Shown in pieces: positions 1 through 64,000 of a stretch of 64,000 bases of DNA. Below the pieces are notes generated by a model. It had not been told where the DNA came from. It ran no database searches and saw only the letters and a program-made list of their open reading frames with translations. The translations under genes and the position numbers were made by a program. Source of the stretch: a virus; the IMG/VR virus record IMGVR_UViG_3300017698_000019, positions 1 through 64,000 of that record. One strand, written 5' to 3'. Every line of letters starts with the position of its first letter. Within the stretch, counting starts at the first letter, position 1.

Positions 1-1
1 C

Positions 2-562
2 TGGAAGGCTCTGGAACGCCATAACAAAGCCGCCGACAAGGCCGCTGCGAAAGAAGCCAAGGCGAAGGCTCCACCCAAGGAGCGTGGTCTGGCGAAATCG
101 GCCGAGGCCAAGACGGTCAAGCGTCCGAACAAGAAAATGTTCTCGACCATTACGAAGACTGGCGAACACGATGGCACTCAGGGCCGGACGCATCGCTGGC
201 CGAACTACAAGGATGGCATGACTATCGTTGACGTGATCGAGACCGAAGGCACCGAGCCGTGGGACGTCTACAATTGGGCGGGCCAAGGCATCATGACCGT
301 GACCGAGCCGACGGACGAAGAGTTCACTCAGCGCAAGGCGGCATGGTACAAGAAGCACGGCCTCACCGACCCTGAGGAAGCCAAGCGTCTGAAAGCCGAA
401 GAGCGCGCGAAAGCGAAAGCTGAACGGGAAGAAGCCGCCGCTGCCAAGAAGGCCGAGCGCGAAGCTGCCAAGGAAGCCAAAGCCAAAGAACGGGCCGAGG
501 CGAAAGCTGCCAAAGAAAAGGCTGCTGCCGACAAAGCCGCTGCGAAGGCCGCTGCTGAATAA
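2..562 (+). CDS. 5'-truncated ORF; protein with Lys/Ala/Glu-rich histone H1-like tails
   Basis: The frame of track ORF 137..562 stays open to the window edge (WKALERHNKAADKAAAKEAKAKAPPKER...). The last ~55 aa are AKAKAEREEAAAAKKAEREAAKEAKAKERAEAKAAKEKAAADKAAAKAAAE. TAATG overlap with the next gene. Confidence 0.5.
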   Translation, partial: WKALERHNKAADKAAAKEAKAKAPPKERGLAKSAEAKTVKRPNKKMFSTITKTGEHDGTQGRTHRWPNYKDGMTIVDVIETEGTEPWDVYNWAGQGIMTVTEPTDEEFTQRKAAWYKKHGLTDPEEAKRLKAEERAKAKAEREEAAAAKKAEREAAKEAKAKERAEAKAAKEKAAADKAAAKAAAE

Positions 563-1473
563 TGGGCCTTGACAGAGCCAATGCGTTCTTCAGCTTTGTT
601 GAGGAACGCGAACAGATCCGTCTCCGAAAGGAGGCGGATTTGCCATATCCCTGGACCGACGACCCGATCCTCAGGGACTACAAATTCACCAATGTTCACC
701 GCCACCATGATCGTACCAGCCGTGAACTGAGAACGCAATTCTACGATAAACATCGTGGATCTTCCTGCAAGACTCTCCTCATGAACGCTGCTACGTTCCG
801 CTATTTCGGAACGTATGAGTTTGCCTCTGCTTTGGGCTGGACAGAGTTCAGAGACATGGATGACAACCATTGGGAATGGGTGAAAGAACTTGCGGAAGAC
901 AGACTGGCAAACAAAGAACGCGTCTTCACAGGCGCATACGTTATCACGAACCAAGGCATCTCCGCCCCAAAGCAAGAAGTCGTGGTTGATTATTTTCTCA
1001 AGGCTCTTCAGAAGGCAGCCTCGGAAATAGCCGGTCTGGCAATCAACACTCAAAGCTGGGAGAAAGTTGCAGATCGTATGCGACTGATCAATGGTTTCGG
1101 AGGCTCTGGCTTCATGACCAAAGAGATCCTCTTGGACACCACCTATACTAAATTCTGGGACAACATCGTCGATTACCCAGAAGACGGGCAGTTCAGTTTC
1201 CCTGCCGATTGGGATAGCTGGACACCTATTGGTCCAGGAGCGAGACGGGGTGCAGCACGGGTCAACGGAGATGATAGTGCCAAGCCTCTCAAAGAAGAAG
1301 CTGCTGGTGATGTCATTGACAATCTGTTGTTCCAGCAAGACTTGTTTCTGCCAAATGAATGGGACACACTTGCGCCTCACGATATCCAATTCCAGCTTTG
1401 TGAGTTCGACAAGTATGAACGTGTTCGCTTGGGTCAAGGACGACCACGGTCTCGCTACAAAGCACCGAAGTAA
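562..1473 (+). CDS. aGPT-Pplase-like DNA base hypermodification protein (alpha-glutamyl/putrescinyl-thymine pyrophosphorylase family, putative)
   Basis: 303 aa. The block FVEEREQIRLRKEADLPYPWTDDPILRDYKFTNVHRHHDRTS matches my recollection of the aGPT-Pplase signature. The gene is adjacent to ThyA-like and glycosyltransferase genes. Needs HMM confirmation. Confidence 0.5.
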   Translation: MGLDRANAFFSFVEEREQIRLRKEADLPYPWTDDPILRDYKFTNVHRHHDRTSRELRTQFYDKHRGSSCKTLLMNAATFRYFGTYEFASALGWTEFRDMDDNHWEWVKELAEDRLANKERVFTGAYVITNQGISAPKQEVVVDYFLKALQKAASEIAGLAINTQSWEKVADRMRLINGFGGSGFMTKEILLDTTYTKFWDNIVDYPEDGQFSFPADWDSWTPIGPGARRGAARVNGDDSAKPLKEEAAGDVIDNLLFQQDLFLPNEWDTLAPHDIQFQLCEFDKYERVRLGQGRPRSRYKAPK

Positions 1474-1498
1474 TCTGGAAGAGGGCGACAATTAGCAC

Positions 1499-1527
1499 TT
1501 GTCTTTTGCGCCCTCTGCCGCTATGCT
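1499..1527 (+). promoter_or_regulatory. sigma70-like promoter (phage cassette type)
   Basis: TTGTCT-17 nt-TATGCT, preceded by AGCAC. About 30 nt upstream of ATG 1558. Confidence 0.5.
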
Positions 1528-1557
1528 GACCTAACATACCCTTTCGGAGATAGCCCC

Positions 1558-2829
1558 ATGAAGATACTCGTCGCACTTCACAAGTGCATGGACCTCGGCG
1601 GTATTATCGACCATACCGAGCAACTCATTGGCGGTCTCCAAGACCTAGGCCATGATGTTCACCTCAAAGAACTCGTATGGGCGTTCAATGCGCCTGCTCA
1701 ACGTAAGACCGCAGACTGGAGCATCGGCCCAAGCGGTATCCCCCATCATCAAGGAAAGGGCTGGAACTTTGACCGGAAAGATCGTATTCCTTATCGTGGT
1801 GGGGCTGCTCTTAGTGGAGCATCACAAATCCTCCAGCAGTACGACCTCATCATTTGGTCTGTGCCAGTTCCAAGCAAAAACAAAGACAATCTCGGTAATG
1901 ATGACTGGCCAGAGTTGTACGACCTTCCAGAGCGCGTTAAGCAGATTGCGTTCGTCCACGATGGGAATGCAGTGAAAGGAGCAGGTCATCTGCTGGCCAT
2001 TCAGGACCGCCTCTCTGGGCTGGCCTGTGTTCACCCCTGCGCCCTCAATGGTGCCGCCTTCGCCGACGTCCCTCGCACAATGGTTGTCAATCCGCAGCTT
2101 AATCCGGTGCGTCCTTACGCCAAGTGGGAACAGAAGTCTCCCGGCTTCGTAAACATGCAGACCTTCAAGGCGTGGAAGCATGTTCATGAACTGGTCGAAG
2201 CAATCCATTACATGCAGCCAAAGGAAGCCGACGAGTTGCGTGAGATTGCTGGCTTGGGCATCGAGTATCGTTACATGACCAGCGAGGACAAGTGCAAGGA
2301 CGCTTATTTCCATGCTGATGGAGAGAAGTTCTGGGACGCTGCTCTCGAAAACGGCATGACACACCATGATTATTGGGACAAGGACCAAGTTGACAATTAT
2401 CTCAATGAAGCCCGTGTCCTTGTCGATCCGTCATGGTCCAACAACTATTCCAAAGTCGGTGGTCACTTCAACCGCGTGGCTGTAGATGCAATGATGCGAG
2501 GCTGTGTAGTCGTAGCGCGGCAGAAAGGGATGGGTTCGGAATTGTTCCAGTCCGGAGAGCATTATATCTCCATCCCTGAAGATGCTGATGCTCAAGAGTA
2601 TGCAGACCTCGTCCAGTATGCCAGCGGCATCGCACCGAAGACAGCGCAGCGCATGATTGATGCGAACCGCGAAATCCTACCCATGTTTGATCGAAAGACT
2701 GTGGCGCAACGTGTCATTGATCTGGCGCATGGTGAGATCGAAGTGGAGGAAGTCCAAGGGACTGCAACCCATGCAATGAAAACCAAAGTCGAAGATATGT
2801 TGTTCGACCATTTCGGAGTTATACTATAA
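1558..2829 (+). CDS. GT-B fold glycosyltransferase (GT4-like), candidate DNA/base glycosyltransferase
   Basis: 423 aa. MKILVALHKCMDLGGIIDHTEQLIGGLQDLGHDV is a typical GT-B N-terminus. C-terminal HFNRVAVDAMMRGCVVVARQKGMGSELFQSGEHY resembles the donor-binding region. Context: between the aGPT-Pplase-like and ThyA-like genes. Confidence 0.6.
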   Translation: MKILVALHKCMDLGGIIDHTEQLIGGLQDLGHDVHLKELVWAFNAPAQRKTADWSIGPSGIPHHQGKGWNFDRKDRIPYRGGAALSGASQILQQYDLIIWSVPVPSKNKDNLGNDDWPELYDLPERVKQIAFVHDGNAVKGAGHLLAIQDRLSGLACVHPCALNGAAFADVPRTMVVNPQLNPVRPYAKWEQKSPGFVNMQTFKAWKHVHELVEAIHYMQPKEADELREIAGLGIEYRYMTSEDKCKDAYFHADGEKFWDAALENGMTHHDYWDKDQVDNYLNEARVLVDPSWSNNYSKVGGHFNRVAVDAMMRGCVVVARQKGMGSELFQSGEHYISIPEDADAQEYADLVQYASGIAPKTAQRMIDANREILPMFDRKTVAQRVIDLAHGEIEVEEVQGTATHAMKTKVEDMLFDHFGVIL

Positions 2830-3827
2830 TGGATGTCATCACAGTTCGCAACGTCTCAGACGCCCTCGTCTTGGGCACGAAGGTTATCAATGATGTCGGG
2901 GTCCGTCGAGACAGCCGCAATGGTCCTGTCAAGGTAATGCCGATGCCAGTCACCACGATGTATGAAAGCCCAAGAGAAAGGGTCATGCTGCATCCTGAAC
3001 GCGACTGCAATCCTTATTTCCACTTCATGGAATGTCTCTGGATGCTGGCAGGTCGTCGCGACGTGGCCTGGATCTCACAGTTCAGCAAGAACATCGGCAA
3101 CTATACTGATGATGGGATCAATTTCCATGGTGCCTACGGTTATCGCTGGCGCAATCATTTCGATGTCGATGGTGGTGTTCTGGATCAACTTGGAACTATC
3201 GCAGCGTTGCTGAAAAAGAACCCTGATGATCGCCGCACTGTCCTTCAAATGTGGGACGCAAATGCTGACCTTGGTCTCGATGGCAAGGACTTCCCTTGCA
3301 ATCTGGTCATCACCTTTCGCATCAACCCCAACGGCAAATTGGACATGACTGTGTTCAATCGCAGTAACGATATGGTCTGGGGTGCTTACGGTGCCAACGC
3401 AGTTCACATGTCATTCCTGCAAGAAGTTATGGCCGCTTGGATCGGTGTGCCTGTCGGCTTCTACTGGCAGATCAGCACGAACTTCCACGCATATCTTGAC
3501 ACTCTGGCCAAGGTGGAACCCTTGCTGCACAAGCCTGATGGGAAGTCACCTTACGAACTAGGTGAGATAGAACCGTTCCCGGTGGTCGGCACTGACATCG
3601 ACACGTGGCATTCCGAACTGAATATGTTCATGGATGAAGGTCCTGTGATGGGATACACTGATCCATTCTTCAAGAAGGTGGCCGTGCCGATGCTACAGTC
3701 GTGGCAAGCCTGGAAGAACAAAGATGCTCCTGACTTCATGGACAGTGCTGTCTACTTCGCAGATCGCATTGCCGCTACCGACTGGCGTCGGGCCTGCATG
3801 GAATGGCTGGAGCGTCGGGACGTATGA
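2829..3827 (+). CDS. ThyA-family pyrimidine C5-methylene transferase (candidate dUMP hydroxymethylase or divergent thymidylate synthase)
   Basis: 332 aa. Motifs: RDCNPYFHFMECLWMLAGR, AYGYRWR, DQL..LKKNPDDRRTVLQMWD, catalytic Cys in DFPCNLVITF, and NRSNDMVWGAYGANAVH. The Asn is retained, implying uracil specificity. Confidence 0.8.
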   Translation: MDVITVRNVSDALVLGTKVINDVGVRRDSRNGPVKVMPMPVTTMYESPRERVMLHPERDCNPYFHFMECLWMLAGRRDVAWISQFSKNIGNYTDDGINFHGAYGYRWRNHFDVDGGVLDQLGTIAALLKKNPDDRRTVLQMWDANADLGLDGKDFPCNLVITFRINPNGKLDMTVFNRSNDMVWGAYGANAVHMSFLQEVMAAWIGVPVGFYWQISTNFHAYLDTLAKVEPLLHKPDGKSPYELGEIEPFPVVGTDIDTWHSELNMFMDEGPVMGYTDPFFKKVAVPMLQSWQAWKNKDAPDFMDSAVYFADRIAATDWRRACMEWLERRDV

Positions 3828-4456
3828 CTGTGGAAACAAGTCCTGAGGACTACTGCGACGTTCACGGTAAATACAAACCCTGTGAAGGTTGTGAAGAGCC
3901 AGCCGTAATCTATCCGATAGATGGCTTGGTGAACAAAGTCAAATTCACAAGGGAGGCAGCGGCGGTTCGTCGCTGTCATACCCTACCGATCATCGGTGAA
4001 TATATCGTCGGTGGTCACTCCTACAACATGCTCTCGATGCTTCGTCTGTTGCATCCAGACCCACCTATCCGCCTCGTTTGGGCTATCCAGGAACACGACG
4101 TGCCTGAACGTCTCACCGGTGATATACCTGCGCCGACCAAGTGGTTCAAGATTGTGGACAAAGGTCATCTAACCCAAGCAGAGATGTCTATCAACAAAGA
4201 AGTCTTCGGATGGGTCGCTGAACTACAGTTGACCGAAGAAGATCTCAAGTGGCTGCGCGGCTTGGATATCTTGGAACTGTATCTGTTCTGTAAAGATCAG
4301 TTGATGCTAGGCAACCAGAATGTTCTTGTGATGAAGGCTCGCATTGAGCGTTTCATCAATCGTGAGAAGCATATGTTTGCGCCAGAAGTTCTGAACTTCT
4401 ACTTCTCCCTCCAAGATCACTCGTGGCATATGTGCCCTGATCTCGGAGACGTCTAA
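3824..4456 (+). CDS. HD-domain phosphohydrolase, YfbR-like 5'-deoxynucleotidase (putative)
   Basis: ATGA overlap with the ThyA-like stop. RCHTLP..GEYIVGGHSYNMLSML and QEHDVPERLTGDIPAPTKWF resemble YfbR H...HD...D motifs. Confidence 0.6.
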   Translation: MTVETSPEDYCDVHGKYKPCEGCEEPAVIYPIDGLVNKVKFTREAAAVRRCHTLPIIGEYIVGGHSYNMLSMLRLLHPDPPIRLVWAIQEHDVPERLTGDIPAPTKWFKIVDKGHLTQAEMSINKEVFGWVAELQLTEEDLKWLRGLDILELYLFCKDQLMLGNQNVLVMKARIERFINREKHMFAPEVLNFYFSLQDHSWHMCPDLGDV

Positions 4457-5343
4457 TGAGCCACGATCGTGATGTCAAATACTGTGAATGTGGTAAGTCC
4501 CTATGGGACGGAGCAACTTGCAATTGCAAGGAATTGAAGATGGAATATATGTCCGGACCTATTGATCGTAAATGCACCTGCGGTCAAGAAGTATTCGTTA
4601 TCGGCAAAATATGGTGCCAACTATGTGAACCAAAGGAAGAACTACCTATGAAAGCGACACAAGTCGGCGGAGACCACTATCAAGCGAACTATCAACATTG
4701 GGATTGGGCTGGTGATGTCCGCCTCGGTTACTACGAGAGCGCGGCTTCCAAGTATGCCTTCCGCTGGTACAAGAAGAACGGCATCGAAGATTTGGACAAA
4801 GCACGGTCTTACCTGCTGAAAGCCAAGGAGATGTTCTTGGAAGGCCGTTGGGACAACCAATGTCTGCACGTTGATAGCTGGCCGCTGGCTCGTGACAAAG
4901 CTGAAAGTATGTTCGCAACCTTCTGCGACGAGGCAACTGTGCCGATGGTCGAGGCTGATTTGTGTCTTGCAATTGCCCAATGGAAGAATGACGTGGACCT
5001 CAGCGTTATCATTGGCCAATTGGGAGCGCATATAGAAGCCGCACAGGCGCAAGTTGATGCTGGCGGCACCCTTGGCCCATTGGCACCCCTAGCCGCGCCA
5101 CAGGCGGCAAAAACAGGGGGTAGCGGACAAGCTGGTGGCACTACCACCCACCCACCCGCATCCAGCGCGTCCGTAGAGCTCGCAATGAAGCAGTTTGGCC
5201 CGTGTCCATGTGGCTGCGGACGTCCTCGCGCCAAGAACCAGAACTATGCGACGCTGGATTGTGCGAAGAATGCTCGCGCTGATGAACTCGGTAAAGGGAC
5301 TAACCACCCTGCTCCTTTCGGATATGTTCCCGGTGATCTATGA
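4456..5343 (+). CDS. DUF3310 (SaV-like) phage protein with N-terminal Cys-rich segment
   Basis: 295 aa. VGGDHYQANYQHWDW...AASKYAFRWYKKNGIEDLDKARSYL is the DUF3310-type block. N-terminus carries CxC/CxxC clusters. The central A/P/G/T-rich linker is encoded by GC-rich repeat copy 5075..5181. Confidence 0.6.
   Translation: MSHDRDVKYCECGKSLWDGATCNCKELKMEYMSGPIDRKCTCGQEVFVIGKIWCQLCEPKEELPMKATQVGGDHYQANYQHWDWAGDVRLGYYESAASKYAFRWYKKNGIEDLDKARSYLLKAKEMFLEGRWDNQCLHVDSWPLARDKAESMFATFCDEATVPMVEADLCLAIAQWKNDVDLSVIIGQLGAHIEAAQAQVDAGGTLGPLAPLAAPQAAKTGGSGQAGGTTTHPPASSASVELAMKQFGPCPCGCGRPRAKNQNYATLDCAKNARADELGKGTNHPAPFGYVPGDL
5075..5181 (-). repeat. GC-rich repeat element copy (core CTCTACGGACGCGCTGG on minus strand), in-frame inside a CDS
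   Basis: 5162..5178 CCAGCGCGTCCGTAGAG is the reverse complement of the 17-mer at 27014..27030. The GC-rich stretch upstream (CCTAGCCGCGCCACAGGCGG...) resembles the copies at 56846..56960 and 45001..45030. Confidence 0.7.
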
Positions 5344-5825
5344 GCAGGTTCGCAACATTTGTGAAATGGCTGGTGACACCCAAGAGAAAAGCTGACTTTC
5401 TCATTGGGCCGAACCCTCATGATCCTTACATGAGGCGATGGTATCTCATTCGTCGGAACAACAAGTTCAACATCTATCTGCATCAGATGCTGCATGATGA
5501 TGACGATCAAGCACCGCACGATCATCCATGGTGGAGCCTATCTCTTTGCCTGTCTGGTGTGATCAAGGAATATGAGACACCGGCCGAACCGAACTTCCTT
5601 GGGTCCAAGTTGCGGATCAACATTATTAAGAAGGGCATGTGGAAATGGCGAGGTAAAGAATACATTCACCGCTTGGTTCTTCCAGAGGGTGAAGCCTGGA
5701 CTTTGTTCATTACGGGACCGAAAGCGAGAGTTTGGGGTTTTCATTGCCCCAAGGGCTTTGTAGTATGGCATAAGTTCTTGGACAGCCGTGCCAAGACTGG
5801 TCGTGGTTGCGGGGAAATGGAATGA
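5340..5825 (+). CDS. hypothetical protein
   Basis: 161 aa. ATGA overlap upstream. Conserved-looking block YLHQMLHDDDDQAPHDHPWW. Function unknown. Confidence 0.6.
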   Translation: MSRFATFVKWLVTPKRKADFLIGPNPHDPYMRRWYLIRRNNKFNIYLHQMLHDDDDQAPHDHPWWSLSLCLSGVIKEYETPAEPNFLGSKLRINIIKKGMWKWRGKEYIHRLVLPEGEAWTLFITGPKARVWGFHCPKGFVVWHKFLDSRAKTGRGCGEME

Positions 5826-6220
5826 TCATTAAGGGATGGGCCTCGGTCTGGGGTGAATGCGACAGTCACAGTGATATAACAGTGAAAGGAAGCTTTAAGA
5901 AAGATCTCAAGAAGTTCACTTATACAAGACCGATGCTTCTGCACCATGAGAAATCACAAATCATCGGCCGCTGGGACTTGATTAAAGAGAAGAAGTATGG
6001 TCTTTGGTGTGAAGGCACAGTGCTAGACGATGACGCTATCTTCTGGATCAAAGAACACTGCCTCTCTGGACTATCTATCGGCTACGCTGGCCGAAGCGAA
6101 GACAGAAAACGCGGTCTACGCAGATTGAAGCGGCTTGAGTTGGAAGAGATCTCTGTGACATCAATCCCCGCTAACAGGGCGGCAAGAATTATGGAGATCA
6201 TTGATGGCAAAGCAGACTAA
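5822..6220 (+). CDS. HK97-family prohead protease-like domain protein (Peptidase S78/U35-like), orphan location
   Basis: ATG 5822 overlaps the upstream stop (ATGA). IKGWASVWGECDSHSDITVKGSFKK...PMLLHHEKSQIIGRW...KYGLWCEG...LSGLSIGY...LEEISVTSIPANRAARI follows the S78 pattern, including the H and S positions. Confidence 0.6.
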   Translation: MIIKGWASVWGECDSHSDITVKGSFKKDLKKFTYTRPMLLHHEKSQIIGRWDLIKEKKYGLWCEGTVLDDDAIFWIKEHCLSGLSIGYAGRSEDRKRGLRRLKRLELEEISVTSIPANRAARIMEIIDGKAD

Positions 6221-8279
6221 ACAAGCCCATGCAAAGAGTCTCAATGATGGATCAGCAGCAATTCAAATGTCGATGTTCACCCCAGAGGCAGACTGGAGAC
6301 CACCGTCTATTGGAGATCTTCCTTCTTGGGCTGGAGCAAAGCGCATCGCGATTGATGCCGAAACTAGAGATCCCTCCCTTGGTAATGGGTTGGGAACAGG
6401 CCAAATGCGTGACGGTTATACAGTCGGATGGGCCTTCGCCATTGACGGGGGTCCGAAACACTACCTCCCATTCCGCCATGAAGGCGGCGATAATCTGGAC
6501 CAAGAGCAGGTCCTCCGCTACCTCAGATCAAACATTAAAAACTTTACTGGAGAATATGTCGGAGCAAATCTCGCGTATGATGTCGACTACGGTTATAACG
6601 ACGGATTTGATTGGCATCGTGACGCAAAGTTTAGAGACATCCAGATTGCCGATCCCCTGCTCTATGAACTCCATTGGTCATACTCTTTGGCAAACATCGG
6701 TGAACGATGTGGCGTCGAGGCTAAAGATGAAACCCTATTGGTGGAAGCTGCTAAAGCCTATGGACTTGACGCCAAGAAAGGTCTCTGGAGACTACCGGCT
6801 CGGTTCGTTGGTAAGTACGGGGAGCAAGATGTCACTTCGCCGCTCGAAATTCTCAAAATCCAAGAGGAAAAGATCGAAAAAGCGGGTCTCCGTGAAATCT
6901 GGGATCTCGAGACGGACGTCCTCCCTGTTCTCGTAAGGATGCGTCGCCGTGGTGTGCGTATTGACTTTGATAAGCTAGACTCCATTGAAAAGTGGGCCTT
7001 GGAAGAAGAACAGAAGTCTATTGATCTGGTGAAGCGTGAGACTGGCGTCTCCATTGGGCTAGACAACATCTGGAAACCGAACGTCATTGCACCCGCTCTC
7101 GAAGACATCGGTATGCGGCTCAATAAGACTTCCACTGGCGCACCACAGATTGATAAGGCTTTGCTCGGAGGCGCAGACCATCCAGTGCCAGAGGCAATCC
7201 TTCATGCTCGCAAGGTCAACAAGATTAGGACAACCTTCGCTGCATCAATTCATAAGTATGCAGTCAACGGTAAGATCCACTGTTCATTCAAGCAAATCGC
7301 AGCAGAAGATGAACAAGGCAGGCAGAAAGGTGTCCGGTATGGTAGACTATCAGCCGTTGATCCTAACTTGCAACAACAACCAAGCCCTGATCGTGATCCA
7401 ATAATTGCTGGTGAATGGCGCAAGATCTTCATCCCTGAAGAAGGAGCAATCTGGGGCTGCAATGACTACTCACAGCAGGAACCACGATGGACAACACACT
7501 TCGCCGCCCTTATGGATTTCCCAAAAGCGAGAGAAGCAGCCAAGCGTTATCGTGATGACCCAAGCACAGATAACCATGAGATGATGACACGTATCGTGAA
7601 CGGCGATGCAGCAGTCGACAAATGGATGGAGATGGACCCAAAGCAATTCAAGTTGGAGCGAGGGTTCTCCAAGGCGATCTACCTTGGGCTATGCTACGGA
7701 GAAGGCGGCGCTAAACTCTGCATGGACATCGGTAAGCCTACTCGCTGGGCGCATATCTCAGGATGGGGCAAGAAACGCCGCATTGATTACTACGAAGACA
7801 AGCAAGAAGCGATGGCCGCACGTATGGAAGCCGGAACAGGATATTACAAGGAGATGGCCGGTGAGGAGGGACAGGAGATCCTGGATAAGTTCGACAGAGA
7901 GGCTCCGTTTGTTGGCGCTCTGGCTAAGGCAGCTACGGCGAGAGCGGAGGGCAAGGGCTTTGTCAAGACTATACTTAATCGTCACTTGCATTTTGAGCAG
8001 CGTGATGATGGCTCTTATGATTTTACCCATAAAGCACTCAATCGAGTTATTCAAGGTTCTTCTGCAGATCAGACTAAACTTGCCTTGGTAGAAATCGATA
8101 AAACAGATGCTTATCTGCAATTGCAGGTTCATGATGAGACAGATGGCAGCTACGGTTCAGTCGCAGAAGCCGTTGCAGTTGGAGACATCATGAGAGACTG
8201 CATTCTTACTCGCTGCAAACCTTTGGTCCCGTTCAAAGTTGACACCGAGACAGGACCTAGTTGGGGAGAAATCAAATAA
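6204..8279 (+). CDS. family A DNA polymerase with 3'-5' exonuclease domain
   Basis: Exo motif IAIDAETRD. Motif A NDYSQQEPR, DPNLQQQP, motif B RGFSKAIYLGLCYGEG, motif C LQVHDE. ATG 6204 lies one codon after TTG 6201. Confidence 0.9.
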   Translation: MAKQTKQAHAKSLNDGSAAIQMSMFTPEADWRPPSIGDLPSWAGAKRIAIDAETRDPSLGNGLGTGQMRDGYTVGWAFAIDGGPKHYLPFRHEGGDNLDQEQVLRYLRSNIKNFTGEYVGANLAYDVDYGYNDGFDWHRDAKFRDIQIADPLLYELHWSYSLANIGERCGVEAKDETLLVEAAKAYGLDAKKGLWRLPARFVGKYGEQDVTSPLEILKIQEEKIEKAGLREIWDLETDVLPVLVRMRRRGVRIDFDKLDSIEKWALEEEQKSIDLVKRETGVSIGLDNIWKPNVIAPALEDIGMRLNKTSTGAPQIDKALLGGADHPVPEAILHARKVNKIRTTFAASIHKYAVNGKIHCSFKQIAAEDEQGRQKGVRYGRLSAVDPNLQQQPSPDRDPIIAGEWRKIFIPEEGAIWGCNDYSQQEPRWTTHFAALMDFPKAREAAKRYRDDPSTDNHEMMTRIVNGDAAVDKWMEMDPKQFKLERGFSKAIYLGLCYGEGGAKLCMDIGKPTRWAHISGWGKKRRIDYYEDKQEAMAARMEAGTGYYKEMAGEEGQEILDKFDREAPFVGALAKAATARAEGKGFVKTILNRHLHFEQRDDGSYDFTHKALNRVIQGSSADQTKLALVEIDKTDAYLQLQVHDETDGSYGSVAEAVAVGDIMRDCILTRCKPLVPFKVDTETGPSWGEIK

Positions 8280-8350
8280 TCGGAATATCCTAAAATTTTG
8301 CGGCGCTCGCGTCATGTTAGATCTGGATTAGTAGTCAAAAGAGGGAAGTT

Positions 8351-8536
8351 ATGACTAAATCAAACATAGTGGACTTAAACGCCACTTTGCAGGCTGAGAC
8401 CGAAATGGCTCGCTGCTTCAAATTTGAGGAGGATGGTCCAGATGTATGGATACCAAAATCCCAACACGAATGGGATGAACACGATTGGGTCGTCTCAGTA
8501 CCTGAAAACGTAGCTATTGAGAAAGGCTTGGTATGA
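8351..8536 (+). CDS. hypothetical protein
   Basis: 61 aa. GAGGGAAG RBS 5 nt upstream. ATGA coupling to the next gene. Confidence 0.5.
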   Translation: MTKSNIVDLNATLQAETEMARCFKFEEDGPDVWIPKSQHEWDEHDWVVSVPENVAIEKGLV

Positions 8537-8832
8537 CACTTCAGAAAGAGGTCCTTGATTGGGCCGAAGGGGAGTTCGGTGTAAATCCTGAACTCAAAAT
8601 CGCAATTCGCGGTAACAAAGAGATGGCAGAACTGGTTTCCACCATTTCCAACGGCATGGGCAAGAAATCTATCGGTGAAGAATGCGCCGACGTGGCCTTC
8701 TTCCTCATTCAGATCTGTGAGAAGAATGGCTTTGATCTCATGGACGAAGTTGCCAAGAAATTGGTGATCAACCGGAAGCGTGAATGGGGCATCGCCTCAG
8801 ACGGCTCCCATCAACATATCGAGGGAACATAA
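8533..8832 (+). CDS. MazG-like nucleoside triphosphate pyrophosphohydrolase
   Basis: 99 aa all-alpha. EMAELV...IGEECADVAFFLIQICEKNGFDLMDEVAKKLVINRKREW matches the MazG/NTP-PPase EExxD...K..N..R pattern. Confidence 0.7.
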   Translation: MTLQKEVLDWAEGEFGVNPELKIAIRGNKEMAELVSTISNGMGKKSIGEECADVAFFLIQICEKNGFDLMDEVAKKLVINRKREWGIASDGSHQHIEGT

Positions 8833-8834
8833 TC

Positions 8835-9374
8835 ATGAAACATTGTATGCTGGACTTGGAGACTTTCGGCACTGGCGCAGGCTGCGTTATCCGCTCCATC
8901 GGCGCAGTCGTTTTCGACCCCAGAACGCCTTCCTTGGGCAAAGAGTTCTACAAGAACATCACCGAAGAAGATCAAATCGAATTGGGTGCTTTCAAAGACC
9001 CCAGCACGGTCTCATGGTGGGAAAAGCAAGGTCAGTCTGCTAAAGACGTCCTAGAGCCTGACCAAGTCAGCTTGAAGATGGCGGTCAATGGCTTTGCAAA
9101 CTTCTGGAAAGACAACCGCTTGAAGTTCGTATGGTCCCAAGGTGCAAACTTCGACAGTGTCTTGTGGGAAGCGACCTGCAAATTTGTCGATGTCAAGCCG
9201 CCGTGGCAGTTCTACAACACCCGTGACACTCGGACTGTCTACGATGCGGCTGGTCTCAACACCAAGACCATTCCTCGTCAGGGTATCTATCACTACGCCC
9301 TGGACGACTGCAAGCATCAGGTCCGGTGTGTCTACAAGTCCTACATGATGATTGACAAAGTGGAGAAGCGTTAA
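8835..9374 (+). CDS. DEDD-family 3'-5' exonuclease (Rv2179c-like)
   Basis: ATG 8835 follows the GAGGGA RBS. MLDLETFGT (ExoI), ANFDSVLW (ExoII) and YHYALDDCKHQ (ExoIII H-x4-D). Confidence 0.7.
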   Translation: MKHCMLDLETFGTGAGCVIRSIGAVVFDPRTPSLGKEFYKNITEEDQIELGAFKDPSTVSWWEKQGQSAKDVLEPDQVSLKMAVNGFANFWKDNRLKFVWSQGANFDSVLWEATCKFVDVKPPWQFYNTRDTRTVYDAAGLNTKTIPRQGIYHYALDDCKHQVRCVYKSYMMIDKVEKR

Positions 9375-9829
9375 TGTCCATTCATGATATGTTCATGGGA
9401 CACGCCGTTCACGCCAGCAAGTTCAGCCCTGATCCCTCCACGAAGGTGGGATCGGTGGTTGTCCTTGAAGGCAAGGTGTTCTCAGTTGGTTGGAACCAGT
9501 TTCCTACAGGTGTCGCCGAGACCGAGGAGCGGTGGGAAGATCGTGCCCAAAAGTATCCAAGGGTGATCCACGCAGAAGCTGATGCGTTGGTCGCAGCCGC
9601 GAGGATGATGCGGCGAGAGCGGCCTCTTCTTGGGTTCGAGGACGCCACCCTCTACACCACTGAATTTCCCTGCTGTGCTTGCTGCGGATTGATTATCCAA
9701 CATGGCATCAAGAAAGTTGTCTCACAAGATCTGGCCAGTGATTACGCTGAAAGATGGGCGAAAGAGATTGAGATCTCCAAGTCAATGTTCAGTGAGGCGG
9801 GAGTGGAATTAGAGGTAATTCCCCGATAA
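9374..9829 (+). CDS. dCMP deaminase (zinc-dependent cytidine/deoxycytidylate deaminase fold)
   Basis: HAEADAL and PCCACCGLI zinc-binding motifs. 151 aa. TAATG coupling. Confidence 0.85.
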   Translation: MSIHDMFMGHAVHASKFSPDPSTKVGSVVVLEGKVFSVGWNQFPTGVAETEERWEDRAQKYPRVIHAEADALVAAARMMRRERPLLGFEDATLYTTEFPCCACCGLIIQHGIKKVVSQDLASDYAERWAKEIEISKSMFSEAGVELEVIPR

Positions 9830-9836
9830 ACAGAAC

Positions 9837-9865
9837 TTGTCAATTGCCAGTCAGCCAGCTAGTAT
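9837..9865 (+). promoter_or_regulatory. sigma70-like promoter (phage cassette type)
   Basis: CAGAAC-TTGTCA-17 nt-TAGTAT. This makes the track TTG start at 9837 unlikely. Confidence 0.5.
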
Positions 9866-9878
9866 AAGGGTTCACGAT

Positions 9879-10301
9879 ATGTCCGAAGCTTCAAGCCGTT
9901 CAAATCTAGTTAAGAAACTCAAGCCTCTGGATGCAGTGGCAATTGAGAGCCCGTCTACTGGACTTGGAATTCCGGACGTCAATTTCATAGGCGGGTGGAT
10001 AGAATGCAAGTGGATGAAGTATTGGCCCAAGACAGCAGATGTGAAGCCAGTTCGGTTCAGTCATCCCCTCTCGAAACAACAACAAGTGTGGCTCTGGAGA
10101 AGAGAGCATCGCGGCGGACTAGCCCTAGTCTGCGCTCAGGTGAGCAAGTCGTGGTTCTTCTGGTCCGGAAAACACATTAAGGAAAATGATCTATGGGACA
10201 ATATGACGAGACCCCAGATGATAGCGGAAGCGGAACTCTACTTCCCGAACGGCCTGGAAACGGAGAAACTCTTGAACTATCTGAGGGAGAACGGGCGCTA
10301 G
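9879..10301 (+). CDS. PD-(D/E)xK nuclease, VRR-NUC-like (putative)
   Basis: First ATG after the promoter. GIPDVNFIGGWIECKW is a PD...E.K motif. ~140 aa. Confidence 0.5.
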   Translation: MSEASSRSNLVKKLKPLDAVAIESPSTGLGIPDVNFIGGWIECKWMKYWPKTADVKPVRFSHPLSKQQQVWLWRREHRGGLALVCAQVSKSWFFWSGKHIKENDLWDNMTRPQMIAEAELYFPNGLETEKLLNYLRENGR

Positions 10302-10591
10302 TATATCGTCGTCGCATGGGTCTCAGCCAGAAAGCTATGGCCAAGAGTTTCGGTATAACTCGCCGTATCTATAGCGAGAAAGAAGCAAACGGCACGATTA
10401 CTCTTCCCGGCTTCATGGTTGTGGTTGAGCCGATTACAGGTGCCGAGCAGTGTCTTATCTGGCGTCGCCGTTCAGGCTGGACACAGCAGGCTTGCGCTGA
10501 TCTTATGGGGATCACGCGCTACTGGTACAATTTGATGGAAAACGGCAAAGCGCCTTCTGATAAATTGGAGGCTTTCTGGAATGAAGGGTGA
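10193..10591 (+). CDS. tandem helix-turn-helix (XRE-like) DNA-binding protein
   Basis: Two repeats: LSEGERALVYRRRMGLSQKAMAKSFGITRRIYSEKEANG and ITGAEQCLIWRRRSGWTQQACADLMGITRYWYNLMENG. ATG 10193 is the only in-frame start that keeps helix 1, so it overlaps the upstream gene by 109 nt. Confidence 0.55.
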   Translation: MGQYDETPDDSGSGTLLPERPGNGETLELSEGERALVYRRRMGLSQKAMAKSFGITRRIYSEKEANGTITLPGFMVVVEPITGAEQCLIWRRRSGWTQQACADLMGITRYWYNLMENGKAPSDKLEAFWNEG

Positions 10592-13007
10592 GTCTCAAAG
10601 AGCAATTGACTTCCTAAGGAAGTTTTATCCTAAGGGACCTTGGCTCCTTACTGCGATCCAGACAGACCGCAAAGCAATCGACACAAAACCATTCGGCCCT
10701 AAGTCTGAAGAGGAATGCCTTTTCTGGCTTGAGAAATATAACGGCGAGCGGAACATCTACTTTACGGTGAACCAACCGAACCTCGCTTTCCTGAAATCAG
10801 ATAAAGTCAAGAAGCCGAACAAAGAAGATATGTTCGAAGCCCACTGGCTACACGTTGATGTCGATCCAGAAGAGGCTCCGGCAGATGAGACTGATATTGA
10901 CGGTTTCCTTAAAATGGAACGTGAGCGTGTCCTAAGCGTACTCACTGATCGCCTGCCAAAAGGTATCGAGAAGCCGACGGTTATCCTATTCTCAGGCGGT
11001 GGCTATCAAGCCTTCTGGAAGCTGGACAAACCTGTTAAGATTGACGGGACCGAAGCTGCGTGGACTGAGTTCGAACTCTATAACAAGCGTCTAGAGCAAG
11101 TTTTCGGAGGCGATCACTGCCACAACGTAGACCGCATCATGCGTCTTCCTGGGACAGTCAATGTTCCTGATGCAAAGAAGATTAAAAAAGGTCGCAAGAA
11201 GGAACTATCTCGCCTTCTCGAGTTTGATACCAAAAATGTCTATAGTCTTGAGCAATTCAAGAAAGCCCAAGCGGTGCAGACATCTGCTCCCGGACGCCAT
11301 GATGGCGGCGAATACGGTATCAAGGTTGAAATTCCCGGTAATGTGGAACGCATTCAAGACCTCAGCGAACTGGACGTGTGGGACGTCCCTGACAGAGTCA
11401 AGGTTATTATCGCCCAAGGGCAACACCCTGATCAACCGAAAGAAGGCGACAATTCCCGCTCAGCATGGCTTTTTGACTGTGTCTGTGCGCTGGCTCGCTG
11501 CAATGTCCCCGACGGTGTCATATTCGCTATCTTGACAGACCCTGAATGGGGTATTGCAAGCAGCGTCGTAGAACTGAAAGGCGGCGCTGAGAAATACGCA
11601 ATCCGCCAGATCAAGCGAGCCAAAGAATACAGTGAAGATCCACACCTTACAATGATGAACGACCGCCACGCTATCATTGGTAATATCGGAGGCAAGTGTC
11701 GCGTCATTGAGGAGATCGAGGATGATGTTCTGCATAGGAGCCGCATCACGATGTCCAGCTTTGAGGATATCCGAAACCGATACGGAAATATTCAGATCCA
11801 AATTGGTTCGACCGATAAAGGTGATCCAGTGCATGTTCCCTTGGGCAAGTATTGGATCAACCACCGCTTGCGTCGCCAATACGATACGATGAAGTTCATG
11901 CCACAGGGCGACCAACCTGGAGTCTACAACTTGTGGCGTGGATTTAATGTAGAACCTATACCCGGAGACTGCTCCATATATCTCGAACACCTAAGAGAAA
12001 ATGTGTGCAGCGGGGTTGAAGAACATTATGATTATCTCATCAAATGGATGGCGCGTGTCGTACAGACACCAGCAAGTCCAGGTGAAGTTGCCATTGTTCT
12101 CAGGGGCGGAAAGGGTACTGGTAAAGGCTATTTTGCGAGAACTTTCGGACGTCTGTTTGGCCGACATCATCTTCACGTCGCCAATCCATCCCACCTTGTC
12201 GGAAACTTCAACGCTCACCTTAGAGATGTTATCAGCTTGTTTGCCGATGAAGCCTTCTTTGCTGGAGATAAACGTCATGAGTCTGTGCTTAAGATGCTCA
12301 TCACTGAGGACAGTATACCGATTGAAGCCAAAGGCATCGACACAGAGCCGTATCCAAACTATGTTCACCTCATCATGGCCTCAAACGACCCGCATGTCAT
12401 TAGGGCAACTGGAGATGAAAGGCGTTACTTTGTTCTAGACATGGGTGAGAACCGTAAGCAGGATGCAGAGTTCTTTTCCTCACTCACAAAACAAATGGAT
12501 AATGGTGGATATGAAGCATTGCTCTACCATCTCCAAAACGTGGATATAAGTGAGTTCCAAGTCCGGAACGTGCCACAGACTGATGCACTGCAAGAGCAGA
12601 AACTCATGTCAATGGGCGTTGAAGAGGAATGGTGGTATCACAAACTGCATGACGGTCGTGTCTTGGAAAACCACGATACATGGATCCGTGACGTGCCAAC
12701 AGACGCTCTGGAAAAAGACTATACGAACTATGCGGATAAATGGAAGTTTGCTCGGAGAGGTAACGCAACTCTCTTGGGTCGTTTCCTTAACAGAGTTGTT
12801 CCGCATATCAACAAAATGCAAAAGCGCGTAACAGTTGAAGAGTATGATCAAGAGACTGGGCAGCCACACAGAACCAAGAAACGAATGTATCATTATGACC
12901 TTGGTGATCTGGAGAAATGTCGTGCATCCTGGGACAAAGTCTATGGAGAGCGAGAATGGCCAACACCTGTTGAACTTGATCTCGGAGAAATAGAGGTTCC
13001 ATTCTGA
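10581..13007 (+). CDS. primase-polymerase / SF3 (P4/D5-type) helicase fusion
   Basis: 808 aa. Prim-pol-like N-terminus (IYFTVNQP, HVDVD, IMRLPGTVN). Walker A VLRGGKGTGKGYF and Walker B-like ISLFADEA. C-terminus ends in the acidic tip LDLGEIEVPF. Confidence 0.85.
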   Translation: MKGESQRAIDFLRKFYPKGPWLLTAIQTDRKAIDTKPFGPKSEEECLFWLEKYNGERNIYFTVNQPNLAFLKSDKVKKPNKEDMFEAHWLHVDVDPEEAPADETDIDGFLKMERERVLSVLTDRLPKGIEKPTVILFSGGGYQAFWKLDKPVKIDGTEAAWTEFELYNKRLEQVFGGDHCHNVDRIMRLPGTVNVPDAKKIKKGRKKELSRLLEFDTKNVYSLEQFKKAQAVQTSAPGRHDGGEYGIKVEIPGNVERIQDLSELDVWDVPDRVKVIIAQGQHPDQPKEGDNSRSAWLFDCVCALARCNVPDGVIFAILTDPEWGIASSVVELKGGAEKYAIRQIKRAKEYSEDPHLTMMNDRHAIIGNIGGKCRVIEEIEDDVLHRSRITMSSFEDIRNRYGNIQIQIGSTDKGDPVHVPLGKYWINHRLRRQYDTMKFMPQGDQPGVYNLWRGFNVEPIPGDCSIYLEHLRENVCSGVEEHYDYLIKWMARVVQTPASPGEVAIVLRGGKGTGKGYFARTFGRLFGRHHLHVANPSHLVGNFNAHLRDVISLFADEAFFAGDKRHESVLKMLITEDSIPIEAKGIDTEPYPNYVHLIMASNDPHVIRATGDERRYFVLDMGENRKQDAEFFSSLTKQMDNGGYEALLYHLQNVDISEFQVRNVPQTDALQEQKLMSMGVEEEWWYHKLHDGRVLENHDTWIRDVPTDALEKDYTNYADKWKFARRGNATLLGRFLNRVVPHINKMQKRVTVEEYDQETGQPHRTKKRMYHYDLGDLEKCRASWDKVYGEREWPTPVELDLGEIEVPF

Positions 13008-13318
13008 TGGCTTGTGAAGCACCATGTTTTGATTGTCCTTACCTAAGAGGAAGCGACAAACTAAAAATCGCCGACAATGTCATATTCGATTTCGTGTTCG
13101 AACACCACACCGAAGACGGAGTCGGTGGCGGCTACTCTCCTCATATCTGTCCAGAACAAGAAGATGTTTGCTTTGGACAATTGCAGATGATAGCCAATGG
13201 ATTGAAAACAGGACTGGACCCATTTTCGGAAATGGGTGAGATAGTTTACTCCATGTCTCCCAACACAAAGGACTATTTCCATGGCCCTTGGGAGTATATG
13301 GCCCATCATGAGGCTTAG
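13007..13318 (+). CDS. hypothetical Cys-containing protein
   Basis: 103 aa. TGATG coupling. Contains the repeat AAAAATCGCCGACA at 13063..13076. Confidence 0.55.
   Translation: MACEAPCFDCPYLRGSDKLKIADNVIFDFVFEHHTEDGVGGGYSPHICPEQEDVCFGQLQMIANGLKTGLDPFSEMGEIVYSMSPNTKDYFHGPWEYMAHHEA
13063..13094 (+). repeat. AAAAATCGCCGACA-family repeat (copy inside CDS)
   Basis: AAAAATCGCCGACAATGTCATATTCGATTTCG is ~85% identical to 14835..14868. The 14-mer is identical at 14835 and 29186. Confidence 0.75.
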
Positions 13319-13321
13319 TTA

Positions 13322-13436
13322 GGAGCCCTACGGACGCGCTGGAGGGGCGTTAGCGCCCTACCCTACCACCAGCACCACCACAGGCCGCACCCTATGCCCT
13401 GCCCCACGCCACAAGGCCTCCGGCGGCGCTGGATAT
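13322..13436 (+). repeat. GC-rich repeat element copy (core CTACGGACGCGCTGG), intergenic
   Basis: 13328..13342 is identical to 27016..27030 and to the reverse complement of 5162..5176. CCCTATGCCC at 13390 is shared with 56857. Strongly GC-rich compared with its flanks. Confidence 0.75.
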
Positions 13437-13443
13437 AAAGGTT

Positions 13444-13472
13444 TGGTCAATTTGCAACCGCTTTGCTATACT
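13444..13472 (+). promoter_or_regulatory. sigma70-like promoter (phage cassette type)
   Basis: TGGTCA-17 nt-TATACT. TAGGAG RBS and ATG 13500 follow. Confidence 0.55.
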
Positions 13473-13499
13473 TAGCAGGCATTTAGTTAGGAGTTAGTC

Positions 13500-13895
13500 A
13501 TGGCTACTGTCGAACCACCAGAGGTTGATCCATTTGAGATCGATCTCCAAGAAGCCGAGCCAGAAAAAGAGACCATTTTGCAGTTCTCTGATCTTCTGGA
13601 TATGAATGAGGACGGAACAGACTGCATTACTGACGAGAACTTGGATTTCATCTGGCCGCGTGATCCAGATCAAGAGCCAGCTATCGTCGTCGGCAAGTCA
13701 TTTGTCATGCCGCCTGCCTGCACTGGTCCTTTCATACCATGCGAAGAGAAATATGGTCGGGAGACCTGTTTGAAGTTTGTCTTCGATGGTCCTCCACTAC
13801 CTCCGTCTCACACTGTTGTTCCCTTGGGTTCTAGCGGCCTTATGTTGGCGAGCGCTCTGGCGATTGCTTTCACAGTCAAGAAATTCTCCACATGA
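13500..13895 (+). CDS. acidic protein with C-terminal hydrophobic tail anchor
   Basis: 131 aa. Very acidic N-terminus. The C-terminus VVPLGSSGLMLASALAIAFTVKKFST is a motif plus TM helix plus basic end. No signal peptide. Confidence 0.6.
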   Translation: MATVEPPEVDPFEIDLQEAEPEKETILQFSDLLDMNEDGTDCITDENLDFIWPRDPDQEPAIVVGKSFVMPPACTGPFIPCEEKYGRETCLKFVFDGPPLPPSHTVVPLGSSGLMLASALAIAFTVKKFST

Positions 13896-14836
13896 AACCT
13901 ATGCTGGCTGGAAAGTATGATCCAGTAAAGGTAGAGAAGAAACTGCCTTTGCTGGGTCAACTGAAATACGATGGTATCCGAGTATTCATTCGAGATGGCG
14001 TCGCATATACTCGGAGTATAAAACCTGTTCGCTCAACAGAACTTCAATCATGGGTTGCTTGGAACAAAGACTTCCTGGAAGGCATGGATGGGGAAATAAT
14101 CTGTGGAGACCCAACGGCACAAGGATGCTTCCAAAGAACTAGCAGTTTCGTAATGAGTTACGATAAACTGGATATATTCACATTCTACGTGTTCGACAAG
14201 TGGGACGAGCCTTCCGTATTCACTGATCGTTTCGCTGTTGTTGAAGAGGTTGCTGGTCAATGGATTATGAATAGTCATGATCAACCTCGTATGGTTGCAG
14301 CAGATACTCGAGAAATGTTAACAATGGAAGATGTGAACGCATTTCATGAGGAAATGATTGCCCAAGGGCAGGAAGGTATCATCCTGCGAGATCCTCATGC
14401 TTACTACAAATTTGGACGAGGCTCGCCTGTGAAGTGTGAGTGTATCAAAATGAAAGAAGGTGGCTGGGTTGACACAGAATGCAAAATCCTCGACTTCCAC
14501 GAACAGATGCACAACGCCAATGAAGCCACGCTTGACAATCTCGGTTACACGGAACGCTCAGGGCATAAAGAGAACCTTATCGGAAAAGACACTCTCGGCG
14601 CTATTGAAGTTAGCGGAAGCTTCGAGGATGGAACTCCTTTCACGTGCAGAGTCGGAACAGGACTAGACGACGAAATCCGGCAAAAAGTCTGGGATCGCCG
14701 ACAAGACTATATTGATAAAGTCGTAAAAATGAAATATTTCACCGTCGGCATCAAAGATAAACCGAGATTTCCAACCTTCTTGGGTTTCCGTGACAAGGAT
14801 GACATGGACGCAGAGCAGTTGGATCTGTTTTCGTAA
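13892..14836 (+). CDS. ATP-dependent DNA ligase
   Basis: Motif I GQLKYDGIRV (adenylation Lys), motif IV EGIILRD, motif V-like VVKMKYF. 314 aa (T7-size). Confidence 0.85.
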   Translation: MKPMLAGKYDPVKVEKKLPLLGQLKYDGIRVFIRDGVAYTRSIKPVRSTELQSWVAWNKDFLEGMDGEIICGDPTAQGCFQRTSSFVMSYDKLDIFTFYVFDKWDEPSVFTDRFAVVEEVAGQWIMNSHDQPRMVAADTREMLTMEDVNAFHEEMIAQGQEGIILRDPHAYYKFGRGSPVKCECIKMKEGGWVDTECKILDFHEQMHNANEATLDNLGYTERSGHKENLIGKDTLGAIEVSGSFEDGTPFTCRVGTGLDDEIRQKVWDRRQDYIDKVVKMKYFTVGIKDKPRFPTFLGFRDKDDMDAEQLDLFS

Positions 14837-14873
14837 AAATCGCCGACATAGTCATATTGATTTTCGATCTGTA
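14835..14873 (+). repeat. AAAAATCGCCGACA-family repeat (intergenic copy)
   Basis: AAAAATCGCCGACATAGTCATATTGATTTTCGATCTGTAGG aligns with 13063..13094 and 29186..29226, including CGATCTGT. Confidence 0.75.
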
Positions 14874-14886
14874 GGGAATAGTCTTA

Positions 14887-15171
14887 ATGACACACGAAGA
14901 ACTAAGAGATAAACTCTTGAAAGCTATGGGTGGAAAGCCTCCTATGGCTGCTCGGGGGACGTGGTCTTACTTTCTCAAAAGTGAGAACCATTGTTATTTC
15001 ATGAACTGGGATTGGATCAAAGACCCTCGCATCGAGAAGTGGGCAGAAGATCATCCAGATCTTGAATGCTGGGACAGCGTCAATGGATTGACGATCGAGA
15101 TCTATCAACCCAGCAAAGACAAGTTCGGCCGACCGATCGGTGGATTAAAAGGCACTCAGATAGATAAATAG
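14887..15171 (+). CDS. hypothetical protein
   Basis: 94 aa track ORF, + strand. No motif recognised. Confidence 0.5.
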   Translation: MTHEELRDKLLKAMGGKPPMAARGTWSYFLKSENHCYFMNWDWIKDPRIEKWAEDHPDLECWDSVNGLTIEIYQPSKDKFGRPIGGLKGTQIDK

Positions 15172-15174
15172 AGG

Positions 15175-15203
15175 TTGTCTCGCCCCGCACCTGCGCGTAA
15201 GTT
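15175..15203 (+). promoter_or_regulatory. sigma70-like promoter (phage cassette type)
   Basis: AAATAGAGG-TTGTCT-17 nt-TAAGTT. A second perfect TATAAT lies at 15221..15226. Confidence 0.45.
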
Positions 15204-15242
15204 AAAGGCTCAGAATAACGTATAATCACACTGGATATAGAT

Positions 15243-15989
15243 ATGGCAAAACTTCATGAACTGTTGGCCGTGATGGCTGACACCACCAACGCAGCGACCG
15301 CTGTGAACAAAGAGACAGCCGCTGTCTTTGCGAAAAAGCCCGACCACTTCCGCGGTTTTTCCAAGACTGTTCGTTACTTCGATGAAGGCCGCGCTGGTGA
15401 GAACACCGACGAGACCAAACAGATGGTCACGACGGTCGCCGACAAGCTGGATCACACGTTCAAGGTGACAGGCCGTCACTACGATGCTCTCCTGCAACTG
15501 GAAGAAGCCAATGGCCGCGCCAAGGCAGACCTGATCGTTGATGGCGTGACCATCATGAAAGACGTCCCAGCGACCTTCCTCTTGGGCATGGAAAGCCGAT
15601 TGAAATCTGTCCGTGAAACAATCCTGGCAATCCCTACGCTCGAGATGTCAACCAAGTGGGAAAGCGACACCGTTGCTGGCGAAGGAATGTTCCGCGCCGA
15701 GCCTGTTGTTGCCATGAAAGGCGAGAAGCAGTTGAAATCTCGCATCCTCGTGGAACCCACGAAAGAACATCCGGCCCAAGTGGAACAGTGGACCGAAGAC
15801 GCCGCTGTTGCACGGATCGAAACAACTCATACCTCCAGCATGATCACGCCACACGCAAAGTCGGCGATGCTGATGAGGACCGACAAAATGATCTCTGCTG
15901 TGAAGAAAGCCCGCCAACGGGCGAACACTGTCACAGTTGAAGATCTCCACATTGCCGATGGTATCTTCGGATACATCATGGGCTCCTAG
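15243..15989 (+). CDS. conserved hypothetical protein
   Basis: 248 aa. MAKLHELLAVMAD...PDHFRGF...VPATFLLGMESRL...EHPAQVEQW look like conserved blocks, but I cannot name the family. Immediately upstream of the tRNA-like module. Confidence 0.65.
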   Translation: MAKLHELLAVMADTTNAATAVNKETAAVFAKKPDHFRGFSKTVRYFDEGRAGENTDETKQMVTTVADKLDHTFKVTGRHYDALLQLEEANGRAKADLIVDGVTIMKDVPATFLLGMESRLKSVRETILAIPTLEMSTKWESDTVAGEGMFRAEPVVAMKGEKQLKSRILVEPTKEHPAQVEQWTEDAAVARIETTHTSSMITPHAKSAMLMRTDKMISAVKKARQRANTVTVEDLHIADGIFGYIMGS

Positions 15990-16124
15990 ATCCCATAGGG
16001 GATAGACTGAGACTGAGACTAACCTAAGCGGTGGAAACTATCACGATAGAATACAATTCCGTGACTCATACTTGAGAGACTTATGCCCCTCAATGTGAGA
16101 ACAAGAGGAGACCAAAGATAAGCG

Positions 16125-16231
16125 GTTCTTTTTCCCGAAGGGTCGTCGGTTCGAATCCGGCCCCGCCATCCAACACCCAATCGTTGGACTGCTGGCGGGT
16201 AGCTCAGTGGTAGAGCATTCGTAATAAGAGT
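16125..16231 (+). ncRNA. circularly permuted tRNA-like RNA module (YrlA/Y-RNA-like tRNA mimic or permuted/two-piece tRNA)
   Basis: The order along the strand is CGAA (16136-39), GGGTC, the T-arm GTCGG-TTCGAAT-CCGGC (16145-61), CCCGCCA-T-CCA (16162-72) and a 6-bp linker hairpin. Then come TGGCGGG (16193-99, 7/7 complement), TA, the D-arm GCTC-AGTGGTA-GAGC (16202-16), A and TTCG (16218-21). U8, A14, G18G19, A21, G53, T54-C56, A58 and C61 equivalents are all present. There is no anticodon loop. Confidence 0.6.
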
Positions 16232-16309
16232 AACGGCACCGCACTAATCGAGGGTTCTCTGATCTGGTTGCTCTTAGATGAGCGCTTGATTTTTAATCAA
16301 AACCAAAAC

Positions 16310-16341
16310 GGGGTCGGCACATCGGGAATTGTGTCGGCCCC
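16310..16341 (+). terminator. stable hairpin, candidate terminator/3' end of the ncRNA region
   Basis: GGGGTCGGCACA-8 nt-TGTGTCGGCCCC: 12 bp including 2 G-U pairs. Weak U tract (ACTTGCTT). Confidence 0.4.
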
Positions 16342-16363
16342 ACTTGCTTAGGATAAGTAGAAC

Positions 16364-16392
16364 TTGTCTTTTGCCGCCTCTGATAGTAGTAT
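16364..16392 (+). promoter_or_regulatory. sigma70-like promoter (phage cassette type)
   Basis: GTAGAAC-TTGTCT-17 nt-TAGTAT. Confidence 0.55.
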
Positions 16393-16420
16393 AAAGGCTC
16401 AACAGTAGGAAAGGCACCAC

Positions 16421-17092
16421 ATGGATCCACCCCCTTTCAAAACAGGTGACGAGGTCAGGCTCAAAACAGGCAAGTCCAAGATCATCGTTCTGGAAGTGGA
16501 TTACTTCGAAGAAGGCGATAAGATCCCTCACTACGCGAAGCGCAATTGGGGAAATCGCTATGTCCAGGGAACAGGCCGATACAAGCCGAAGACTGGATGG
16601 TATATCCGCTTCACTTACGCGAGTTCAGTGCATTATGCAGACCACGATAGGAAGTGGCGCGAGGCAGAGGACTTTCAATTTTATCACGACCAACCCAAGA
16701 AAGAAGAGATCAGAATGGACGTACTCTACCAAACGAAAGAAGAGAAACCCCGCTTCGGTGTTCACCGTGGCGTGAATGGCAATGGCGAATTCATCCTCGA
16801 GATGAAGGGCGTTGATGCGAATTATGAAGCATTCCCTCAGGATCAGATCGAAGAAGTCCTGCCATATACTGTTGAACTGACCGAACTGCGCGTTGATCCT
16901 TCCTGCAAGCCGAAGTCGATCCATGTGCTGGCCAAGAAAGGTCAGGTCGAGAAGGCCGACGTCATGCTGGAACTCAACTCCGGCATCTTCTGGCGCGTCA
17001 CCAAGCCTGACAGCAAGTGCCGTTCACCGAGGGAAAACAAATCCAAGTGGATGAAGGTTCCTCTCACCGAAGTTATGTTCGGCGAACAGTAG
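16421..17092 (+). CDS. hypothetical protein
   Basis: 223 aa. First gene after promoter 16364. No motif recognised. Confidence 0.6.
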   Translation: MDPPPFKTGDEVRLKTGKSKIIVLEVDYFEEGDKIPHYAKRNWGNRYVQGTGRYKPKTGWYIRFTYASSVHYADHDRKWREAEDFQFYHDQPKKEEIRMDVLYQTKEEKPRFGVHRGVNGNGEFILEMKGVDANYEAFPQDQIEEVLPYTVELTELRVDPSCKPKSIHVLAKKGQVEKADVMLELNSGIFWRVTKPDSKCRSPRENKSKWMKVPLTEVMFGEQ

Positions 17093-17095
17093 AAC

Positions 17096-17124
17096 TGGTC
17101 ATAGAGTTGTCCTTGGGTTATGCT
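17096..17124 (+). promoter_or_regulatory. sigma70-like promoter (phage cassette type)
   Basis: GTAGAAC-TGGTCA-17 nt-TATGCT. Confidence 0.55.
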
Positions 17125-17150
17125 GGTTTACATAGCAAAAGGACCGCTCA

Positions 17151-17267
17151 ATGTACCTAATCAACCTAGTGCGAGCATGGGCGGCTGATAGCCTGATCCA
17201 ACTCGGTTATTCTATTGCACCTGACCATTACTTGGAAGGGATGCTCGCACCAAGCAACGAAGAGTAG
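17151..17267 (+). CDS. small ORF (38 aa), hypothetical
   Basis: ATG preceded by AAAAGGA. MYLINLVRAWAADSLIQLGYSIAPDHYLEGMLAPSNEE. Its TAG stop lies inside the AGGCTACC leader of the next gene. Below the track cutoff. Confidence 0.35.
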   Translation: MYLINLVRAWAADSLIQLGYSIAPDHYLEGMLAPSNEE

Positions 17268-17273
17268 GCTACC

Positions 17274-17999
17274 ATGACTGACATGATCGATAAAATTGCC
17301 GCGCTCCGGGCCAAGATCCCGGAGAACGGTGCAACCGAAGAGGAAGCAATGGCCGCACTGGCTATTGCCGAAAAGCTGATGGAGAAGCACGGTGTTACCG
17401 AGGCTGATCTCAAAGCAGTGGAATTCTCCCGTGACATGCGCCAAGGCGGCTTCGAACAGAAGCAGAAGCAGGAGCATCCCTCACAAAAATACTGCGATAC
17501 TACGATTGCTCGCTACTGTGGAACCAAGGCGTGGAATGGTAGATCTCAGACTGTGAAAGGCAAGAAGACCACAGAGATCTTCGGCTTTGATGGCGACGTC
17601 GCGATGCACGAGTTCCTCTTGGGCTTGATCCACGACAGTATGAACAGAGGCTGGAAGGAATTCCTCTCACTGAACATCAAATCAGATCAGTCACGTCATA
17701 CGCAATACTGGTCATTCATGATCGGCTTTGCTGAGCGTATCAACGAGAAGCTTGAAGAACTCATCGATGGTCGGACAGCCCAAGCAGACAGCACCGGGAA
17801 CGATCTGGTGGAAGTCAAAGAGGCAATCGTGGAACAGGGCATGGAAGCGATGCTGCCTGCCCTCCAGTTCCGTAAGCAACGAGGAAGCAGAACACGGGTG
17901 AACTTAGATGCCTATGGTCAAGGTAAGGTCGCAGGTGATAAGGTCAACCTTCAACGTCCAATCCAAGAAAGTCAACAAACTGTGAAGAGGATCACATAA
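17274..17999 (+). CDS. DUF2786-domain phage protein
   Basis: IDKIAALRAKIPENGATEEEAMAALAIAEKLMEKHGVTEADL is the DUF2786-type N-terminal helix pair. 241 aa. Confidence 0.6.
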   Translation: MTDMIDKIAALRAKIPENGATEEEAMAALAIAEKLMEKHGVTEADLKAVEFSRDMRQGGFEQKQKQEHPSQKYCDTTIARYCGTKAWNGRSQTVKGKKTTEIFGFDGDVAMHEFLLGLIHDSMNRGWKEFLSLNIKSDQSRHTQYWSFMIGFAERINEKLEELIDGRTAQADSTGNDLVEVKEAIVEQGMEAMLPALQFRKQRGSRTRVNLDAYGQGKVAGDKVNLQRPIQESQQTVKRIT

Positions 18000-18340
18000 T
18001 GTCATTGATGTCACGCATCGCAAAGAAGATCCGCCGCCGCTTCCGGAAGAAGGGCACCCACGCTGAGAACCCATCAGCGACGATGACCACAGCTGAGAAG
18101 CTGATCATGAACAATTGGGGCATCACGTTCTCGAACAAAGAACCTGAACGCGCTGGTCTCTACCGTGCGATTGATCGGCAGACTGCCAAGCGCAAGGCTA
18201 ATGCAAAGATCCCTGAGATTGAACGTGAGCCGAGCCGTCAGGTCTTCCGTGCTTATCATCGCCGTATGCTGAAAGAACATCATCAGCGGAAAACTGTCAA
18301 GCATACTCAGAAGCGCACTGGCGCGGCGGTCGCGGGATAA
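17999..18340 (+). CDS. hypothetical highly basic protein
   Basis: 113 aa. TAATG coupling. Arg/Lys-rich throughout. Confidence 0.55.
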   Translation: MSLMSRIAKKIRRRFRKKGTHAENPSATMTTAEKLIMNNWGITFSNKEPERAGLYRAIDRQTAKRKANAKIPEIEREPSRQVFRAYHRRMLKEHHQRKTVKHTQKRTGAAVAG

Positions 18341-18347
18341 GTAGAAC

Positions 18348-18377
18348 TTGTCACAGGTAGCCTCCTGAGCGCATACT
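18348..18377 (+). promoter_or_regulatory. sigma70-like promoter (phage cassette type) with SD-complementary spacer
   Basis: GTAGAAC-TTGTCA-18 nt-CATACT. Spacer GGTAGCCTCCT (18356-66) is the perfect complement of AGGAGGCTACC (18389-99). Confidence 0.55.
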
Positions 18378-18401
18378 GGTTGCAGCTTAGGAGGCTACCA
18401 A

Positions 18402-18662
18402 ATGCAATGTATCAAGACCGGAGCGCATGTTCACCTCGTCTGCACTGGCGAATGGCTTTACGGTGATGTCTTTAAGACCACCAAAGGTGATTTCGTTATG
18501 CGAGTGTGCCAGCGCGAATTCACCCCACGAATTCAAGTGAAACACTTCACCTTTCACAGCTATGATATTTGGTTCGAAGAGACCAAGACGTCTGGTGAAG
18601 TCAACTCAACTCTGTTCGCCGAAGGTGTTCAGGAATATGGATATGATGGAGCGCCCATATGA
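18402..18662 (+). CDS. hypothetical protein
   Basis: 86 aa. AGGAGGCTACC leader. Confidence 0.6.
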   Translation: MQCIKTGAHVHLVCTGEWLYGDVFKTTKGDFVMRVCQREFTPRIQVKHFTFHSYDIWFEETKTSGEVNSTLFAEGVQEYGYDGAPI

Positions 18663-18892
18663 AGAAGTTCGAAATGACGCAGGAGCAGTTGAACAAACTG
18701 CTTGAAGCGATGCAGTCCCCGCCGCTGATCATGTTGCAATGCGGCGAGCCTCCTTCTCTGCAGGAACGAGCGAACGCTGCGTGGAAAGCCCTCGGTGATG
18801 AGATGGGCTTTGATCACATGACTGTTCAACCAACTGGTCAAGGCGATCGGTTCTTCGAAGCGGAGGTGAAAGATGTTAGCGTTTCAAAATGA
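18659..18892 (+). CDS. hypothetical protein
   Basis: 77 aa. ATGA coupling. Confidence 0.55.
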   Translation: MKKFEMTQEQLNKLLEAMQSPPLIMLQCGEPPSLQERANAAWKALGDEMGFDHMTVQPTGQGDRFFEAEVKDVSVSK

Positions 18893-19916
18893 TGGACTGA
18901 TGCCACTGGAGGCGGCGACCACCTTCGGTATCAACGTGAAGCTAGGGGAGAACCCGATTGGTTTCTTCGGAACTGGTCTCAAGTATGCTATCGCAGTCTG
19001 CCTTCGTCTCGGCGGCACCTTTCGCCTCTTCTTGGGCACAACTGAATATGAATTCTACGTAAAGGATGATGACTTTCGCGGCAAAGAGTTCGGCTTTATC
19101 CGGATGCGGAAACGCAACTCGCCGCTGAAACGCTGGTCTTACCAGAAGCTGGCCTTCACGACAGAACTCGGCAAGCATTGGGAGCCGTGGATGGCTGTCC
19201 GTGAATTGGAGAGCAACACTCGTGACGAGAATGGATCATCCCATGTGTTGAATGTTTATGCTCAAAATGGAGTACCGATGATCGACACGATTGGTCGAGA
19301 AGGTATGACCAAGATTATCGTTGAGTGTCCAGAGATGGAGACCGCTTACAACGATGATGTGATCTTCATGCCTGAGGGTCTCACGCTACTGGCTGAGTTC
19401 GGAGGTTGCGAAGTCTACGATGCTCCGTCCAACCATGTGTTCTTCCGTGGGCTTCGTGTCACCGACATGGATAAACCTGCAATGTTCACCTACAATTTCA
19501 CAGACCGTGTCACACTGACCGAGGACAGAACCTCCAAGTGGCCGTACTCTGACCAGATCCATGCGATGCAGGCTTTGCAATCGCTGACAGACGTGGAACT
19601 TCTGGACAAGATCATGGATGCCGAGGAGGATAGCTGCTGGGAAGTGGGTCTTCCTTGGGATACAGACTACGGTGATCAAGGCACGACCTACGTCGCTCAG
19701 GTGGGCTATCGCTACCACTCCGGCGGGACGTTGCCCAAGCGGATGAAGTCCTTCTACGACAGTCGGGTTAAGGAGGATACCCAGGAGAAGTTCAAGGAAG
19801 TGAAACTCTCACAACCGATGATCGACCGCATTGTGTCTGCCCTCCGCGACACTGGTCAGCAAGACATCGACAACAAGATCTTTGAACAACTCGGAGAATT
19901 GGAGATACCGTTTTGA
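18873..19916 (+). CDS. hypothetical protein ending in SSB-like acidic tip (..LGELEIPF)
   Basis: 347 aa. Blocks GFFGTGLKYAIAV and VRELESNTRDENG are faintly GHKL-like but in non-canonical order. The C-terminal ELEIPF parallels the tips at 13007 and 62705. Confidence 0.6.
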   Translation: MLAFQNDGLMPLEAATTFGINVKLGENPIGFFGTGLKYAIAVCLRLGGTFRLFLGTTEYEFYVKDDDFRGKEFGFIRMRKRNSPLKRWSYQKLAFTTELGKHWEPWMAVRELESNTRDENGSSHVLNVYAQNGVPMIDTIGREGMTKIIVECPEMETAYNDDVIFMPEGLTLLAEFGGCEVYDAPSNHVFFRGLRVTDMDKPAMFTYNFTDRVTLTEDRTSKWPYSDQIHAMQALQSLTDVELLDKIMDAEEDSCWEVGLPWDTDYGDQGTTYVAQVGYRYHSGGTLPKRMKSFYDSRVKEDTQEKFKEVKLSQPMIDRIVSALRDTGQQDIDNKIFEQLGELEIPF

Positions 19917-20206
19917 CTTGGCTTGAGATAGGACTATGCGTCATCATCCTGATGCTTCTGTTCTGCCCTGTGAAGTATGATCCCGCCTTCTACAATGTGC
20001 GGAAGCAGGCGAGTAAGCAGATTGATCGCTACACTCGGCAAGCGAAGATCGACCAGAAGAACGCAGACTATCCCGGATGCCAGCTAGGGCTGATGGAATG
20101 CCGATCAACCTCATGTGGCTGCAATGAAAGCAGACCATGCAAAGCGTTCGTTCGAGAACGTGCAAAATACCTCATGGAGAATGGAATACCTGATGACGAT
20201 AGCTGA
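19913..20206 (+). CDS. small membrane protein (TTG start)
   Basis: TTGA overlap with the upstream stop. N-terminal TM helix WLEIGLCVIILMLLFCPV. Cys-rich C-terminus. Confidence 0.45.
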   Translation: MTWLEIGLCVIILMLLFCPVKYDPAFYNVRKQASKQIDRYTRQAKIDQKNADYPGCQLGLMECRSTSCGCNESRPCKAFVRERAKYLMENGIPDDDS

Positions 20207-20444
20207 TCCAAGTTCACAATACATTCCGAAGTTCGGCTACTGGCGGCACCGGAAGACCAACGCTCGCTACGAGATCGTTACCTTCGCCGTTGAAGAAAGC
20301 ACAATGATCCCTGTCGTGGTGTATAAGCATGATGGCCCGTTGTCCTCTCCCACGTGGACCCGCCCTTGCAGCGAGTTCTTCGAGATTGCTCGCTTTGTTC
20401 AGGTCAGTGATCAGCCGCCGACCGATGGAATGAACGATAAATAG
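20193..20444 (+). CDS. DUF1653-domain protein
   Basis: ATG 20193. FGYWRHRKTNARYEIVTFAVEESTMIPVVVYKHDG...WTRPCSEFF follows the DUF1653 pattern (YRHYKG..Y...E...VVY...W.RP...F). Confidence 0.6.
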   Translation: MTIADPSSQYIPKFGYWRHRKTNARYEIVTFAVEESTMIPVVVYKHDGPLSSPTWTRPCSEFFEIARFVQVSDQPPTDGMNDK

Positions 20445-20447
20445 AGT

Positions 20448-20476
20448 TGGTCAGAGTGGCTTCCTTGGGCTATACT
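20448..20476 (+). promoter_or_regulatory. sigma70-like promoter (phage cassette type) with SD-complementary spacer
   Basis: AAATAGAGT-TGGTCA-17 nt-TATACT. Spacer TGGCTTCCTT (20457-66) can pair with AAGGAGGCTA (20490-99): 10 bp including 2 G-U pairs. Confidence 0.55.
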
Positions 20477-20501
20477 AGGGGTATAATTTAAGGAGGCTAC
20501 C

Positions 20502-20726
20502 ATGACAACTATCACCGATCCCGGCGCTGCCCGTGTGCAGGCTATCTTCCTGAAAGGACACTGCCAGCTTATGTCCAAAGGTATGACTGCCAGAGGTCTG
20601 AGCAAGACTCGTGCATTGCAACTCGCAGGTGCGATCACAGGTAAGACTTACAAGCGCGGGGAACACGCCCAAGCGGCGATTGATCTGAAGACATTCATCG
20701 AGGAGAGCCGCCGTGCCGACGTTTGA
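20502..20726 (+). CDS. hypothetical protein
   Basis: 74 aa. AAGGAGGCTACC-ATG leader. Confidence 0.6.
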   Translation: MTTITDPGAARVQAIFLKGHCQLMSKGMTARGLSKTRALQLAGAITGKTYKRGEHAQAAIDLKTFIEESRRADV

Positions 20727-21054
20727 ACTGGAAGAATTTTGGATTGATGAAGACGGGGATGAGCCAAAGTCCGTCCTCTGTGAAGTCGACTTGACGTTGA
20801 TTTCTTTTGGAGAAGCGCCTGCTCCGGCATCACTGAACTATCCCGGTGATCCAGGTGAACCACCTGAATATGAGATCGAGGAAATTACACTCACCGATGT
20901 TCAACACGGCGAGACAAAAAGCGATGCTCATATATCCCTCAGTCTTAGCGAAACTCAGTTTATTACGTTCTTTTCAAATGGTGCCGACGTGGTGAACAAT
21001 GCTTATGAATGGGCATCAGAACAGGAGATTGACTATGGCGACTACGAAGATTGA
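20713..21054 (+). CDS. hypothetical acidic protein (GTG start)
   Basis: 113 aa track ORF overlapping the upstream end by 14 nt. Confidence 0.5.
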   Translation: MPTFELEEFWIDEDGDEPKSVLCEVDLTLISFGEAPAPASLNYPGDPGEPPEYEIEEITLTDVQHGETKSDAHISLSLSETQFITFFSNGADVVNNAYEWASEQEIDYGDYED

Positions 21055-21214
21055 TTATGAAAAGGAGCGGGTCTGCAAGAACTCAATCCGCTACAAAAAG
21101 ACAGGCGGCGGTGCCGGACCAGTGACCATCTACGTGCCGAACGAGATGATCGAGGACCTGAACAATCCTCCCGACGTATTCCACGTTGAGATGAAGCCTC
21201 TCTGGAAAAAATGA
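21035..21214 (+). CDS. hypothetical protein
   Basis: ATG 21035 (MATTKIDYEKERVCKNSIRYKK...). 59 aa. Confidence 0.45.
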   Translation: MATTKIDYEKERVCKNSIRYKKTGGGAGPVTIYVPNEMIEDLNNPPDVFHVEMKPLWKK

Positions 21215-21216
21215 TG

Positions 21217-21246
21217 TTGTCACCTGCCTAGTGCGGGTGATACCAT
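21217..21246 (+). promoter_or_regulatory. sigma70-like promoter (weaker -10)
   Basis: TTGTCA-18 nt-TACCAT. Confidence 0.35.
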
Positions 21247-21255
21247 CATCACATC

Positions 21256-21552
21256 ATGGTGAACAACGTGCATATATCCTCTGGACTACGTGTTGGTTTC
21301 TGGAACCCCTCTCCAAAGTGGGGTGAGACACCGTTCACCTGTGTCGGTCATTACAACGGACCTTCCTTGGGCGATCAACTGCCTGGATGGCGCGGAGAAC
21401 AAGAACTCATGGAAGGAACTCTGAAATTTCGTGTCGGCGTTCTTTTCCGACCTGACCTCGGCAAGAAGCAATGCCTTGAAACAATCCTGATCTTAGAGAC
21501 TTACATCGAAGAGATGTTCGAGTACGAAGATTGGGAGAAAGCAACTGGATAG
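21256..21552 (+). CDS. hypothetical protein
   Basis: 98 aa track ORF. Confidence 0.55.
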   Translation: MVNNVHISSGLRVGFWNPSPKWGETPFTCVGHYNGPSLGDQLPGWRGEQELMEGTLKFRVGVLFRPDLGKKQCLETILILETYIEEMFEYEDWEKATG

Positions 21553-21555
21553 ATC

Positions 21556-21678
21556 ATGATTGCCGAATACGCAAACCCTTTCTTCGTTACCTGCATTCTC
21601 GCTTTAATTGGCGGGTTCTTTGGTGCAGTCGGTGCTCGCTTCGGCTGGTACGTTGCAGGTAAGATTGTCTCCGGATAA
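21556..21678 (+). CDS. small membrane peptide (40 aa)
   Basis: MIAEYANPFFVTCILALIGGFFGAVGARFGWYVAGKIVSG: one glycine-zipper TM helix. Below the track cutoff. Confidence 0.45.
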   Translation: MIAEYANPFFVTCILALIGGFFGAVGARFGWYVAGKIVSG

Positions 21679-21685
21679 ATAGAAC

Positions 21686-21715
21686 TGGTCAACCTTTGTG
21701 TCCTTGGTGCATACT
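21686..21715 (+). promoter_or_regulatory. sigma70-like promoter (phage cassette type)
   Basis: AAATAGAAC-TGGTCA-18 nt-CATACT, then the AGGAGGCTACC-ATG leader. Confidence 0.55.
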
Positions 21716-21741
21716 GGTAGCACGTTAATTAGGAGGCTACC

Positions 21742-21969
21742 ATGACGCACGTAACAGACCAGAATTTGCTGGAAGACTTGGCTGATGCCGAGGGATACCC
21801 AGACACAACCACCATGCTTGAGGAGAACGTCTTTGACAGCGTTGTCCCTGGGATTTGCACAAGCTGCAAAGGAACACAGAACTGTGAGCCTGATGCTCGT
21901 GCCAACTGGTGTGATGAATGCGGGACGAACACTGTTCGCTCCTGCATTGACCTTGCGGGAGTGATCTGA
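21742..21969 (+). CDS. small Cys-rich (zinc-ribbon-like) protein
   Basis: 75 aa. CTSC...C...C...CDEC...C pattern. Confidence 0.6.
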   Translation: MTHVTDQNLLEDLADAEGYPDTTTMLEENVFDSVVPGICTSCKGTQNCEPDARANWCDECGTNTVRSCIDLAGVI

Positions 21970-22298
21970 TGTACGGTGAAGAAGTAAGCAGAATGTTTGA
22001 TCGCATGGATGCTGATCGTCAACGCAAGCGCATTCTCTGCGCCGCTGCTGTCATGGGTCATACCAACATGGGCCAGCCTGCACCGACACGTGAGCGTGTC
22101 CAGGAACTGATGTTTGTGATGGATACTCCTCGGTTCCCTTGGAACCTCAACAACTATGTGGAAGCGATCAGCGGCCACTTGTTCGAGAACGACGAACATC
22201 AGGAAATCTTCCTAGGGGAAGCGACAAGCTGGCTCGAGACTTGCAAGGAAGAACCATTCCTCAAGCACTGGCCGGAGAAAGCTGCGCTATTTGAATGA
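21969..22298 (+). CDS. hypothetical protein
   Basis: 109 aa. TGATG coupling. Confidence 0.55.
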   Translation: MYGEEVSRMFDRMDADRQRKRILCAAAVMGHTNMGQPAPTRERVQELMFVMDTPRFPWNLNNYVEAISGHLFENDEHQEIFLGEATSWLETCKEEPFLKHWPEKAALFE

Positions 22299-22339
22299 AT
22301 ATAGTTGGGTGGGGACTCGATTACATTTTAGCTGGCACG

Positions 22340-22474
22340 ATGTGGTTCATCGCGCTGAATGGCCTCGTAATCTGGCGAGGTCGGCAAATACCAGAGGGAG
22401 GCGGAATGACAGTTTGTCTGTTGTCTGCTTTCCTTGGAGTAATAACGGTGGTCATAAATGCGCTTTTGTTTTAG
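22340..22474 (+). CDS. small two-TM membrane peptide (44 aa), putative
   Basis: MWFIALNGLVIWRGRQIPEGGGMTVCLLSAFLGVITVVINALLF. Preferred over the R/S/W-rich track ORF 22291..22596. Confidence 0.35.
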   Translation: MWFIALNGLVIWRGRQIPEGGGMTVCLLSAFLGVITVVINALLF

Positions 22475-22610
22475 CCTTGTTTTTGTGGTGCTGGCCGCGT
22501 GTAGTGCGGAGCAAGACTTTGTTCCTGCTGAGCAGCCAGTTCCACAGTTCGATTGGCGGGTCTACAACGGCCCGAGTCACAGCACTCCTTGGGTAAGGAT
22601 TGAAGAATGA
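22458..22610 (+). CDS. small lipoprotein (50 aa), putative
   Basis: MRFCFSLVFVVLAAC-SAEQD: signal peptide plus lipobox L-A-A-C. The stop overlaps the next ATG (ATGA). Confidence 0.45.
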   Translation: MRFCFSLVFVVLAACSAEQDFVPAEQPVPQFDWRVYNGPSHSTPWVRIEE

Positions 22611-22813
22611 TAAAATGGTTTCGGAGCCGCGTTCGTTATAACCGGCCCAAGACCATAAGAGTTCTCCCATCCGGGGAAGTGCAAAGGAAGTATTTGCGAA
22701 ACGGTAAGGAAGTCCTGTGGGAAACAGTTGATTGCTTTACCCTATCGCGCACGAAACAGCCGCGCCCATGCTCACGGGACTATAAAGCGCGGCTACTGCG
22801 GACCGCTTATTAG
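22607..22813 (+). CDS. hypothetical basic protein
   Basis: 68 aa track ORF coupled to the lipoprotein ORF. Confidence 0.45.
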   Translation: MIKWFRSRVRYNRPKTIRVLPSGEVQRKYLRNGKEVLWETVDCFTLSRTKQPRPCSRDYKARLLRTAY

Positions 22814-22877
22814 CGGTCTGGGACGTCGCTTGGCCTTGGCTGGTGTGGTAGCCTACGGCAAGGTCAGGTGACTGTCT

Positions 22878-22912
22878 GGCGGGGCGCATATGGGCCACCT
22901 GTGCGTCCCGCC
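22878..22912 (+). terminator. GC-rich hairpin (candidate terminator/regulatory)
   Basis: GGCGGGGCGCA-13 nt-TGCGTCCCGCC: 11 bp including 1 G-U pair. No U tract. Confidence 0.3.
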
Positions 22913-22948
22913 CCACGGTTTAACACGCTACCGCAAAGGAAATATAGT

Positions 22949-23197
22949 ATGACACTAGATGTGAAGAAATTACTGGACATAGCAAAGCGAGGCGACGCTA
23001 TTTCTGCACAGATGAAGATTGCGCTGCTGGAGTTTGATGCCGCGATCCAAGCCGAAGACCCAAAGAAACAGGAAGAGATCAGGGTTAAGATCCATCAGTT
23101 GACTGATGATCAGCTTGATCTCCAAGTCGATGTGAAGCACATCAGAGATGCTCACACAGAGGAGATCCTTAACCGGATCAAGGGCAAGTTCAAGTAA
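22949..23197 (+). CDS. hypothetical coiled-coil protein
   Basis: ATG 22949 after AAGGAAA. The upstream part of track ORF 22868 lies in a GC-rich non-coding stretch. Confidence 0.5.
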   Translation: MTLDVKKLLDIAKRGDAISAQMKIALLEFDAAIQAEDPKKQEEIRVKIHQLTDDQLDLQVDVKHIRDAHTEEILNRIKGKFK

Positions 23198-23218
23198 CCC
23201 ATAACCAAGGAGATAGAC

Positions 23219-23761
23219 ATGGGCCACACACCAAGCGCGACGAAAGGTCGCGCACTGATCGTCGCTGGGAACAAGGATATCCTTGCTCAACTCTGCGACC
23301 AAGCCGACATCGCAATAGCGAAGCAGGATGCCGACCGAGATGCCTCGCTGGCTGCGATCAAAGAGCGCCACGCCAATGAACTCAAGGCTGCGAAGCGCAA
23401 TCACAAGCACCGCGCCAAGCGGATCAAGCAGCAACTGAAAGAGTTCGAGGACATGGATCCGATGGAACTGGCCGAACGCTTCAAGCATGGTGTGCCGGAA
23501 GGCACTGTGTCCCGCCCTTTTAGCGGAGGCCTGCGCGATTTTCAGATCCAAGCGATCAACAGTCTTGTGGGCATGGACATGGCTTCCATCGAGAAGCGTC
23601 TCATGCACTCTATGATGATCCCCACTGCACGGATGATCACGAGTGGTCGCCGAGAAGGCAAGAGCGAAGCCCTACGTCAGTTGATGCTTCACTCGCCGGA
23701 GTTGAAGATCAAACCTCGGCACGAATGGCCGAGCGCGTTCGACATCGAAACACGGTCATAA
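23219..23761 (+). CDS. hypothetical protein
   Basis: 180 aa. AAGGAGA RBS. Confidence 0.6.
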   Translation: MGHTPSATKGRALIVAGNKDILAQLCDQADIAIAKQDADRDASLAAIKERHANELKAAKRNHKHRAKRIKQQLKEFEDMDPMELAERFKHGVPEGTVSRPFSGGLRDFQIQAINSLVGMDMASIEKRLMHSMMIPTARMITSGRREGKSEALRQLMLHSPELKIKPRHEWPSAFDIETRS

Positions 23762-23816
23762 GAAAACGGGAGCGGCGGATGGTCTGCCGCTCTCTTGGGT
23801 TTATAACACGGAGATA

Positions 23817-24227
23817 ATGAAGATGGAAAAAGTAATCTCGGCATTCTTAATGCTGATCGTTTGCGCACTGTTCGTGACTGGTATCGGTGGTGTCTGGTAT
23901 GGATACAAGACAGTCCAGGTCTGGGGAGCAGAGATGTCAGGCAAGGCAGTCCTTGCTGAGGCAGAGTTCTCGCGTCAAGTGCGGGTCCAGGAAGCCCAAG
24001 CGAAACTGGATGCCAGTCAGCTTGAAGGACAGGCCGAACTGACACGAGCCGAGTTCGCCTCTCAAGCAAATGCCGCGCTGGCGCAGGGTCTCGGCGGACC
24101 GGAAGGATATCTGCGATATCTGTATATCCGGATGCTCGAAGAACAAGGCAATGCCGGACAGGTGATCTATATCCCGACCGAAGCTGGTATGCCGATCCTG
24201 GAAGCGAACCGCCTGCCTCCAGCATAA
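23817..24227 (+). CDS. membrane-anchored protein with SPFH/band-7 C-terminal-like region
   Basis: N-terminal TM VISAFLMLIVCALFVTGIGGVWY. AEAEFSRQVRVQEAQAKL...GYLRYLYIRMLEE...VIYIPTEAGMPIL resembles the HflC/stomatin C-terminal part. Confidence 0.5.
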   Translation: MKMEKVISAFLMLIVCALFVTGIGGVWYGYKTVQVWGAEMSGKAVLAEAEFSRQVRVQEAQAKLDASQLEGQAELTRAEFASQANAALAQGLGGPEGYLRYLYIRMLEEQGNAGQVIYIPTEAGMPILEANRLPPA

Positions 24228-24253
24228 ACTTGTCGGGGCGGGATAACTAGATG

Positions 24254-24282
24254 TTGTCCTGCCCCGCCTGCCGTGGTATTAT
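24254..24282 (+). promoter_or_regulatory. sigma70-like promoter overlapping a GC hairpin
   Basis: TTGTCC-17 nt-TATTAT. Hairpin CGGGGCGGGA/TCCTGCCCCG (24234-43/24257-66) overlaps the -35. Confidence 0.45.
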
Positions 24283-24311
24283 CAGAGTATAAACCAGTAA
24301 AGGCTACCGAC

Positions 24312-24641
24312 ATGGATCTCAAGAGGCTACCAACCACCCCGACTGAAACGCCGCAACTGATGGGCGCATACGACGCAGAAAAGAACCGCGTTATGTGGGC
24401 GATAGACGGTGAAGCGTTCTACCAGTCAGAGACCTTCATGGATGGAACCAATTGGTTTATCGTCTGGAGGGTCAACGACGTAATTCATTGTCAGGCGACC
24501 CAATGGTATCACGCAAGAGGCGACTTCTGCCTGCGTGTTACCGACCTGACACCCGATCAAGCCGTGGCGATGGCATCTCGTGCCGCTACTATCGCTTCGG
24601 ATTACATGAATGACGATGAGAAACTGGAGAAGACATCATGA
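24312..24641 (+). CDS. hypothetical protein
   Basis: ATG 24312 follows the AAAGGCTACCGAC leader (cassette type). The track start at GTG 24273 falls in the promoter. Confidence 0.55.
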   Translation: MDLKRLPTTPTETPQLMGAYDAEKNRVMWAIDGEAFYQSETFMDGTNWFIVWRVNDVIHCQATQWYHARGDFCLRVTDLTPDQAVAMASRAATIASDYMNDDEKLEKTS

Positions 24642-24898
24642 GCATGGAATTGAAAGACGTTCAACTGTGGGTTCGCGAAGAGGGAAACCACTCACCGCGC
24701 CGACTGATCAACACGATTACCTCGACATCAAAGTTCAAGACGATGCCGTGGTTCAATCGCTTGCAGGACTGTCAGGACGAACACCTGATCAAAGCGGCGA
24801 AGGACCAGCGCGATGGCTGGAAGTTCAACGGTCCATGGCCGAACGCTGTGTTCGAGATCGTGGCTCGCCCACACAAAACCGAGGAGTATGTCGTTTGA
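24638..24898 (+). CDS. hypothetical protein
   Basis: 86 aa. ATGA coupling. Confidence 0.55.
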   Translation: MSMELKDVQLWVREEGNHSPRRLINTITSTSKFKTMPWFNRLQDCQDEHLIKAAKDQRDGWKFNGPWPNAVFEIVARPHKTEEYVV

Positions 24899-25113
24899 GC
24901 CTGTTCCTCATTATCATTGAAACTGGTGGTCGCGGTATTTGCACTGCGATCACCGAGCGGATCAAGGGCGCTATTGCTCGCGCTGATGACACCGTGGTCC
25001 AAGACTGCGACCGTATCCTGATCAACACCCGTTTCCCACAGGAGTTCGTTACTGCGTTCTATGCAGATGGCTTCGATAACAAGATGGAGATATCACCATG
25101 CGAGGCGTCCTGA
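24895..25113 (+). CDS. hypothetical protein (TTG start)
   Basis: TTGA overlap with the upstream stop. Only the 3' third of track ORF 24610..25113 is free of overlap and looks protein-like (LSLFLIIIETGGRGICTAITERIKG...). Confidence 0.4.
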   Translation: MSLFLIIIETGGRGICTAITERIKGAIARADDTVVQDCDRILINTRFPQEFVTAFYADGFDNKMEISPCEAS

Positions 25114-25475
25114 TCAACCCGTACATTAAGACGATAGAAGAGTGTATCGTCAAGAAGAGCGATATTCAATCGGTCTACAATGCGATGTCGTGGCTTGGAC
25201 ATAGGGTCGAGATCGTACAGGTCGGCCTCGTTCTCCCTCAGGGTGACAACCTGCTGGTTGATGAAGAAGCCGCTCTCAAGCCGGGACGTCCAGTCTGGAA
25301 GCTGAATGGCGTCGCCTTTGTTGGCTGTGGCCTCTTCCTTGGGTCCGATAACGATGGTGCCAACTGGTGCAGCGCGAAGATCCCGCTCGTGGACTTGCAG
25401 GTCTATACGTCTTGGACCACGATTGTCTCAACTGGCAACATTGATCAAGAGAGGATGCCTCATGAAGTGGACTAA
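25098..25475 (+). CDS. DUF3846-domain protein
   Basis: 125 aa. Pattern: INPY..IEE..V....IQSVYNAM...VEIVQVGLVLPQGDNLLVDEEAALK...N...FVGCGLFLG. Confidence 0.5.
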   Translation: MRGVLINPYIKTIEECIVKKSDIQSVYNAMSWLGHRVEIVQVGLVLPQGDNLLVDEEAALKPGRPVWKLNGVAFVGCGLFLGSDNDGANWCSAKIPLVDLQVYTSWTTIVSTGNIDQERMPHEVD

Positions 25476-25776
25476 GTTCCCTACGATCAAGAAAGCTGCT
25501 CTCGCTATTGCTTACGACAACGGCATGATCAATAGGTTCGAACCAGAAGAGAAGTATCTGGATGCCTGCCTTTCTGTTATCGGAGCCGAGGGTGTCTACG
25601 AAGAGGACATCATAGCCTTGGAGGAATTCCTTTCTGGGCTCAGTGAAACCGATTTCAATAACGTGTGCTATGGCGACAGCGTAGATATGGAAGCTGTTGA
25701 AGCCCAAGCGCCGAAGAATAGTGATGGACATGCTCTCACTGGTATACTGGAGGACTTCTTTAATGTGGAAAGTTAA
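25462..25776 (+). CDS. hypothetical acidic protein
   Basis: ATG 25462 (MKWTKFPTIKKAALAIAYDNG...). Confidence 0.5.
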   Translation: MKWTKFPTIKKAALAIAYDNGMINRFEPEEKYLDACLSVIGAEGVYEEDIIALEEFLSGLSETDFNNVCYGDSVDMEAVEAQAPKNSDGHALTGILEDFFNVES

Positions 25777-25939
25777 ATTCGCACTGACTATATTCGCAAT
25801 CGCCTGCACCTGTGTCGTTGGACCATATTTGTTGTGGACTGACTGGCAGCGCGGTGACTGGTTCCTTATGTCCATTGATGCCGCAATCATTTGGATGTGG
25901 AGCGATTATCTGTGGCGCGTGTTCAAGGGGCAGACCTGA
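25763..25939 (+). CDS. small membrane protein
   Basis: ATG 25763. MWKVKFALTIFAIACTCVVGPYLLW...IDAAIIWMW: two hydrophobic helices. Confidence 0.45.
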   Translation: MWKVKFALTIFAIACTCVVGPYLLWTDWQRGDWFLMSIDAAIIWMWSDYLWRVFKGQT

Positions 25940-26217
25940 TGGCGCGTGACCAGACAGTAGAGCAGCGGATCGAGACAATCCTCTATGCTCATGGTATCAG
26001 CAACTCTGGCGAGATAGCTACTGGCATATGGGAGGAGATCAAGGAAGATCAGGTCGACTTCATAGCCCAAGAGGTATCGCTGCGCGAAGAGATCACCACG
26101 CTCAAGACCGTACTCGGTGAGAGCCGTGATCACCACGAATACTGTGGCTGGGGAGACTCATGGGAACGTGAGTGTGCGGAGCCGTTGCAGAAAAAGATTG
26201 ACGAGGTATTATCATGA
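25939..26217 (+). CDS. hypothetical protein
   Basis: TGATG coupling. 92 aa. Confidence 0.5.
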   Translation: MARDQTVEQRIETILYAHGISNSGEIATGIWEEIKEDQVDFIAQEVSLREEITTLKTVLGESRDHHEYCGWGDSWERECAEPLQKKIDEVLS

Positions 26218-26495
26218 CGCAATTGTATATGGGCAGAACGCATGAAGAGATTGCCGCAGCTTTGGCGCTGTGGGATCAACATAAGAAACCCAAGAGCGAG
26301 GCACTTGCTGGTCTCGGTCGGGTGTACCACGATGGAATTCTCAATCCTTACCCTGCGCTGAAAGAAGCAGTGGGATCAGGGATGGTCATGATGGCCGAGA
26401 TAACCTTGGAGAATGACACACTGCGTCGTGAACGGGAAGACCTCCGTATGTTCTGCAAGGGCATGGCCAACAATATCGAGAAGATGCTCAAATGA
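26214..26495 (+). CDS. hypothetical protein
   Basis: 93 aa. ATGA coupling. Confidence 0.55.
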   Translation: MTQLYMGRTHEEIAAALALWDQHKKPKSEALAGLGRVYHDGILNPYPALKEAVGSGMVMMAEITLENDTLRREREDLRMFCKGMANNIEKMLK

Positions 26496-26677
26496 TTACA
26501 CTGATTTCACTCATACTACACATCTTGGCGCTGTTCTCAGCTGCGGTGTTTGGCTCGCTGGTCAAGGAGGACTTCGAGAAGGAGAAATCCTCCATCCTCA
26601 TGTGGGCTGGTTGCACTGTCGGGTTCTTTATTCTGGCCACGTTACTCCAACTCTATGTGGCTTGGCCATGGAACTGA
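26492..26677 (+). CDS. small membrane protein
   Basis: 61 aa. Two TM helices (ISLILHILALFSAAVFGSLV, ILMWAGCTVGFFILATLLQLYV). Confidence 0.55.
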   Translation: MITLISLILHILALFSAAVFGSLVKEDFEKEKSSILMWAGCTVGFFILATLLQLYVAWPWN

Positions 26678-26850
26678 AAGCCAAAGAAGGTTGTTGCGAG
26701 GATGCCAGTCCTATGTCCAATGAGTTCTATATCCCATGCAACAAACCAGCCGTGATGAATGTTCAGTTTGCCAGTGGCGAGGGACCTTATCGCATGTGTG
26801 AAGTCTGTGGATGGCACGCTGTTAAGAACAGAGGAGCGAAAGAGGTATGA
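26668..26850 (+). CDS. small Cys-rich protein
   Basis: ATG 26668. MELKAKEGCCEDA...IPCNKP...RMCEVCGWH (zinc-ribbon-like). Confidence 0.45.
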   Translation: MELKAKEGCCEDASPMSNEFYIPCNKPAVMNVQFASGEGPYRMCEVCGWHAVKNRGAKEV

Positions 26851-27080
26851 CTGTCTATGATGAAAGAGGCAAGATTCCCAACTTCGTCTTCGATAAGGTC
26901 GAGATGGTGCATCAACCTACTGGTCTCAAAGTTAAACTCATATCAGGCGGTGAGGCCAGCTTGCGCCTAGCACACAACGCCCTTAAAGTGATGGTCAGGG
27001 ACCATTACAAGGGCTCTACGGACGCGCTGGATGCAGCGCCCCGCACCACTACACCACCAACGGCACCAGAGGGGTCCTAG
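26847..27080 (+). CDS. hypothetical protein whose C-terminus is encoded by a GC-rich repeat element
   Basis: 77 aa. The last ~22 aa (GSTDALDAAPRTTTPPTAPEGS) and the stop lie within repeat copy 27012..27078. Confidence 0.55.
   Translation: MTVYDERGKIPNFVFDKVEMVHQPTGLKVKLISGGEASLRLAHNALKVMVRDHYKGSTDALDAAPRTTTPPTAPEGS
27012..27078 (+). repeat. GC-rich repeat element copy (core CTCTACGGACGCGCTGG), 3' end of a CDS
   Basis: 27014..27030 is identical to the reverse complement of 5162..5178. Followed by CACCACCAACGGCACC, similar to 56866..56876. Confidence 0.7.
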
Positions 27081-27083
27081 ACT

Positions 27084-27326
27084 ATGTGTGAACACTGCGA
27101 AGTCCGCAAGCAAGTTATGAAACTGCACAGCGAACTGAACTTCCGGTTCACTCAGTTTCAAGTGGAACTGGATGCAGGACGTGAGGATGAAGCTGCTCGT
27201 TGCCAAGACCGCGCCGCTGAGATACAGAAGGAGATCTTCACATTGCTTCGGCGAGCAGCCTCGTTGGAAATGATGCATGAGGATGGACAGGATCTCGCTG
27301 CCATGTTCGGAAAGATGATCAACTAG
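27084..27326 (+). CDS. hypothetical protein
   Basis: 80 aa. Last + strand gene before the antisense pair. Confidence 0.55.
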   Translation: MCEHCEVRKQVMKLHSELNFRFTQFQVELDAGREDEAARCQDRAAEIQKEIFTLLRRAASLEMMHEDGQDLAAMFGKMIN

Positions 27327-27492
27327 AGTAAGTCATCTTCAAGAATGTCTCTTGATCCGCAGGCTCAGCCGTCTCCTTCCATGTCCTACCTCTATCATAG
27401 AATGTGAAGTGGTGAATAACGACCCGAACCTGTCGCTTCTCCTTTGAGTCCCATCGCTTCACCACTTCTTGCTCTAGAGTATAAGTCGTCAT
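27319..27492 (-). CDS. small hypothetical protein (57 aa), antisense operon
   Basis: ATGA overlap with the stop of 27489..28133 on the minus strand. MTTYTLEQEVVKRWDSKEKRQVRVVIHHFTFYDRGRTWKE... Below the track cutoff. Confidence 0.45.
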   Translation of the reverse strand: MTTYTLEQEVVKRWDSKEKRQVRVVIHHFTFYDRGRTWKETAEPADQETFLKMTYSS

Positions 27493-28133
27493 GACATGCT
27501 CCTCGGACGATCACCCCGTGATTTCGGAACCGCTCCTGTGCTCTCACTCTTCATCTCATATTTGGCCCAAAGCGCCATCCAGTCAACACGCTCGTCTAGT
27601 CCAAATACGTGGCTGTTCGTGGTCTCATCGGCGTACAGGCTCATCATATCTTGCCTATCGCACGCAGCTAAATCTTCAAAAATGTTGGCGGTCATTTCAC
27701 GGTGCTGCTCGGGTGTGTTTCTGTGGATATCAGTCCACTCATTCTCCAAGCGCCAAATCCACATGCTCAGCATCCATTCCAGACCATACTGAACCTCTCG
27801 CTGATCTTTCCAGACATAAATCATTGTGGCCTTCGGATTGTCCTTGGTCACACCTTTCAGCTTCCTTGGGTCATATGTCGTTGCTTGCAGTAGGGTCCGT
27901 CCCATCTGCCGCTTGGTGACTTCCGGATATTTCTCAAATAACCACTCATGCAGTTCGCCGATGGGGACATGGTTTATGAAGTCCGTTCGGCACCAATGGT
28001 AGAGTATCACTTGGGCTTTCATGTTCCTGTGATCATACAGTTGATATGTCGATCCAGGATTGTCGATATGGGTGCGGAAGTCAAGACCATCTGTGTTCTC
28101 TCTTACCGGAAGAAAGCGATTATATCTGTACAT
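27489..28133 (-). CDS. hypothetical protein (largest minus-strand gene)
   Basis: 214 aa. No + strand ORF of comparable quality covers it. Divergent from terS across a 320-nt repeat-rich region. Confidence 0.65.
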   Translation of the reverse strand: MYRYNRFLPVRENTDGLDFRTHIDNPGSTYQLYDHRNMKAQVILYHWCRTDFINHVPIGELHEWLFEKYPEVTKRQMGRTLLQATTYDPRKLKGVTKDNPKATMIYVWKDQREVQYGLEWMLSMWIWRLENEWTDIHRNTPEQHREMTANIFEDLAACDRQDMMSLYADETTNSHVFGLDERVDWMALWAKYEMKSESTGAVPKSRGDRPRSMS

Positions 28134-28240
28134 GATGGTTATCCTCTAGTGTATAAGGTTGAAGGATATATTATGGGTAAGATGTTGTAAAGCCTTAGTT
28201 TTCTCTTTGAGCGTAATACATTGGTACTATTTTATTTGAC

Positions 28241-28400
28241 TTGCGCGGGTTGCAGGGTAAATGCCCAAGGGAGGCGAGGTAGCTGGCTGGAGGGCTGTAG
28301 AGTAGTGAAGTATACCTCTATTTAGTATTTAATAATAATAGAAATAAGTAATAGAAACAACGGTTTAGCTGGCTGGAGGGTGACTCTACTGAAATACTAC
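28241..28400. repeat. non-coding region with two TAGCTGGCTGGAGGG repeats flanking an AT-rich core; homologous to 59046..59120
   Basis: TAGCTGGCTGG at 28280 and 28366. GTTTAGCTGGCTGG (28363-76) is identical to 59073-86. TTGCAGG and GTAGAGTA are also shared. AT-rich core AATAATAATAGAAATAAGTAATAGAAACAA. Confidence 0.7.
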
Positions 28401-28455
28401 TGACCGATCTGGAGATAATGAGGCTTGCTTTCTTTGGGCCGGATGACTACTGTTA

Positions 28456-29133
28456 ATGGAGGGATCTCAGAGATCTGCTTTCACGCGTACACGGATGAGG
28501 ACTACGATGACCGACGAAATTGACGACTATTCACAGAAGTACGATGAAGAGTTCCGTATGCGTGAGCGTCCTCGTTCTCTTATATCTCGTGGATCGAAAC
28601 CCGTAAAAGTGGATATATTTGATGATATAACTGGCGAGTGGCGAACCGAGATAAGAATGTCTCGTATAAAGTTCGACGACAAAGCCAAAGAGATCTTCTT
28701 GCGGGAATATGCCAAATGGGGAAGAATGGGAGAGGCAGCAGCCGCAGCGGGAGTTTCTCCGCAGACTGTCCGAGCGCACCTCGAAGATGATGAAGACTTT
28801 GCCGAGGCTCTGATAATGCAGGAGACTGAGTATCAAGAGAAGCTTATCGGTCACCATCAAAACCTGTTGTTTAACGGGACGACAAAGAAGAGTTACGACC
28901 GCAACGGCAACCTCGTCTCCGAAGAGACAATCTATCCTATCCGCCTCATCGAGTTGGAACTGAAGAAGCACGACGAGGGATATCGAGATAAACAGGAAGT
29001 CAAAGTCAACCACACTGGCGGCGTAATGATTGCGCCAGCCGAGACCAAAGATGTGGACGATTGGGAGAAGCGTTTTGGAGCAGCGAAGGATGTCACTCCT
29101 GGGCCTCTCACCATAGAGAACGACGAGGGCTAA
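28456..29133 (+). CDS. terminase small subunit (putative)
   Basis: 225 aa. KAKEIFLREYAKWGRMGEAAAAAGVSPQTVRAHLEDDEDFAEAL is the HTH block typical of TerS. First gene of the structural arm. Start uncertain (alternative Met codons a few codons in). Confidence 0.65.
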   Translation: MEGSQRSAFTRTRMRTTMTDEIDDYSQKYDEEFRMRERPRSLISRGSKPVKVDIFDDITGEWRTEIRMSRIKFDDKAKEIFLREYAKWGRMGEAAAAAGVSPQTVRAHLEDDEDFAEALIMQETEYQEKLIGHHQNLLFNGTTKKSYDRNGNLVSEETIYPIRLIELELKKHDEGYRDKQEVKVNHTGGVMIAPAETKDVDDWEKRFGAAKDVTPGPLTIENDEG

Positions 29134-29226
29134 TTTTCGCCGACAAGGATTGTCCGATTCGGTCTCCGGGAAGGACTCGGTTTCCAAAAATCGCCGACAT
29201 GAGTTGTCCGATTGACCGTCGATCTG
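29133..29226 (+). repeat. two TCGCCGACA-family repeats directly after terS
   Basis: ATTTTCGCCGACAAGGATTGTCCGATTCGG (29133) and AAAAATCGCCGACATGAGTTGTCCGATTGACC..CGATCTGT (29186). Confidence 0.75.
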
Positions 29227-29294
29227 TGTCTTTCCTCATCGTCCTCCATCTTCGTCTTCATCTTCTTCCGTATATCTGTAGATCTCGGAGATCG

Positions 29295-29339
29295 TGGAAA
29301 TAACCCGAGATGGAAATGATTGGAAATAACTGGAAATAA
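29295..29339 (+). repeat. four TGGAAATRA direct repeats (iteron-like)
   Basis: Copies at 29295, 29311, 29321 and 29331. The last three have a 10-nt period and lie just upstream of promoter 29365. Confidence 0.7.
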
Positions 29340-29345
29340 AGTTGT

Positions 29346-29356
29346 TTTTGCCGACA
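29346..29356 (+). repeat. TTTTGCCGACA variant repeat abutting promoter UP region
   Basis: One mismatch to the TTTCGCCGACA core. Followed by AATAGAAC-TTGTCT. Confidence 0.5.
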
Positions 29357-29364
29357 AATAGAAC

Positions 29365-29393
29365 TTGTCTTGGTCCGAGCCATATGCTACTCT
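29365..29393 (+). promoter_or_regulatory. sigma70-like promoter (phage cassette type)
   Basis: AAATAGAAC-TTGTCT-17 nt-TACTCT, then the AAAGGCTACCAACC-ATG leader. Confidence 0.5.
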
Positions 29394-29422
29394 GAGGGTA
29401 CATTATATAAAGGCTACCAACC

Positions 29423-29527
29423 ATGACCAAGAAACAACTGTCCGCATTCGTCGCGCAAGCCACTGCAGAGTTCCTCGCACGTGGAGGCCGCATCCAAGTG
29501 ATACCACAAGGCCGGAGGTCTCTGTGA
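29423..29527 (+). CDS. small ORF (34 aa)
   Basis: MTKKQLSAFVAQATAEFLARGGRIQVIPQGRRSL. Cassette leader upstream. TGATG coupling to the next ORF. Below the track cutoff. Confidence 0.45.
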   Translation: MTKKQLSAFVAQATAEFLARGGRIQVIPQGRRSL

Positions 29528-29766
29528 TGGATGTATTTGACGCGTTCTACGACGGAACCATGAACGAGGTCACAATTCAGCCGATGGGCGAAGCGTGGCC
29601 AGAGAATGAGACCCCTGACTTCTCGATCGTTGTCGAGGGTCTCTACACTACCTTCCTCACTCCAGCTGGTGAAGAGTTAAAGTTGGTGAGTGAGACGCAG
29701 ACCAAGGAGCAGGGAGTTATCCTGTTCGCCAGTCTGCTTGGATTGAGGGAGGCGGCGAGGGAGTGA
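29527..29766 (+). CDS. hypothetical protein
   Basis: ATG 29527 within track ORF 29365..29766 (MDVFDAFYDGTMNEV...). The upstream part of the track ORF covers the promoter and leader. Confidence 0.5.
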   Translation: MDVFDAFYDGTMNEVTIQPMGEAWPENETPDFSIVVEGLYTTFLTPAGEELKLVSETQTKEQGVILFASLLGLREAARE

Positions 29767-29818
29767 TCCCTCTCCACCCTCAGCAGGATCTTCGCTTTCC
29801 TCTTGGGATCATGGCTCC

Positions 29819-29861
29819 ATTTTCGCCGACACTGATAATCCCCGACGGATTTTCGCCGACA
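29819..29861 (+). repeat. two ATTTTCGCCGACA repeats (30-nt spacing)
   Basis: Identical 13-mers at 29819 and 29849, also identical to 29133. Confidence 0.75.
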
Positions 29862-29943
29862 CCATCTATCCGAAGAGGAAGAAGAGAAAGAAGGCATCTA
29901 CAGGACGAAGAAGAAGACGATCGGTCTCCAGGAAAGAAGAGGA

Positions 29944-30129
29944 TCACTCCTCTCCCTCCTTCCATCCGTGGTCCACTTCACAACTCAGGGTCCCTATGCT
30001 GTCCGGCTGATAGCTGTCCAGCAATTGCTCAATGCAATCCTCTCCGGTTAAAGCGTGGTCCAAAACGTAAACCTCTGGCACGGGCGTCTCTGCGCTCCAA
30101 AGGGTCAGTAGCAATACAAATCGCACCAT
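29944..30129 (-). CDS. small secreted/membrane protein (61 aa)
   Basis: Minus-strand ATG 30129 (MVRFVLLLTLWSAETPVPEVYVLDH...C...C...). TAATG coupling to the upstream minus ORF. Confidence 0.45.
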   Translation of the reverse strand: MVRFVLLLTLWSAETPVPEVYVLDHALTGEDCIEQLLDSYQPDSIGTLSCEVDHGWKEGEE

Positions 30130-30284
30130 TATGCCGCCTCCACAAAGCAAAGCCCAAAAGCGTTCTGGTATGCAATGCACTTGGCATAATCGCCCCGTGC
30201 AATAATCTGTTTGGTACGGCTGTCCCGCACAACGTATGCGGCAACGGTCACTAGGGCGGGTTTCTTATAAAAGCGTTTAAACAT
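30129..30284 (-). CDS. small ORF (51 aa)
   Basis: On the minus strand it is preceded by the same leader, AAGGAAGGCTACC-ATG. MFKRFYKKPALVTVAAYVVRDSRTKQIIARGDYAKCIAYQNAFGLCFVEAA. Confidence 0.45.
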   Translation of the reverse strand: MFKRFYKKPALVTVAAYVVRDSRTKQIIARGDYAKCIAYQNAFGLCFVEAA

Positions 30285-30481
30285 GGTAGCCTTCCTTTCT
30301 TGCTATGAAACCAATATAGGGGTGAATTGTGGCAAGATTAAGGCGGATTATGCACTAATACGGAAACACACTGTTTACGAGTTTTGTGCATTTTTTACTT
30401 TACATATGCCGCGCTCGGCATTAGGTTAAGGGTAGGCCAAGCAATAACGCACTGGCCACAACCAAAGTAAGGAACTACATT

Positions 30482-30871
30482 ATGGCTACCGCAACAAACA
30501 AGAAAGCCCCTACCGCAACCAAGCGCAAGGCACCAGCCGCAACCGCCGCCACAGGCAGCGGCACCGTGGCCACCACCAAGCAGGCCACAGGCAGCAAGGC
30601 AGCACAAGCAGCCGCCCCGCAAGCCCCCCTGTTTACGGTAGGCACCATGCCCCCCGTGCGCCCCGGAACGCACCGTGCTTACGCGCAGGCCGTGGCTGTG
30701 TCACTGGCCAAGGAGCACCCCAAGGGCTTTACACTGGCGCAGTTCAAGGCCGCACTGGTAGCAGGTGCAGCAGCGAGCAGCGTGGCACCGCCGCGCGGTG
30801 GATGGGCAGCGCACAATATGCCCACATGGATGGCCAATACGAACCAGTCCTGGCTCGTGGCTACCAAGTAA
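30482..30871 (+). CDS. GC-rich foreign-looking gene: Lys/Ala/Thr-rich N-terminal tail plus small C-terminal domain (possible DNA-binding protein)
   Basis: 129 aa. MATATNKKAPTATKRKAPAATAATGSG...KAAQAAAPQAP, then ...AVSLAKEHPKGFTLAQFKAALVAG... Composition is visibly much more GC-rich than the neighbours. Confidence 0.55.
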   Translation: MATATNKKAPTATKRKAPAATAATGSGTVATTKQATGSKAAQAAAPQAPLFTVGTMPPVRPGTHRAYAQAVAVSLAKEHPKGFTLAQFKAALVAGAAASSVAPPRGGWAAHNMPTWMANTNQSWLVATK

Positions 30872-31097
30872 CCACACACGCAACACAGGTGAGGCTGGCT
30901 AAGGCTGGCCTCACCACCGACCGGACAGACCCGGCCCCCTCGACGGGGAGAGGAGGACGTGTGCTACGTGCGACCCCGCCTAGCAGGAGTTCACACGCAA
31001 TCCTCAGCCATCCAAGAAAGACACAAACAACTTGTCACCCGAAACCTTATGTGCCAAAATAAATAAATGCCAGAATACTATTAGGGATCCTAACTAG

Positions 31098-31268
31098 ATG
31101 ATAGTCCGCATGACGAAGACACAGTTCCAAGTCTTACTCGCCGCTATGTATGATCGGAGGAAGAATGCAGACCCGCCCCTGAATGATTTTGGAAACAAAC
31201 TCGTTGAAGACATGGAGCGAGCCCACATTCAAGACAGAAACACAGTGGATTTACGTGATGGCGCTTGA
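31098..31268 (+). CDS. small ORF (56 aa)
   Basis: MIVRMTKTQFQVLLAAMYDRRKNADPPLNDFGNKLVEDMERAHIQDRNTVDLRDGA. Below the track cutoff. Confidence 0.3.
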   Translation: MIVRMTKTQFQVLLAAMYDRRKNADPPLNDFGNKLVEDMERAHIQDRNTVDLRDGA

Positions 31269-31413
31269 TGAGACAGGAAGAGCATGGATGCAGATGTGCT
31301 ACAAGGGACCGTGGATCAGAGCACCTTTATTTGACCAGAAAACAGCATCATGAGATTTTTAGACCCGTGGTGCGCGCCCGTCTCCCTTGGGTACGATTTG
31401 AAGAGGAAACCTG

Positions 31414-31677
31414 ATGACACAAAGTTACTTTCTCGAAAATATGTCATACTCTGAGGCAGATGCCCTGTCGTGTCCTTGCGAAGTCTACGAGGGCGGCATC
31501 CGGAGAACCCTGACCTATCGCACTCGCACGTCAAGCGGTGGAGCAGGGATGGGTGAGTATCCAGCGACCCTCACGTGTGTCTTGTCCAACGGGCATGTCT
31601 ACAAGTGGGATGAATGGACAGGCAAGGCGGAACGTGTGGACGCGGGAGCCATGGAACAACAGGAGATCAGCTTTTGA
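31414..31677 (+). CDS. hypothetical protein
   Basis: 87 aa track ORF. Confidence 0.5.
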   Translation: MTQSYFLENMSYSEADALSCPCEVYEGGIRRTLTYRTRTSSGGAGMGEYPATLTCVLSNGHVYKWDEWTGKAERVDAGAMEQQEISF

Positions 31678-32039
31678 ACCCAGCGACAGAAGTAAACAAT
31701 CTGTGGAACCAAGCCTTGGAACACATTGATTGGGACGAGAAGAACGGCGACCACGTTCTCGAACTTGGTGTGGAAACGCGGATGACGCTCCAGAAGATGA
31801 ACCCGTTCTGGTGGGACAGCAATTGTCGGTATGACGTGGACAAAGCGTGTTGGTGGTTCCGCGGATGCTTCTTGGTGAAAGTTATTCATGAGCCACTACC
31901 TGAGGCTTCTTACATCGGAGACGACACGATTGAGGTCAAGCTGGTTCCCGAGTGGCACCACATGGCGATCCACGTTCAACGCAGCAATGGCCGCTATCGC
32001 TACCACGATTGGGACGGCAATGATCCGAGGATGATGTAA
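31674..32039 (+). CDS. hypothetical protein with P-x-WH-x-MAIH motif (TTG start)
   Basis: TTGA overlap with the upstream stop. VPEWHHMAIHVQRSNGRYRYHDWDG near the C-terminus, similar to 33085..33110. Confidence 0.45.
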   Translation: MNPATEVNNLWNQALEHIDWDEKNGDHVLELGVETRMTLQKMNPFWWDSNCRYDVDKACWWFRGCFLVKVIHEPLPEASYIGDDTIEVKLVPEWHHMAIHVQRSNGRYRYHDWDGNDPRMM

Positions 32040-32335
32040 TGCTAAATCATGTGACCTTCTATCTGACACACAAAATACTCCAGGACGAACTGTATCGGTT
32101 CCGAACAAAGATCTCCAAGGACAGTGATATCGAGATCAACCTGATGACGGGGATTGTCAGGGTCGGCGAGTTACGCACCTTCCACAAGGTGATGAGAAGC
32201 CCAAGTGAGATGCGTGAGCGGATGCAAGGTGTGGACTGGCATGGATACACGTTTCATGACAGTATCGTCAGTGTGTCGCCGGACCTTGTTCACTGGCTCA
32301 ATCAGGAGGTCGCTCGGCATGTCCGACACTACTAA
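32039..32335 (+). CDS. hypothetical protein
   Basis: 98 aa. TAATG coupling. Confidence 0.5.
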   Translation: MLNHVTFYLTHKILQDELYRFRTKISKDSDIEINLMTGIVRVGELRTFHKVMRSPSEMRERMQGVDWHGYTFHDSIVSVSPDLVHWLNQEVARHVRHY

Positions 32336-32507
32336 GCCTCTCACTCATTTTGAGTTGGAAAGCTGTATCGCCACCCTATGTGACGTCATAAAGCGCATGG
32401 AGTATGCGATGCAGAGCTCGAACATCAATGATCGGGAATACTATCTCGAAGAAGCCAAGAAGAGGCGCAAGCAAGTCGAGAAGAAAATCCTGAGAGGTAA
32501 AGGCTGA
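32319..32507 (+). CDS. hypothetical protein
   Basis: ATG 32319 (MSDTTKPLTHFELESCIATLCDV...). 62 aa. Confidence 0.45.
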   Translation: MSDTTKPLTHFELESCIATLCDVIKRMEYAMQSSNINDREYYLEEAKKRRKQVEKKILRGKG

Positions 32508-32860
32508 TGCCCGCTTTTGAACATCTCGTCGGAAAGGTCTTCAAGCGAGCAGGAGGCAAGTATCCCGGTGTCTGGATCGTCGTAGGTCTTACTCCCGCTG
32601 GAGGCTGCATCTGCTTGGGCTGGGGAAACGATGGTAATCTTGTCGGAGCAGCAAACTATCAGCCTTACTATGTAAATTCGAAGAAAACACTCGCAACCAT
32701 AAATATTGAAGACATAAGGTTCCTCAATGATACAACTTTCAAGACCGATCCAGCATCTGGTGACGGATCTGAAGAGGCACCTAGTCTGCCTGCCATACTC
32801 TCCACGTCATCTTCACATGATGGCGGCACAGATAGGACTGGGGAAGCATTGGTTCCATAG
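32507..32860 (+). CDS. hypothetical protein, possibly the 5' part of a frameshifted DUF4031 gene
   Basis: TGATG coupling. TINIEDIRFL (32696-32725) resembles the VYVDD start of DUF4031, which then continues in the +1 frame. Confidence 0.4.
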   Translation: MPAFEHLVGKVFKRAGGKYPGVWIVVGLTPAGGCICLGWGNDGNLVGAANYQPYYVNSKKTLATINIEDIRFLNDTTFKTDPASGDGSEEAPSLPAILSTSSSHDGGTDRTGEALVP

Positions 32861-33161
32861 AGATCATTACGATATCCCAGTCACCAAGCGACAACTCATT
32901 GAACAAAGTTCTTTACAAGTAAGTTCAAAGAGTATAGTTAGGTTGATCCATGCGTACAACAATCCAGCGAGGTCAGCCCGATTGTCGTTACCTTCAAACA
33001 CGCAGAGCGAGAACTCAGATCATGAGGCTCGCCTAGCCCTGCTTTATAAAGAGCAAGGCAAAACAGGAATTCATTTTTGTCCGAACTGGCATTACATGGC
33101 GATACACGACAAATCGCCAGAGTTTGAGGCTTGTCAGTGCGACCTCGATGGAATAGGTTAG
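32727..33161 (+). CDS. DUF4031-like domain protein with C-terminal P-x-WH-x-MAIH motif
   Basis: HLVTDLKRHL...HLHMMAAQIGLGKHWFHRDHYDIPVTKRQLIEQ follows the DUF4031 pattern (HL..D..eLH.fA..iGl...wf....HYDi). C-terminal FCPNWHYMAIH. Confidence 0.5.
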   Translation: MIQLSRPIQHLVTDLKRHLVCLPYSPRHLHMMAAQIGLGKHWFHRDHYDIPVTKRQLIEQSSLQVSSKSIVRLIHAYNNPARSARLSLPSNTQSENSDHEARLALLYKEQGKTGIHFCPNWHYMAIHDKSPEFEACQCDLDGIG

Positions 33162-33165
33162 GGAA

Positions 33166-33378
33166 ATGAGTAACAATCCTCCAGACGTGGTGTTGAACCT
33201 GACTTTCAAGCAAGCGGACTTCATTGTCCGTAATTGCGATAGCAACATAAAGGTCGCGTTGAACATTGCTATGGATCCTGATACCAGTGAAGAGACCCAA
33301 GTGAGGGCCGCTTCCTTGGGTCGGGATTTCCAGGAACTTAAAGATTTGGTCAAGAAGGCTACAGTCCATGGCGACTAA
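33166..33378 (+). CDS. hypothetical protein
   Basis: 70 aa. Overlaps the terL start by 11 nt. Confidence 0.5.
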   Translation: MSNNPPDVVLNLTFKQADFIVRNCDSNIKVALNIAMDPDTSEETQVRAASLGRDFQELKDLVKKATVHGD

Positions 33379-34894
33379 GCAGTATCCAAAGAATGTAATC
33401 TGGAGGCCGATGCCGGGAAGCCAAGAGGCTTTCCTTGCTGCGACCCCGATCTTCGAGGTCCTCTTTGAGGGAACCCGTGGTGGTGGCAAGACAGATTGTC
33501 TCCTGATGTCGTTCTGTATGCACGTAGACAAGGGATACGGCGCTGCGTGGAAAGGCATCCTGTTCCGTCAGACTTACAAGCAGCTGACAGACGTTATCTC
33601 GAAGACCAAGAAGTGGATCCCACAGATTTGGCCACAGGCGAAGTTCAACCACTCAGAGCATACGTGGACTTGGCCAACTGGTGAGCAGCTTCTCCTGCGT
33701 CAGTTCGCCAAAGAGTCGGACTATGACAACTACCACGGTCACGAATACCCATGGATCGGATGGGAAGAACTCTGCAATTGGGCCAACGACAAGGGCTACA
33801 AGAAGATGATGTCCACCTGTCGCTCCTCTCAGAAGGGGATGCCGCGTATGTGCCGAGCCACCACGAACCCTTCTGGGCCGGGACATAATTGGGTGAAGAA
33901 CCGCTTCAAGCCGCAGAGCCTCAACATGGTTGTTCGCCGAGACATCATGGACGAGGATGGTGCCAAGGAGCCAAGCCGCCTGAGCATTAAGTCGCACATT
34001 GACGAGAACCTTATCTTGCTTGAAGCTGACCCTGAGTATAAGCAAAAGATCGCTGCGTCAGCTGATAACGAAGCCCAGAAGAAGGCTTGGCTGGACGGCT
34101 CTTGGGATATCGTCTCCGGCGGCATGTTCGATGATGTATGGGATCCTAAATATAATGTGGTCCTACCATTTGATATTCCACACAATTGGAAGATTACGAG
34201 GAGTTTCGACTGGGGAGCATCCAAGCCTTTCTCCGTGGGCTGGTGGGCTATCAGCAATGGGGAAGATGTGCAGTTAAGGAATGGTGAATGGCGAAGCACT
34301 ATCCGAGGAGACGTGTTCCGTATCAAAGAATGGTATGGTTGCCATGATAACCGTCCGAACGAAGGACTGAATATCCTTGCCTCAGAGATTGCGGAAGGGA
34401 TTGTTCAGCGAGAAATGGAGTGGGGATGGCGTGAGCGCGGCACAACTTGGTGTCGTGTGAGAGCAGGTGTGGCTGATAGCCAGATTTTCGCCGCTGAAAA
34501 CGGAAATTGCATCGCGACAGACATGAAAGTTAAGGTCCGACTGGATGATGGGAACAAATATCCTGGAATTCAGTGGCTCCCAGCCGATAAACGTCCTGGA
34601 TCTCGTGTCACAGGGTGGACCCAAGTGCGACAACGCATCAGAAACGCCGGTCCGAACAAGAAATTGGACGAAAATAACGAAGTAATAGCGATTTTCCCTC
34701 GTGAAAAGCCTGCTTTGTTCGTTTTCTCCAACTGCACGGCGTTCATTGAGACCTTGCCAGTGCTTCCTCGGGACGAAAAGAACCCCGATGACATCAATAC
34801 TGAGGCTGAAGACCACGTCGCCGACGAGGTTCGCTATTTTATCCGCTCTGTTGGGCAAACCGGAAGCACCGGAACAACGACAGGTAATCATTAA
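33368..34894 (+). CDS. terL: terminase large subunit
   Basis: 508 aa. Walker A-like FEGTRGGGKTD, then YHGHEYPWIGWEE. C-terminal nuclease-like acidic residues (DWG..., EDHVADEVRY). Confidence 0.85.
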   Translation: MATKQYPKNVIWRPMPGSQEAFLAATPIFEVLFEGTRGGGKTDCLLMSFCMHVDKGYGAAWKGILFRQTYKQLTDVISKTKKWIPQIWPQAKFNHSEHTWTWPTGEQLLLRQFAKESDYDNYHGHEYPWIGWEELCNWANDKGYKKMMSTCRSSQKGMPRMCRATTNPSGPGHNWVKNRFKPQSLNMVVRRDIMDEDGAKEPSRLSIKSHIDENLILLEADPEYKQKIAASADNEAQKKAWLDGSWDIVSGGMFDDVWDPKYNVVLPFDIPHNWKITRSFDWGASKPFSVGWWAISNGEDVQLRNGEWRSTIRGDVFRIKEWYGCHDNRPNEGLNILASEIAEGIVQREMEWGWRERGTTWCRVRAGVADSQIFAAENGNCIATDMKVKVRLDDGNKYPGIQWLPADKRPGSRVTGWTQVRQRIRNAGPNKKLDENNEVIAIFPREKPALFVFSNCTAFIETLPVLPRDEKNPDDINTEAEDHVADEVRYFIRSVGQTGSTGTTTGNH

Positions 34895-34951
34895 CACTCG
34901 GGAGACACAAAATGCTTGTCAAACCCGTTGGATGGAGGTATGTTCTTCTTC

Positions 34952-36466
34952 ATGGCTGACTCTCTCGCACAAAACCACCCCGCTTATACCGAGCATGTTG
35001 CTGATTGGAAGCAGATGCGCGATACGTACAAGGGTGAGAAACGAGTTAAGGCTCGTTCGACGCAATATCTCCCCGCAACGTCTGGCCATATCACTGATGG
35101 CTACGGTGGGAACGATCCAAACGCTATTGGTGTCCTTGCTTACGACGCTTACCTGAAAAGAGCGCGTTATCACAACTTTGTGCGCGAAGCTGTGCAGATG
35201 GCAGTCGGCATGATGCACAATCAGCCTCCGAAAATTGAATTGCCGGAAGCGATGAAGGATATTCGCTCATCCAAAGGCGAAAAACTTGAAGATCTGCTGC
35301 GTCGGATCAATGCGGAGCAACTTTTGGTCGGCAGGGTCGGAATTATGGCCGATTTGCCGCTGGAACCCGGAGATGGGCCTGATCAGCCGATTTTGGCGCT
35401 TTATGGAGCCGAGCGCATCATCAATTGGGACGTCGGTAACACCGATTTGACCCAAGACGCACTGAATATGGTGATTTTGGACGAAACGACCCATATTCGC
35501 AAAGATAACTTCATGTGGGACCTCACCACGCAGCATCGCATCCTGATTATCGGCGAAGTTGACGAAAATGATCCACAAGGCACTTATCAGCAGGGATTGT
35601 TCCGCGATACTGCTTTTGTGAAGACAGGATTGATCCGACCCGCCTATAAAGGGCGACAATTGGATGAAATCCCGTTTGTGATCGTAAATTCGGTTGATGT
35701 CACTGCAGAACCTGATGATCCAGTCCTTTTGGATCTCAGCAACCTTTGTTTGACGCTATATCGCGCAGATGCCGATTATCGCCAGAATTTGTTCATGCAG
35801 GGCCAAGATACCTTTGTTACGATCGGCGGAGCGTTTGAGGAGGACGATAAAGTCCGAACTGGCGCTGGTGCCCGAATTGATCTGCCTCTCGGCGCAGATG
35901 CGAAGTATGTCGGCGTTCAGAGCACTGGTCTCCAGGAACAGCGTGAGGCTATCAACAAGCTGGAGAGCCGCGCTGGTACGATGGGCGCACAGACACTGGA
36001 CAGCACAAGCCGCGAGCGCGAGTCCGGTGACAGTATGCGTATCCGTGTGGCCAGCCGCACAGCAGACCTGAACCAAATCGCTGACGCTGGCGCTATGGCG
36101 CTTGAAGATATCCTGAAGATCTGCGCTCGGTGGATGGGTGAGAACCCAGACGAAGTTAAAGTCACACCGAACAAAGAGTTTGGTGAAATGCCGCTCACGG
36201 GTCAGACTATGGTCGAGATGGCAACTGCTCGCACCTTGGGCTTCCCGATCTCTGCTAAATCACTGCATGATCTCGCTCGCAAGCGTAAGGTCACTGCTCT
36301 TACCTTCGAGGAAGAGCAAGAAGCGGCCAAGCTGGAAGCTGAAGAAGATCATCCGTTCAAGACCCCGGAGAAACCGGATATGGCTGGCTCTGACCAGAAC
36401 GAAGATGGTGATGACACGGACGATAAGAAGTCCGCCCTCAACAAAGCGAAGACTGGAGACAAGTGA
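34952..36466 (+). CDS. portal protein (DUF4055-type)
   Basis: Follows terL. MADSLAQNHPAYTEHVADWKQMRDTYKGEKRVKARSTQYLP is the typical DUF4055 N-terminus. Acidic C-terminal tail. GGAGG sits 13 nt upstream of ATG 34952 (alternatives 34916 and 34940). Confidence 0.75.
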   Translation: MADSLAQNHPAYTEHVADWKQMRDTYKGEKRVKARSTQYLPATSGHITDGYGGNDPNAIGVLAYDAYLKRARYHNFVREAVQMAVGMMHNQPPKIELPEAMKDIRSSKGEKLEDLLRRINAEQLLVGRVGIMADLPLEPGDGPDQPILALYGAERIINWDVGNTDLTQDALNMVILDETTHIRKDNFMWDLTTQHRILIIGEVDENDPQGTYQQGLFRDTAFVKTGLIRPAYKGRQLDEIPFVIVNSVDVTAEPDDPVLLDLSNLCLTLYRADADYRQNLFMQGQDTFVTIGGAFEEDDKVRTGAGARIDLPLGADAKYVGVQSTGLQEQREAINKLESRAGTMGAQTLDSTSRERESGDSMRIRVASRTADLNQIADAGAMALEDILKICARWMGENPDEVKVTPNKEFGEMPLTGQTMVEMATARTLGFPISAKSLHDLARKRKVTALTFEEEQEAAKLEAEEDHPFKTPEKPDMAGSDQNEDGDDTDDKKSALNKAKTGDK

Positions 36467-36582
36467 TGAAGAATATCTGGAACGGCTTCAAAAGCTGGCT
36501 ATCGCAGGCGTGGCTTGAACACCCACTCTACACAATCATGTTCGGCGCAGGCTGCTTCTTGGCAGGTGCCTTTCTACTCTGA
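36466..36582 (+). CDS. small TM peptide (38 aa)
   Basis: TGATG coupling to the portal gene. MKNIWNGFKSWLSQAWLEHPLYTIMFGAGCFLAGAFLL. Followed by the perfect hairpin CTGAGGG-ATGA-CCCTCAG (36579-96). Confidence 0.35.
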   Translation: MKNIWNGFKSWLSQAWLEHPLYTIMFGAGCFLAGAFLL

Positions 36583-36636
36583 GGGATGACCCTCAGTTAA
36601 CCAGCGGCATGGATCGCTACATACTGGAGACCGGTT

Positions 36637-37464
36637 ATGGAACTGGAACTAACTTACGACGACGCTACGAAGATCCCAGCGGGATTTGAGAAGCTTTATA
36701 CGATTACCGATGGCAAGGCCACTCTGACTGGCGTCAACGGGATGAAAACCCAAGCGGACATCGACCGCATTCAGGAAGGTCTGCGCAAAGAGCGTGAAGA
36801 TCACGCCAAGACCAAAGCTGACCTCAAGCCTTTCAAGGGCATGGACGCAGCTGAGATCCAGGAGAAACTCGATCGGATCGACGAACTGGAAGCCACCAAT
36901 GGCGGCAAGCTGGACGAAGAGGCTATCAACAAGATCGTTGAAGGTCGTCTGAAGCAGCAGACTGCTCCGCTCCAGCGCAAGATCGATGAATTGACTGAAA
37001 CCAACACCACTCTGGCCGCTGACAACGACAAGCTGACCGGGACTATCTCGACCGGCTCTCGTAACGAAGCGGTTCGCAAGATCGCTGCTGAGATGAAGGT
37101 TCACGGCACTGCAATCGCAGACGTCGAACTGGTGGCCGCGAACTACCTCGAGAAAGACGAAACCACTGGCAAGTGGATTGTGAAAGCTGATGCAGAAGGC
37201 GTGACGCCTGGAGCAGATGTGAACCAGTTCATGAAAGAGATGCAGAAGCTGCGTCCTCACTGGTGGCCGAAATCAACTGGCGGTGGCGCTGGTGGTGGTC
37301 TCGACGGTGTCAACGGCGGCAAGAACCCCTTCTCGGGTGATAGCTGGAACGTGACCGAGCAGGGTCAGCTTATTCGCACCGATCGCGAACTGGCTACTCA
37401 ACTCGCAACTGCGGCTGGTACGAGCATCGGTGGCGAACGCCCCGCTGCCACTCAGCAGAAATAA
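36637..37464 (+). CDS. scaffolding protein
   Basis: 275 aa. Coiled-coil, charged. Lies between the portal and major capsid genes. Confidence 0.65.
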   Translation: MELELTYDDATKIPAGFEKLYTITDGKATLTGVNGMKTQADIDRIQEGLRKEREDHAKTKADLKPFKGMDAAEIQEKLDRIDELEATNGGKLDEEAINKIVEGRLKQQTAPLQRKIDELTETNTTLAADNDKLTGTISTGSRNEAVRKIAAEMKVHGTAIADVELVAANYLEKDETTGKWIVKADAEGVTPGADVNQFMKEMQKLRPHWWPKSTGGGAGGGLDGVNGGKNPFSGDSWNVTEQGQLIRTDRELATQLATAAGTSIGGERPAATQQK

Positions 37465-37601
37465 CCTGTTGCAATCTTCTGCAACTTGATGTAAACAACT
37501 TGTCATGCGCCTCCATGGGATGCGCCTGACATTCCGAACCTCGGCTGGTCATGGGACTAGCAATCTTCTAGCCATGAACATCTTAGGAAAGGACACACTC
37601 C

Positions 37602-38645
37602 ATGGCCTCTGGACATACTTCAATCGCGGACATCGTCGTCCCCGAAATCTTCACTCCTTACACTCTCAAGGAAACTGAAGAAAAATCTCGCCTCATCCGC
37701 TCTGGTGCCGTGGTCTCTGACAGTGACATGGCTGACAAGCTGAATGGTGGCGGTCTTACCTTCAACCTGCCGACCTATGACGACCTGGACAATGACGCCG
37801 AGCGCGTCGCTGATGAGAGCGTTCGCAACACCTTCACTGGTGGTGTGGTCGATCCCACTCCAAACAAAATCGGCACCTTCACCGAGGTCGCCGTTCGTCT
37901 GGAACGCAACAACTCCTGGACTGCAACCAAGCTGGCCAAGCTGATGTCGGGCGATGACCCCGCCGCTGCTATTCAGTCGCGCGTTGCGGACTATTGGGTG
38001 CGTCGTCAGCAAGCCTGCTTCGTAAGCGTCGTGAACGGCATCTTCGCCGATAACGCTGCTGCGCCTGTTGGTACTGAGCACGTTCAGAACGACATGACCA
38101 ATGACATCTCCGGCGGTGGTTACGTCGCTGGTGTGACCGACTTCTCTGCCGAAGCCTTCGTCGACACCACGTTGACAATGGGCGACAGCATGGAAGATCT
38201 GTCCATGATCATGGTTCACTCGGTCGTTTATGCGCGTATGCTGAAGAACAACCTGATCGACTTCATCCCGGACTCCGTGAATGGCAACGCTGTTACCGTT
38301 CCGACCTTCCTGGGCCGTGAAGTTATCGTTGACGATGGCCTGCCTGTCTCGGGCACCATCTACGAAAGCTGGGTCTTCGGCGCGGGTGCCATTGTGTTCG
38401 CACAGGGTTCGCCCGACAAGCCGACCGAGGTCGACAATCAGCCCGGAGCCGGTAACGGCGCTGGTCAAGAGATCCTCTACAACCGTGTCCGCTGGGGCTT
38501 CCACCCCAAGGGTCACGCGTATGCTGGAGCGACTCCTGCTGGTGGTCCGAGCAACGCGGTCCTGTCTGCTGCTGCTTCCTGGCAGCGTGTGTTCCCTGAA
38601 CGCAAGCAGATCAAAATCGCTCGCTTGATCTCTCGCGAAGCATAA
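37602..38645 (+). CDS. major capsid protein
   Basis: 347 aa. Position after the scaffold. AGGAAAGGA RBS. Strong terminator follows. The N-terminus SIADIVVPEIFTPYT is typical of coat proteins of this class. Confidence 0.8.
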   Translation: MASGHTSIADIVVPEIFTPYTLKETEEKSRLIRSGAVVSDSDMADKLNGGGLTFNLPTYDDLDNDAERVADESVRNTFTGGVVDPTPNKIGTFTEVAVRLERNNSWTATKLAKLMSGDDPAAAIQSRVADYWVRRQQACFVSVVNGIFADNAAAPVGTEHVQNDMTNDISGGGYVAGVTDFSAEAFVDTTLTMGDSMEDLSMIMVHSVVYARMLKNNLIDFIPDSVNGNAVTVPTFLGREVIVDDGLPVSGTIYESWVFGAGAIVFAQGSPDKPTEVDNQPGAGNGAGQEILYNRVRWGFHPKGHAYAGATPAGGPSNAVLSAAASWQRVFPERKQIKIARLISREA

Positions 38646-38653
38646 TCCTAGCG

Positions 38654-38680
38654 GGGAGCGGCTTTGGTCGCTCCCTTTCA
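38654..38680 (+). terminator. rho-independent terminator after the capsid gene
   Basis: GGGAGCG-8 nt-CGCTCCC followed by TTTCACTCTT. Confidence 0.65.
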
Positions 38681-38701
38681 CTCTTGGGCTAGGAGGTAAT
38701 C

Positions 38702-38899
38702 ATGGCTCGCCAAGGTACACCACGTCTACGGCATCTTTCACACCGAGCACTCGCCCGTGTCAAGCGACAGCCGTTGATTTCCGATTTCGTAGCAGAACGC
38801 GCAAGCACTCTCACTCAGTACGCTGACGAGGATGCAGTGTGGGCCGCTCTTCACACCAACAAGGCTGTCACTGTTGCGGCCGAAGTTGATACTCCATAA
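38702..38899 (+). CDS. hypothetical protein
   Basis: 65 aa. TAGGAGG RBS. Confidence 0.5.
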   Translation: MARQGTPRLRHLSHRALARVKRQPLISDFVAERASTLTQYADEDAVWAALHTNKAVTVAAEVDTP

Positions 38900-38909
38900 G
38901 GAACATATC

Positions 38910-39467
38910 ATGGATGATCGCAAGGACAAAATTCTCGAAGCACTCGGCATGATGGATGCCATGGACGATGAACAGTGGACTGGTGACGGTGCGCCCAAGG
39001 TGGACGCAGTTGCTGAACTCGCTGAACTGGAAGACCTGAAACGCGCCGAGATCATCGACGCCGCTCCGGAATTCTCTCGCACCAACACCGACCTGTCTGC
39101 TGAGGACGAGGAAGATACTGGTGAGGCCGAAGTCGAAGAAAACACGATGGGTTACAAACACCCTGAAATCGTTGAAGCCCAAGAGGCCTACGACGAGATC
39201 GTGAAAGCCAAGGCCGAGGTTGAAGCTGAACACGAACGGCGCGGTGCGAAACTGACCGAGGTCACCAACCGTCTGATGCTCGAGCGTCAAGACAAGCAGG
39301 CCAACCAACGCGGCATCATGGACGTCATCAAGAAGTCCAACGAAGCCCGTGCCTCTCGCGCAGAAGCTTTTCAGCGGAACCGTGCTTTGCTGATGGATCA
39401 GCCTCCGCTGTCGCCACTCGACGAAGCGAAAAAGGGCGAGAAGAAAACTCGTCCGAAGATGGGATAA
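38910..39467 (+). CDS. acidic coiled-coil head-module protein
   Basis: ATG 38910 after AAGGAACA. MDDRKDKILEALGMMDAMDDEQW... Confidence 0.55.
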   Translation: MDDRKDKILEALGMMDAMDDEQWTGDGAPKVDAVAELAELEDLKRAEIIDAAPEFSRTNTDLSAEDEEDTGEAEVEENTMGYKHPEIVEAQEAYDEIVKAKAEVEAEHERRGAKLTEVTNRLMLERQDKQANQRGIMDVIKKSNEARASRAEAFQRNRALLMDQPPLSPLDEAKKGEKKTRPKMG

Positions 39468-39472
39468 GAAAA

Positions 39473-39562
39473 ATGGTAAAGCGCAGAAAGAAGTCTCGTA
39501 AACTGGCCGCTGCGCTTTACTATGCTCGTAAGAAGCGACTGGCGCGAATTGCAGCCTCTTAA
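39473..39562 (+). CDS. ultra-basic peptide (29 aa)
   Basis: MVKRRKKSRKLAAALYYARKKRLARIAAS. Below the track cutoff. Fills the gap between head genes. Confidence 0.3.
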   Translation: MVKRRKKSRKLAAALYYARKKRLARIAAS

Positions 39563-39574
39563 GGATAAACCACT

Positions 39575-40099
39575 ATGGCGATCATCGTAGAAGACGCAAC
39601 AGGCCTCGCCACCGCAGAGTCTTACCTTTCCTATGTAGAATATGTCGCCTATTGGGCTGACCGTGGTGTCACGACCACGGCTGACGCTGGTACGCCTGAT
39701 GAGGCCACCACAGAGCCAAAGCTGCGCCTCGCCACCGAATACATCGACCTCCGCTGGGGCAAAGCTGCTCCTGGACTCCCGATCTCAGAGGATCAGGCTC
39801 TCTGCTTCCCAACAGATTATTTCATCGTTGATCCAGTCGCGCTGCCCATTCAATTGAAGAGGGCCACGGCTGAATATCTCCGCTACAGTCTGACCAACAA
39901 CTTGTTCCTTGACAATGACAGGTCAAATGGTCCAGGCATCAAATTGCTGAAAGAGAAAGTTGGTCCGATCGAGACTGAGACTGAATACTCAGGGTCTGGT
40001 CTCGGCGCTATCGGTGCCAAGTATCCCATTGTAACCAAGGCCGATGCACTTATGCGCCAGATCACTCAAGGGTCTGGTCAAGGAGGCGTTTACCGCTAA
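39575..40099 (+). CDS. head-tail adaptor (DnaT-like/gp6-like connector, putative)
   Basis: 174 aa. IIVEDATGLATAESYLSYVEYVAYWADRG is the typical adaptor N-terminus. Confidence 0.55.
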   Translation: MAIIVEDATGLATAESYLSYVEYVAYWADRGVTTTADAGTPDEATTEPKLRLATEYIDLRWGKAAPGLPISEDQALCFPTDYFIVDPVALPIQLKRATAEYLRYSLTNNLFLDNDRSNGPGIKLLKEKVGPIETETEYSGSGLGAIGAKYPIVTKADALMRQITQGSGQGGVYR

Positions 40100-40491
40100 T
40101 GGTTGACTACGTCAAACTCGCAGCAACGGCAGATCGCCTTATCACCGCTAACGGACGGTCGATTACTTTTGTTCGCAAGTCAGAAGTGGCGGCAGATCCT
40201 GATAAACCGTGGGGAGCCCAAGTGGGAGCGAATACAGAGTTCACCACGAACTCAGTCTTCGTCCCTCCGAACACGGTTCGTCAGTTCGGTCTTACTGCTC
40301 TTGGGCAAGGTACGGAGTTCGATGATCTCATCACGTTCTCTGACTATATTGGTATCTTCTTTCCTGGGACACAAGACATTCGTACTTTCACTCACGTCAT
40401 TGATGGAGCGGAAACGTTCGGCATCATTGGCCTGCAAATCCTGAAACCAGCAGACATTCAATTGCTTGGATTTGTGGGGATCCGCCGATGA
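40099..40491 (+). CDS. neck/head-closure protein (putative)
   Basis: 130 aa. TAATG coupling. Position between the adaptor and tail terminator. Confidence 0.45.
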   Translation: MVDYVKLAATADRLITANGRSITFVRKSEVAADPDKPWGAQVGANTEFTTNSVFVPPNTVRQFGLTALGQGTEFDDLITFSDYIGIFFPGTQDIRTFTHVIDGAETFGIIGLQILKPADIQLLGFVGIRR

Positions 40492-40904
40492 GCCTGACAT
40501 TCGCACAAGCAGTTGATGACATCAACAAAATGATGAAAGACACATGGGATCCAACAGGTTACGATCTGCATTGGGACAACGTGCGTGATCAGCGTGATAC
40601 CTCGGATGATCCTTGGGGAGTGTTTGTTATCAGACACGCTGCGGGACAGCAAGATAACCTCGGTGGAATTGGAAATCGCAACTTCGTGCGAACCGGAACA
40701 GCCATCGCATCAATATTCACTCCAACCGGAAATGGCTTGTCAGAGTCTTACGCATTGGCTAAAGTGGTGGCCGACGCATATGAGGGTCAGACATCGGAAA
40801 ATGGCGTATGGTTCAGAAATGTCCGTATGCAAGAAATCGGTCGAGAGAGCCAATTCTATCAAACCAACGTGCTCATTGATTTTGAGTATAACGAAACAAA
40901 GTAA
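40488..40904 (+). CDS. tail terminator/completion protein (DUF4128-like, putative)
   Basis: 138 aa. ATGA coupling. Immediately upstream of the tube gene. Confidence 0.5.
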   Translation: MSLTFAQAVDDINKMMKDTWDPTGYDLHWDNVRDQRDTSDDPWGVFVIRHAAGQQDNLGGIGNRNFVRTGTAIASIFTPTGNGLSESYALAKVVADAYEGQTSENGVWFRNVRMQEIGRESQFYQTNVLIDFEYNETK

Positions 40905-40915
40905 GGAGGCCTTAA

Positions 40916-42448
40916 ATGGCACAGGTCAATAAGATCGACTCCAATATCACGGGCCTCGCGTTTGCCGAGGAAGCCGTTCTTGGTAGTCTTCCAGGCGAGA
41001 ATGGTCAAGCGGGTACTCCTGTCTGGCACTCCCTCGCACCGAACAGCTACAACGACTTCGGCGGTGAAATCGTTACCGTGGCTCCAAACCCGATCAACCC
41101 TTCTCGTCAGCGCCGCAAAGGTGTTACGACTGACCTGAACGCATCTGGCGGGATCAATCAGAACTTCACGTTCTCCAACCTGTCCAATCTGATGCAAGGC
41201 ATCATGTTTGCTGATACCCGTGAAAAGGGCTACGAAGAACCGACTGCTGTCACTGGCTCCGTGTTTGAAGTTGCTTCGACCACAGGCTTCTTGGTCGGCA
41301 CCTTGATCAAAGGTCAGGATTTCACCAACGCTGGCAACAACGCTCTGCAAGTCGTGACAGCAATCGTCGCTGACACTTCGGTCGCAGTTGCAGCCACAGT
41401 CGTGGAAGCTTCTCCTCCTGCCCGTGCGAATATTCGCAACGTCGGCCATGAGGGCGCAACAGCAGACATTGAAGTCGACAACGCTGGCACCCTGCCTGCT
41501 CTGACGTCTACCGTTCTGGACTTCACCACCCTCGGGCTGGTCGAAGGTCAATGGGTGTTTGTCGGCGGCGACAATGCTTCCAATCGTTTCACCAATGCTG
41601 CGAACAACGGTTTCAAGCGGGTTCGCTCGATTGCTGCGCAGCGACTTGAGTTCGACAAGTCTGACGCAACGATGATCACGGAAGCTGGCACTGGCCTCGA
41701 TATTCGTATCTTCTTCGGTGATGTCATCCGCAACGAAACCGGCTCGCTGATCAAGCGTCGCTCGTACAATGTTGAACGTCTCTTGGGCGCTCCCGACGAT
41801 GCCTCACCTGCTCAGATCCAATCAGAAGTCCTGATCGGTGCGGTTCCGAATGAATTCACCCTGAATGTTCCATCGGCTGATCTGCTGAATGCAGATGTCA
41901 CTTTCGTGGCCACGGACAACGCTCAGCGTGATGGGGCAACTGGACCCAAGCAGACAAGCGTTCTGGCTCCGTTCACTGCGAAGGAATACAACACTTCGTC
42001 TGACGTCAACCGCATCCGGCTGTCGACAGTATCGCAAGTGGACGCGGCTCCTGCCGCTCTGTTCGCCTTCGTCACGGAAGCGACTATCAGTATCAACAAC
42101 AACGTCACGCCTAACAAGGCGGTCGGTGTTCTCGGTGCATTCGATGTGACTGCTGGTACGTTCACTGTCTCAGGCAACCTCACCGCTTACTTCTCCAATG
42201 TTACAGCGGTTCAGGCGGTTCGCAACAACTCCGACGTCACGCTGGATATGGGCTTCGTTCGGGACAATCAGGGTGTCATCTTTGACTTCCCGCTCATCTC
42301 ACTCGGCGATGGCCGTCTGAACATTGAGGTTGACCAACCGATCACCCTGCCTCTGGCAACTGACATGGCTTCTGGTGAGGACGTCGCAGCGGCTCTCAAC
42401 CATACCATGTTGCTGACTTACTTCAATTACCTGCCGAACGCAGCGTAA
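40916..42448 (+). CDS. major tail (tube) protein, large form
   Basis: 510 aa. AAGGAGG RBS. Lies between the terminator protein and the chaperone genes. Confidence 0.6.
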   Translation: MAQVNKIDSNITGLAFAEEAVLGSLPGENGQAGTPVWHSLAPNSYNDFGGEIVTVAPNPINPSRQRRKGVTTDLNASGGINQNFTFSNLSNLMQGIMFADTREKGYEEPTAVTGSVFEVASTTGFLVGTLIKGQDFTNAGNNALQVVTAIVADTSVAVAATVVEASPPARANIRNVGHEGATADIEVDNAGTLPALTSTVLDFTTLGLVEGQWVFVGGDNASNRFTNAANNGFKRVRSIAAQRLEFDKSDATMITEAGTGLDIRIFFGDVIRNETGSLIKRRSYNVERLLGAPDDASPAQIQSEVLIGAVPNEFTLNVPSADLLNADVTFVATDNAQRDGATGPKQTSVLAPFTAKEYNTSSDVNRIRLSTVSQVDAAPAALFAFVTEATISINNNVTPNKAVGVLGAFDVTAGTFTVSGNLTAYFSNVTAVQAVRNNSDVTLDMGFVRDNQGVIFDFPLISLGDGRLNIEVDQPITLPLATDMASGEDVAAALNHTMLLTYFNYLPNAA

Positions 42449-42509
42449 GATAACCTCCCCCGAGGGCGTCCTGTAATGGGGCGTCCTCAAAATAACCCAA
42501 GAAGGAAAT

Positions 42510-42959
42510 ATGAAAATGGGAATGTACGACACCTTTGAAACCGATCAAGAACTTGAGGCCAATGGCGTCTGGCTTGATTACGGTGACTTCCGCGTTCTGC
42601 TTGCCTCTGCTGGTCAGGGCAACAAGAACTATGTTCGCTATGCTGAGAAGAAACTCAAGCCTGTGCGCCGCGCTCTTGAGTCCGGTGCTCTGAGCAACGA
42701 ACGTTCGCAGGCTCTGATGGCTGACATCTACGCCAAGACGATTATCCTGTCGTGGGAAACCATGCAGGGCGAAGGTGACAAGAAAGCCATGAAGGTCGGC
42801 ATTGAAGGTCGCGATGGAAAGATCTTGCCTTTCAATGAAACCAACGTGGAACAGGCTCTTCTCAACCTGCCCCGTTTGTTCATGGATCTGCAAGAGCAGG
42901 CCGCATCGCTCGCAAATTTCCGCAAGGGGGAAATGGAGGAAGAGGGAAAAAACTCGTAG
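42510..42959 (+). CDS. tail assembly chaperone (G-like)
   Basis: 149 aa. Acidic C-terminus. Slippery site at its 3' end. Confidence 0.7.
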   Translation: MKMGMYDTFETDQELEANGVWLDYGDFRVLLASAGQGNKNYVRYAEKKLKPVRRALESGALSNERSQALMADIYAKTIILSWETMQGEGDKKAMKVGIEGRDGKILPFNETNVEQALLNLPRLFMDLQEQAASLANFRKGEMEEEGKNS

Positions 42960-43273
42960 AGTTCCTGTCCTACCAGTTAGTTCAGGGACCGTCAGAACAA
43001 GCGATCATTGAGCAGTGCGTTAGGACTGGTTGGGATCTGCCTGAAAAGATAGCCAATGCCCCTAGCCTTCTTCCGGGCCTTGAACTATACTACATCGGGT
43101 TCATGGACCTTATCGCCTCAAGGCAAATGGGGATGGCAGCGGGTCCGATATGGTGGGGAACAGTACAGGAATATTGCGAGAAGCGTGGTTATGACGAAGA
43201 TCAAACCGAAGCCATGCACTCACACATAAGGGATATGGACTTAGCGTATCTTAAACAAATCGGGAAGAAGTGA
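42510..43273 (+). CDS. tail assembly chaperone -1 frameshift product (G-T-like)
   Basis: The -1 frame is open from 42947 to TGA 43271-73 (~107 codons, KKLVEFLSYQLVQGPSEQAIIEQC...). It has no upstream start of its own. Confidence 0.65.
42947..42953 (+). other. -1 programmed ribosomal frameshift slippery heptamer A_AAA_AAC
   Basis: The zero frame reads GGA AAA AAC TCG TAG. This is the canonical X_XXY_YYZ pattern, 4 nt before the stop. Confidence 0.65.
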
Positions 43274-43277
43274 GTGA

Positions 43278-43730
43278 ATGGCTACTCTGGCACAATTCTC
43301 TAGGAACATCAGGCGGCGGGGTACTCAGGTTGAGAACTCCGCCACTCGTGTCGTTAAGGCAGTCTCTGTACGTGCCTTGAAGAGTCTTGTCCGGAACACA
43401 CCTGTTGATAAAGGTGTCGCTCGCTCTAACTGGCGTGTCGGTCTCGGCGCTCCAACTCGCTCCGTCATTGGTGCTTATGCTCCTGGAAAGAAACTCGGTA
43501 TTGGTGAGACTGCAAACGCCGCTGCCGCTATCAATGCGGGTCGCGCTCGCATCAACTCTGTTCGTGGAACCTCTAGTGGTTTGACGACTGCAATCTATAT
43601 CAGCAATGCTGTCCCCTATATCGGACGGCTCAACTCAGGCTATTCAGGTCAGGCTCCAGCAGGGTTCGTTCAAACCGCTCTGCTTGAAGCAAAGGCGGAA
43701 CTTGCTGGATTTAGGGTGTTTAGTCGCTAA
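43278..43730 (+). CDS. HK97 gp10-like tail-completion family protein
   Basis: 150 aa. RNTPVDKGVARSNWRV matches the gp10-family tPvdTG.lr.sW motif. Confidence 0.55.
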   Translation: MATLAQFSRNIRRRGTQVENSATRVVKAVSVRALKSLVRNTPVDKGVARSNWRVGLGAPTRSVIGAYAPGKKLGIGETANAAAAINAGRARINSVRGTSSGLTTAIYISNAVPYIGRLNSGYSGQAPAGFVQTALLEAKAELAGFRVFSR

Positions 43731-46700
43731 TGGTTACAGAAAACGTTGATATCAGATTTCGGGAAACTGGTGCGAGAGTAATCAAGCGCAGGATCGACGA
43801 AATCGGTGTAGCGGCGAACAACGCTACTCGCGGCATCTTCCTGATGCAACGTGCTCTCTTCGTCTTGGGCGGAGCAGGGATCCTTCGTGCGCTCACACGC
43901 CAGCTTGATACACTAACAAACTATGAGAACCGTCTTCGTCTGACTGCATCCAGTGCGCAAAACCTTGAAGAAGTTCAGACCCGTTTGTTCCAGGTTGCAA
44001 GGGATAGCCGCACAGGCTTTGAAGCTGTCGCTGATATCTATAGCAGGACTGCACTTTCGGTCCGAGAACTCGGCATCTCGCAGGCTGAAACTCTTCGGTT
44101 CACTGAAAGCCTCTCCAAAGCAACCATCATCTCTGGTGCGTCATCTCGAGAGGCACACGCTGCCTTGATCCAGCTTGGACAAGGTATGGCATCTAACACA
44201 CTTAGAGGTGATGAACTTCGATCCGTTCTGGAACAGTTGCCATTCGTTGCTGATGTTATCGCGAAGAGCCTCGGTGTAACTCGTGGTGAATTGCGTGAAC
44301 TTGGGGCTGACGGTAAGATCTCAGCAGAAACCATTCTCGAAGCATTCCGTAACGCGGAAGCTGAGATCGATCAACTGTTTGCGAACACTGTCCCGACAAT
44401 CAGTCAAGCCCTGTCGGTAGCGAATACTAACTGGCTCGAGTTCCTAGATAGTCTGGATGATGCAACTGATGGTTCGGCGAAGCTGGCCAAAGCGATCATT
44501 GTTCTGTCTGAGAACATCGGACTGATCCTCGGTACTCTTGGGTCACTCGCACTCGCTCTGGCGGCAACGTTCGTTGGTAAAGCAATCACTGGCATCGGCA
44601 ACTATATCGCAGGATTGCGTGGCGCGGCTCTGGCTTCGACCCGTCTGCTGGAAATCGAAAACATCAGAGCAACAACCTCTGTTCGCAACAATTCTATCGC
44701 AGTCGCTGCTAATGCCCAAAGACAGGTAGAACTCCAGCAACGTCTCGCTCTGATCGGTGTTCAAAAGGCTCAGTTGCAACAGACTGTTCTGGATACTCAG
44801 TTCACTGTGGCTAATGGTCGCGCTCGGAATATCGCTACTGGACAGTTCGTTTCCCTATCTGCTGCGAAAGCAAATCTGTCACGTGTGACACAACAGCTTT
44901 CAATTGTGGAAAACGCTGAACTTGCGACCGCTGGGAGGCTTGCTGGAGCAAGGGCAGCGCAAACCGCAGCCACCACCAGCGCAGCCGCCGCTAATAGCCG
45001 CCTAGCCGCAGCACAGGCAGCGCAGGGGGCCACAACGGCACGGCTTACCGCCCTATTTCCAACGCTGGCTGGCGCAATTGGCCGTGTCGGCGCTTCTCTC
45101 GGCAGTTTGGCCGCATTTATCGGTCCGCTTGGTCTCATCGCCATTGCGGTCGGCGCAGTCGTGACAGCATTCGTTCTGTGGGGCAACGAGATTAAGGTGA
45201 CAGCAGATGGCGTGGTTGGTCTCAGGGACTTCGTGGTCGCAGCATTCCAATTGATGATGGAAGCAATTGCTCCAGTGGCCACTTTCTTGAGAGAACAGAT
45301 TGGCGGGGCTATCTCTTCAGTCATTGGCTTCTTCGCAAGTCTCAGTGATGAAGTTGGAACCGTCATGAAGTTTGTGGCCAATGTGGTGTTCGATACATTC
45401 ACCTTCTTCCCGAGAGTTGCAATCTCAGCAATCGCCGGTATCGTGGCTGTGTTCCCAACTCTGCCTCAGGCCGCAGCAGCCGCCGCGACTTCTCTGGCTA
45501 ACGCTCTGATCTCTGGCTTTGAAGCATTTGCCAATGGGGCGATTGAAGCGATCAACAAAGTTATCAGAGCCATCAACGCTCTGGTATCGTTTGTTGGAGG
45601 TGACAAGGCAGCAGAACTCTTTGGGTTCTCAGGTCAGATTGGTGAAATTGGTGATATCGCACTAAGTCGCTTTGAAAGTGAATATGCTGGAGCAGGAGCC
45701 GCAGCAGCAGACGCATTTGGTGACGCATTCACCAGCACCTTTGAAGCAACCAACCTCGAGAACACAGTCGGTGCAATTGGTTCTGCTCTGGAGCCGATCG
45801 GTACAGCTATCACAAATCGTGCTCGTGAAAACATTGATGCTGCGGCACAAGCGGCGCTTGATGCACAAAGCACGATTGACAATGTTCCACCCCGCACGGC
45901 TCCCCCTGGAAGCGGAGGAAATACTGGAGGCGGACGCGGTGGCGGTGCTCAGCAGGCGGATTTCGCCAGTATCATCGCTGGAATGAACCAAGAAATCGAA
46001 TTGCTGCGCCTCTCTAACAAAGAGCGTCGTATTCAAGAAGGTCTCCTTGGAATTGAGAAAGAACTCAAGCGTAGCCTGACTGACAGTGAAAGAGAACTTG
46101 CGACAGCCACACTGGAAGCTGTTCGCGCCGCAGAAGTTCAAGCAGATGTCTTGCAAAGCATCATTGGTCCTCGTGAAGAGATCAAGGAACAGCAAGAAGC
46201 ACTCAACGCTCTGTTTGATCAGGGTCGCATTGGTATCGAAGACTATACCACAGCAATTCGTGAAATGCAGGTCGCAGCAGACGAAGCTTCTGGTACAATG
46301 TTCGGCGGGTTCCGAGCGTCTATCAATAGCGCAATCATGAGCGCACAAGAACTAGGGTCTGCCCTTGGTGATATCGTTGTCGGCGCAGCCGATAGTGCAG
46401 CGGACGCAATTGTAGAATTCGCTAAGACTGGTAAACTCAACGTTCGTGAGTTCTTCTTCGACCTGTTTGCGCAGATCACTAAACTGATCGCCAAGCAACT
46501 CATTCTCAAGGCTCTCGGTGGCCTGTTCGGCGGGTTCGCAGGTGGCGGTAGCATTGGTCCGAGCAGTGGTCTCGGCTTCGCAGGCGGCGGATCAATCAAT
46601 CCAACTGGACCGGGATCAACTGATAGTCAGATCGTTCAGTTCGCAAAACGTCCAGACGAGCGTGTGGATATTCTCACTCCTGGGCAACAACAAGCCCAAA

Positions 46701-46882
46701 GAAACAACATGCAGGGACAAGGTGGCGGTCAGACCGTTGTTCAGTCTCCGCCTGTAAACGTAGCGGCGGTGCTCTCACCTAGTGATATTACCAATGCTTT
46801 TGATAACGCCGATGGTGAAACAGTCGTGATCAACATTCTGTCACGCAACGCTTCAACCGTTCGTCAACTGGTAGGTGGATAA
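43730..46882 (+). CDS. tail tape measure protein
   Basis: 1050 aa. Core block GASSREAHAALIQLGQGMASNTLRGDELRSVLEQLPFVADVIAKSLGVTRGELRELGADGKISAETILEAF. TM segments and Ala/Gly-rich repeats. Confidence 0.9.
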   Translation: MVTENVDIRFRETGARVIKRRIDEIGVAANNATRGIFLMQRALFVLGGAGILRALTRQLDTLTNYENRLRLTASSAQNLEEVQTRLFQVARDSRTGFEAVADIYSRTALSVRELGISQAETLRFTESLSKATIISGASSREAHAALIQLGQGMASNTLRGDELRSVLEQLPFVADVIAKSLGVTRGELRELGADGKISAETILEAFRNAEAEIDQLFANTVPTISQALSVANTNWLEFLDSLDDATDGSAKLAKAIIVLSENIGLILGTLGSLALALAATFVGKAITGIGNYIAGLRGAALASTRLLEIENIRATTSVRNNSIAVAANAQRQVELQQRLALIGVQKAQLQQTVLDTQFTVANGRARNIATGQFVSLSAAKANLSRVTQQLSIVENAELATAGRLAGARAAQTAATTSAAAANSRLAAAQAAQGATTARLTALFPTLAGAIGRVGASLGSLAAFIGPLGLIAIAVGAVVTAFVLWGNEIKVTADGVVGLRDFVVAAFQLMMEAIAPVATFLREQIGGAISSVIGFFASLSDEVGTVMKFVANVVFDTFTFFPRVAISAIAGIVAVFPTLPQAAAAAATSLANALISGFEAFANGAIEAINKVIRAINALVSFVGGDKAAELFGFSGQIGEIGDIALSRFESEYAGAGAAAADAFGDAFTSTFEATNLENTVGAIGSALEPIGTAITNRARENIDAAAQAALDAQSTIDNVPPRTAPPGSGGNTGGGRGGGAQQADFASIIAGMNQEIELLRLSNKERRIQEGLLGIEKELKRSLTDSERELATATLEAVRAAEVQADVLQSIIGPREEIKEQQEALNALFDQGRIGIEDYTTAIREMQVAADEASGTMFGGFRASINSAIMSAQELGSALGDIVVGAADSAADAIVEFAKTGKLNVREFFFDLFAQITKLIAKQLILKALGGLFGGFAGGGSIGPSSGLGFAGGGSINPTGPGSTDSQIVQFAKRPDERVDILTPGQQQAQRNNMQGQGGGQTVVQSPPVNVAAVLSPSDITNAFDNADGETVVINILSRNASTVRQLVGG

Positions 46883-48369
46883 TGCCCTTTACTTCTGGAA
46901 CCGTTCAAACAGTGACAAAGCTTCTGGATGCGATGAACACGCATCTGGTGGCCAATAGCTGGACAAAGCTTCGCGGTGAAACTGATATGGCTGTTGCCTC
47001 GCCCAAGGCAGCGCGATACTGGAGAATTCTAGTATGGGAGATTGAGTCCACTGGTGAAGATTATCGTGAATGTGATCTGTTCGCCTTGAAGACCGTACTC
47101 GGCGGCGCTGTGGTTTCCACAACAGGGACTTACACCTGTTCATCAGTTCAGTCTGGAACACTGGCAAATCTCGACACTGGTGGAGCCGCTATTCGTTCTG
47201 CAGACATTGATGATCAACCTTGGTGGATCAAGTATGATCATGGTTCTCCTATCACAATTCGCGAGTTTGATTATACTGCAATTGATGACAACGAAGCGCC
47301 TCGCGACTTCGCAATTCAGTGGTCCAATGATGATGTGACTTGGACCACTATGGCTGAGTGGAATGCTCAATCATGGGTTGCTGCTGAGACCAAGACCTTC
47401 TCATTCGGTGACGGTACTCTCTTCAGTGAACATCAATCTGCTACAGAGCCTCGCCGCTCAGGTCGTTTTGAAGATGAAGATAACAATGGCAACTTGACGT
47501 CTAGCTGGCGTCGACATATGAATGAAGATCATTGGGTCTGGCAGGGTGATGGATATGACGCTACTCGCCGAGTTTATCTTCATGCCCGTGGTCACAGTCG
47601 TACTTCCAGTTCCATTTCTTGGATTGAATGGGATTTCGCTGTTGAACATGATGTTCTGAAACCAATCTGGAACCAGCAAATCGGAACAAGTAATCTTAAA
47701 CGAGCTCATTTGATGGGATCGGGTGAGATTGATTATTGGTTCTACACCAACTCCAAACGCATGATCCTTGTGACGAGAACAGGTTCTCAGGATTATGCCT
47801 GCACTTATATCGGGTTTCATTCAGCTTTCGCTACTCCTGATGATTATCCTTTCCCACTGAGCATTCTCACAACCTCTTATGAGGGTGACAGTGTCAGTAT
47901 CTCAGACTTCAATGCGAGGTTCTCAGTTCCAGATGAAGTTGGTCAAAGTGGTTCTGTTGTTCGTTTGTGGGACTCTACCTTTACCTATCCTTATAACAGA
48001 GTCTCAAACGCTACTTCAAATCTGGAAGCACAGTATCCTTCAGAAGCATGGATCTGGCCCAAGCACAATGGGAACACTCAGCGTGAAAACTGGCCGAGCC
48101 AATGGGGCGGGGATTACGCTGACAACAATCCTCCGAATGGCTGGAACTTTATTTCCAAGACTGCTCAGGATGATATTCCATTCATTCCCGCTACGATCCA
48201 ACATGAAACCTATGGAAACATCGGAGTATTGGATGGGTTGTTTTCTGTTCCGGGTGCTGGTAGTTTGACACCAACGCAGATCATCAATATCGGCGGTCAG
48301 GATTATCGGATCTTCCCCAACAGGAACCGCCGAGCCGATAGCAACTGGTTCGCCATTCGAGAGGATTAA
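46882..48369 (+). CDS. distal tail protein with discoidin (F5/8 type C)-like domain
   Basis: 495 aa. ARYWRILVWEIES...DDQPWWIKYDHGSPITIREFDYTAIDDNEAPRDFAIQWSNDDVTWTTMAEW. Confidence 0.55.
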   Translation: MPFTSGTVQTVTKLLDAMNTHLVANSWTKLRGETDMAVASPKAARYWRILVWEIESTGEDYRECDLFALKTVLGGAVVSTTGTYTCSSVQSGTLANLDTGGAAIRSADIDDQPWWIKYDHGSPITIREFDYTAIDDNEAPRDFAIQWSNDDVTWTTMAEWNAQSWVAAETKTFSFGDGTLFSEHQSATEPRRSGRFEDEDNNGNLTSSWRRHMNEDHWVWQGDGYDATRRVYLHARGHSRTSSSISWIEWDFAVEHDVLKPIWNQQIGTSNLKRAHLMGSGEIDYWFYTNSKRMILVTRTGSQDYACTYIGFHSAFATPDDYPFPLSILTTSYEGDSVSISDFNARFSVPDEVGQSGSVVRLWDSTFTYPYNRVSNATSNLEAQYPSEAWIWPKHNGNTQRENWPSQWGGDYADNNPPNGWNFISKTAQDDIPFIPATIQHETYGNIGVLDGLFSVPGAGSLTPTQIINIGGQDYRIFPNRNRRADSNWFAIRED

Positions 48370-48370
48370 C

Positions 48371-49432
48371 ATGACTGTTTCAACTGGATCCGGCGACTAC
48401 GTTGCGTTGATGGGTGCAATCTTGACCCACGCCATCACTGATGGGTGGACAACGACTGGTGGAACATGGCCTATCAATAAAGGTAATGTTCGAGGAGTTG
48501 ATTGGACTACCTTCACGCAATCAGAGAATGATTTCACTCTTCTCGGTGGAGCAACCAAAACTGCTCGCTATGTGCGTATCGGTATCGGAACCTCTGGCGC
48601 AAATGCTACCGCGAACGCTGCTCTCGGCACAGCCGCCCATTGCCCAAACATGGAATACACTTTCACATCATGGACTATTTACTCAGATCCTTCTCTGTGT
48701 GATTATATCCATGTTGTGGTCAATTTCTCCAACGGCGTCAACGGTGACTGCTATATGCACTTCGGCTTTGGAGAACTTGACAAGAAAGGCATGGGTCACA
48801 CGGCTGTCGTTTATGCGACTTGCCATGCCAAGAGAGCATATTCTGAATTGAACACCGCAACTGGTAACTCTTCAAGAGACTGGAATGGAGGTCTTTTCGG
48901 TTCAACTGCTCACGGTTTCACAGGAGAACTTCGTTACAACTGGTCAGATTACAATTACACTAATCCAAGCTGCTGGATTATTGATGGAACTATCTCTCCT
49001 GTGTTTGTTGGCTGGCCAGCCGTTGACACAGTGCTGGATCCACATACTGCCATGGACACACTATCTGTTCATAACTCATCGGTTTCTACCATGAATTCTT
49101 CTGGTAGACGAACAGAGCAATTGGCTTGGGGTCCGGCGACTGGTGCTTGTTTCTTCACTCCTCAGCCTTATTCTGGTGCGATCACGATGTCTCCCTTGGG
49201 CTTTTGGCTTGCCCAGAACGGAACATCAACTGGTCTGATCATGTATCTGGGAGACTTTCCGAATATTCGTTCTTGCAATCTGCGAACTTACGCCGCTGGT
49301 GATACAGTGACTTATTCAGCCGAGAATTGGAATTTGTGGCCGATGCTCAGACTTGGTGAAGAGAGTCTCCTCCATTCAGCTAACCATGTCGGTTCCGGCT
49401 ACGCAGGGTTCGCCCATAAGCGAGTTGTCTAA
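48371..49432 (+). CDS. tail protein
   Basis: 353 aa. In the tail-tip block. Confidence 0.5.
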   Translation: MTVSTGSGDYVALMGAILTHAITDGWTTTGGTWPINKGNVRGVDWTTFTQSENDFTLLGGATKTARYVRIGIGTSGANATANAALGTAAHCPNMEYTFTSWTIYSDPSLCDYIHVVVNFSNGVNGDCYMHFGFGELDKKGMGHTAVVYATCHAKRAYSELNTATGNSSRDWNGGLFGSTAHGFTGELRYNWSDYNYTNPSCWIIDGTISPVFVGWPAVDTVLDPHTAMDTLSVHNSSVSTMNSSGRRTEQLAWGPATGACFFTPQPYSGAITMSPLGFWLAQNGTSTGLIMYLGDFPNIRSCNLRTYAAGDTVTYSAENWNLWPMLRLGEESLLHSANHVGSGYAGFAHKRVV

Positions 49433-51156
49433 TGTCTTTTATTCATGAAGGCTCAGTGGGTGGACTTCCAGCAGTATCCGGAGGTACTCCAGAGTCTATT
49501 CCCTATCGGACAGCAGTAGTTCCAAGGCAGGAAGCTACAACTGGTCTTGACGTGGCTGAAGGAATTGCTCCTATCGGTGAAATCTTGGCTGGGGATAAAG
49601 CTGGAGAATTCACTGAGAATTGGGGCAGTGGTTCAGGTGCGGTCTCCGGAGGTCAATGGGGTGACTTCTGGCTCCGTCTTTGGGTTATCCCACCAGTTCT
49701 TCAGCTGACAAATCCTCAGCTTAATTCTGATATTCCTTTCAGACTTTGGAACACCTATACTTCACCGCAAGCATTGACTAGTATCAATGTTTCAGGATCA
49801 TCTGTTCTTACATTTGATCTGGTTCCAACTGACATCATTAAGGATAGTCAGTTTTTGGAAACTAATCTGCAGATCGGCGCTGGTGAACCCACAGTGGATG
49901 CAACAGTCGTATTTGACTATCCCAACGTGGATGGTGTTCTTCGTGTGGTTGCCGCTATCTCTTCTACTTTCAATCTCATTCCTGATGTACCAGTCACAGA
50001 GCGTTGGAATTTCTTGACTGATATTATCACAGCCTACGATGGCTCAGAACAGAGAGCATCATTGCGTCGCTATCCTCGAATTGATCAAGAATTCAAAGTT
50101 GAGATCATCAATGAACGACAACGTCGTGAGCAGTATAATCTTCTGCAGAAGAACATCACTGTTCAGGCTTTGGTGCCGATGTATCAATATTCAACTCCGA
50201 CCACAGGTACGACATCAGTTGGCGGATCCAAAATCTTCTTCGATCCTGCTCGATCAAATGTTCGAGTAGGTCAATTCCTTGCAGTCGTGAATACAGCCAC
50301 AGAACAGTCCAGTCTTGGTGTAGTCAACACAATTGAAGCTGACGGTGCCATTCTCAATTCAGCCGTTGGCGAGGAGATCTCCGGCCCCACTTGGGTTGTC
50401 ATGCCTGCTTTGACATGTGTCATTGACAATAACTCTGGCATTCGTATGGACAATATCTCGGGTACTCTGGCTATCAGAGCATCATCTTTTCAAGAACCTG
50501 CATTGCTACGTCCAGGAGCAACTCGCACAATTGATACTCTTGGAACTATCCCGCTGCTTGATCGTAGGCCGAGAAGTGGCGCAGAAGAGAATTTTGAATT
50601 TGAGCGTGAAATCATTGACAACAGCACTGGTCAGAGAGATTTGAACAGTAGTCATCTCCACCCAAGGGTAAAGGGAAATAGAACCTTTGTCATTCAACGT
50701 GTAAGTGATCCTGATGAAATGGATTACTGGCGTTCTCTATTTGAAACTGTTCGTGGTGCCCACGGAACATTCCTCTTGTCAACATACTTTGAAGATCTCA
50801 CTCTGGAGTCCTCGCAGACTATTCCGGATGGTGCTTCTCAGTTTATTGTCAACGAAGGAGATTATGTAAATCTGTTCCACACCTTCAATACTTGGAAACA
50901 TATTGAGATCGCTTATGGAGATGCGAATAGTGGCTTCCAGCTGAGAACTCAGCATGAAGTTACAACTGCGACTGCTCTTGGTGACGGAACTGCCAACCTC
51001 GGTTTCACACCAGCTATTCCTTCTGGACCTGAATATCAAGACCAGATAGTCAGGATTTCTTTCTTGATGCGCTGTCGAGCCAGTGATGCTATTGCATGGC
51101 AGCACTTTGCGAACTATAGTGAGGTCAGCTTTGGCATCACCTCAACGGATGAATAA
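49432..51156 (+). CDS. tail tip protein
   Basis: 574 aa. TAATG coupling. Confidence 0.5.
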   Translation: MSFIHEGSVGGLPAVSGGTPESIPYRTAVVPRQEATTGLDVAEGIAPIGEILAGDKAGEFTENWGSGSGAVSGGQWGDFWLRLWVIPPVLQLTNPQLNSDIPFRLWNTYTSPQALTSINVSGSSVLTFDLVPTDIIKDSQFLETNLQIGAGEPTVDATVVFDYPNVDGVLRVVAAISSTFNLIPDVPVTERWNFLTDIITAYDGSEQRASLRRYPRIDQEFKVEIINERQRREQYNLLQKNITVQALVPMYQYSTPTTGTTSVGGSKIFFDPARSNVRVGQFLAVVNTATEQSSLGVVNTIEADGAILNSAVGEEISGPTWVVMPALTCVIDNNSGIRMDNISGTLAIRASSFQEPALLRPGATRTIDTLGTIPLLDRRPRSGAEENFEFEREIIDNSTGQRDLNSSHLHPRVKGNRTFVIQRVSDPDEMDYWRSLFETVRGAHGTFLLSTYFEDLTLESSQTIPDGASQFIVNEGDYVNLFHTFNTWKHIEIAYGDANSGFQLRTQHEVTTATALGDGTANLGFTPAIPSGPEYQDQIVRISFLMRCRASDAIAWQHFANYSEVSFGITSTDE

Positions 51157-51966
51157 ATGGCTTATATTGATAACGAGACTGGCGCAGACACCGCAAAGCC
51201 TGTTGAACTGTATCGGTTCACTGGAACCTTTAACACGTACAGATTGACCAGCTTTGCAGAACCTGTCACTTCTAATGGGCAACTGTTTGATCTGGCTCCG
51301 ATATCTCGGAATAAATTGAATGTGGGAACCCAAGAGAATGGCGGTGAACGCGCTCTCGAAATCACGTTGCCTTTTGACCATCCTCTGGTTCAAGAATACG
51401 CTTATGAAAGCGCACCACCAAACCTGACTATGGAACTCATCAGAGCGCACCAGCAGGACTATGACGACACTGTTCTGCTTTGGTCAGGCAGGGTGACAGG
51501 TGTATCTGTGACGGGTCGCACGGCCAAGCTGCGTGTTCCTGCGACGTTCAGTTTTGTTCTGGAAGGTAACACACCAACCCCACGCTTTCAGGGTCCATGC
51601 AACCATGTTCTCTACAGCACTCAATGCGGCGTAGATCCGGCTCTGCATCAGCATATCACAACTGTTGATAGCTTCAATGGTTTCAATCTCAATATTGCTG
51701 ATTTACCTTGGACTGATGGTGAAGGAGCCGCTGGCATCATGATTGCTCCAGGTGGTGAAGCGAGAATGATAATCAGCAATGTGGGAACAGCAATTCAAGT
51801 CAGCTATGCTTTTTCAAACTTGCAGAATGGAGACTCTGTTACTCTGCGGAAAGGCTGTGATCACGCACTTCAAGGACACTGCAAAAACAGATTTAACAAT
51901 GTGCCGAGGTTCGGTGGATTTCCACTGGTTCCGGATCGCAATCCATTCACGAGCACAATCACATGA
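51157..51966 (+). CDS. DUF2163 / BR0599-type tail tip protein (RcGTA g13-like)
   Basis: KPVELYRFTG...YRLTS at the N-terminus. C-terminal KGCDHALQGHCKNRFNNVPRFGGFPLVPDRNPF is the BR0599 signature. Confidence 0.65.
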   Translation: MAYIDNETGADTAKPVELYRFTGTFNTYRLTSFAEPVTSNGQLFDLAPISRNKLNVGTQENGGERALEITLPFDHPLVQEYAYESAPPNLTMELIRAHQQDYDDTVLLWSGRVTGVSVTGRTAKLRVPATFSFVLEGNTPTPRFQGPCNHVLYSTQCGVDPALHQHITTVDSFNGFNLNIADLPWTDGEGAAGIMIAPGGEARMIISNVGTAIQVSYAFSNLQNGDSVTLRKGCDHALQGHCKNRFNNVPRFGGFPLVPDRNPFTSTIT

Positions 51967-54521
51967 TTTGGTTTACCCTAGCACTATTCGTCGTCTCGTT
52001 CGTTCTCACAGCCTTGCTGGCTCCTGAGCCGAACATTGAGAACGCTCGACCAGATCAACTCAATCCTGAAACTTTTCCTCGAGCAACTGAGGATGCTCCA
52101 ATTCCATTGGTTCTTGGTAAAGTTCGCATGGAATCGCCGAACACAACTTGGTGGGGAAATTTCAGTTCAGTCGCTATCACTGAGCGTATCAAAGTCAGCC
52201 TCTTCAAAAAGAAGACTATAGTCGTTGGTCATAACTACTACTTGTCAATCGATCTCGCCCTAGCAATGGGTCCAGAAACGGTGATGACAGCTATCTACGT
52301 TGATGACAAAGAGTTCTGGACTGGTACGACAAACGCTACCTCCGTGACTGCGATATCTGCCAGCGACAGTTCTTTCTTTGGAGGCTATAAATCAGGTGGT
52401 GGCTTCTCTATCAATGGCACCTATTATCCTGGATCACTTGATCTTGCTCAACAGCCTGTTAACGCTGCTCTCGAGGGACACGTCGGAGTAGGGAATGTTC
52501 CTGCTTACTTGGGCACCGCTCACCTTTACGCGAACCTCTGGCTTGGTGAAAGCGCACAGCTTAGGAAGATCGCATTTGTTTTGGAAAGCTACACCAATGG
52601 ACTTGGTCTGACTGGTGCAGGTAAGATCGGCGAGGATATGAACCCAGCCGAAGCTATCTTCCAGATCATGACCGATACATGGCGCGGCATGGGTATCAGC
52701 ACATTGGAGATCGACGTACCAGCTTTGCAGGCTATGGGTGAGACACTCTACACAGAGGGTAATGGTTGCTCTGTGTTGGTCACCGCTGAGACAAATGGTA
52801 AAGGTTTGATTACTGAGATCTTGCGTCAAGTTGATGGGGTTGCTTATCAAGATCCTGCAACTGGTAAGATCAAATTCATTCTTATCCGCGATGACTATAA
52901 CGTGGATGATCTCCCATTGTTTGACGCTAACGATATCGTCAAAGTGAAAGAGTTCGCTCGTTCCGGTTGGGATGAGGTCATGGCTCAAGTGAAGATCAGC
53001 TTCCCTCAGCGAGACAAAGAAAGTAACGCAGTCGCTATTTCACAAGATTTGGCAACTGTCGCAACTATTGGTCGTCTCCGATCAACTACGCTTTCCATGC
53101 CTTTTGTTTATGATCCTGATCTGGCAAACGATATCGCTTCTCGTGAACGAGCGCAGCTTTCCATTCCTCTGTTCCGCATTACTCTTGAGATGAACCGTAA
53201 CGCCTCTGTCCTGCGTCCTGGATCAGTGTTCAAGATGGACTGGCCTGAATATGGTTTCACGAACCTTGTTCTACGTGTCCAAGAATTTGATCTCGGTGAA
53301 TTGCTTGATGGGCGCATTGTGGTCAAGTGTCTGCAAGATAGCTTTGCGCTGAACCAGACAGTATTCGCTGCACCGACTGGCTCCTCTTGGGTTGCACCTG
53401 TCACAAGACCCACTAACATCGTTCTGACAGAAGCACTAGAGGCACCATACGTTCTGTCTCGTGCGATTGAGTTCCCGCTCGTTGATGGTGAAGTCACTCC
53501 AATTGTATTTGCGAAGCAGCCTTCCAGTGTTTCAGAGTCTTACACCGTAGCAGGTTCAGACACACCTGGAGATGCTTCTCCATCTTATGAACCAGAAAAT
53601 GCTCTGTATCTTGGTGCAGGTCAGTTGGATACTGAATATCATAAGAGTGAAGGTGAACTTACTGGTCAAGATACTACCACTGGTCTTTCGGTTGAACAAG
53701 TTAACTGGAAAGGTTTCTCTGTATCACCTTCACTTCCAGATATCAGATCTGCTGATGCTGGTCTGCTGTATATGGATGGTGAGTGGCTCGGCTATACATC
53801 AGCTACTGACAACGGCAGCAATCAATGGACTATTGAGAATGTCTATCGTGGTCTGTTCGGAACAACACCCAAGACACACGCCATTGGCACCAAGGTCTGG
53901 GAATTTAACTTTGACATGATCACCAATGGTAATCTCATTATTGCTGAGGGTGGAACAGTCTACTTCACTCCTCTTGATAGAGTCGGCGCTATTGTTCAAA
54001 GTGTCGATGATATCATTGAGTTGAATGAAGTTCTGAATGACGACATCGCTAATCGTCCTCTACGTCCTCGCAATTTGCAGTACGATGGATCACGAACATT
54101 CACAGTCGACGCAGTTGATGCAACTCTCACTTGGGTTTCCAGTAACCGGGAAGAGAATGATGTAGCTATTGAATTGGATGCTTCACAAGTACCTGATCAA
54201 GCAGAGACTTATGATGTCTATGTAACTAAAAACGGAGTAGCTGTTCCAGGACTTACTGCTCTCGGTGTTACATCTCCGCATGTTCTTCCACTGGCTGCTA
54301 ATTATCCTGGACCAACCTCAGATGGTGAGATCAGAGTGTTTGCACGTCGCACCGTTGGAGACTTGCGTGTTTCCTCTGGTTACGCTATGCTGACATTCGA
54401 AATCATCGCTAACAAACTGCTCTTGTCAGGTGACATGCAGAGTGGAACAGATAGGGTCCTGCTGTCAGGGGATGCCCAAAGTGGAACAGACGTAATTGAA
54501 CTCTCAGGAGACGAAGCATAA
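51963..54521 (+). CDS. host-specificity protein J-like central tail fibre/tip protein
   Basis: 852 aa. N-terminal TM-like FTLALFVVSFVLTALLAPEP followed by PIPLVLGKVRM, typical of gpJ/GTA g15 homologues. Confidence 0.65.
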   Translation: MIWFTLALFVVSFVLTALLAPEPNIENARPDQLNPETFPRATEDAPIPLVLGKVRMESPNTTWWGNFSSVAITERIKVSLFKKKTIVVGHNYYLSIDLALAMGPETVMTAIYVDDKEFWTGTTNATSVTAISASDSSFFGGYKSGGGFSINGTYYPGSLDLAQQPVNAALEGHVGVGNVPAYLGTAHLYANLWLGESAQLRKIAFVLESYTNGLGLTGAGKIGEDMNPAEAIFQIMTDTWRGMGISTLEIDVPALQAMGETLYTEGNGCSVLVTAETNGKGLITEILRQVDGVAYQDPATGKIKFILIRDDYNVDDLPLFDANDIVKVKEFARSGWDEVMAQVKISFPQRDKESNAVAISQDLATVATIGRLRSTTLSMPFVYDPDLANDIASRERAQLSIPLFRITLEMNRNASVLRPGSVFKMDWPEYGFTNLVLRVQEFDLGELLDGRIVVKCLQDSFALNQTVFAAPTGSSWVAPVTRPTNIVLTEALEAPYVLSRAIEFPLVDGEVTPIVFAKQPSSVSESYTVAGSDTPGDASPSYEPENALYLGAGQLDTEYHKSEGELTGQDTTTGLSVEQVNWKGFSVSPSLPDIRSADAGLLYMDGEWLGYTSATDNGSNQWTIENVYRGLFGTTPKTHAIGTKVWEFNFDMITNGNLIIAEGGTVYFTPLDRVGAIVQSVDDIIELNEVLNDDIANRPLRPRNLQYDGSRTFTVDAVDATLTWVSSNREENDVAIELDASQVPDQAETYDVYVTKNGVAVPGLTALGVTSPHVLPLAANYPGPTSDGEIRVFARRTVGDLRVSSGYAMLTFEIIANKLLLSGDMQSGTDRVLLSGDAQSGTDVIELSGDEA

Positions 54522-54940
54522 TGGCTGATAAAGCACTCTCGGCGCTCACTGTCGCCGCCAAACCAGATGGAACAGAGATTGTTCATGGACTACAGGGTGC
54601 AAACTCTCGTGGTCTAACAACCCGACAAATAGCCGAGATTGGTTCCAGCATCATAGTAGATGCGACAACTGCTCGTGTTTTGGCCATTGGCGATGTTGGC
54701 AAGTGGATCCAATTCACAAATGCCGCTGCCATCACTTGTACTCTCAATACCGGTATCTTCTCAGCTGGTGATGAAATTACATTTGAACAGAATGGCTCTG
54801 GTGTTGTCACCTTTATGGCTGGTGGAGGTTTCACACTGAACTCAAGCGGTGCTCTCTTGAACAGCGGTGGTCAATTTTCAGTTCAGTCGGTGAAATTCAT
54901 TTCAGGAACTACTGCAACCCTTGTTGGTGAACGCGCATGA
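54521..54940 (+). CDS. small tail-fibre-associated protein
   Basis: 139 aa. MADKALSALT...GLTTRQIAE pattern, common downstream of gpJ-like genes. Confidence 0.5.
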   Translation: MADKALSALTVAAKPDGTEIVHGLQGANSRGLTTRQIAEIGSSIIVDATTARVLAIGDVGKWIQFTNAAAITCTLNTGIFSAGDEITFEQNGSGVVTFMAGGGFTLNSSGALLNSGGQFSVQSVKFISGTTATLVGERA

Positions 54941-55608
54941 TCTTGATGGGTATCATAGCTGGAGGCGGTGGATCAGGCGGTGGTCCTGTAGTCGGCGCTG
55001 ATCTTCCGCATAGATATTGGAGACTTCTGCTTATCTCCAATTCTGGAGATCCTTTCTATTCAGGCGCTCAGGAGATCAAGTTCTTTCGCTATACGAATGA
55101 TGGCGCGAACATGCTTCCTTACAATGGAGATATCGTTACTACAGTTCAAGTTGACGATACTTTCTATGACAAAGAGTACGCTTACAATAAAGATCCAGCA
55201 AACAGGTGGCGTGGATTTAACAATCCTCCAGCTAACTGGTTCCAAGTTGATTTTGCAGTTCCTGTGAAAGTTGGTAGCGTCGAAATCACTGCTCCATTAA
55301 CACCAGATCACGATGAAGCTTTCTCAGAGTTCTTTCTTCAATTCTCTGATGATGGTTCATCCTGGACATCAGCTTATGCTGAAACTGGAAACGGTAATCT
55401 CTCTTCTGGTGAAGTAAGGAGAACTGTTAATCCAGCGGGAGAAGATCTGACCGGAGTTGCTGTCAATAGTGTAAGAGCCTTTCTTCCCTCAGGTCGCATA
55501 GTCAATGGGGTTTCATCGCAAGCCCTCCTCACACAAGTTCTTCTCAATCGCGTTTCTGACGCAGTGGCAGTCTCACAGACAGCCGCTCATATCGTACTGG
55601 AGCCCTGA
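54937..55608 (+). CDS. discoidin (F5/8 type C)-like carbohydrate-binding protein
   Basis: 223 aa. HRYWRLLLISNSG...AQEIKFF...NWFQVDFAVPVKVGSVEITA...FFLQFSDDGSSWTSAY. Confidence 0.55.
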   Translation: MILMGIIAGGGGSGGGPVVGADLPHRYWRLLLISNSGDPFYSGAQEIKFFRYTNDGANMLPYNGDIVTTVQVDDTFYDKEYAYNKDPANRWRGFNNPPANWFQVDFAVPVKVGSVEITAPLTPDHDEAFSEFFLQFSDDGSSWTSAYAETGNGNLSSGEVRRTVNPAGEDLTGVAVNSVRAFLPSGRIVNGVSSQALLTQVLLNRVSDAVAVSQTAAHIVLEP

Positions 55609-55609
55609 T

Positions 55610-56578
55610 ATGGCCTTTCTTGGATTTTATACTCGTGCCTCTGATTTCGCTGGTGGGATCGACAATTTCACAGCGACGTTTCATGATACGGACTACACAG
55701 ATCGTGCAGTTCAATTTCCGAACAACCAAGCCGGTGCTATAAGCTGGGGATCTGCCCAAACAGATATCTGGATCCACTGGCGTCAATACTTCAATGGTAC
55801 TCACAACACAAACGCCGATGGTCATTGGTGGACATTGGTGGACGCCAATGGTATCGCTGTCGCAAGAGCAGACATCACCAATGGGACAACCGAATATGGT
55901 ATCTCAACCAATGGGTCTTCTTACACAGAAGCGAGTGCCACTGCTTCTCCTGGGATTGCTGTTCAAACTGATGTGGACGTTCACTGGCAGTCAGATAGCG
56001 GAGGTAACGATGTTCTGACTGTTTACCACGACGGTGTTCAAGTAGCGACTGTATCTGTCGCTCATGTCACTTCTGTCGGCGCTTTCACTCTGATATGGGA
56101 TGTTAACGATATCGGACAAGGTGCAGGTGATGATGTCTATATCAGTGAGATGATGGTAGCGAATGAAGACACCCGTGGTCTTCGCCTCGCCACACTCGTC
56201 CCTGATGCAGTTGGCGCTGAGACAGATTGGGCGGGTGCTTTCGGAGACGTCATTGATCGCGGTGACGGTAAGGCTGCAACCAGTGATACAGCTACTGAGC
56301 GTGTCTCCTTCAATGTCAGTGCTTATTCCGGTCCTGCTTCTCCAACCTCTATTCGTGGTGTGTTCGTTCAATGCTGGGCAACCGCAGGCGCTTCCGGACC
56401 AGCGAATGTAGAACCATTCGTTCGTATAGCTTCTGTCAACTATGACTCTGGATCAATTGTCGCTCCTGATTTCAGTGTCCCTGTTATCGGGGAATATGCG
56501 AACAACCCAAACACGGCTGTCGCATGGGTTGAAGCTGACTTCGCTTCCCTTGAGATCGGTGTGGAAGCTGTCGCATGA
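55610..56578 (+). CDS. tail fibre/receptor-binding candidate
   Basis: ATG 55610 just after the upstream stop. 322 aa. Last structural gene. Confidence 0.5.
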   Translation: MAFLGFYTRASDFAGGIDNFTATFHDTDYTDRAVQFPNNQAGAISWGSAQTDIWIHWRQYFNGTHNTNADGHWWTLVDANGIAVARADITNGTTEYGISTNGSSYTEASATASPGIAVQTDVDVHWQSDSGGNDVLTVYHDGVQVATVSVAHVTSVGAFTLIWDVNDIGQGAGDDVYISEMMVANEDTRGLRLATLVPDAVGAETDWAGAFGDVIDRGDGKAATSDTATERVSFNVSAYSGPASPTSIRGVFVQCWATAGASGPANVEPFVRIASVNYDSGSIVAPDFSVPVIGEYANNPNTAVAWVEADFASLEIGVEAVA

Positions 56579-56847
56579 CAAAGAAAGATGACATTCGTTT
56601 TCGCAATCGTCGGAGGATGGCGTGGATCTCTTTTGGGTTCATCATTCTCTTTGGTGGATACATGCTTCAAACTGGCATGAGTTCTGATGAAGGAGCGGCT
56701 CGTGTAGAGAAACTGAGTTTCTTGATTGGAACTATCTTTGGAGTATGCACTACCATTGTCGTCAGCTATTTCGGTTCATCAACCATGACACAAATGAATG
56801 ACACCAAGTTTGCGAAGCCAGAGGAGCCGCCAGATGCGCAGCAGTAG
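56575..56847 (+). CDS. holin-like two-TM protein
   Basis: 90 aa. TM1 MAWISFGFIILFGGYML, TM2 LSFLIGTIFGVCTTIVVSYF. Charged ends. Confidence 0.55.
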   Translation: MTKKDDIRFRNRRRMAWISFGFIILFGGYMLQTGMSSDEGAARVEKLSFLIGTIFGVCTTIVVSYFGSSTMTQMNDTKFAKPEEPPDAQQ

Positions 56848-56960
56848 CCGCCCCGCCCCTATGCCCCACCAACGGGCCATAAAGGCCGCAGGCGGACGCC
56901 CTGTGGCCGCGCTGGCTGCACTGCACCCCGCCAACCAACCACCAGCACGTCCGTAGAGGT
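56846..56960 (-). repeat. GC-rich repeat element copy (core CTCTACGGACGTGCTGG on minus strand), inside the lysis cassette
   Basis: 56942..56958 CCAGCACGTCCGTAGAG. CCCTATGCCCC at 56857. Fills the holin-spanin intergenic gap. Confidence 0.7.
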
Positions 56961-56964
56961 CGCT

Positions 56965-57339
56965 ATGTTATCATCACTTCTAATTTCATGGTTCGGAAAA
57001 CGCGCTGGGGTTGCATTGGCGAAGGTTTTGCCGTATTTCTTGGCCTTACTGGCTGTTGTCATTTTAGCATGGCTAATCTATGACAAAGGCTACGACCGTG
57101 GGGTTGAAGTCACAGATCAGAAATACCAAACCGCAATAGAAGAAGAGCGACATCGCCAGATTGAAGCTAACGATGCTGCTCTAACCGCCGCACTTGAAAG
57201 ACAAAGAGAACTGGAACGGCTTCTTGAAGAACGTGACGCAGAAATGGCAGAGATATTGCGTGAGGGTCTGGACGATCCTGACGCTGATCGGCGTGCTCTC
57301 AGTCCTGGGAGCGTGCAGCGAATCAATCGGATCCGTTGA
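56965..57339 (+). CDS. i-spanin (Rz-like)
   Basis: N-terminal TM LPYFLALLAVVILAWLIY, then coiled-coil EEERHRQIEANDAALTAALERQRELERLLEE. Confidence 0.7.
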   Translation: MLSSLLISWFGKRAGVALAKVLPYFLALLAVVILAWLIYDKGYDRGVEVTDQKYQTAIEEERHRQIEANDAALTAALERQRELERLLEERDAEMAEILREGLDDPDADRRALSPGSVQRINRIR

Positions 57340-57538
57340 ACCTCCGAAGCTGACGCCTCCGCCTCCTGGGTTGACAGATGCCTGTCCCCGACCAATAAGC
57401 CTGCCTGATCGTGAACTGACCCAAAGTGAGGTTGAGTTCTACTGGATCAATGATCGTGAACGTCTTATCCGTTGCGGCTTCCAGTTGCAACAACTCATAG
57501 AATTCTATGCAGATCGTGATAAGAGGTTAACCGAATGA
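57260..57538 (+). CDS. o-spanin (Rz1-like lipoprotein), overlapped +1 frame
   Basis: GTG 57260. VRVWTILTLIGVLSVLGAC with lipobox L-G-A-C. Pro-rich PPKLTPPPPG. Starts inside the i-spanin gene. Confidence 0.65.
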   Translation: MRVWTILTLIGVLSVLGACSESIGSVEPPKLTPPPPGLTDACPRPISLPDRELTQSEVEFYWINDRERLIRCGFQLQQLIEFYADRDKRLTE

Positions 57539-57738
57539 CTATCTCATTAGCAGAACTTCTGACCATTCTCGGACTGATAGTTTCGATTGTAGGTATCGGG
57601 ACCACTATCCTGTGGAACCTCTGGAAGAAGGTCATCGCCAATGGAGAATCCTTGTCTGCTTTCAAATTGAAAGTTTCCGAGGAATATGTGAAGAAACAGG
57701 ATATGAAACAAGCCTTTGAGGACTCCCATGGAGAATGA
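57535..57738 (+). CDS. single-TM lysis-cassette protein (holin/antiholin-like)
   Basis: 67 aa. LAELLTILGLIVSIVGIGTTILW. Confidence 0.5.
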   Translation: MTISLAELLTILGLIVSIVGIGTTILWNLWKKVIANGESLSAFKLKVSEEYVKKQDMKQAFEDSHGE

Positions 57739-58000
57739 GCAAAGATTAACAAGCATCGAGCACCAGCTAAGTTCTCACGACCAGAGGTTGCAATCTTTGG
57801 AAGGTATCGTGTCAGAAGCAAAGACTGATCGTGCCGTTCGTGCAGAAAGAGACAAACACTTGGACAGGCGCTTCGACAAAATCGAAAAGGACGTGGGTGA
57901 CGTGAAAGGATATCTGCTCCGGATCGTATGGCTTTTGGTCACAGGTATCATTGTTGCCTTCATCACATTTATGGTAAATGGGGGACTGGGTATTGGTTGA
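57728..58000 (+). CDS. XhlA-like protein (coiled-coil plus C-terminal TM)
   Basis: ATG 57728. MENEQRLTSIEHQLSSHDQRLQSLE...LLRIVWLLVTGIIVAFITFMV. Confidence 0.5.
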   Translation: MENEQRLTSIEHQLSSHDQRLQSLEGIVSEAKTDRAVRAERDKHLDRRFDKIEKDVGDVKGYLLRIVWLLVTGIIVAFITFMVNGGLGIG

Positions 58001-58418
58001 AAGTTATCTTAAATTCTGGCTAAGTGTTCCAGTCTTATTGTTCCTTGTTTTCTTCGGCAGTATTCCTTTCCTGTGGCCTCTTATGTCCCAGAACGAAGGA
58101 GTTCTGTTTCCTGTCGTTGAAAACATCGAGATCCTGGATGAACAGTCTACTCCCTCTGGGCTTGCAGTCACAGTTCGCTTTGACAAAGTTCGTCATTGTG
58201 AATTCATAGGGTTAGCGTGGTACGATCCATTTGGAACAAGAATTCATGTCGACTTCTTTCCCGATAGTGACGAACTTCCGATGAGTAGGCCGATCGGGGA
58301 AGATCAAACTACCAGACCTTGGCTACTCATTGGTCTGGAAACCCTTGAAGGTACAAAAGCGATCGCGGCTCATACTTGTCACCCGTTCTGGACTACCTTC
58401 ACAATTTTCTATATCTAG
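57978..58418 (+). CDS. membrane protein
   Basis: 146 aa. N-terminal TM FWLSVPVLLFLVFFGSIPFLW. Confidence 0.5.
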   Translation: MGDWVLVESYLKFWLSVPVLLFLVFFGSIPFLWPLMSQNEGVLFPVVENIEILDEQSTPSGLAVTVRFDKVRHCEFIGLAWYDPFGTRIHVDFFPDSDELPMSRPIGEDQTTRPWLLIGLETLEGTKAIAAHTCHPFWTTFTIFYI

Positions 58419-58429
58419 GAGGAAAATAT

Positions 58430-58936
58430 ATGGCATATCATCTGGGAACAAACTCGAAGAAGAACTTGCAAGGTGTTCACCCGCAACTGGTGGCGCTTGT
58501 TAAGGAGTGTATCAAGATCACTCCGGTTGACTTCACTATCCTCAATGATGGTGGTCTGCGTACTGCGTCTATGCAGATGAAACTCTACAAGCGCGGAGCA
58601 TCCAAGCTGGATGGTCGGAACCGCAAATCCAAACACCAGAAGCAAGCCAGCGGATATGGCGAAGCTGTGGATCTCGTTCCTTACGTTGGGTCTCCACGCT
58701 GGGAATGGCCACTGATCTATCCGATCGCAGGCTGCATGGCTTATCTGAGCCGTGAAATGGATCTGGAACTGCGCTGGGGTGGTGTATGGGATAAGGAACT
58801 TGATGAGTACGCTCCCAAGAGCCTGAATAGCCCAGAAAGCTACGCAGCGGCCATGAAAAAGGCTGTTCGCGACTACACCATTCGTCATCCTGGACCGGAT
58901 TTCATTGACGGGCCACACTACGAGATGCTGCGCTAA
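58430..58936 (+). CDS. endolysin, M15-family peptidase (VanY / L-alanyl-D-glutamate peptidase-like)
   Basis: AGGAGG RBS. SKKNLQGVHPQLV...FTILNDGGLRTASMQMKLYKRG...SKHQ...GEAVDLVPY gives the H...D...H zinc motif context. Confidence 0.75.
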   Translation: MAYHLGTNSKKNLQGVHPQLVALVKECIKITPVDFTILNDGGLRTASMQMKLYKRGASKLDGRNRKSKHQKQASGYGEAVDLVPYVGSPRWEWPLIYPIAGCMAYLSREMDLELRWGGVWDKELDEYAPKSLNSPESYAAAMKKAVRDYTIRHPGPDFIDGPHYEMLR

Positions 58937-58946
58937 CACTATTAGG

Positions 58947-59029
58947 GAAGTCAAGTGAAGTCAGGTGAAGTCATCTCGGTTTTCTTACCGTGTTGTTTTT
59001 AAAGCAAAGATTATCACCTGACTTCACTT
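58947..59029. repeat. three phased GTGAAGTCA repeats plus a 16-bp inverted partner
   Basis: GAAGTCA at 58947, 58957 and 58967 (10-nt period). AAGTGAAGTCAGGTGA (58953-68) pairs with TCACCTGACTTCACTT (59014-29). A further GAAGTCAGG lies at 59193. Confidence 0.75.
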
Positions 59030-59045
59030 GCACCCCTGACACCCC

Positions 59046-59120
59046 TAGTTTGCAGGTTGCTAGGGCTGGCGCGTTTAGCTGGCTGGTGTTTTTAGTAAAG
59101 TAAGTAGAGTAAGTAGAGTC
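59046..59120. repeat. segment homologous to 28241..28320 (TTGCAGG, GTTTAGCTGGCTGG, GTAGAGTAAG)
   Basis: The 14-mer at 59073-86 is identical to 28363-76. Followed by GTAAGTAGAG x2 and an AT-rich stretch. Confidence 0.7.
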
Positions 59121-59214
59121 AATGATAAATAAATATAATAAAACCAAAGGGTTGAGATGCCCTCACTTGGGGCCAAGGGACGTTTCACGAATGAAGTCAG
59201 GGGAGTCAGCGAGG

Positions 59215-59243
59215 TTGTCACCCTAGCCCACTTGGGTTAAGGT
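59215..59243 (+). promoter_or_regulatory. sigma70-like promoter (phage cassette type)
   Basis: TTGTCA-17 nt-TAAGGT. The spacer ends in CTTGGGT, as in other copies. Confidence 0.45.
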
Positions 59244-59264
59244 GTAATTAGAAAAGGAGCAACG

Positions 59265-60734
59265 ATGGATATTCAAGATTACCCGCACGTGATTGATCCG
59301 TTCGATCATCAGCGAAGCCACCTAGCAGAACATGTCGAAGAAAGATCATGGGGTCTGTTGTGGGAGCAAGGCACAGCCAAAACGAAACCTATTGTAGATA
59401 CAGCCTGCTATCTATATGACGAGGGCAAGATTGATGCCTTGGTAGTTGTCGCTCCTCCAGGAGTAGAGCGCAACTGGAACACAGATGAAATTCCAAAGCA
59501 TATGCCGCCAGACTTCGTGTTCGATACTATGGTCTCTGTGTTTCTCACAACCAAAAAGAACACCAAGGCTCACAAAAGAAACATGAACGCCTTGCTCAAT
59601 TGGGATGGTCTTGCTATACTGCTCATCAGCTATAACGCTTTCATGACCAAAGAGGGAAAGGACTTCATTTGGAAGTTTCTCAAGAAGCGGCGGTGTCTGT
59701 ATGTCCTCGACGAAGCCCATAACATTAAGACGCCCAATGCCAAGCGGACCAAGTCAATTGTCGCGTCTGGCAAGTATGCTCAATACCGCCGTATCCTTAC
59801 CGGAACCCCCGTGGCCGTCGGACCCTTCGACCTCTATAGTCAAGTTCGTTTCCTTGACGAATACTTCTGGAAAAACAAAGGCATCCACGGATCCGTAGAG
59901 TTTCGTCAGTTCTTTGGGCGATGGTTCACCCGTGCTGATTGTCAGAAGCTGCACGGCTACGATCCTGGATACGACAAACTTCTGGAATACCAAAATCTCG
60001 ATATCCTGAGGGAATGGCTTTCCGAAATCACGGATCGCGTACTCAAGGACGATGTTCTTGATCTGCCTCCGAAACTATATTCCAAACGCTACTTCGATAT
60101 GAGCCGCGAGCAGAAGGCCGCATACGAGACGCTCGGTGAAGAACTCATGTTGGAAGTTGGTGACGATATCATCACTGCTGAACTGCCAATCGTGAAGCTG
60201 CTACGCTTTCAGCAGATCGCATGTAACTATGTTCCTGTAGGCGAAGATGAGCCTGTGCATATGTTCTCAGCGAAGAACCCTCGTCTCAACGTAATGGAGT
60301 CCATACGTGATGAAACCTATCACCCCGCCATTGTCTGGGCACGATTTACTCATGATGTCGATCAACTCATGGACCTGTTGGGCAAGGATGCTGTGCGGTA
60401 TGACGGATCCGTTGATGATGATGAAGCTGAGAGAAACAAACTTGCGTTTCAACGAGGTGATGCTCAGTGGTTTGTCGGAACAGCCCAAAAGGGCGGACCA
60501 GGACTGACACTCACCGAAGCGAAGACCATGATCTATTACTCAAATAGTTTCAGACTTGTTGACAGATTGCAATCTGAAGACCGCTGCCACCGAGCAGGGA
60601 TGGATGAGCATCCAGTGAACTATATTGATATCGTTGCGAATGATACTGTGGATGAACACATTGTCAGCAACCTCCGAAACAAGAAGGACATCGCGGTAGA
60701 AATCCAAGGTGATCCCTGGAAGGAATGGATCTGA
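59265..60734 (+). CDS. SNF2-family helicase/ATPase
   Basis: 489 aa. Motif I-like LWEQGTAKT, DEAH-box VLDEAHNIK, LTGTP, and C-terminal helicase motifs (GGPGLTL, QSEDRCHRAG). Confidence 0.85.
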   Translation: MDIQDYPHVIDPFDHQRSHLAEHVEERSWGLLWEQGTAKTKPIVDTACYLYDEGKIDALVVVAPPGVERNWNTDEIPKHMPPDFVFDTMVSVFLTTKKNTKAHKRNMNALLNWDGLAILLISYNAFMTKEGKDFIWKFLKKRRCLYVLDEAHNIKTPNAKRTKSIVASGKYAQYRRILTGTPVAVGPFDLYSQVRFLDEYFWKNKGIHGSVEFRQFFGRWFTRADCQKLHGYDPGYDKLLEYQNLDILREWLSEITDRVLKDDVLDLPPKLYSKRYFDMSREQKAAYETLGEELMLEVGDDIITAELPIVKLLRFQQIACNYVPVGEDEPVHMFSAKNPRLNVMESIRDETYHPAIVWARFTHDVDQLMDLLGKDAVRYDGSVDDDEAERNKLAFQRGDAQWFVGTAQKGGPGLTLTEAKTMIYYSNSFRLVDRLQSEDRCHRAGMDEHPVNYIDIVANDTVDEHIVSNLRNKKDIAVEIQGDPWKEWI

Positions 60735-61072
60735 TGACTGTCTTCGCCATCCAACAACAGATGAAATTTGATGCAGGGAAGCGCGAGTTGGTGCCGCGCT
60801 TTCCATCAATTCATAAAGCAGAGAAGTGGGGACCAATCGTCTATGTCCTCTCCCCTTCTGCTCACCCTTTCAATCCTGAACTCATTCTCGGTGATATTCA
60901 TGAGAAGCTCTCTGGGTTCAATGACGATGATTTCTTGCTGCTCATCGGTAATCCAGGATTGATTGGAATGTCCACTGCTGTCGCCGCTCACTACAACGAT
61001 GGTAAAGTGAAGTTTCTTCAATGGTCTGGTAGACATGGAGAGTATACGGAGATAGTCGCTGAGATATTTTGA
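60734..61072 (+). CDS. hypothetical protein
   Basis: TGATG coupling (alternative ATG 60725). 112 aa. Confidence 0.5.
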   Translation: MTVFAIQQQMKFDAGKRELVPRFPSIHKAEKWGPIVYVLSPSAHPFNPELILGDIHEKLSGFNDDDFLLLIGNPGLIGMSTAVAAHYNDGKVKFLQWSGRHGEYTEIVAEIF

Positions 61073-61074
61073 TG

Positions 61075-61103
61075 TTGTCACTTGCCGCCTGATGGGGTAG
61101 GTT
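61075..61103 (+). promoter_or_regulatory. sigma70-like promoter (weaker -10)
   Basis: TTGTCA-17 nt-TAGGTT. Confidence 0.35.
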
Positions 61104-61132
61104 GAGCAAACAGATAGCCCAAGGACATAACC

Positions 61133-61681
61133 ATGACAGATGATCCGTATGCCGCGTTCAAGGACGAAGCAGTCCCCGGAAATTTAGAAGTCGTACTCAT
61201 GCAGCTTGCCGATGAACTGGTAGCCGCAGATGAGGCCGTAGCCGCTGCCGAACTGGCTCTGGAGAAAGCCAAGGACGAGCGCAAAGATATTGCAGAAGTG
61301 CGTATCCCTGCCGCCACAGAGGGTATGAACGGGAAGCTTCTACTCAAAGATGGTCGCACACTGGAAGTCAAAGAAGATATCCGTTCAAGCATCGCAGGCG
61401 ACAAGCGTGTGCCTGCAATTAAGTGGCTGGATGAGCATGATTACGGCCACATTGTGAAACGCGAATTGGTGTTCAAGTTCGCCAAAGGTGACGACGCCAA
61501 TTACGAGAAGTTCCAGAAGGCAATCAAGAAGATCAAAATGCCGCTGGTCATGACAGAACAATTTAGCGTTCACCACGCTACACTCAACGCATGGGTGAAG
61601 GAACAGCTTGGTGAAGGCGTCGAGTTACCCAAGGAGACATTTGGCATCTTCCGCCAGCGTGTCGCCAAGGTGAAGGAATAG
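61133..61681 (+). CDS. hypothetical protein (coiled-coil N-terminus), recombination-module context
   Basis: 182 aa. AAGGACA RBS. Upstream of the SSB-tipped protein. Confidence 0.55.
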   Translation: MTDDPYAAFKDEAVPGNLEVVLMQLADELVAADEAVAAAELALEKAKDERKDIAEVRIPAATEGMNGKLLLKDGRTLEVKEDIRSSIAGDKRVPAIKWLDEHDYGHIVKRELVFKFAKGDDANYEKFQKAIKKIKMPLVMTEQFSVHHATLNAWVKEQLGEGVELPKETFGIFRQRVAKVKE

Positions 61682-61838
61682 GTGGAGCATGAAGTATGCA
61701 GTCGCGGCAGTTTCTCCAGAATAAACCGCGAAGTATGGAGGAAGTAATCGCCCTCTTACCTATGCTACTGGTCCAGGGACTGCCAGTCTATAAAGTCCCA
61801 TCAACATCGTAACACGATAACTTATGAAGGAATGCCTT

Positions 61839-62705
61839 ATGGCTGGAAAAGCAGTGGCGAAAGCCGACAAGACCGAAGTTGGAAACTACGACTACGGTGA
61901 TCACAAACACGAGGGCTTTGAAGACGTCAAAGTCACAGACCTCTCCATTCCGTTTATCTCTGTGATGCAGAGCAACTCGGTTCTGGTCGAGGACGACGAC
62001 CACCCTGCCAAGTCGGGTGATCTGGTTAACTCTGTGACAGGCGAAATCGTTGAACAGCCACTGATCGTGCAACCGATCCACAAGGACCACCTGTGGGCCG
62101 AATGGGTTCCCCGCTCCAAAGGCGGCGGACGCGGCGACTCCCACGAAGATGGTTCCCCGCTCGTGCTGGAAATTCTCAAAGCGAATGGCGGTTCCCGCAT
62201 TCCTCCTGAGAACGCAGATGGCCAGCGTATGCCGTTCAAAACTCCGGACGGTATGGACCTCATCGAGACACACTATGTCTACTGCCTCATCCTGGACGAG
62301 ACCGGGACCGAGAGCATCGGATACTGTGTGCTTCCATTCTCCAGCACCAAAATCAAGGTGCAGAAAGACTGGTGGACTTCGATGTATACGATCAAGGGCG
62401 CTCCGCCTTTGATGGCTAACCGTGCCAAGGTGTCGACCACCAAGCAGACTGCGAAAGGCAAGACGTTCTACAACTTGTCGATCCGTCCGTTCGGTGATAC
62501 CTGGATTGGCTCGCTCATCAAGCCAGACGAGGCTGGCATGGCGATGCTGACTGCGGCACGTGAATTCCGTGAAATGATCGAAGGTGGATTGGCCAAAGCG
62601 GCTGTTGAAACCGAAGGGAAGGTCTCGGAAACAGGGTCGACGGGCGACTCCTCGGGCGGCGGTGGTTCGGGTGATGGCGACGGCGACGAAGAGATCCCGT
62701 TCTAA
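61839..62705 (+). CDS. putative ssDNA-binding/annealing protein with SSB-type Gly-rich linker and acidic C-terminal tip
   Basis: Ends ...GSTGDSSGGGGSGDGDGDEEIPF (compare the bacterial SSB tip DDDIPF). ATG 61839 has GAAGGAA 7 nt upstream (alternative ATG 61824). Confidence 0.5.
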   Translation: MAGKAVAKADKTEVGNYDYGDHKHEGFEDVKVTDLSIPFISVMQSNSVLVEDDDHPAKSGDLVNSVTGEIVEQPLIVQPIHKDHLWAEWVPRSKGGGRGDSHEDGSPLVLEILKANGGSRIPPENADGQRMPFKTPDGMDLIETHYVYCLILDETGTESIGYCVLPFSSTKIKVQKDWWTSMYTIKGAPPLMANRAKVSTTKQTAKGKTFYNLSIRPFGDTWIGSLIKPDEAGMAMLTAAREFREMIEGGLAKAAVETEGKVSETGSTGDSSGGGGSGDGDGDEEIPF

Positions 62706-62731
62706 GTTGGGCTGACGGAACGGATCTCACT

Positions 62732-62762
62732 GGAGGGGCAGGTCTTGATCGCCTGTCCCTCC
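62732..62762 (+). terminator. hairpin terminator candidate
   Basis: GGAGGGGCAGG-9 nt-CCTGTCCCTCC: 11 bp including 1 G-U pair. Confidence 0.4.
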
Positions 62763-62786
62763 TAACCTATATTTACGGAGGCCCAT

Positions 62787-64000
62787 ATGGATTTCTCAAA
62801 TCAGCAGGATGACGCTTTAAGAAAAGTGAATAAGTGGCTCCAAAGCGGGGACCAGCAGGTGTTCCACTTCTTTGGGTATGCTGGCACAGGCAAGACCACA
62901 CTCGCCAAACACATTGCAGAAGGTATCGGAGGTGAAGTCATATTCGCCGCTTATACTGGTAAGGCCGCACACGTTCTACGCTCCAAGGGTTGCGAAAACG
63001 CTTGCACAATTCACAGTCTCATTTATCATTCGCGTGACAAGAGCCGCGTCAAACTGGTTGAACTCGAGCATGAACTAGAGACGCTTATCAAAGAACTCGA
63101 GCAGGCCAACATGAAGGCCGATTATATCGAGCAGCATCCAAAAGTACGACGGTTGCAAGCCGATATCAAAACAGAGAGCGACAATTCCGAACAACCGTTC
63201 TTTGTCTTAAACACCGACAGCATTATCAAAGATGCCGCCCTCGTTATTATTGACGAGTGTTCCATGGTAGATGGCCAGATGGGTTCAGACCTTTTGTCGT
63301 TCGGAACGCCTGTTCTCGTCTTGGGTGATCCTGCTCAATTACCGCCTGTCGGCGGCGCTGGGTTCTTCACTGAAAACGTAACTCCTGATGTGATGCTCAC
63401 AGACATTCACAGGCAGGCAGGTGAGAGCCCTATCATTCGCATGGCTACCGAGACACGGAACCAGATTGCTCTGACTGTCGGTGATTACGGAGACAATTGT
63501 GTTGTTCACCCAGAAGGAACAAAGCTAGACACCGAAACTATGCTGTCGTTTGATCAGATCTTGGTTGGTAAGAACGTGACGCGGCGTCTCACAAACAGCA
63601 AACTTCGCAAGCTAAAAGGTATTGACGACAAGTACCCTGTGATCGGTGACAGATTAGTTTGCCTTAGAAACAATAGTGAGTTAGGCTTGCTAAACGGGGC
63701 AATCTTCGAGGTCTCCGATGTCACAGGCGTCATGGACCAGAAGGTCTTTATGTCTATGCACCCAGAAGACAGCTTGGCCTCGATTGAGATATCCGCCCAT
63801 GAACATCATTTCCTTGGAACCGAAGAACATCTCGGTTGGTACGAGAAACGTGAGGCGCAAGAATTTGCATATGGATATGGACTGACGTGTCACAAGGCAC
63901 AAGGTTCACAATGGCGCAGCGTATGCGTCTTCGACGAGAGTTATTGCTTCCGCAAAGATAAATGGCGGTGGCTCTATACTGCGATAACCAGAGCGGCTGA
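62787..64000 (+). CDS. RecD/Dda-like SF1 helicase (3'-truncated by window end)
   Basis: Not in the ORF track because there is no stop within the window. My own translation gives FFGYAGTGKTTLAKH (Walker A), VIIDECSMV, LGDPAQLPPVGG, TDIHRQ, and TCHKAQGSQW near the edge. Confidence 0.85.
   Translation, partial: MDFSNQQDDALRKVNKWLQSGDQQVFHFFGYAGTGKTTLAKHIAEGIGGEVIFAAYTGKAAHVLRSKGCENACTIHSLIYHSRDKSRVKLVELEHELETLIKELEQANMKADYIEQHPKVRRLQADIKTESDNSEQPFFVLNTDSIIKDAALVIIDECSMVDGQMGSDLLSFGTPVLVLGDPAQLPPVGGAGFFTENVTPDVMLTDIHRQAGESPIIRMATETRNQIALTVGDYGDNCVVHPEGTKLDTETMLSFDQILVGKNVTRRLTNSKLRKLKGIDDKYPVIGDRLVCLRNNSELGLLNGAIFEVSDVTGVMDQKVFMSMHPEDSLASIEISAHEHHFLGTEEHLGWYEKREAQEFAYGYGLTCHKAQGSQWRSVCVFDESYCFRKDKWRWLYTAITRAA

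Follow-up and report, generated by a model that had tools for sequence, protein, structure and literature searches.

A cluster of genes at the beginning of the window (the whole stretch of 64,000 nt analyzed here, out of a 66,259-bp contig, with ~2.3 kb of the genome outside it) appears, on balance, to encode a two-stage pathway, in which 5-hmdU would replace dT before replication and be O-glycosylated afterwards. The gene identities, the operon structure, and 24 conserved loci support the thymidine replacement/hypermodification cluster proposed in an earlier sequence-only reading. A sugar-type thymine modification, also suggested there, best fits a glycosyltransferase context without a kinase. 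Such a kinase-less, sugar-type variant of the known phage anti-restriction strategy is previously uncharacterized; if true, it would be expected to protect the phage from host restriction and from other defences that target DNA. The source virus is an uncultured tailed phage, probably marine. The genes concerned are the following (E-values in parentheses):

1-562, + strand: Lys/Ala-rich protein, 3′ part (238 aa in full; the window ORF at 137-562 uses an internal start)
562-1473, + strand: Pplase1 (Pfam PF18723, 2.2e-34; phrog_2396, 2.4e-45)
1558-2829, + strand: GT-B glycosyltransferase, GT4-like, retaining (Pfam Glycos_transf_1, 4.7e-9)
2829-3827, + strand: predicted ThyA-family dUMP hydroxymethylase, DUHMT (phrog_5131, 7.5e-124; Thymidylat_synt, 3e-24)
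3824-4456, + strand: YfbR-like HD 5′-deoxynucleotidase (PDB 2paq, YfbR, 8.4e-6)
4456-5343, + strand: DUF3310 protein, T7 gp1.7-related (phrog_236, 2.7e-11; phrog_1689, 9e-7; Pfam DUF3310, 4.7e-4)
5340-5825, + strand: cupin-like protein (phrog_4786, 1e-42; PHROG label "cysteine dioxygenase")
6201-8279, + strand: family A DNA polymerase, PolA, of the PhiJL001-like group (Pfam DNA_pol_A, 9e-36)
8533-8832, + strand: possible MazG-like NTP pyrophosphatase, weak (Pfam MazG-like, 0.024; MazG, 0.068)
9374-9829, + strand: dCMP deaminase (Pfam dCMP_cyt_deam_1, 1.6e-19; phrog_174, 1.3e-37)

The four cluster ORFs, previously described as coupled or adjacent, lie on the + strand at 562-1473, 1558-2829, 2829-3827, and 3803/3824-4456 (303, 423, 332, and 217/210 aa, respectively). 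Junction sequences present TAATG stop/start overlaps at 562, 2829, and 4456 and ATGA overlaps at 3824-3827 and 5340-5343; the glycosyltransferase, ThyA, HD, DUF3310, and cupin genes are linked in this way. The sole gap in the coupling is that of 84 nt between Pplase1 and the glycosyltransferase, with GGAG preceding the ATG of the latter. Because of the ATGA overlap at 3824-3827, position 3824 is the most likely start of the HD gene; it is also the start called on Logan contig L004, which is identical to the source contig. Within 1-10,500, there is no terminator-like site on the + strand and the number of promoter-like sites is not above shuffle expectation. L004 covers the stretch absent from the window and shows nothing there beyond the remaining part of the RecD-like helicase, a ribonucleotide reductase, and the N-terminal part of the 238-aa protein. 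This protein (L004 9285-10001, with the C-terminal 141 aa identical to window 137-562) has no Pfam match. Of the 24 related loci, 22 have a homolog of it directly upstream of Pplase1; the remaining two (L009 and L010) start ~100 bases ahead of Pplase1. The cupin-like gene, for which Pfam and PDB sequence searches gave no match, is a variable member of the operon, found in some related loci only (L008, L019).

The order Pplase1-glycosyltransferase-ThyA-HD-DUF3310-PolA occurs in 24/24 IMG/VR loci, always with the glycosyltransferase (48%–88% identity) between Pplase1 and ThyA and with no kinase or AADT within 6 kb on either side. The P-loop 5-hmdU DNA kinase had been noted as lacking in the window, and Pfam, tblastn, and Walker A searches agree. 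The + strand ORFs of the window were scanned down to a length of 55 aa, and neither PF18748 (HMUDK_HMUD1) nor PF18724 (ADDT) has a match among them (as a control, the Pfam models do detect the M6-like kinase and AADT). With these two proteins as queries, tblastn against the window gave nothing better than E 0.39, and Walker A motifs within real genes of the window are restricted to the terminase and the RecD-like helicase. No 5-hmdU DNA kinase, AADT, PLP, or radical-SAM genes are present in the window or the remaining 2.3 kb. This absence had been considered unusual, but it is not. In 80 further viral Pplase1 loci, the constant core is Pplase1 adjoining ThyA, and the partner varies: a methyltransferase in 41, a glycosyltransferase in 16, and a kinase in only 14 (10 of them with AADT). 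Thus, a kinase-less Pplase1 of clade 1 is common and not exceptional. In these further loci, nine have a TAGT and six a GT-B 39%–41% identical to that of the window; such unrelated or distant glycosyltransferases at Pplase1 loci are independent support for a sugar-type modification. Of the six distant GT-B loci, at least L038, L041, and L042 have an FkbM O-methyltransferase between Pplase1 and the glycosyltransferase, as does L027; this looks like a tailoring enzyme for a glycan.

The product of 562-1473 had been assigned to the aGPT-Pplase family of Iyer/Aravind. The Pfam search returns PF18723 (HMUDK_hel, "5-hmdU DNA kinase helical domain," formerly aGPT-Pplase clade 1); the family stands, but the protein is a member of clade 1 and not of the characterized transferase clade, AADT. 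The N-terminal motif behind that assignment, PYPWTDDPILRDYKFTNVHRHHDRTS, is common to M6 gp55 and PhiJL001 gp19, and the identity to M6 ORF055/gp55, PhiJL001 gp19, and Epa43 is 28%–31%. The protein is predicted to be all-alpha (AF2 model, pLDDT 94), and in BFVD it matches SP10 gp186 as well as the homologs from PhiW-14 and phiRSL1 (TMq 0.72–0.76). In SP10 gp186, Pplase1 is fused to a kinase (PMC5889632). Amino-acid:DNA transferase activity was shown for clade 2 (AADT, PF18724), whereas the clade 1 protein M6 gp55 was not needed in reconstitution (PMC8989533); clade 1 proteins are without known activity. The earlier statement that known aGPT-Pplase pathways require a kinase is, therefore, valid for clade 2 only. 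Cys280, inside the motif LCEFDKYER, is invariant, and the core residues are unchanged whichever partner class (kinase, glycosyltransferase, or methyltransferase) accompanies Pplase1. Pplase1 probably binds 5-hmdU in DNA, with the invariant F184 and C280 in the predicted pocket. An active site independent of the partner points to a single reaction, or a presenting role, common to all these systems, in which Pplase1 would serve whichever O-transferase is present.

With such an invariant, catalyst-like Cys, Pplase1 could itself be a transferase, and the final base would then perhaps not be a simple O-glycoside. Cys280 would attack C6 of unphosphorylated 5-hmdU, with expulsion of water and addition of a nucleophile, and the glycosyltransferase would modify the appended group or compete for hmdU. 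In MAFFT alignments, the Cys of LCE[FW]DKYER falls on the AADT catalytic Cys (ETVLC; Cys247 in PUGT) and F184 on the base-stacking Trp146 (PMC11472151). Foldseek matches an AADT-domain viral protein (TMq 0.53, probability 1.0), and the sole local hhalign match against AADT is the GFG..F/W motif. We nevertheless regard a group-transfer Pplase1 as unlikely: the profile–profile probability against AADT is only 0.45% and 1.7%, the AADT structures 8z2m and 25qc are not recovered by Foldseek against PDB, and the AADT metal-binding Glu-Thr is replaced by Gln-Phe in this subclade. Further, M6 gp55 is dispensable for group transfer in vitro (PMC8989533), and the pocket residues are constant across partner classes, while variation would be expected with a varying co-substrate.

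At 1558-2829, the GT-B glycosyltransferase recognized earlier is confirmed by Glycos_transf_1 (36.5 bits vs. a cut-off of 26.4) and by the Foldseek matches of its AF2 model (pLDDT 93). These include HepE (3e-13), MshA, PimA, BshA, and the T4 alpha-glucosyltransferase (2e-11, TMq 0.57–0.62); the T4 DNA enzyme is no farther than any other GT4 enzyme. The canonical GT4 E-x7-E motif is missing, with G302...D310 in its place. The family is a small one, with 230 clusters in a set of 5.8 billion proteins, and tblastn in 50,697 phage records gave no hit. In many of these clusters, the longest listed contigs are ~60–67 kb, the size of phage genomes. The protein is a candidate 5-hmdU DNA glycosyltransferase, with a fold compatible with DNA and non-DNA acceptors alike. 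Its acceptor might instead be, for instance, a glycan of the host envelope or a protein of the phage, leaving in the DNA only 5-hmdU or regenerated T; the closest structural relatives act on small molecules, lipids, and polysaccharides, and JGI annotates homologs as "glycosyltransferase involved in cell wall biosynthesis." A non-DNA target is improbable in view of the fixed slot between Pplase1 and the hydroxymethylase (with the TAATG overlap), the occupation of the same slot by unrelated TAGT glycosyltransferases in PhiJL001 and other loci, and the position within an early replication/nucleotide-metabolism operon, distant from structural and lysis genes.

The neighboring genes concern the nucleotide pool. 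The HD protein, read before as YfbR-like, aligns with 2paq at its HD, Glu, and Asp residues (H98-D99, E102, D155); the Pfam matches (HD_3, YfbR-like, ~4e-4) are sub-threshold and NCBIfam 5′-deoxynucleotidase (4e-5) is under the cut-off. With synteny in AN14 (YfbR-like, 1.3e-8) and PhiJL001 (gp25), it is a candidate, weakly assigned, for a dTMP (dNMP) phosphatase that would exclude dT from the pool. The MazG-like protein proposed at 8533-8832 is possible but weak, both Pfam scores being under the cut-off; it matches phrog_9147 (unknown function, 3e-13) and pyrophosphatase phrogs at 2e-3 to 5e-3. The dCMP deaminase reported nearby is found as such. PolA, which would need to incorporate hmdUTP, shares 43% identity with gp28 of PhiJL001 and 48% with its AN14 and Epa43 counterparts.

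The T7 gp1.7-like DUF3310 nucleotide kinase at 4456-5343 was unnamed in the sequence-only reading. Both of its phrogs are labeled "nucleotide kinase," DUF3310 has been linked to T7 gp1.7 kinase activity (PMC10700055), and the gene is syntenic in M6-like phages, Epa43, and PhiJL001; it is a candidate (hm)dUMP kinase. The protein is enlarged (295 aa vs. 142 aa in PhiJL001) by Cys-rich N- and C-terminal extensions and its gene is coupled to the HD gene. T7 gp1.7-type kinases have no P-loop (PMC10700055, citing Tran et al.), and the protein could be a non-P-loop kinase of 5-hmdU in DNA, which would make the pathway kinase-dependent. We find this very doubtful: DUF3310 occupies the corresponding slot in M6-like phages and Epa43, whose genomes also encode a P-loop 5-HMUDK, so that a nucleotide-level role fits better, and no AADT was found in the window to use a phosphorylated base.

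M6-like phages make their DNA modification from 5-hmdU (PMC5889632, PMC8989533). The ThyA-like protein, the only one of its family found in the window, is 52%–54% identical to the M6-like dUMP hydroxymethylase across 99% of its length. As described earlier, it is a divergent ThyA with the catalytic Cys (in DFPCNL) and the uracil-specifying Asn, at the Asp position of its closest PDB relative, the CMP hydroxymethylase MilA (1.3e-18). Cys157, Asn190, and Asp181 are invariant in 101/101 homologs adjoining Pplase1. The Thymidylat_synt match stops at profile position 230/266, leaving the C-terminal segment of TS unmatched. That it would be an ordinary thymidylate synthase, the only name in Pfam and NCBIfam labels, or a dCMP hydroxymethylase, such as T-even phages combine with glycosyltransferases and dCMP deaminase, with the cluster reduced to nucleotide metabolism alone or to a glucosyl-hmC system of the T-even kind, is hardly credible given NCBIfam TS equivalog scores far under every cut-off (70 bits vs. 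327), the hydroxymethylase nature of MilA, Asn instead of Asp in all 101 homologs, 52% identity to a DUHMT from phages with demonstrated use of 5-hmdU, and an obligate association with Pplase1, which marks phages that hypermodify hmdU.

In the preferred two-stage pathway, the first stage is drawn from orthology. The dCMP deaminase would make dUMP, the ThyA-family enzyme would convert it into 5-hm-dUMP, and the gp1.7-like DUF3310 kinase with a host NDP kinase would yield hmdUTP, while the drain on dTMP and dTTP would come from the YfbR-like HD nucleotidase, perhaps with help from the MazG-like protein. With that supply and drain, the phage PolA would thus build DNA with 5-hmdU instead of dT. 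In the second stage, suggested by context and fold, the retaining GT4-like GT-B would take a sugar from an NDP-sugar of the host and attach it to hmdU in DNA at the 5-hydroxymethyl oxygen. Neither a kinase nor an amino-acid:DNA transferase would take part, nor would there be a phosphorylated intermediate, and Pplase1 would be the constant companion of the hydroxymethylase, as in all such phages. The product would be alpha-O-glycosyl-hmdU in DNA, a phage counterpart of base J.

In its genome architecture and the order of its genes, the phage matches the M6/YuA-like and PaMx11/Ab18/Epa5-like Pseudomonas phages (Mesyanzhinovviridae). M6-like phages share with the window Pplase1 (gp55, ~28% identical), DUHMT (52%), HD phosphohydrolase, DUF3310, PolA, dCMP deaminase, and primase, in that order. 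They differ by an AADT, a PLP enzyme, a radical-SAM enzyme, and a P-loop 5-HMUDK upstream of Pplase1 and by Nmad5 downstream, in the slot occupied here by the GT-B. PhiJL001 (a Keylargovirus of Alphaproteobacteria) likewise contains Pplase1 (gp19), a glycosyltransferase (gp22), DUHMT (gp24), HD (gp25), DUF3310 (gp26), PolA, and dCMP deaminase, and its first 50 kb have no kinase or AADT homolog. The glycosyltransferase gp22 belongs to the TAGT family (PF20691, 2.7e-53), sequence-unrelated to the GT-B but in the same slot; Nmad5 is kept in PhiJL001 and absent from the window. We found no description of PhiJL001 DNA chemistry in the literature.

The AADT and Pplase1 families reportedly belong, according to Iyer and colleagues, to one superfamily. 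AADTs (M6 gp51, ViI gp247, PaMx11 gp46/PUGT) have a possibly equivalent Cys helix and the aromatic residue in GFG..W/F, but the fold match is marginal, hhalign is not significant, PF18724 does not match, and AADT requires the 5-PmdU made by a kinase absent from the window. The logic resembles that of T4 alpha-glucosyltransferase (AGT) and T-even glucosyl-hmC, with a ThyA-family hydroxymethylase at work before replication and a GT-B whose target, afterwards, is the hydroxymethyl group in DNA. The T-even base is, however, of the cytosine type (Asp) and that of the window of the uracil type (Asn); sequence similarity between the GT-B and T4 AGT is undetectable, and Pplase1 is without a counterpart in T4. 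Base J of kinetoplastids (beta-D-glucosyl-hydroxymethyluracil) is, like the predicted product, an O-glycosylated 5-hydroxymethyluracil in DNA. There, hmU results from JBP dioxygenases acting on DNA and JGT has a GT-A fold (bioRxiv 10.1101/2023.12.21.572611), whereas, in the window system, hmU would enter via the nucleotide pool and, the enzyme being a retaining GT-B, an alpha linkage would be expected.

The four ORFs that the sequence-only reading had put forward as a thymidine-hypermodification cluster are all present in the window. They belong to a tailed-phage genome (terminase, portal, capsid, tape-measure, and tail genes, together with a replication module) in which all credible genes are on the + strand. 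Their coordinates, with those of the adjacent DUF3310 gene and of the two genes cut by the window ends, are as follows.

137–562, + strand: last 141 codons of a Lys/Ala-rich protein of 238 aa (first 97 codons seen on L004)
562–1473, + strand: Pplase1, a former aGPT-Pplase protein
1558–2829, + strand: GT-B glycosyltransferase (GT)
2829–3827, + strand: ThyA-like protein
3824–4456, + strand: YfbR-like HD protein
4456–5343, + strand: DUF3310 protein
62787–64000, + strand, continuing beyond the 3′ end of the window: RecD-like helicase (Walker A at 62,874)

The exact product of 562–1473 is also encoded on a 66,259-bp JGI contig, of which the window misses ~2.26 kb. On L004, a Logan contig identical to the window phage, the stretch between the window end and its start holds the rest of the RecD-like helicase, a ribonucleotide reductase, and the beginning of the 238-aa protein. 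At 562, 2829, 3824–3827, 4456, and 5340–5343, the stop codon of one gene overlaps the start codon of the next (TAATG or ATGA); because of the overlap at 3824–3827, the HD gene probably starts at 3824 and not at 3803. Positions 1–10.5 kb of the window lack any + strand terminator-like site, neither promoters nor terminators give a signal over background there, and a tRNA scan was negative. Within the replication operon, a 137-aa ORF (5807–6220) overlapping the start of PolA is a match to Peptidase_S78 (E 2.6e-16), the family of HK97-type prohead proteases, and is also kept in three IMG/VR loci (L011, L012, and L028); no protease is recognized in the head module of the window. Around the ligase gene, a 33-nt direct repeat (TAAAAATCGCCGACA..GTCATATT) is present at 13062–13094 and 14834–14866 (these two best copies are 85% identical), with a weaker third copy at 11500–11532; it could serve in regulation or as a promoter. 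In the region ~25000–31500, where many ORFs are short, overlapping, or odd in composition (translations rich in Arg, Ser, and Pro) and Pfam gives no matches, gene calls are uncertain.

The first reading had proposed the aGPT-Pplase family for 562–1473, correctly at the family level. In a profile search, Pplase1 matches PF18723 (HMUDK_hel), the old clade 1, with 119.5 bits (cut-off 25, E 2e-34), residues 7–290 covering profile positions 5–276 of 281, and it matches phrog_2396 at 2.4e-45. The signature motifs of PF18723 are seen in the alignments, both N-terminal (PWTxDPIL..[YR]F[TC]N) and C-terminal (LCE[FW]DKY[ED]R). The profile PF18724 gives no match to Pplase1 at E up to 0.1, while the same model finds the M6-like gp51 at 1.7e-46. 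On these profiles, Pplase1 is assigned to clade 1 and not to the characterized clade 2 (PF18724, "ADDT"). Clade 2 is an amino-acid:DNA transferase (AADT) that depends on 5-phosphomethyl-dU from the P-loop kinase PF18748 (PMC8989533, PMC11472151), and reconstitution in vitro of the M6 pathway works without its clade 1 protein, gp55 (PMC8989533). No report of an activity for clade 1 was found in the literature searched. The present Pfam name of PF18723 is "5-hmdU DNA kinase, helical domain," and GenBank labels on the M6-like gene vary ("aGPT-Pplase1 domain-containing protein," "5-hmdU DNA kinase helical domain-containing protein"). The clade 1 family was reportedly named in 2013.

The AF2 model of Pplase1 (pLDDT 94) is all-alpha. 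Among BFVD models, Foldseek recovers the clade 1 proteins of SP10, PhiW-14, and phiRSL1 (E 4e-10 to 4e-9, TMq 0.72–0.76); in SP10 gp186, a kinase fusion, the matched region is the C-terminal half. An AADT-domain protein is a marginal match (TMq 0.53), and endonuclease III is weaker still. Against the PDB, Foldseek gives nothing significant (best E 1.4), and the AADT structures 8z2m and 25qc are not recovered although they are in the PDB; a DNA-glycosylase or AADT fold for Pplase1 was not confirmed by that search. In a MAFFT alignment, the invariant Cys280 (in LCEFDKYER) aligns with the nucleophilic Cys of AADT and F184 with its base-stacking Trp (for both roles, see PMC11472151), but hhalign comparisons of Pplase1 profiles with AADT give probabilities of 0.45% and 1.7%, which are not significant and lend the alignment no statistical backing. 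In PUGT (PaMx11 gp46, an AADT), the metal-binding E243 and T244 lie four and three residues upstream of C247, where the Pplase1 subclade has Gln–Phe. A tie between these changes (E276Q/H277F in Pplase1) and glycosyltransferase association was rejected: they are lineage-specific, and six distant GT-B loci as well as loci with TAGT (the glycosyltransferase family PF20691) keep Glu–His. No fusion of Pplase1 to a glycosyltransferase or methyltransferase was seen in ten long family members scanned; their extra regions matched nothing in Pfam, apart from ankyrin and C1 in a single eukaryote-like protein. In P0350 (1045 aa), which looks eukaryotic, ankyrin repeats and a C1-like domain accompany the embedded PF18723 domain; several other members (400–960 aa) have extra regions without Pfam match.

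The ThyA-like protein matches Pfam Thymidylat_synt (3.3e-24) and phrog_5131 (7.5e-124), and it falls far under every NCBIfam thymidylate-synthase equivalog cut-off. Over 99% of its length it is 52–54% identical to the M6-like enzyme annotated as deoxyuridylate hydroxymethyltransferase, and the closest relative with a solved structure is MilA, a CMP hydroxymethylase. The catalytic Cys and the uracil-specifying Asn noticed earlier are Cys157 and Asn190 (Asp in cytosine-specific enzymes), as alignments with thymidylate synthase and MilA show, and both are invariant in 101/101 homologs. The protein is predicted to be a dUMP hydroxymethylase, orthologous to the enzyme of phages demonstrated to pass through 5-hmdU, and not a canonical thymidylate synthase; neither another ThyA gene nor a ThyX gene turned up in the window. 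In the HD protein, H98–D99, E102, and D155 align with E. coli YfbR (PDB 2paq, E 8.4e-6), as the YfbR-like label would have it. H72, read from the sequence, is the candidate first His, and the Pfam and NCBIfam scores are under their cut-offs. The product of 4456–5343 bears the DUF3310 domain of the T7 gp1.7 nucleotide kinase. It is about twice the length of its counterpart in the cultured phage PhiJL001, with CxxC-rich N- and C-terminal segments and an Ala/Gly/Pro-rich linker. PDB sequence searches with the cupin and DUF3310 proteins gave no matches. The dCMP deaminase reported nearby is solid; the MazG-like call is weak.

The GT scores 36.5 bits against Glycos_transf_1 (cut-off 26.4), and its AF2 model (pLDDT 93) has the two-Rossmann GT-B fold. 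The closest structures by Foldseek are the retaining GT4 enzymes HepE, MshA, PimA, and BshA (E 3e-13), with TMt up to 0.69 (HepE, PimA, BshA). T4 DNA alpha-glucosyltransferase (AGT) is as close to the model as the GT4 enzymes (TMq 0.57–0.62), a likeness at the level of the fold. The canonical GT4 E-x7-E motif is missing, the equivalent positions reading G302...D310 (GGHFNRVAVD), with G302 invariant. Fold resemblance and gene context make the GT a candidate hmU-DNA glycosyltransferase. No sugar-nucleotide genes were found in the window. The GT has 230 relatives in a set of 5.8 billion clustered proteins, and for many of the clusters the longest listed contigs are ~60–67 kb, the size of phage genomes; tblastn found none in 50,697 cultured-phage records.

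No 5-hmdU DNA kinase had been visible at first reading, and PF18748 indeed matches none of the scanned window ORFs and none of the three genes outside the window. PF18724, PLP enzymes, radical-SAM enzymes, and Nmad5 are absent from the window and from the three genes in the missing stretch, and tblastn on the window with the M6-like kinase and AADT gives nothing (kinase E above 1.9). The negatives for kinase and AADT are meaningful because the same Pfam models recognize the M6-like and Epa43 proteins.

The window phage is placed with the Mesyanzhinovviridae-like phages, and its gene order from Pplase1 through primase matches that of AN14 (the M6 species), Epa43, and PhiJL001. Megablast of window positions 1–10,000 against the 50,697 phage records gives no match. 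In all 24 of the IMG/VR loci with the GT (48–88% GT identity), the order is upstream protein, Pplase1, GT, ThyA, HD, DUF3310, PolA (two of the loci begin ~100 bases before Pplase1), and none has a kinase or AADT within 6 kb. PhiJL001 has Pplase1 (gp19), Nmad5, ThyA, HD, and DUF3310 together with a nonhomologous, TET-associated TAGT glycosyltransferase (gp22, E 3e-53); its first 50 kb, a stretch that includes every nontail gene, yield no kinase or AADT homolog. The recruitment of two unrelated glycosyltransferase families to the same position speaks most strongly for attachment of the sugar to the hydroxymethyl base. Just upstream of the thymidine-modification genes of PhiJL001, gp16 (6659–7237) matches the N-terminal domain of dATP/dGTP diphosphohydrolase (PF18909, 1e-22).

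In a wider survey, 80 IMG/VR loci with Pplase1 relatives were inspected with an 8-kb flank on each side. ThyA follows Pplase1 in nearly all. A kinase is present in 14 (10 of these also with AADT), TAGT in 10, a GT-B enzyme 39–41% identical to that of the window in six, and none of these in 49. The kinase-less state, called unusual in the sequence-only reading, is thus common, the kinase being one of several interchangeable partners. In 41 of these 49 loci, a class I SAM methyltransferase (Methyltransf_23/11) stands directly upstream of Pplase1–ThyA, with no kinase or glycosyltransferase nearby; such loci could represent a third, methyl-type family of thymidine modification (e.g., 5-methoxymethyl-dU). 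Loci of the methyltransferase type include L037, L040, L045–L047, L049, L054–L058, L060–L062, L064, L068–L069, L074, L076, L078–L081, L083, and L085–L097. Stenotrophomonas phage AXL3 was considered as a cultured variant of this type and rejected: it has a distant methyltransferase homolog beside its thymidylate synthase, but the neighbor AXL3_29 is a P-loop protein and not Pplase1. Between Pplase1 and the GT, locus L027 carries an FkbM-type O-methyltransferase (Methyltransf_21, ~1e-13), as do three or more of the six distant GT-B loci, which suggests a methylated sugar in those lineages:

L027, 5327–6004: FkbM O-methyltransferase
L038, 8816–9460: FkbM O-methyltransferase
L041, 1523–2167: FkbM O-methyltransferase
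L042, 970–1662: FkbM O-methyltransferase

Counts of Pplase1 and of the ThyA type in cultured phages are nearly equal per host genus (Salmonella 160/162, Pseudomonas 71/74, Vibrio 62/63, Klebsiella 44/44). Because the partners vary in the survey and these counts run together, the constant unit is Pplase1 plus the hydroxymethylase. In Bacillus phages, the ThyA type occurs in 35 records and Pplase1 in only six, an excess that would fit hmdU-only, SPO1-like phages without Pplase1 (for SPO1, see PMC5889632).

Fourteen core residues of Pplase1 (among them F184, E188, C280, E281, and D283) are invariant whether the neighbor is a kinase, GT-B, TAGT, or methyltransferase, which favors a single, constant function on hmdU DNA over a partner-specific transfer. 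Kinase, glycosyltransferase, and methyltransferase would all transfer their group to the same hydroxyl oxygen. Since, in addition, SP10 fuses the domain to its kinase, we favor for Pplase1 a role in recognizing, presenting, or activating 5-hmdU. More speculatively, Pplase1 might regenerate thymine from unmodified hmdU, which also fits the distribution; hypermodifying phages, as far as is known, contain T and the hypermodified base rather than hmdU, whereas SPO1, without the Pplase1 gene, keeps hmdU. We put forward only tentatively, as a rather doubtful generalization, that PF18723, rather than being an appendage of the kinase pathway, would serve hypermodifying phages universally as a phosphorylation-free enzyme or adaptor for 5-hmdU in DNA, either flipping and activating hmdU for the neighboring O-transferase, be it a kinase, a GT-B or TAGT glycosyltransferase, or a SAM methyltransferase, or regenerating thymine from unmodified hmdU. 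If that were true, the probably marine clade of the window phage would carry a previously unseen alpha-glycosyl-hmdU base, and the sister clades with methyltransferase–Pplase1–ThyA a base of the 5-methoxymethyl-dU type.

Sequence and orthology give the window phage a predicted enzyme route from dCMP through dUMP to hm-dUMP, accompanied by proteins resembling a dNMP kinase and a dNMP phosphatase and by a dedicated PolA; canonical thymidylate synthase, 5-hmdU kinase, and AADT are absent. During replication, dT would be replaced completely or partially by 5-hmdU. After replication, the retaining GT-B enzyme would O-glycosylate hmdU from a host NDP-sugar, yielding an alpha-glycoside, and the presumed recognizing or activating role of Pplase1 would assist this step.

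At survey level, ThyS and glycosyltransferases are already known to co-occur in viromes (bioRxiv 10.1101/2023.12.21.572611). Neither a Pplase1–GT–hydroxymethylase cassette nor glycosylated hmdU in a Mesyanzhinovviridae-like phage is described in the literature searched. The cassette occurs in a sizeable clade of uncultured, apparently marine phages, and it is chiefly of value because it offers a concrete system in which kinase-free sugar modification of thymidine, and the Pplase1 family, can be tested. With a core whose kinase, glycosyltransferase, and methyltransferase partners are interchangeable, the function of the clade 1 "pyrophosphorylase" becomes accessible to experiment. Among the ways in which phages evade restriction and other DNA-targeting defenses, thymidine hypermodification is a major one; it also yields DNA-labeling enzymes. 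Kinase-dependent thymidine pathways are well described, and, to our knowledge, all pathways characterized so far that act after 5-hmdU incorporation proceed via a DNA kinase plus an amino-acid:DNA transferase. M6-like phages have AADT, PLP, radical-SAM, and kinase genes upstream of Pplase1 and Nmad5 downstream, whereas in the window a lone GT-B gene fills the slot, downstream; its cassette points to a shorter, kinase-free route, in which the sugar would be placed directly on 5-hmdU, as a phage analogue of base J.

Follow-up and report, generated by a model that had tools for sequence, protein, structure and literature searches.

The window (the whole 64,000-nt stretch of viral DNA analyzed here) carries a gene at 4456..5343 (+ strand) whose product is assigned to the T7 gp1.7-like, or DUF3310, “nucleotide kinase” family. 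This assignment is based on DUF3310 and on PHROG nucleotide-kinase families, with the DUF3310 match of the encoded protein (E=4.7e-4) falling below the Pfam cutoff. From its N terminus, the protein comprises Cys motifs, a helical core (approximately amino acids 70-205), a disordered linker, a Cys-cluster insert, and a C-terminal HPAPFGY motif. A first-pass annotation had pointed to a GC-rich repeat inserted in this gene at 5075-5181. The block is indeed GC-rich (0.673, whereas GC is 0.511 elsewhere in the gene and 0.507 in the window overall), and only 0.6% of 107-nt windows are equally so. The reading frame remains open through the block, and the peptide previously quoted for it is encoded there.

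The block ends in a 17-mer (CCAGCGCGTCCGTAGAG) that was said to be the exact reverse complement of 27014..27030. This is correct, as the 17-mer occurs in the 64,000-nt window at 5162-5178 (+ strand) and at 27014-27030 (- strand) with no mismatches at either site. It is also found at 13326-13342 (- strand) and 56942-56958 (+ strand) with one mismatch each. The last of these had been given as 16/17, as we observe. The other had been listed as a 15/15 match at 13328..13342, which is genuine but extends to 16/17 over 13326-13342. Four occurrences compare to approximately 0.01 expected by chance, and none of 100 shuffled sequences gave four matches. These numbers, along with the likeness of the sites over 62-70 nt, rule out chance or compositional convergence as the source of the repeat.

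Although the repeat itself is borne out, the 17-mer is only part of its unit, which spans 62 nt (70 nt in our covariance model, which includes flanks) and has an arm-spacer-arm layout, with 26 nt of spacer between a near-invariant arm P (CCAGCGCGTCCGTAGAG, 17-23 bp) and an inverted, degenerate arm Q. The right arm holds 28.8 bits of information compared to 20.5 bits for the left arm, and the centers of the P and Q half-sites lie ~44 bp apart, or roughly four helical turns. When applied to the whole window, the covariance model finds exactly four copies with scores of 63-75 bits and no further significant match: copy A (5116-5185, + strand), copy B (13319-13388, - strand), copy C (27007-27076, - strand), and copy D (56896-56965, + strand). 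The P arm accordingly lies on the + strand in copies A and D and on the - strand in copies B and C. As the first-pass annotation proposed, the repeat has intergenic copies (B and D) as well as in-frame intragenic ones, the latter being copy A in ORF 4456..5343 and also copy C in ORF 26847..27080, which had been missed. The P arm is read in different reading frames in copies A and C.

Copy A begins with the degenerate left arm (GGTAGCGGACAAGCTGG, 5118..5135, + strand), which encodes GSGQAGG. This is followed by the 26-nt spacer (5136..5161, + strand), which is C-rich on the + strand and encodes GTTTHPPA, and by the conserved arm (the 17-mer plus C; 5162..5179, + strand), which encodes SSASVE and reaches codon identities of up to 0.97. 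The peptide encoded by copy A is predicted to be disordered (pLDDT <50, residues 216-244). Where aligned homologues share an amino acid, codon identity reaches 0.81 in copy A (492/611), compared to 0.50 for the N-domain, 0.54 for the most conserved columns of that domain, and 0.43 for the HPAPFGY motif. Synonymous sites of copy A are unusually conserved.

Several features flank this copy. Upstream, a weak extra arm (CTAGCCGCGCCACAGGCGGC, 5089..5108, + strand) can be read from the sequence on weak evidence, and by eye it is alike at 14/20 positions to an arm of copy B (CCAGCACCACCACAGGCCGC). Directly 3′ of the conserved arm is CTCGCAATG, whose ATG corresponds to Met244; this internal ATG after copy A is present only in the window and in contig L182. 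A variable Cys-cluster module that starts with MKQFGPCPCGCG (5185..5298, + strand, delimited by homologue alignment) begins right after copy A. It is shared only by the window protein, P0002, and P0003 (L182 contig), whereas in the remaining homologues this position is empty or occupied by a different insert, making it a recombination junction.

Copy B lies between genes. Its conserved arm (CCAGCGCGTCCGTAGGGC as read on the - strand; 13325..13342, - strand), which was located by the covariance model and by alignment, begins 7 nt past the stop codon of ORF 13007..13318. The 26-nt spacer (13343..13368) separates it from the degenerate arm (CCAGCACCACCACAGGCC, 13369..13386, + strand), which keeps the same degenerate form across relatives. 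A third arm (CCAGCGCCGCCGGAGGCC as read on the - strand; 13415..13432, - strand) has a CCGGAGG core that keeps a constant distance of 37 nt to the degenerate arm in 8/10 relatives, whereas the neighboring intergenic DNA is gap-rich in the alignment. Immediately downstream of copy B is a conserved sigma-70-like promoter with an extended -10 element (TGGTCA-17-TATACT; 13444..13472, + strand), which precedes the gene at 13500..13895. Approximately 300 bp upstream, the gene at 10581..13007 (808 amino acids) encodes a RepB′ primase N-domain (PF16793, 26.6 bits versus a cutoff of 24.3) joined to DUF5906, a primase-helicase arrangement.

Copy C resides in an ORF for 77 amino acids (26847..27080, + strand), which shares an ATGA overlap with the ORF at 26413..26850. 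It encodes the last 22 residues of this protein (GSTDALDAAPRTTTPPTAPEGS, followed by the stop codon). By eye, differences among orthologues of this ORF look three-periodic, and the position of the stop codon is the same in L004 and L005. The conserved arm (27013..27030, - strand; 17-mer match and covariance model), the spacer (27031-27056), and the degenerate arm (CCAACGGCACCAGAGGGG on the + strand, 27057-27074) follow in this order. Copies C and A are exactly complementary over 22 nt (27013-27034 versus 5158-5179). Copy D is again intergenic and on the + strand, with its degenerate left arm (GCCCTGTGGCCGCGCTGG) at 56898..56915, a 26-nt spacer at 56916..56941, and its conserved arm (CCAGCACGTCCGTAGAGG) at 56942..56959. 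The GAGG at the 3′ end of this arm is 7 nt before the ATG at 56965 of an Rz-like spanin gene and is likely its Shine-Dalgarno sequence.

We then mapped the distribution of the element among related phages. The block in the DUF3310 gene is present in 20/20 aligned homologues (52-84% identity to the window protein). In all close homologues, as well as several distant ones, the peptide and its nucleotide core are both retained. A linker peptide kept without the nucleotide core, which the first-pass annotation regarded as the mark of compositional convergence, is therefore not the pattern observed, and convergence of this type can be set aside. The block is absent only from very distant homologues, namely L015-L017, L192, L193, and isolated YuA/Ab18/FP1-like phages. 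Since only these lack it, any insertion would have happened just once, long ago, at the clade's base, and the presence pattern would fit either one ancient gain or a loss. No isolated phage that we searched has the element.

Copies B, C, and D are found at orthologous positions in related phage contigs. In eight genomes a B-type copy is located ~7-8 kb downstream of copy A, two further contigs also have a B-type copy, and C-type and D-type copies are each kept in two relatives. Within the ~20-kb pieces of relatives, every positional orthologue recovered carries the element, with no empty site in the clade. Searches with single proteins neighboring copies C and D returned only one true relative and an unrelated GC-rich phage (L240). 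All 34 copies fit the 70-nt model without insertions or deletions and with a spacer of 26 nt, although these copies represent a modest number of truly independent lineages. Across 13 sequences of the non-coding copies (B and D), pairwise identity falls from 0.85 in the P arm to 0.62 in the Q arm and 0.44 in the spacer. Purifying selection acts on the conserved arm, which shows no decay.

The element is also an exchange point, or recombination junction, among relatives. As far as the element, the L007 protein matches the window protein at 89% identity; beyond it, the L007 protein has a C-terminal tail common to L008, L045, and L051. Flanking sequences diverge at copy C in L005 and at copy D in L043. 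In L014, copies A and B have common 18-nt flanks and the spacer is flipped in both; the common flanks point to gene conversion.

Based on these comparisons, the element is a cis-acting nucleotide signal that is maintained by purifying selection at four syntenic sites in an uncultured siphophage clade. Our best explanation, which we hold tentatively and with modest confidence, is that it is a fixed-geometry bipartite recognition site in duplex DNA for a candidate sequence-specific protein. This putative protein, either phage-encoded or a conserved host factor, would bind strong (P) and weak (Q) half-sites centered ~44 bp apart. Where the signal overlaps genes (copies A and C), it dictates which residues make up a disordered linker or tail, and it works in both orientations and in more than one frame. 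Mixed strands and differing frames of the P arm are to be expected for duplex DNA and are awkward for a single RNA function. The DNA site reading is further favored by the small number of copies, all with positional orthologues, by synonymous constraint over a disordered peptide, by P arm identity far above that of the spacer, by the lack of indels in 34 copies, by the third arm of copy B at its fixed 37 nt, and by the failed RNA tests described below. Copy B has a stop codon on one side and a conserved promoter on the other and is next to a primase-helicase gene, which suggests a role in replication initiation, fork control, or transcriptional control.

Several considerations count against a DNA recognition site. 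No candidate binder is evident among the annotated neighbors, which are enzymes or proteins of unassigned function. Also, 44 bp from center to center is unusual for a simple dimer, and four dispersed sites are unlike a classical origin, pac site, or operator set. Furthermore, G·U-compatible mismatches outnumber A·C mismatches 44:22 on the strand reading CCAGCGCG, and G-C to A-T double changes are seen at one stem position (A copy of L011 and B copy of L186). Both observations would also fit a folded single strand, but symmetric changes are also expected from a symmetric protein site or from template switching. A broader proposal is that the element represents a new class of phage cis-element, a bipartite inverted-repeat site of fixed geometry that has colonized reading frames, determines disordered protein segments in two genes in either orientation, acts as a genome-wide control point (for replication, nicking, or transcription), and doubles as a hotspot for C-terminal module swaps and spacer flips, a functional and domesticated viral counterpart of Rickettsia palindromic elements (RPEs). 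We consider this proposal speculative and unlikely as a whole.

The strongest of the competing explanations, which we nonetheless judge to be unlikely, is that the arms pair in a transcript to form a stem-loop that governs mRNA processing, stability, or translation. Examples would include masking of the spanin Shine-Dalgarno sequence at copy D, a hairpin in copy B that marks a 3′ end past the stop codon, or a site of the RNase III type. The two arms can pair at 74.6% of positions when in register compared to 35-51% when slid, the long stem is part of the minimum-energy fold for copies A (+ strand), B (- strand), and D (+ strand), and the G·U excess noted above points the same way. So do the placement of GAGG in the copy D arm ahead of a start codon, the position of copy B just past a stop codon, and the analogous extended start-associated sequences (ESAS) of Cluster K mycobacteriophages, which are suspected translation signals (PMC3203893). 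However, covariation (0.142 versus 0.153 in shuffles) shows no excess, and folding z-scores on both strands (-0.43 to +0.50 relative to dinucleotide shuffles) indicate that the stems are not unusually stable. None of the four sites matches Rfam, tRNA, or tmRNA models, and none has an intrinsic terminator with a U-tract. The better-paired strand at copy B is antisense to all neighboring genes, with no - strand promoter found there, and copy A lies within translated sequence. Moreover, a large open loop would not need a spacer of fixed length and free sequence.

Very unlikely, in our estimation, is a hairpin formed in single-stranded DNA, either as a priming signal for the RepB′-type primase-helicase (like ssiA/ssiB of RSF1010) or as a nick or fork-pause site, with two per strand. 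The RepB′ domain encoded ~300 bp from copy B is suggestive, as RepB′ requires a pair of specific inverted sequences located on complementary strands (PMC8567376). Pairing is better on the + strand for copies A and D and on the - strand for copies B and C, but a 2:2 split of this kind has a chance probability of 37.5%. A DNA role would fit with the independence of the element from reading frame and from coding status. However, ssiA and ssiB are 40 nt long, form a compact hairpin from nt 7-27, share a single origin, and have been described only from IncQ plasmids (PMC8567376), whereas the element has a 26-nt loop, arms without an internal hairpin, stems that are not unusually stable, and sites 8-30 kb apart.

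The first-pass annotation favored an RPE-like repeat, and a version of that idea is a selfish palindromic repeat (RPE-, REP-, or MITE-like) that has become an immobile relic tolerated as harmless linker peptides. To this we assign a lower probability again. The element is palindromic, has intergenic copies and in-frame copies in two genes with opposite orientations, and is missing from distant homologues; its arm includes CGTC and GTAG. Bacterial REPs and RPEs have been recorded inside genes, with replication and repair genes as frequent hosts (PMC3733652). However, recent or mobile insertion is contradicted by the block in every aligned homologue, the orthologous positions of copies B, C, and D, and a total of only four copies, with no presence/absence polymorphism seen within the clade. 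Neutral relics would decay, in conflict with purifying selection on the P arm, its conservation far above that of the spacer, and constrained synonymous sites. Flanks of the four copies, read directly, have no target-site duplication or other direct repeats abutting the arms, and no transposase or RAYT is present among the ORFs scanned. GTAG sits inside the paired arm and is replaced by ACAG, CTAG, or TCAG in many copies, and thus is not an end tag. A search of host genomes, as the first-pass annotation proposed, provided no matching repeat family: among the matches listed for the degenerate arm pattern in 596 Gb of bacterial genomes, hits are scattered singles without a partner arm, and the multi-copy ones are IS transposase genes (an Opitutaceae genome and Vitiosangium).

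The least probable of these alternatives is that the arms are kept mainly as short homology patches for module exchange or gene conversion with no dedicated binding factor, as the tail switch in L007, the Cys-cluster module starting exactly after copy A, the flank divergence at copies C and D, and the L014 flanks and flipped spacers could suggest; selection for evolvability is weak and would hold neither a 17-23-bp arm invariant nor a spacer length, mosaic joints at gene ends are commonplace in phages, and 17-23 bp is short for efficient homologous exchange.

The closest described analogue of the element is the ESAS of Cluster K mycobacteriophages, in which a spacer separates two imperfect 17-bp inverted repeats that differ in how well they fit the consensus, and whose function is unknown (PMC3203893). 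Both elements have few copies per genome that are syntenic among related phages, both have one arm nearer to consensus, and copy D, like ESAS, ends just ahead of a start codon. Unlike ESAS, however, the element lacks the 13-bp SAS (GGGATAGGAGCCC), precedes a gene start in only one of four copies, has two copies within coding sequence and one after a stop codon, and occurs in both orientations; its sequence and host lineage are also unrelated. ESAS spacers are variable (PMC3203893), whereas the spacer here is fixed at 26 bp.

The element resembles RPEs and intragenic REPs in being palindromic, intergenic as well as in frame, encoded as tolerated peptide segments, and found as old insertions at orthologous sites (PMC3733652). 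In bacterial chromosomes, the copy numbers of those families run from tens to thousands, and REPs have an unpaired GTAG/CGTC end tag, a 5-13-bp stem, and a 2-20-nt loop, with RAYT transposases for GTAG REPs (PMC3733652). In contrast, the present element has four phage copies, 18-nt arms, a 26-nt spacer, no tag or transposase, and purifying selection. Unlike a MITE, it has no target-site duplications beside its arms.

Signals that overlap phage genes have precedents. In lambda, ori falls where gene O encodes a linker, and in P22 the pac site lies inside gene 3. In SPP1, oriL is inside gene 38 and a second copy, oriR, is ~13 kb away (PMC6316719). Like the SPP1 and lambda origins, the element overlaps a reading frame in a replication region and has related copies elsewhere, and it is linker-coding as in lambda, although protein binding is putative here. 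Those origins have direct repeats (iterons) and an AT-rich unwinding element in the gene of their own binding protein, whereas the element has inverted repeats, 67% GC, four sites, and a kinase-like gene and a 77-amino-acid ORF as hosts. The likeness to ssiA/ssiB of RSF1010 consists of specific inverted sequences on complementary strands with a RepB′-family primase domain encoded nearby, but the copies are dispersed and differ in architecture from the 40-nt, adjacent, IncQ-specific ssi sites (PMC8567376).

These findings define a compact cis-element (17-23-bp invariant arm, 26-bp spacer, four sites) in a clade of widespread uncultured marine and environmental siphophages related to YuA/Ab18-like phages. 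To our knowledge, no regulatory or replication signals are known for this clade. Conserved “linker” amino acids in a phage protein can stem from a DNA signal rather than from protein function, and caution is warranted when annotating motifs in disordered regions. If a binding partner is found, it could reveal how replication or expression is organized in these phages and how short conserved sites promote module exchange.

Several more specific identities were also considered and rejected. YuA-type phages use sigma-54. A sigma-54 promoter (GG-N10-GC, by eye) has the correct spacing only in copy B of the window and in L008 and L002, and it fails in L007 and L052. A conserved A AAA ACA GGG stands ahead of the stem, but programmed -1 frameshifting there is unlikely, given that the heptamer is non-canonical as a slippery site and is missing from copies B, C, and D. 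Pairing in trans between + strand RNAs of copies A or D and those of copies B or C is perfect over 22 nt for A and C of the window, but 3-4 mismatches are present in L008, L186, and L011. Finally, as regards a Rho utilization site or G-quadruplex, each of the four window copies is rich in C on the + strand, with fractions of 0.37-0.41 for C and 0.27-0.30 for G. This does not hold generally, with polarity reversed in L014 and L218 and G-tracts missing from most A copies.

The 17-mer CCAGCGCGTCCGTAGAG occurs at four sites in the window: exactly at 5162-5178 (+ strand) and 27014-27030 (- strand), and with one mismatch at 13326-13342 (- strand) and 56942-56958 (+ strand). Chance alone would give about 0.01 matches, and four were reached in 0 of 100 shuffles. 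The first-pass annotation had noticed this repeat, including a match near 13.3 kb, which exists but agrees at 16 of 17 positions rather than the 15/15 reported. It had also correctly described a GC-rich block at 5075-5181 (GC content 0.673 vs 0.507 for the window; top 0.6% among 107-nt windows) and an open frame through it, as the gp1.7-like (DUF3310) ORF 4456..5343 spans the block and encodes the peptide quoted there.

The finding goes beyond a 17-mer. Extension of the four sites revealed that it is one arm of a bigger unit, ordered as a degenerate arm Q (e.g., GCCTGTGGTGGTGCTGG), a 26-nt spacer, and arm P, which is nearly invariant (CCAGCGCGTCCGTAGAG). A covariance model trained on 23 copies was then run over the window and gave four significant matches and none besides: copies A (5116-5185, +), B (13319-13388, -), C (27007-27076, -), and D (56896-56965, +). 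At copy B there is also a third arm (13415-13432). In-register pairing is possible at 74.6% of positions, compared with 35-51% after sliding, confirming that the arms form an inverted repeat.

Related viral and metagenomic contigs hold positional orthologues of copies B, C, and D, and diverged B copies lie ~7-8 kb downstream of A in loci L007, L008, L010, L011, L014, L182, and L186, as in the window. All copies (34/34) fit a 70-nt model without indels, and the CCGGAGG core of B's third arm keeps a constant 37-nt distance in 8 of 10 copies, with gap-rich intergenic DNA adjoining. Pairwise comparison of 13 sequences of the two non-coding copies, B and D, gives identities of 0.85 in the P arm, 0.62 in the Q arm, and 0.44 in the spacer. 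The spacer provides an internal neutral control, so purifying selection acts on the arms. The element is an inverted-repeat cis-element that is ancient, under selection, and fixed in geometry; it occupies four syntenic sites and overlaps two reading frames.

One of these frames is the gene that holds copy A, whose homologues were checked for the block as had been proposed; all but very distant ones carry it. The peptide GPLxPLxAPQAAKTGGSGxAGGTTTQxxASSASTEV is present in 20/20 homologues (52-84% identical to the window protein), and the nucleotide arms are also found in the genes of these homologues, so a linker peptide lacking the nucleotide core was not seen, and copy A is not a recent insertion. 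The arms are retained in L014, L018, and L218 despite N-domains just 29-41% identical to the window's, and in L045, L048, and L051 despite markedly unlike middle domains. The element is missing only in very distant homologues (L015-L017, L192, L193, and isolated YuA-, Ab18-, FP1-, and RHph_I65-type phages). If copy A was inserted at all, this would have been a single ancient event.

Codon identity, defined as the same codon given the same amino acid, is 0.81 (492/611) across the element (AAA ACA GGG ... GAG GTC GCA), compared with 0.50 for the N-domain, 0.54 for its most conserved columns, and 0.43 for the C-terminal HPAPFGY motif. The sliding 8-codon maximum, 0.97, is at SASVELAM. Because synonymous sites are conserved in the element, these comparisons show a constraint on nucleotides. 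Residues 216-244, which connect a confidently predicted helical domain to the C-terminal parts, have AlphaFold pLDDT values below 50, and protein-level reasons would not normally conserve a linker predicted to be disordered.

Copy C, initially taken to be intergenic, lies within the 77-aa ORF 26847..27080, which is joined by ATGA to the preceding gene and has its C-terminal 22 residues encoded by the copy. Differences among orthologues of this ORF appear three-periodic by eye, and L004 and L005 share the position of the stop codon. Copies A and C, two of the four, are therefore translated, with P arms that point in opposite directions and are read in different frames. Copy B starts 7 nt past the stop codon of ORF 13007..13318. 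Directly downstream is a sigma-70-like promoter with an extended -10 (13444-13472, +; upstream sequence GGATAYAAAGGTTTGGTCA), which is kept in most relatives, with orthologues in L007, L008, L010, L011, L052, L182, and L186. Copy D is flanked by a small membrane-protein ORF and an Rz-like spanin gene, and its P arm supplies the GAGG ahead of the ATG at 56965.

Tentatively, the element would serve as a DNA-level recognition site for a protein, the reading that we prefer and regard as quite possible. Information content is 28.8 bits in the right arm and 20.5 bits in the left. Independence of orientation and frame, a strong and a weak half-site, and a spacer of fixed length but free sequence make duplex DNA recognition simpler than a single RNA function. 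A DNA site inside coding sequence has a precedent in the lambda ori in gene O. Another is SPP1 oriL/oriR (PMC6316719), and the closest described analogue of the element is the ESAS of Cluster K mycobacteriophages (PMC3203893).

That the element acts as an RNA hairpin is unlikely. On the strand reading CCAGCGCG..., G.U mismatches outnumber A.C mismatches by 44:22, and copies A_L011 and B_L186 show G-C to A-T double changes at a single position of the stem; both favour a folded strand, with few independent events behind the counts. Such symmetric changes are also expected from a symmetric protein site or template switching. Covariation is 0.142 vs 0.153 in shuffles (no excess), folding of all four copies, whichever strand is taken, is no better than that of dinucleotide shuffles (z -0.43 to +0.50), and no Rfam family, tRNA, or intrinsic terminator was found at the four sites. 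No - strand promoter was found at copy B, where the better-pairing strand is antisense to all nearby genes. A hairpin in single-stranded DNA for priming or nicking, tied to a RepB'-type primase, is distinctly doubtful; the genome encodes a RepB'/DUF5906 primase-helicase, and the folding results apply to either strand.

Somewhat more doubtful still is a relic selfish palindrome. By published REP/RPE criteria (PMC3733652), the RPE-like behaviour proposed earlier stands for sites both between and within genes and fails for size, end tag, copy number, and transposase. The ORFs scanned include no transposase, no direct repeats are visible flanking the four copies, and no isolated phage carries the element. 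A search of bacterial genomes with the degenerate arm pattern gave scattered hits without a partner arm and IS transposase genes, with no matching family among the matches listed. Together these provide evidence against an active or recent mobile element.

Least probable is a pure recombination linker. The variable part of copy A's gene lies directly past the element. The protein of L007 matches the window protein at 89% identity as far as the element and from there has a tail common to L008, L045, and L051. A Cys-cluster module is confined to the window protein, P0002, and P0003 (L182 contig); the remaining homologues have other inserts or lack one. Copies A and B of the distant relative L014 (10436-10505 and 17099-17168) share an identical 18-nt flank, GGGCGCTCTGAGCAGTCG, and both have reversed (G-rich) spacer polarity, and because of these features they give evidence for a putative gene conversion between copies, with the spacer flipped between inverted arms. 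The kinase-like protein has lineage-specific Cys-rich (zinc-ribbon-like) modules at both ends (4456-4647 and 5185-5298), and unrelated Cys-rich inserts occur at the same post-element point in different homologues (e.g., P0013 and P0022).

The window is a lytic-type siphophage genome on a 66,259-bp contig. Its nucleotide-metabolism and replication module includes thymidylate-synthase-like, HD, gp1.7-like kinase (host gene of copy A), DNA polymerase A, exonuclease, dCMP deaminase, primase-helicase, and ligase genes, alongside a block of small unknown genes and terminase, portal, tail, and lysis genes. The DNA polymerase shares 49-54% identity with those of Pseudomonas phages Ab18 and PaMx11 and with that of 'phage Simon'. 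The thymidylate-synthase-like, HD phosphohydrolase, gp1.7-like kinase, and dCMP deaminase set (2829-4456 and 9374-9829) resembles the nucleotide-modification toolkits of YuA/M6-type phages, in which hypermodified thymidine is present. Although it sits in the replication module, a 137-aa ORF (5807-6220, +) flanked by the DNA polymerase and a cysteine-dioxygenase-like gene gives matches to head-maturation-protease PHROGs (E=7.5e-26).

Between ORFs 15243..15989 and 16421..17092, the stretch 16122-16245 (+) matches the full Rfam model of YrlA, a Y RNA-like sRNA (RF02553), at a score below threshold (40.9 bits vs a gathering score of 69; E=1.4e-5). The 18-nt motif GGATAAGTAGAACTTGTC, with a GACAA...TTGTC dyad, has 6-7 occurrences (1487, 9824, 16351, 18335, 21673, 24241, and 29352), on the + strand every time and mostly right ahead of a gene start within the early and middle region, and probably represents a family of phage promoters or operators. 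Repeats of a second family, (T)AAAATCGCCGACA..., at 13062-13094, 14834-14866, and 29133-29871, comprise four copies clustered directly past the small-terminase gene and others within ORF 13007..13318 and at the ligase gene end, and could be a packaging or promoter signal. Finally, in the 197,896-bp contig JGI24723J26617_10000032 (L181-L183), the homologous gene repeats each 64,823 bp. This spacing makes the contig a concatemer assembly of roughly three units of a ~64.8-kb relative and suggests that the genome is circularly permuted or terminally redundant.
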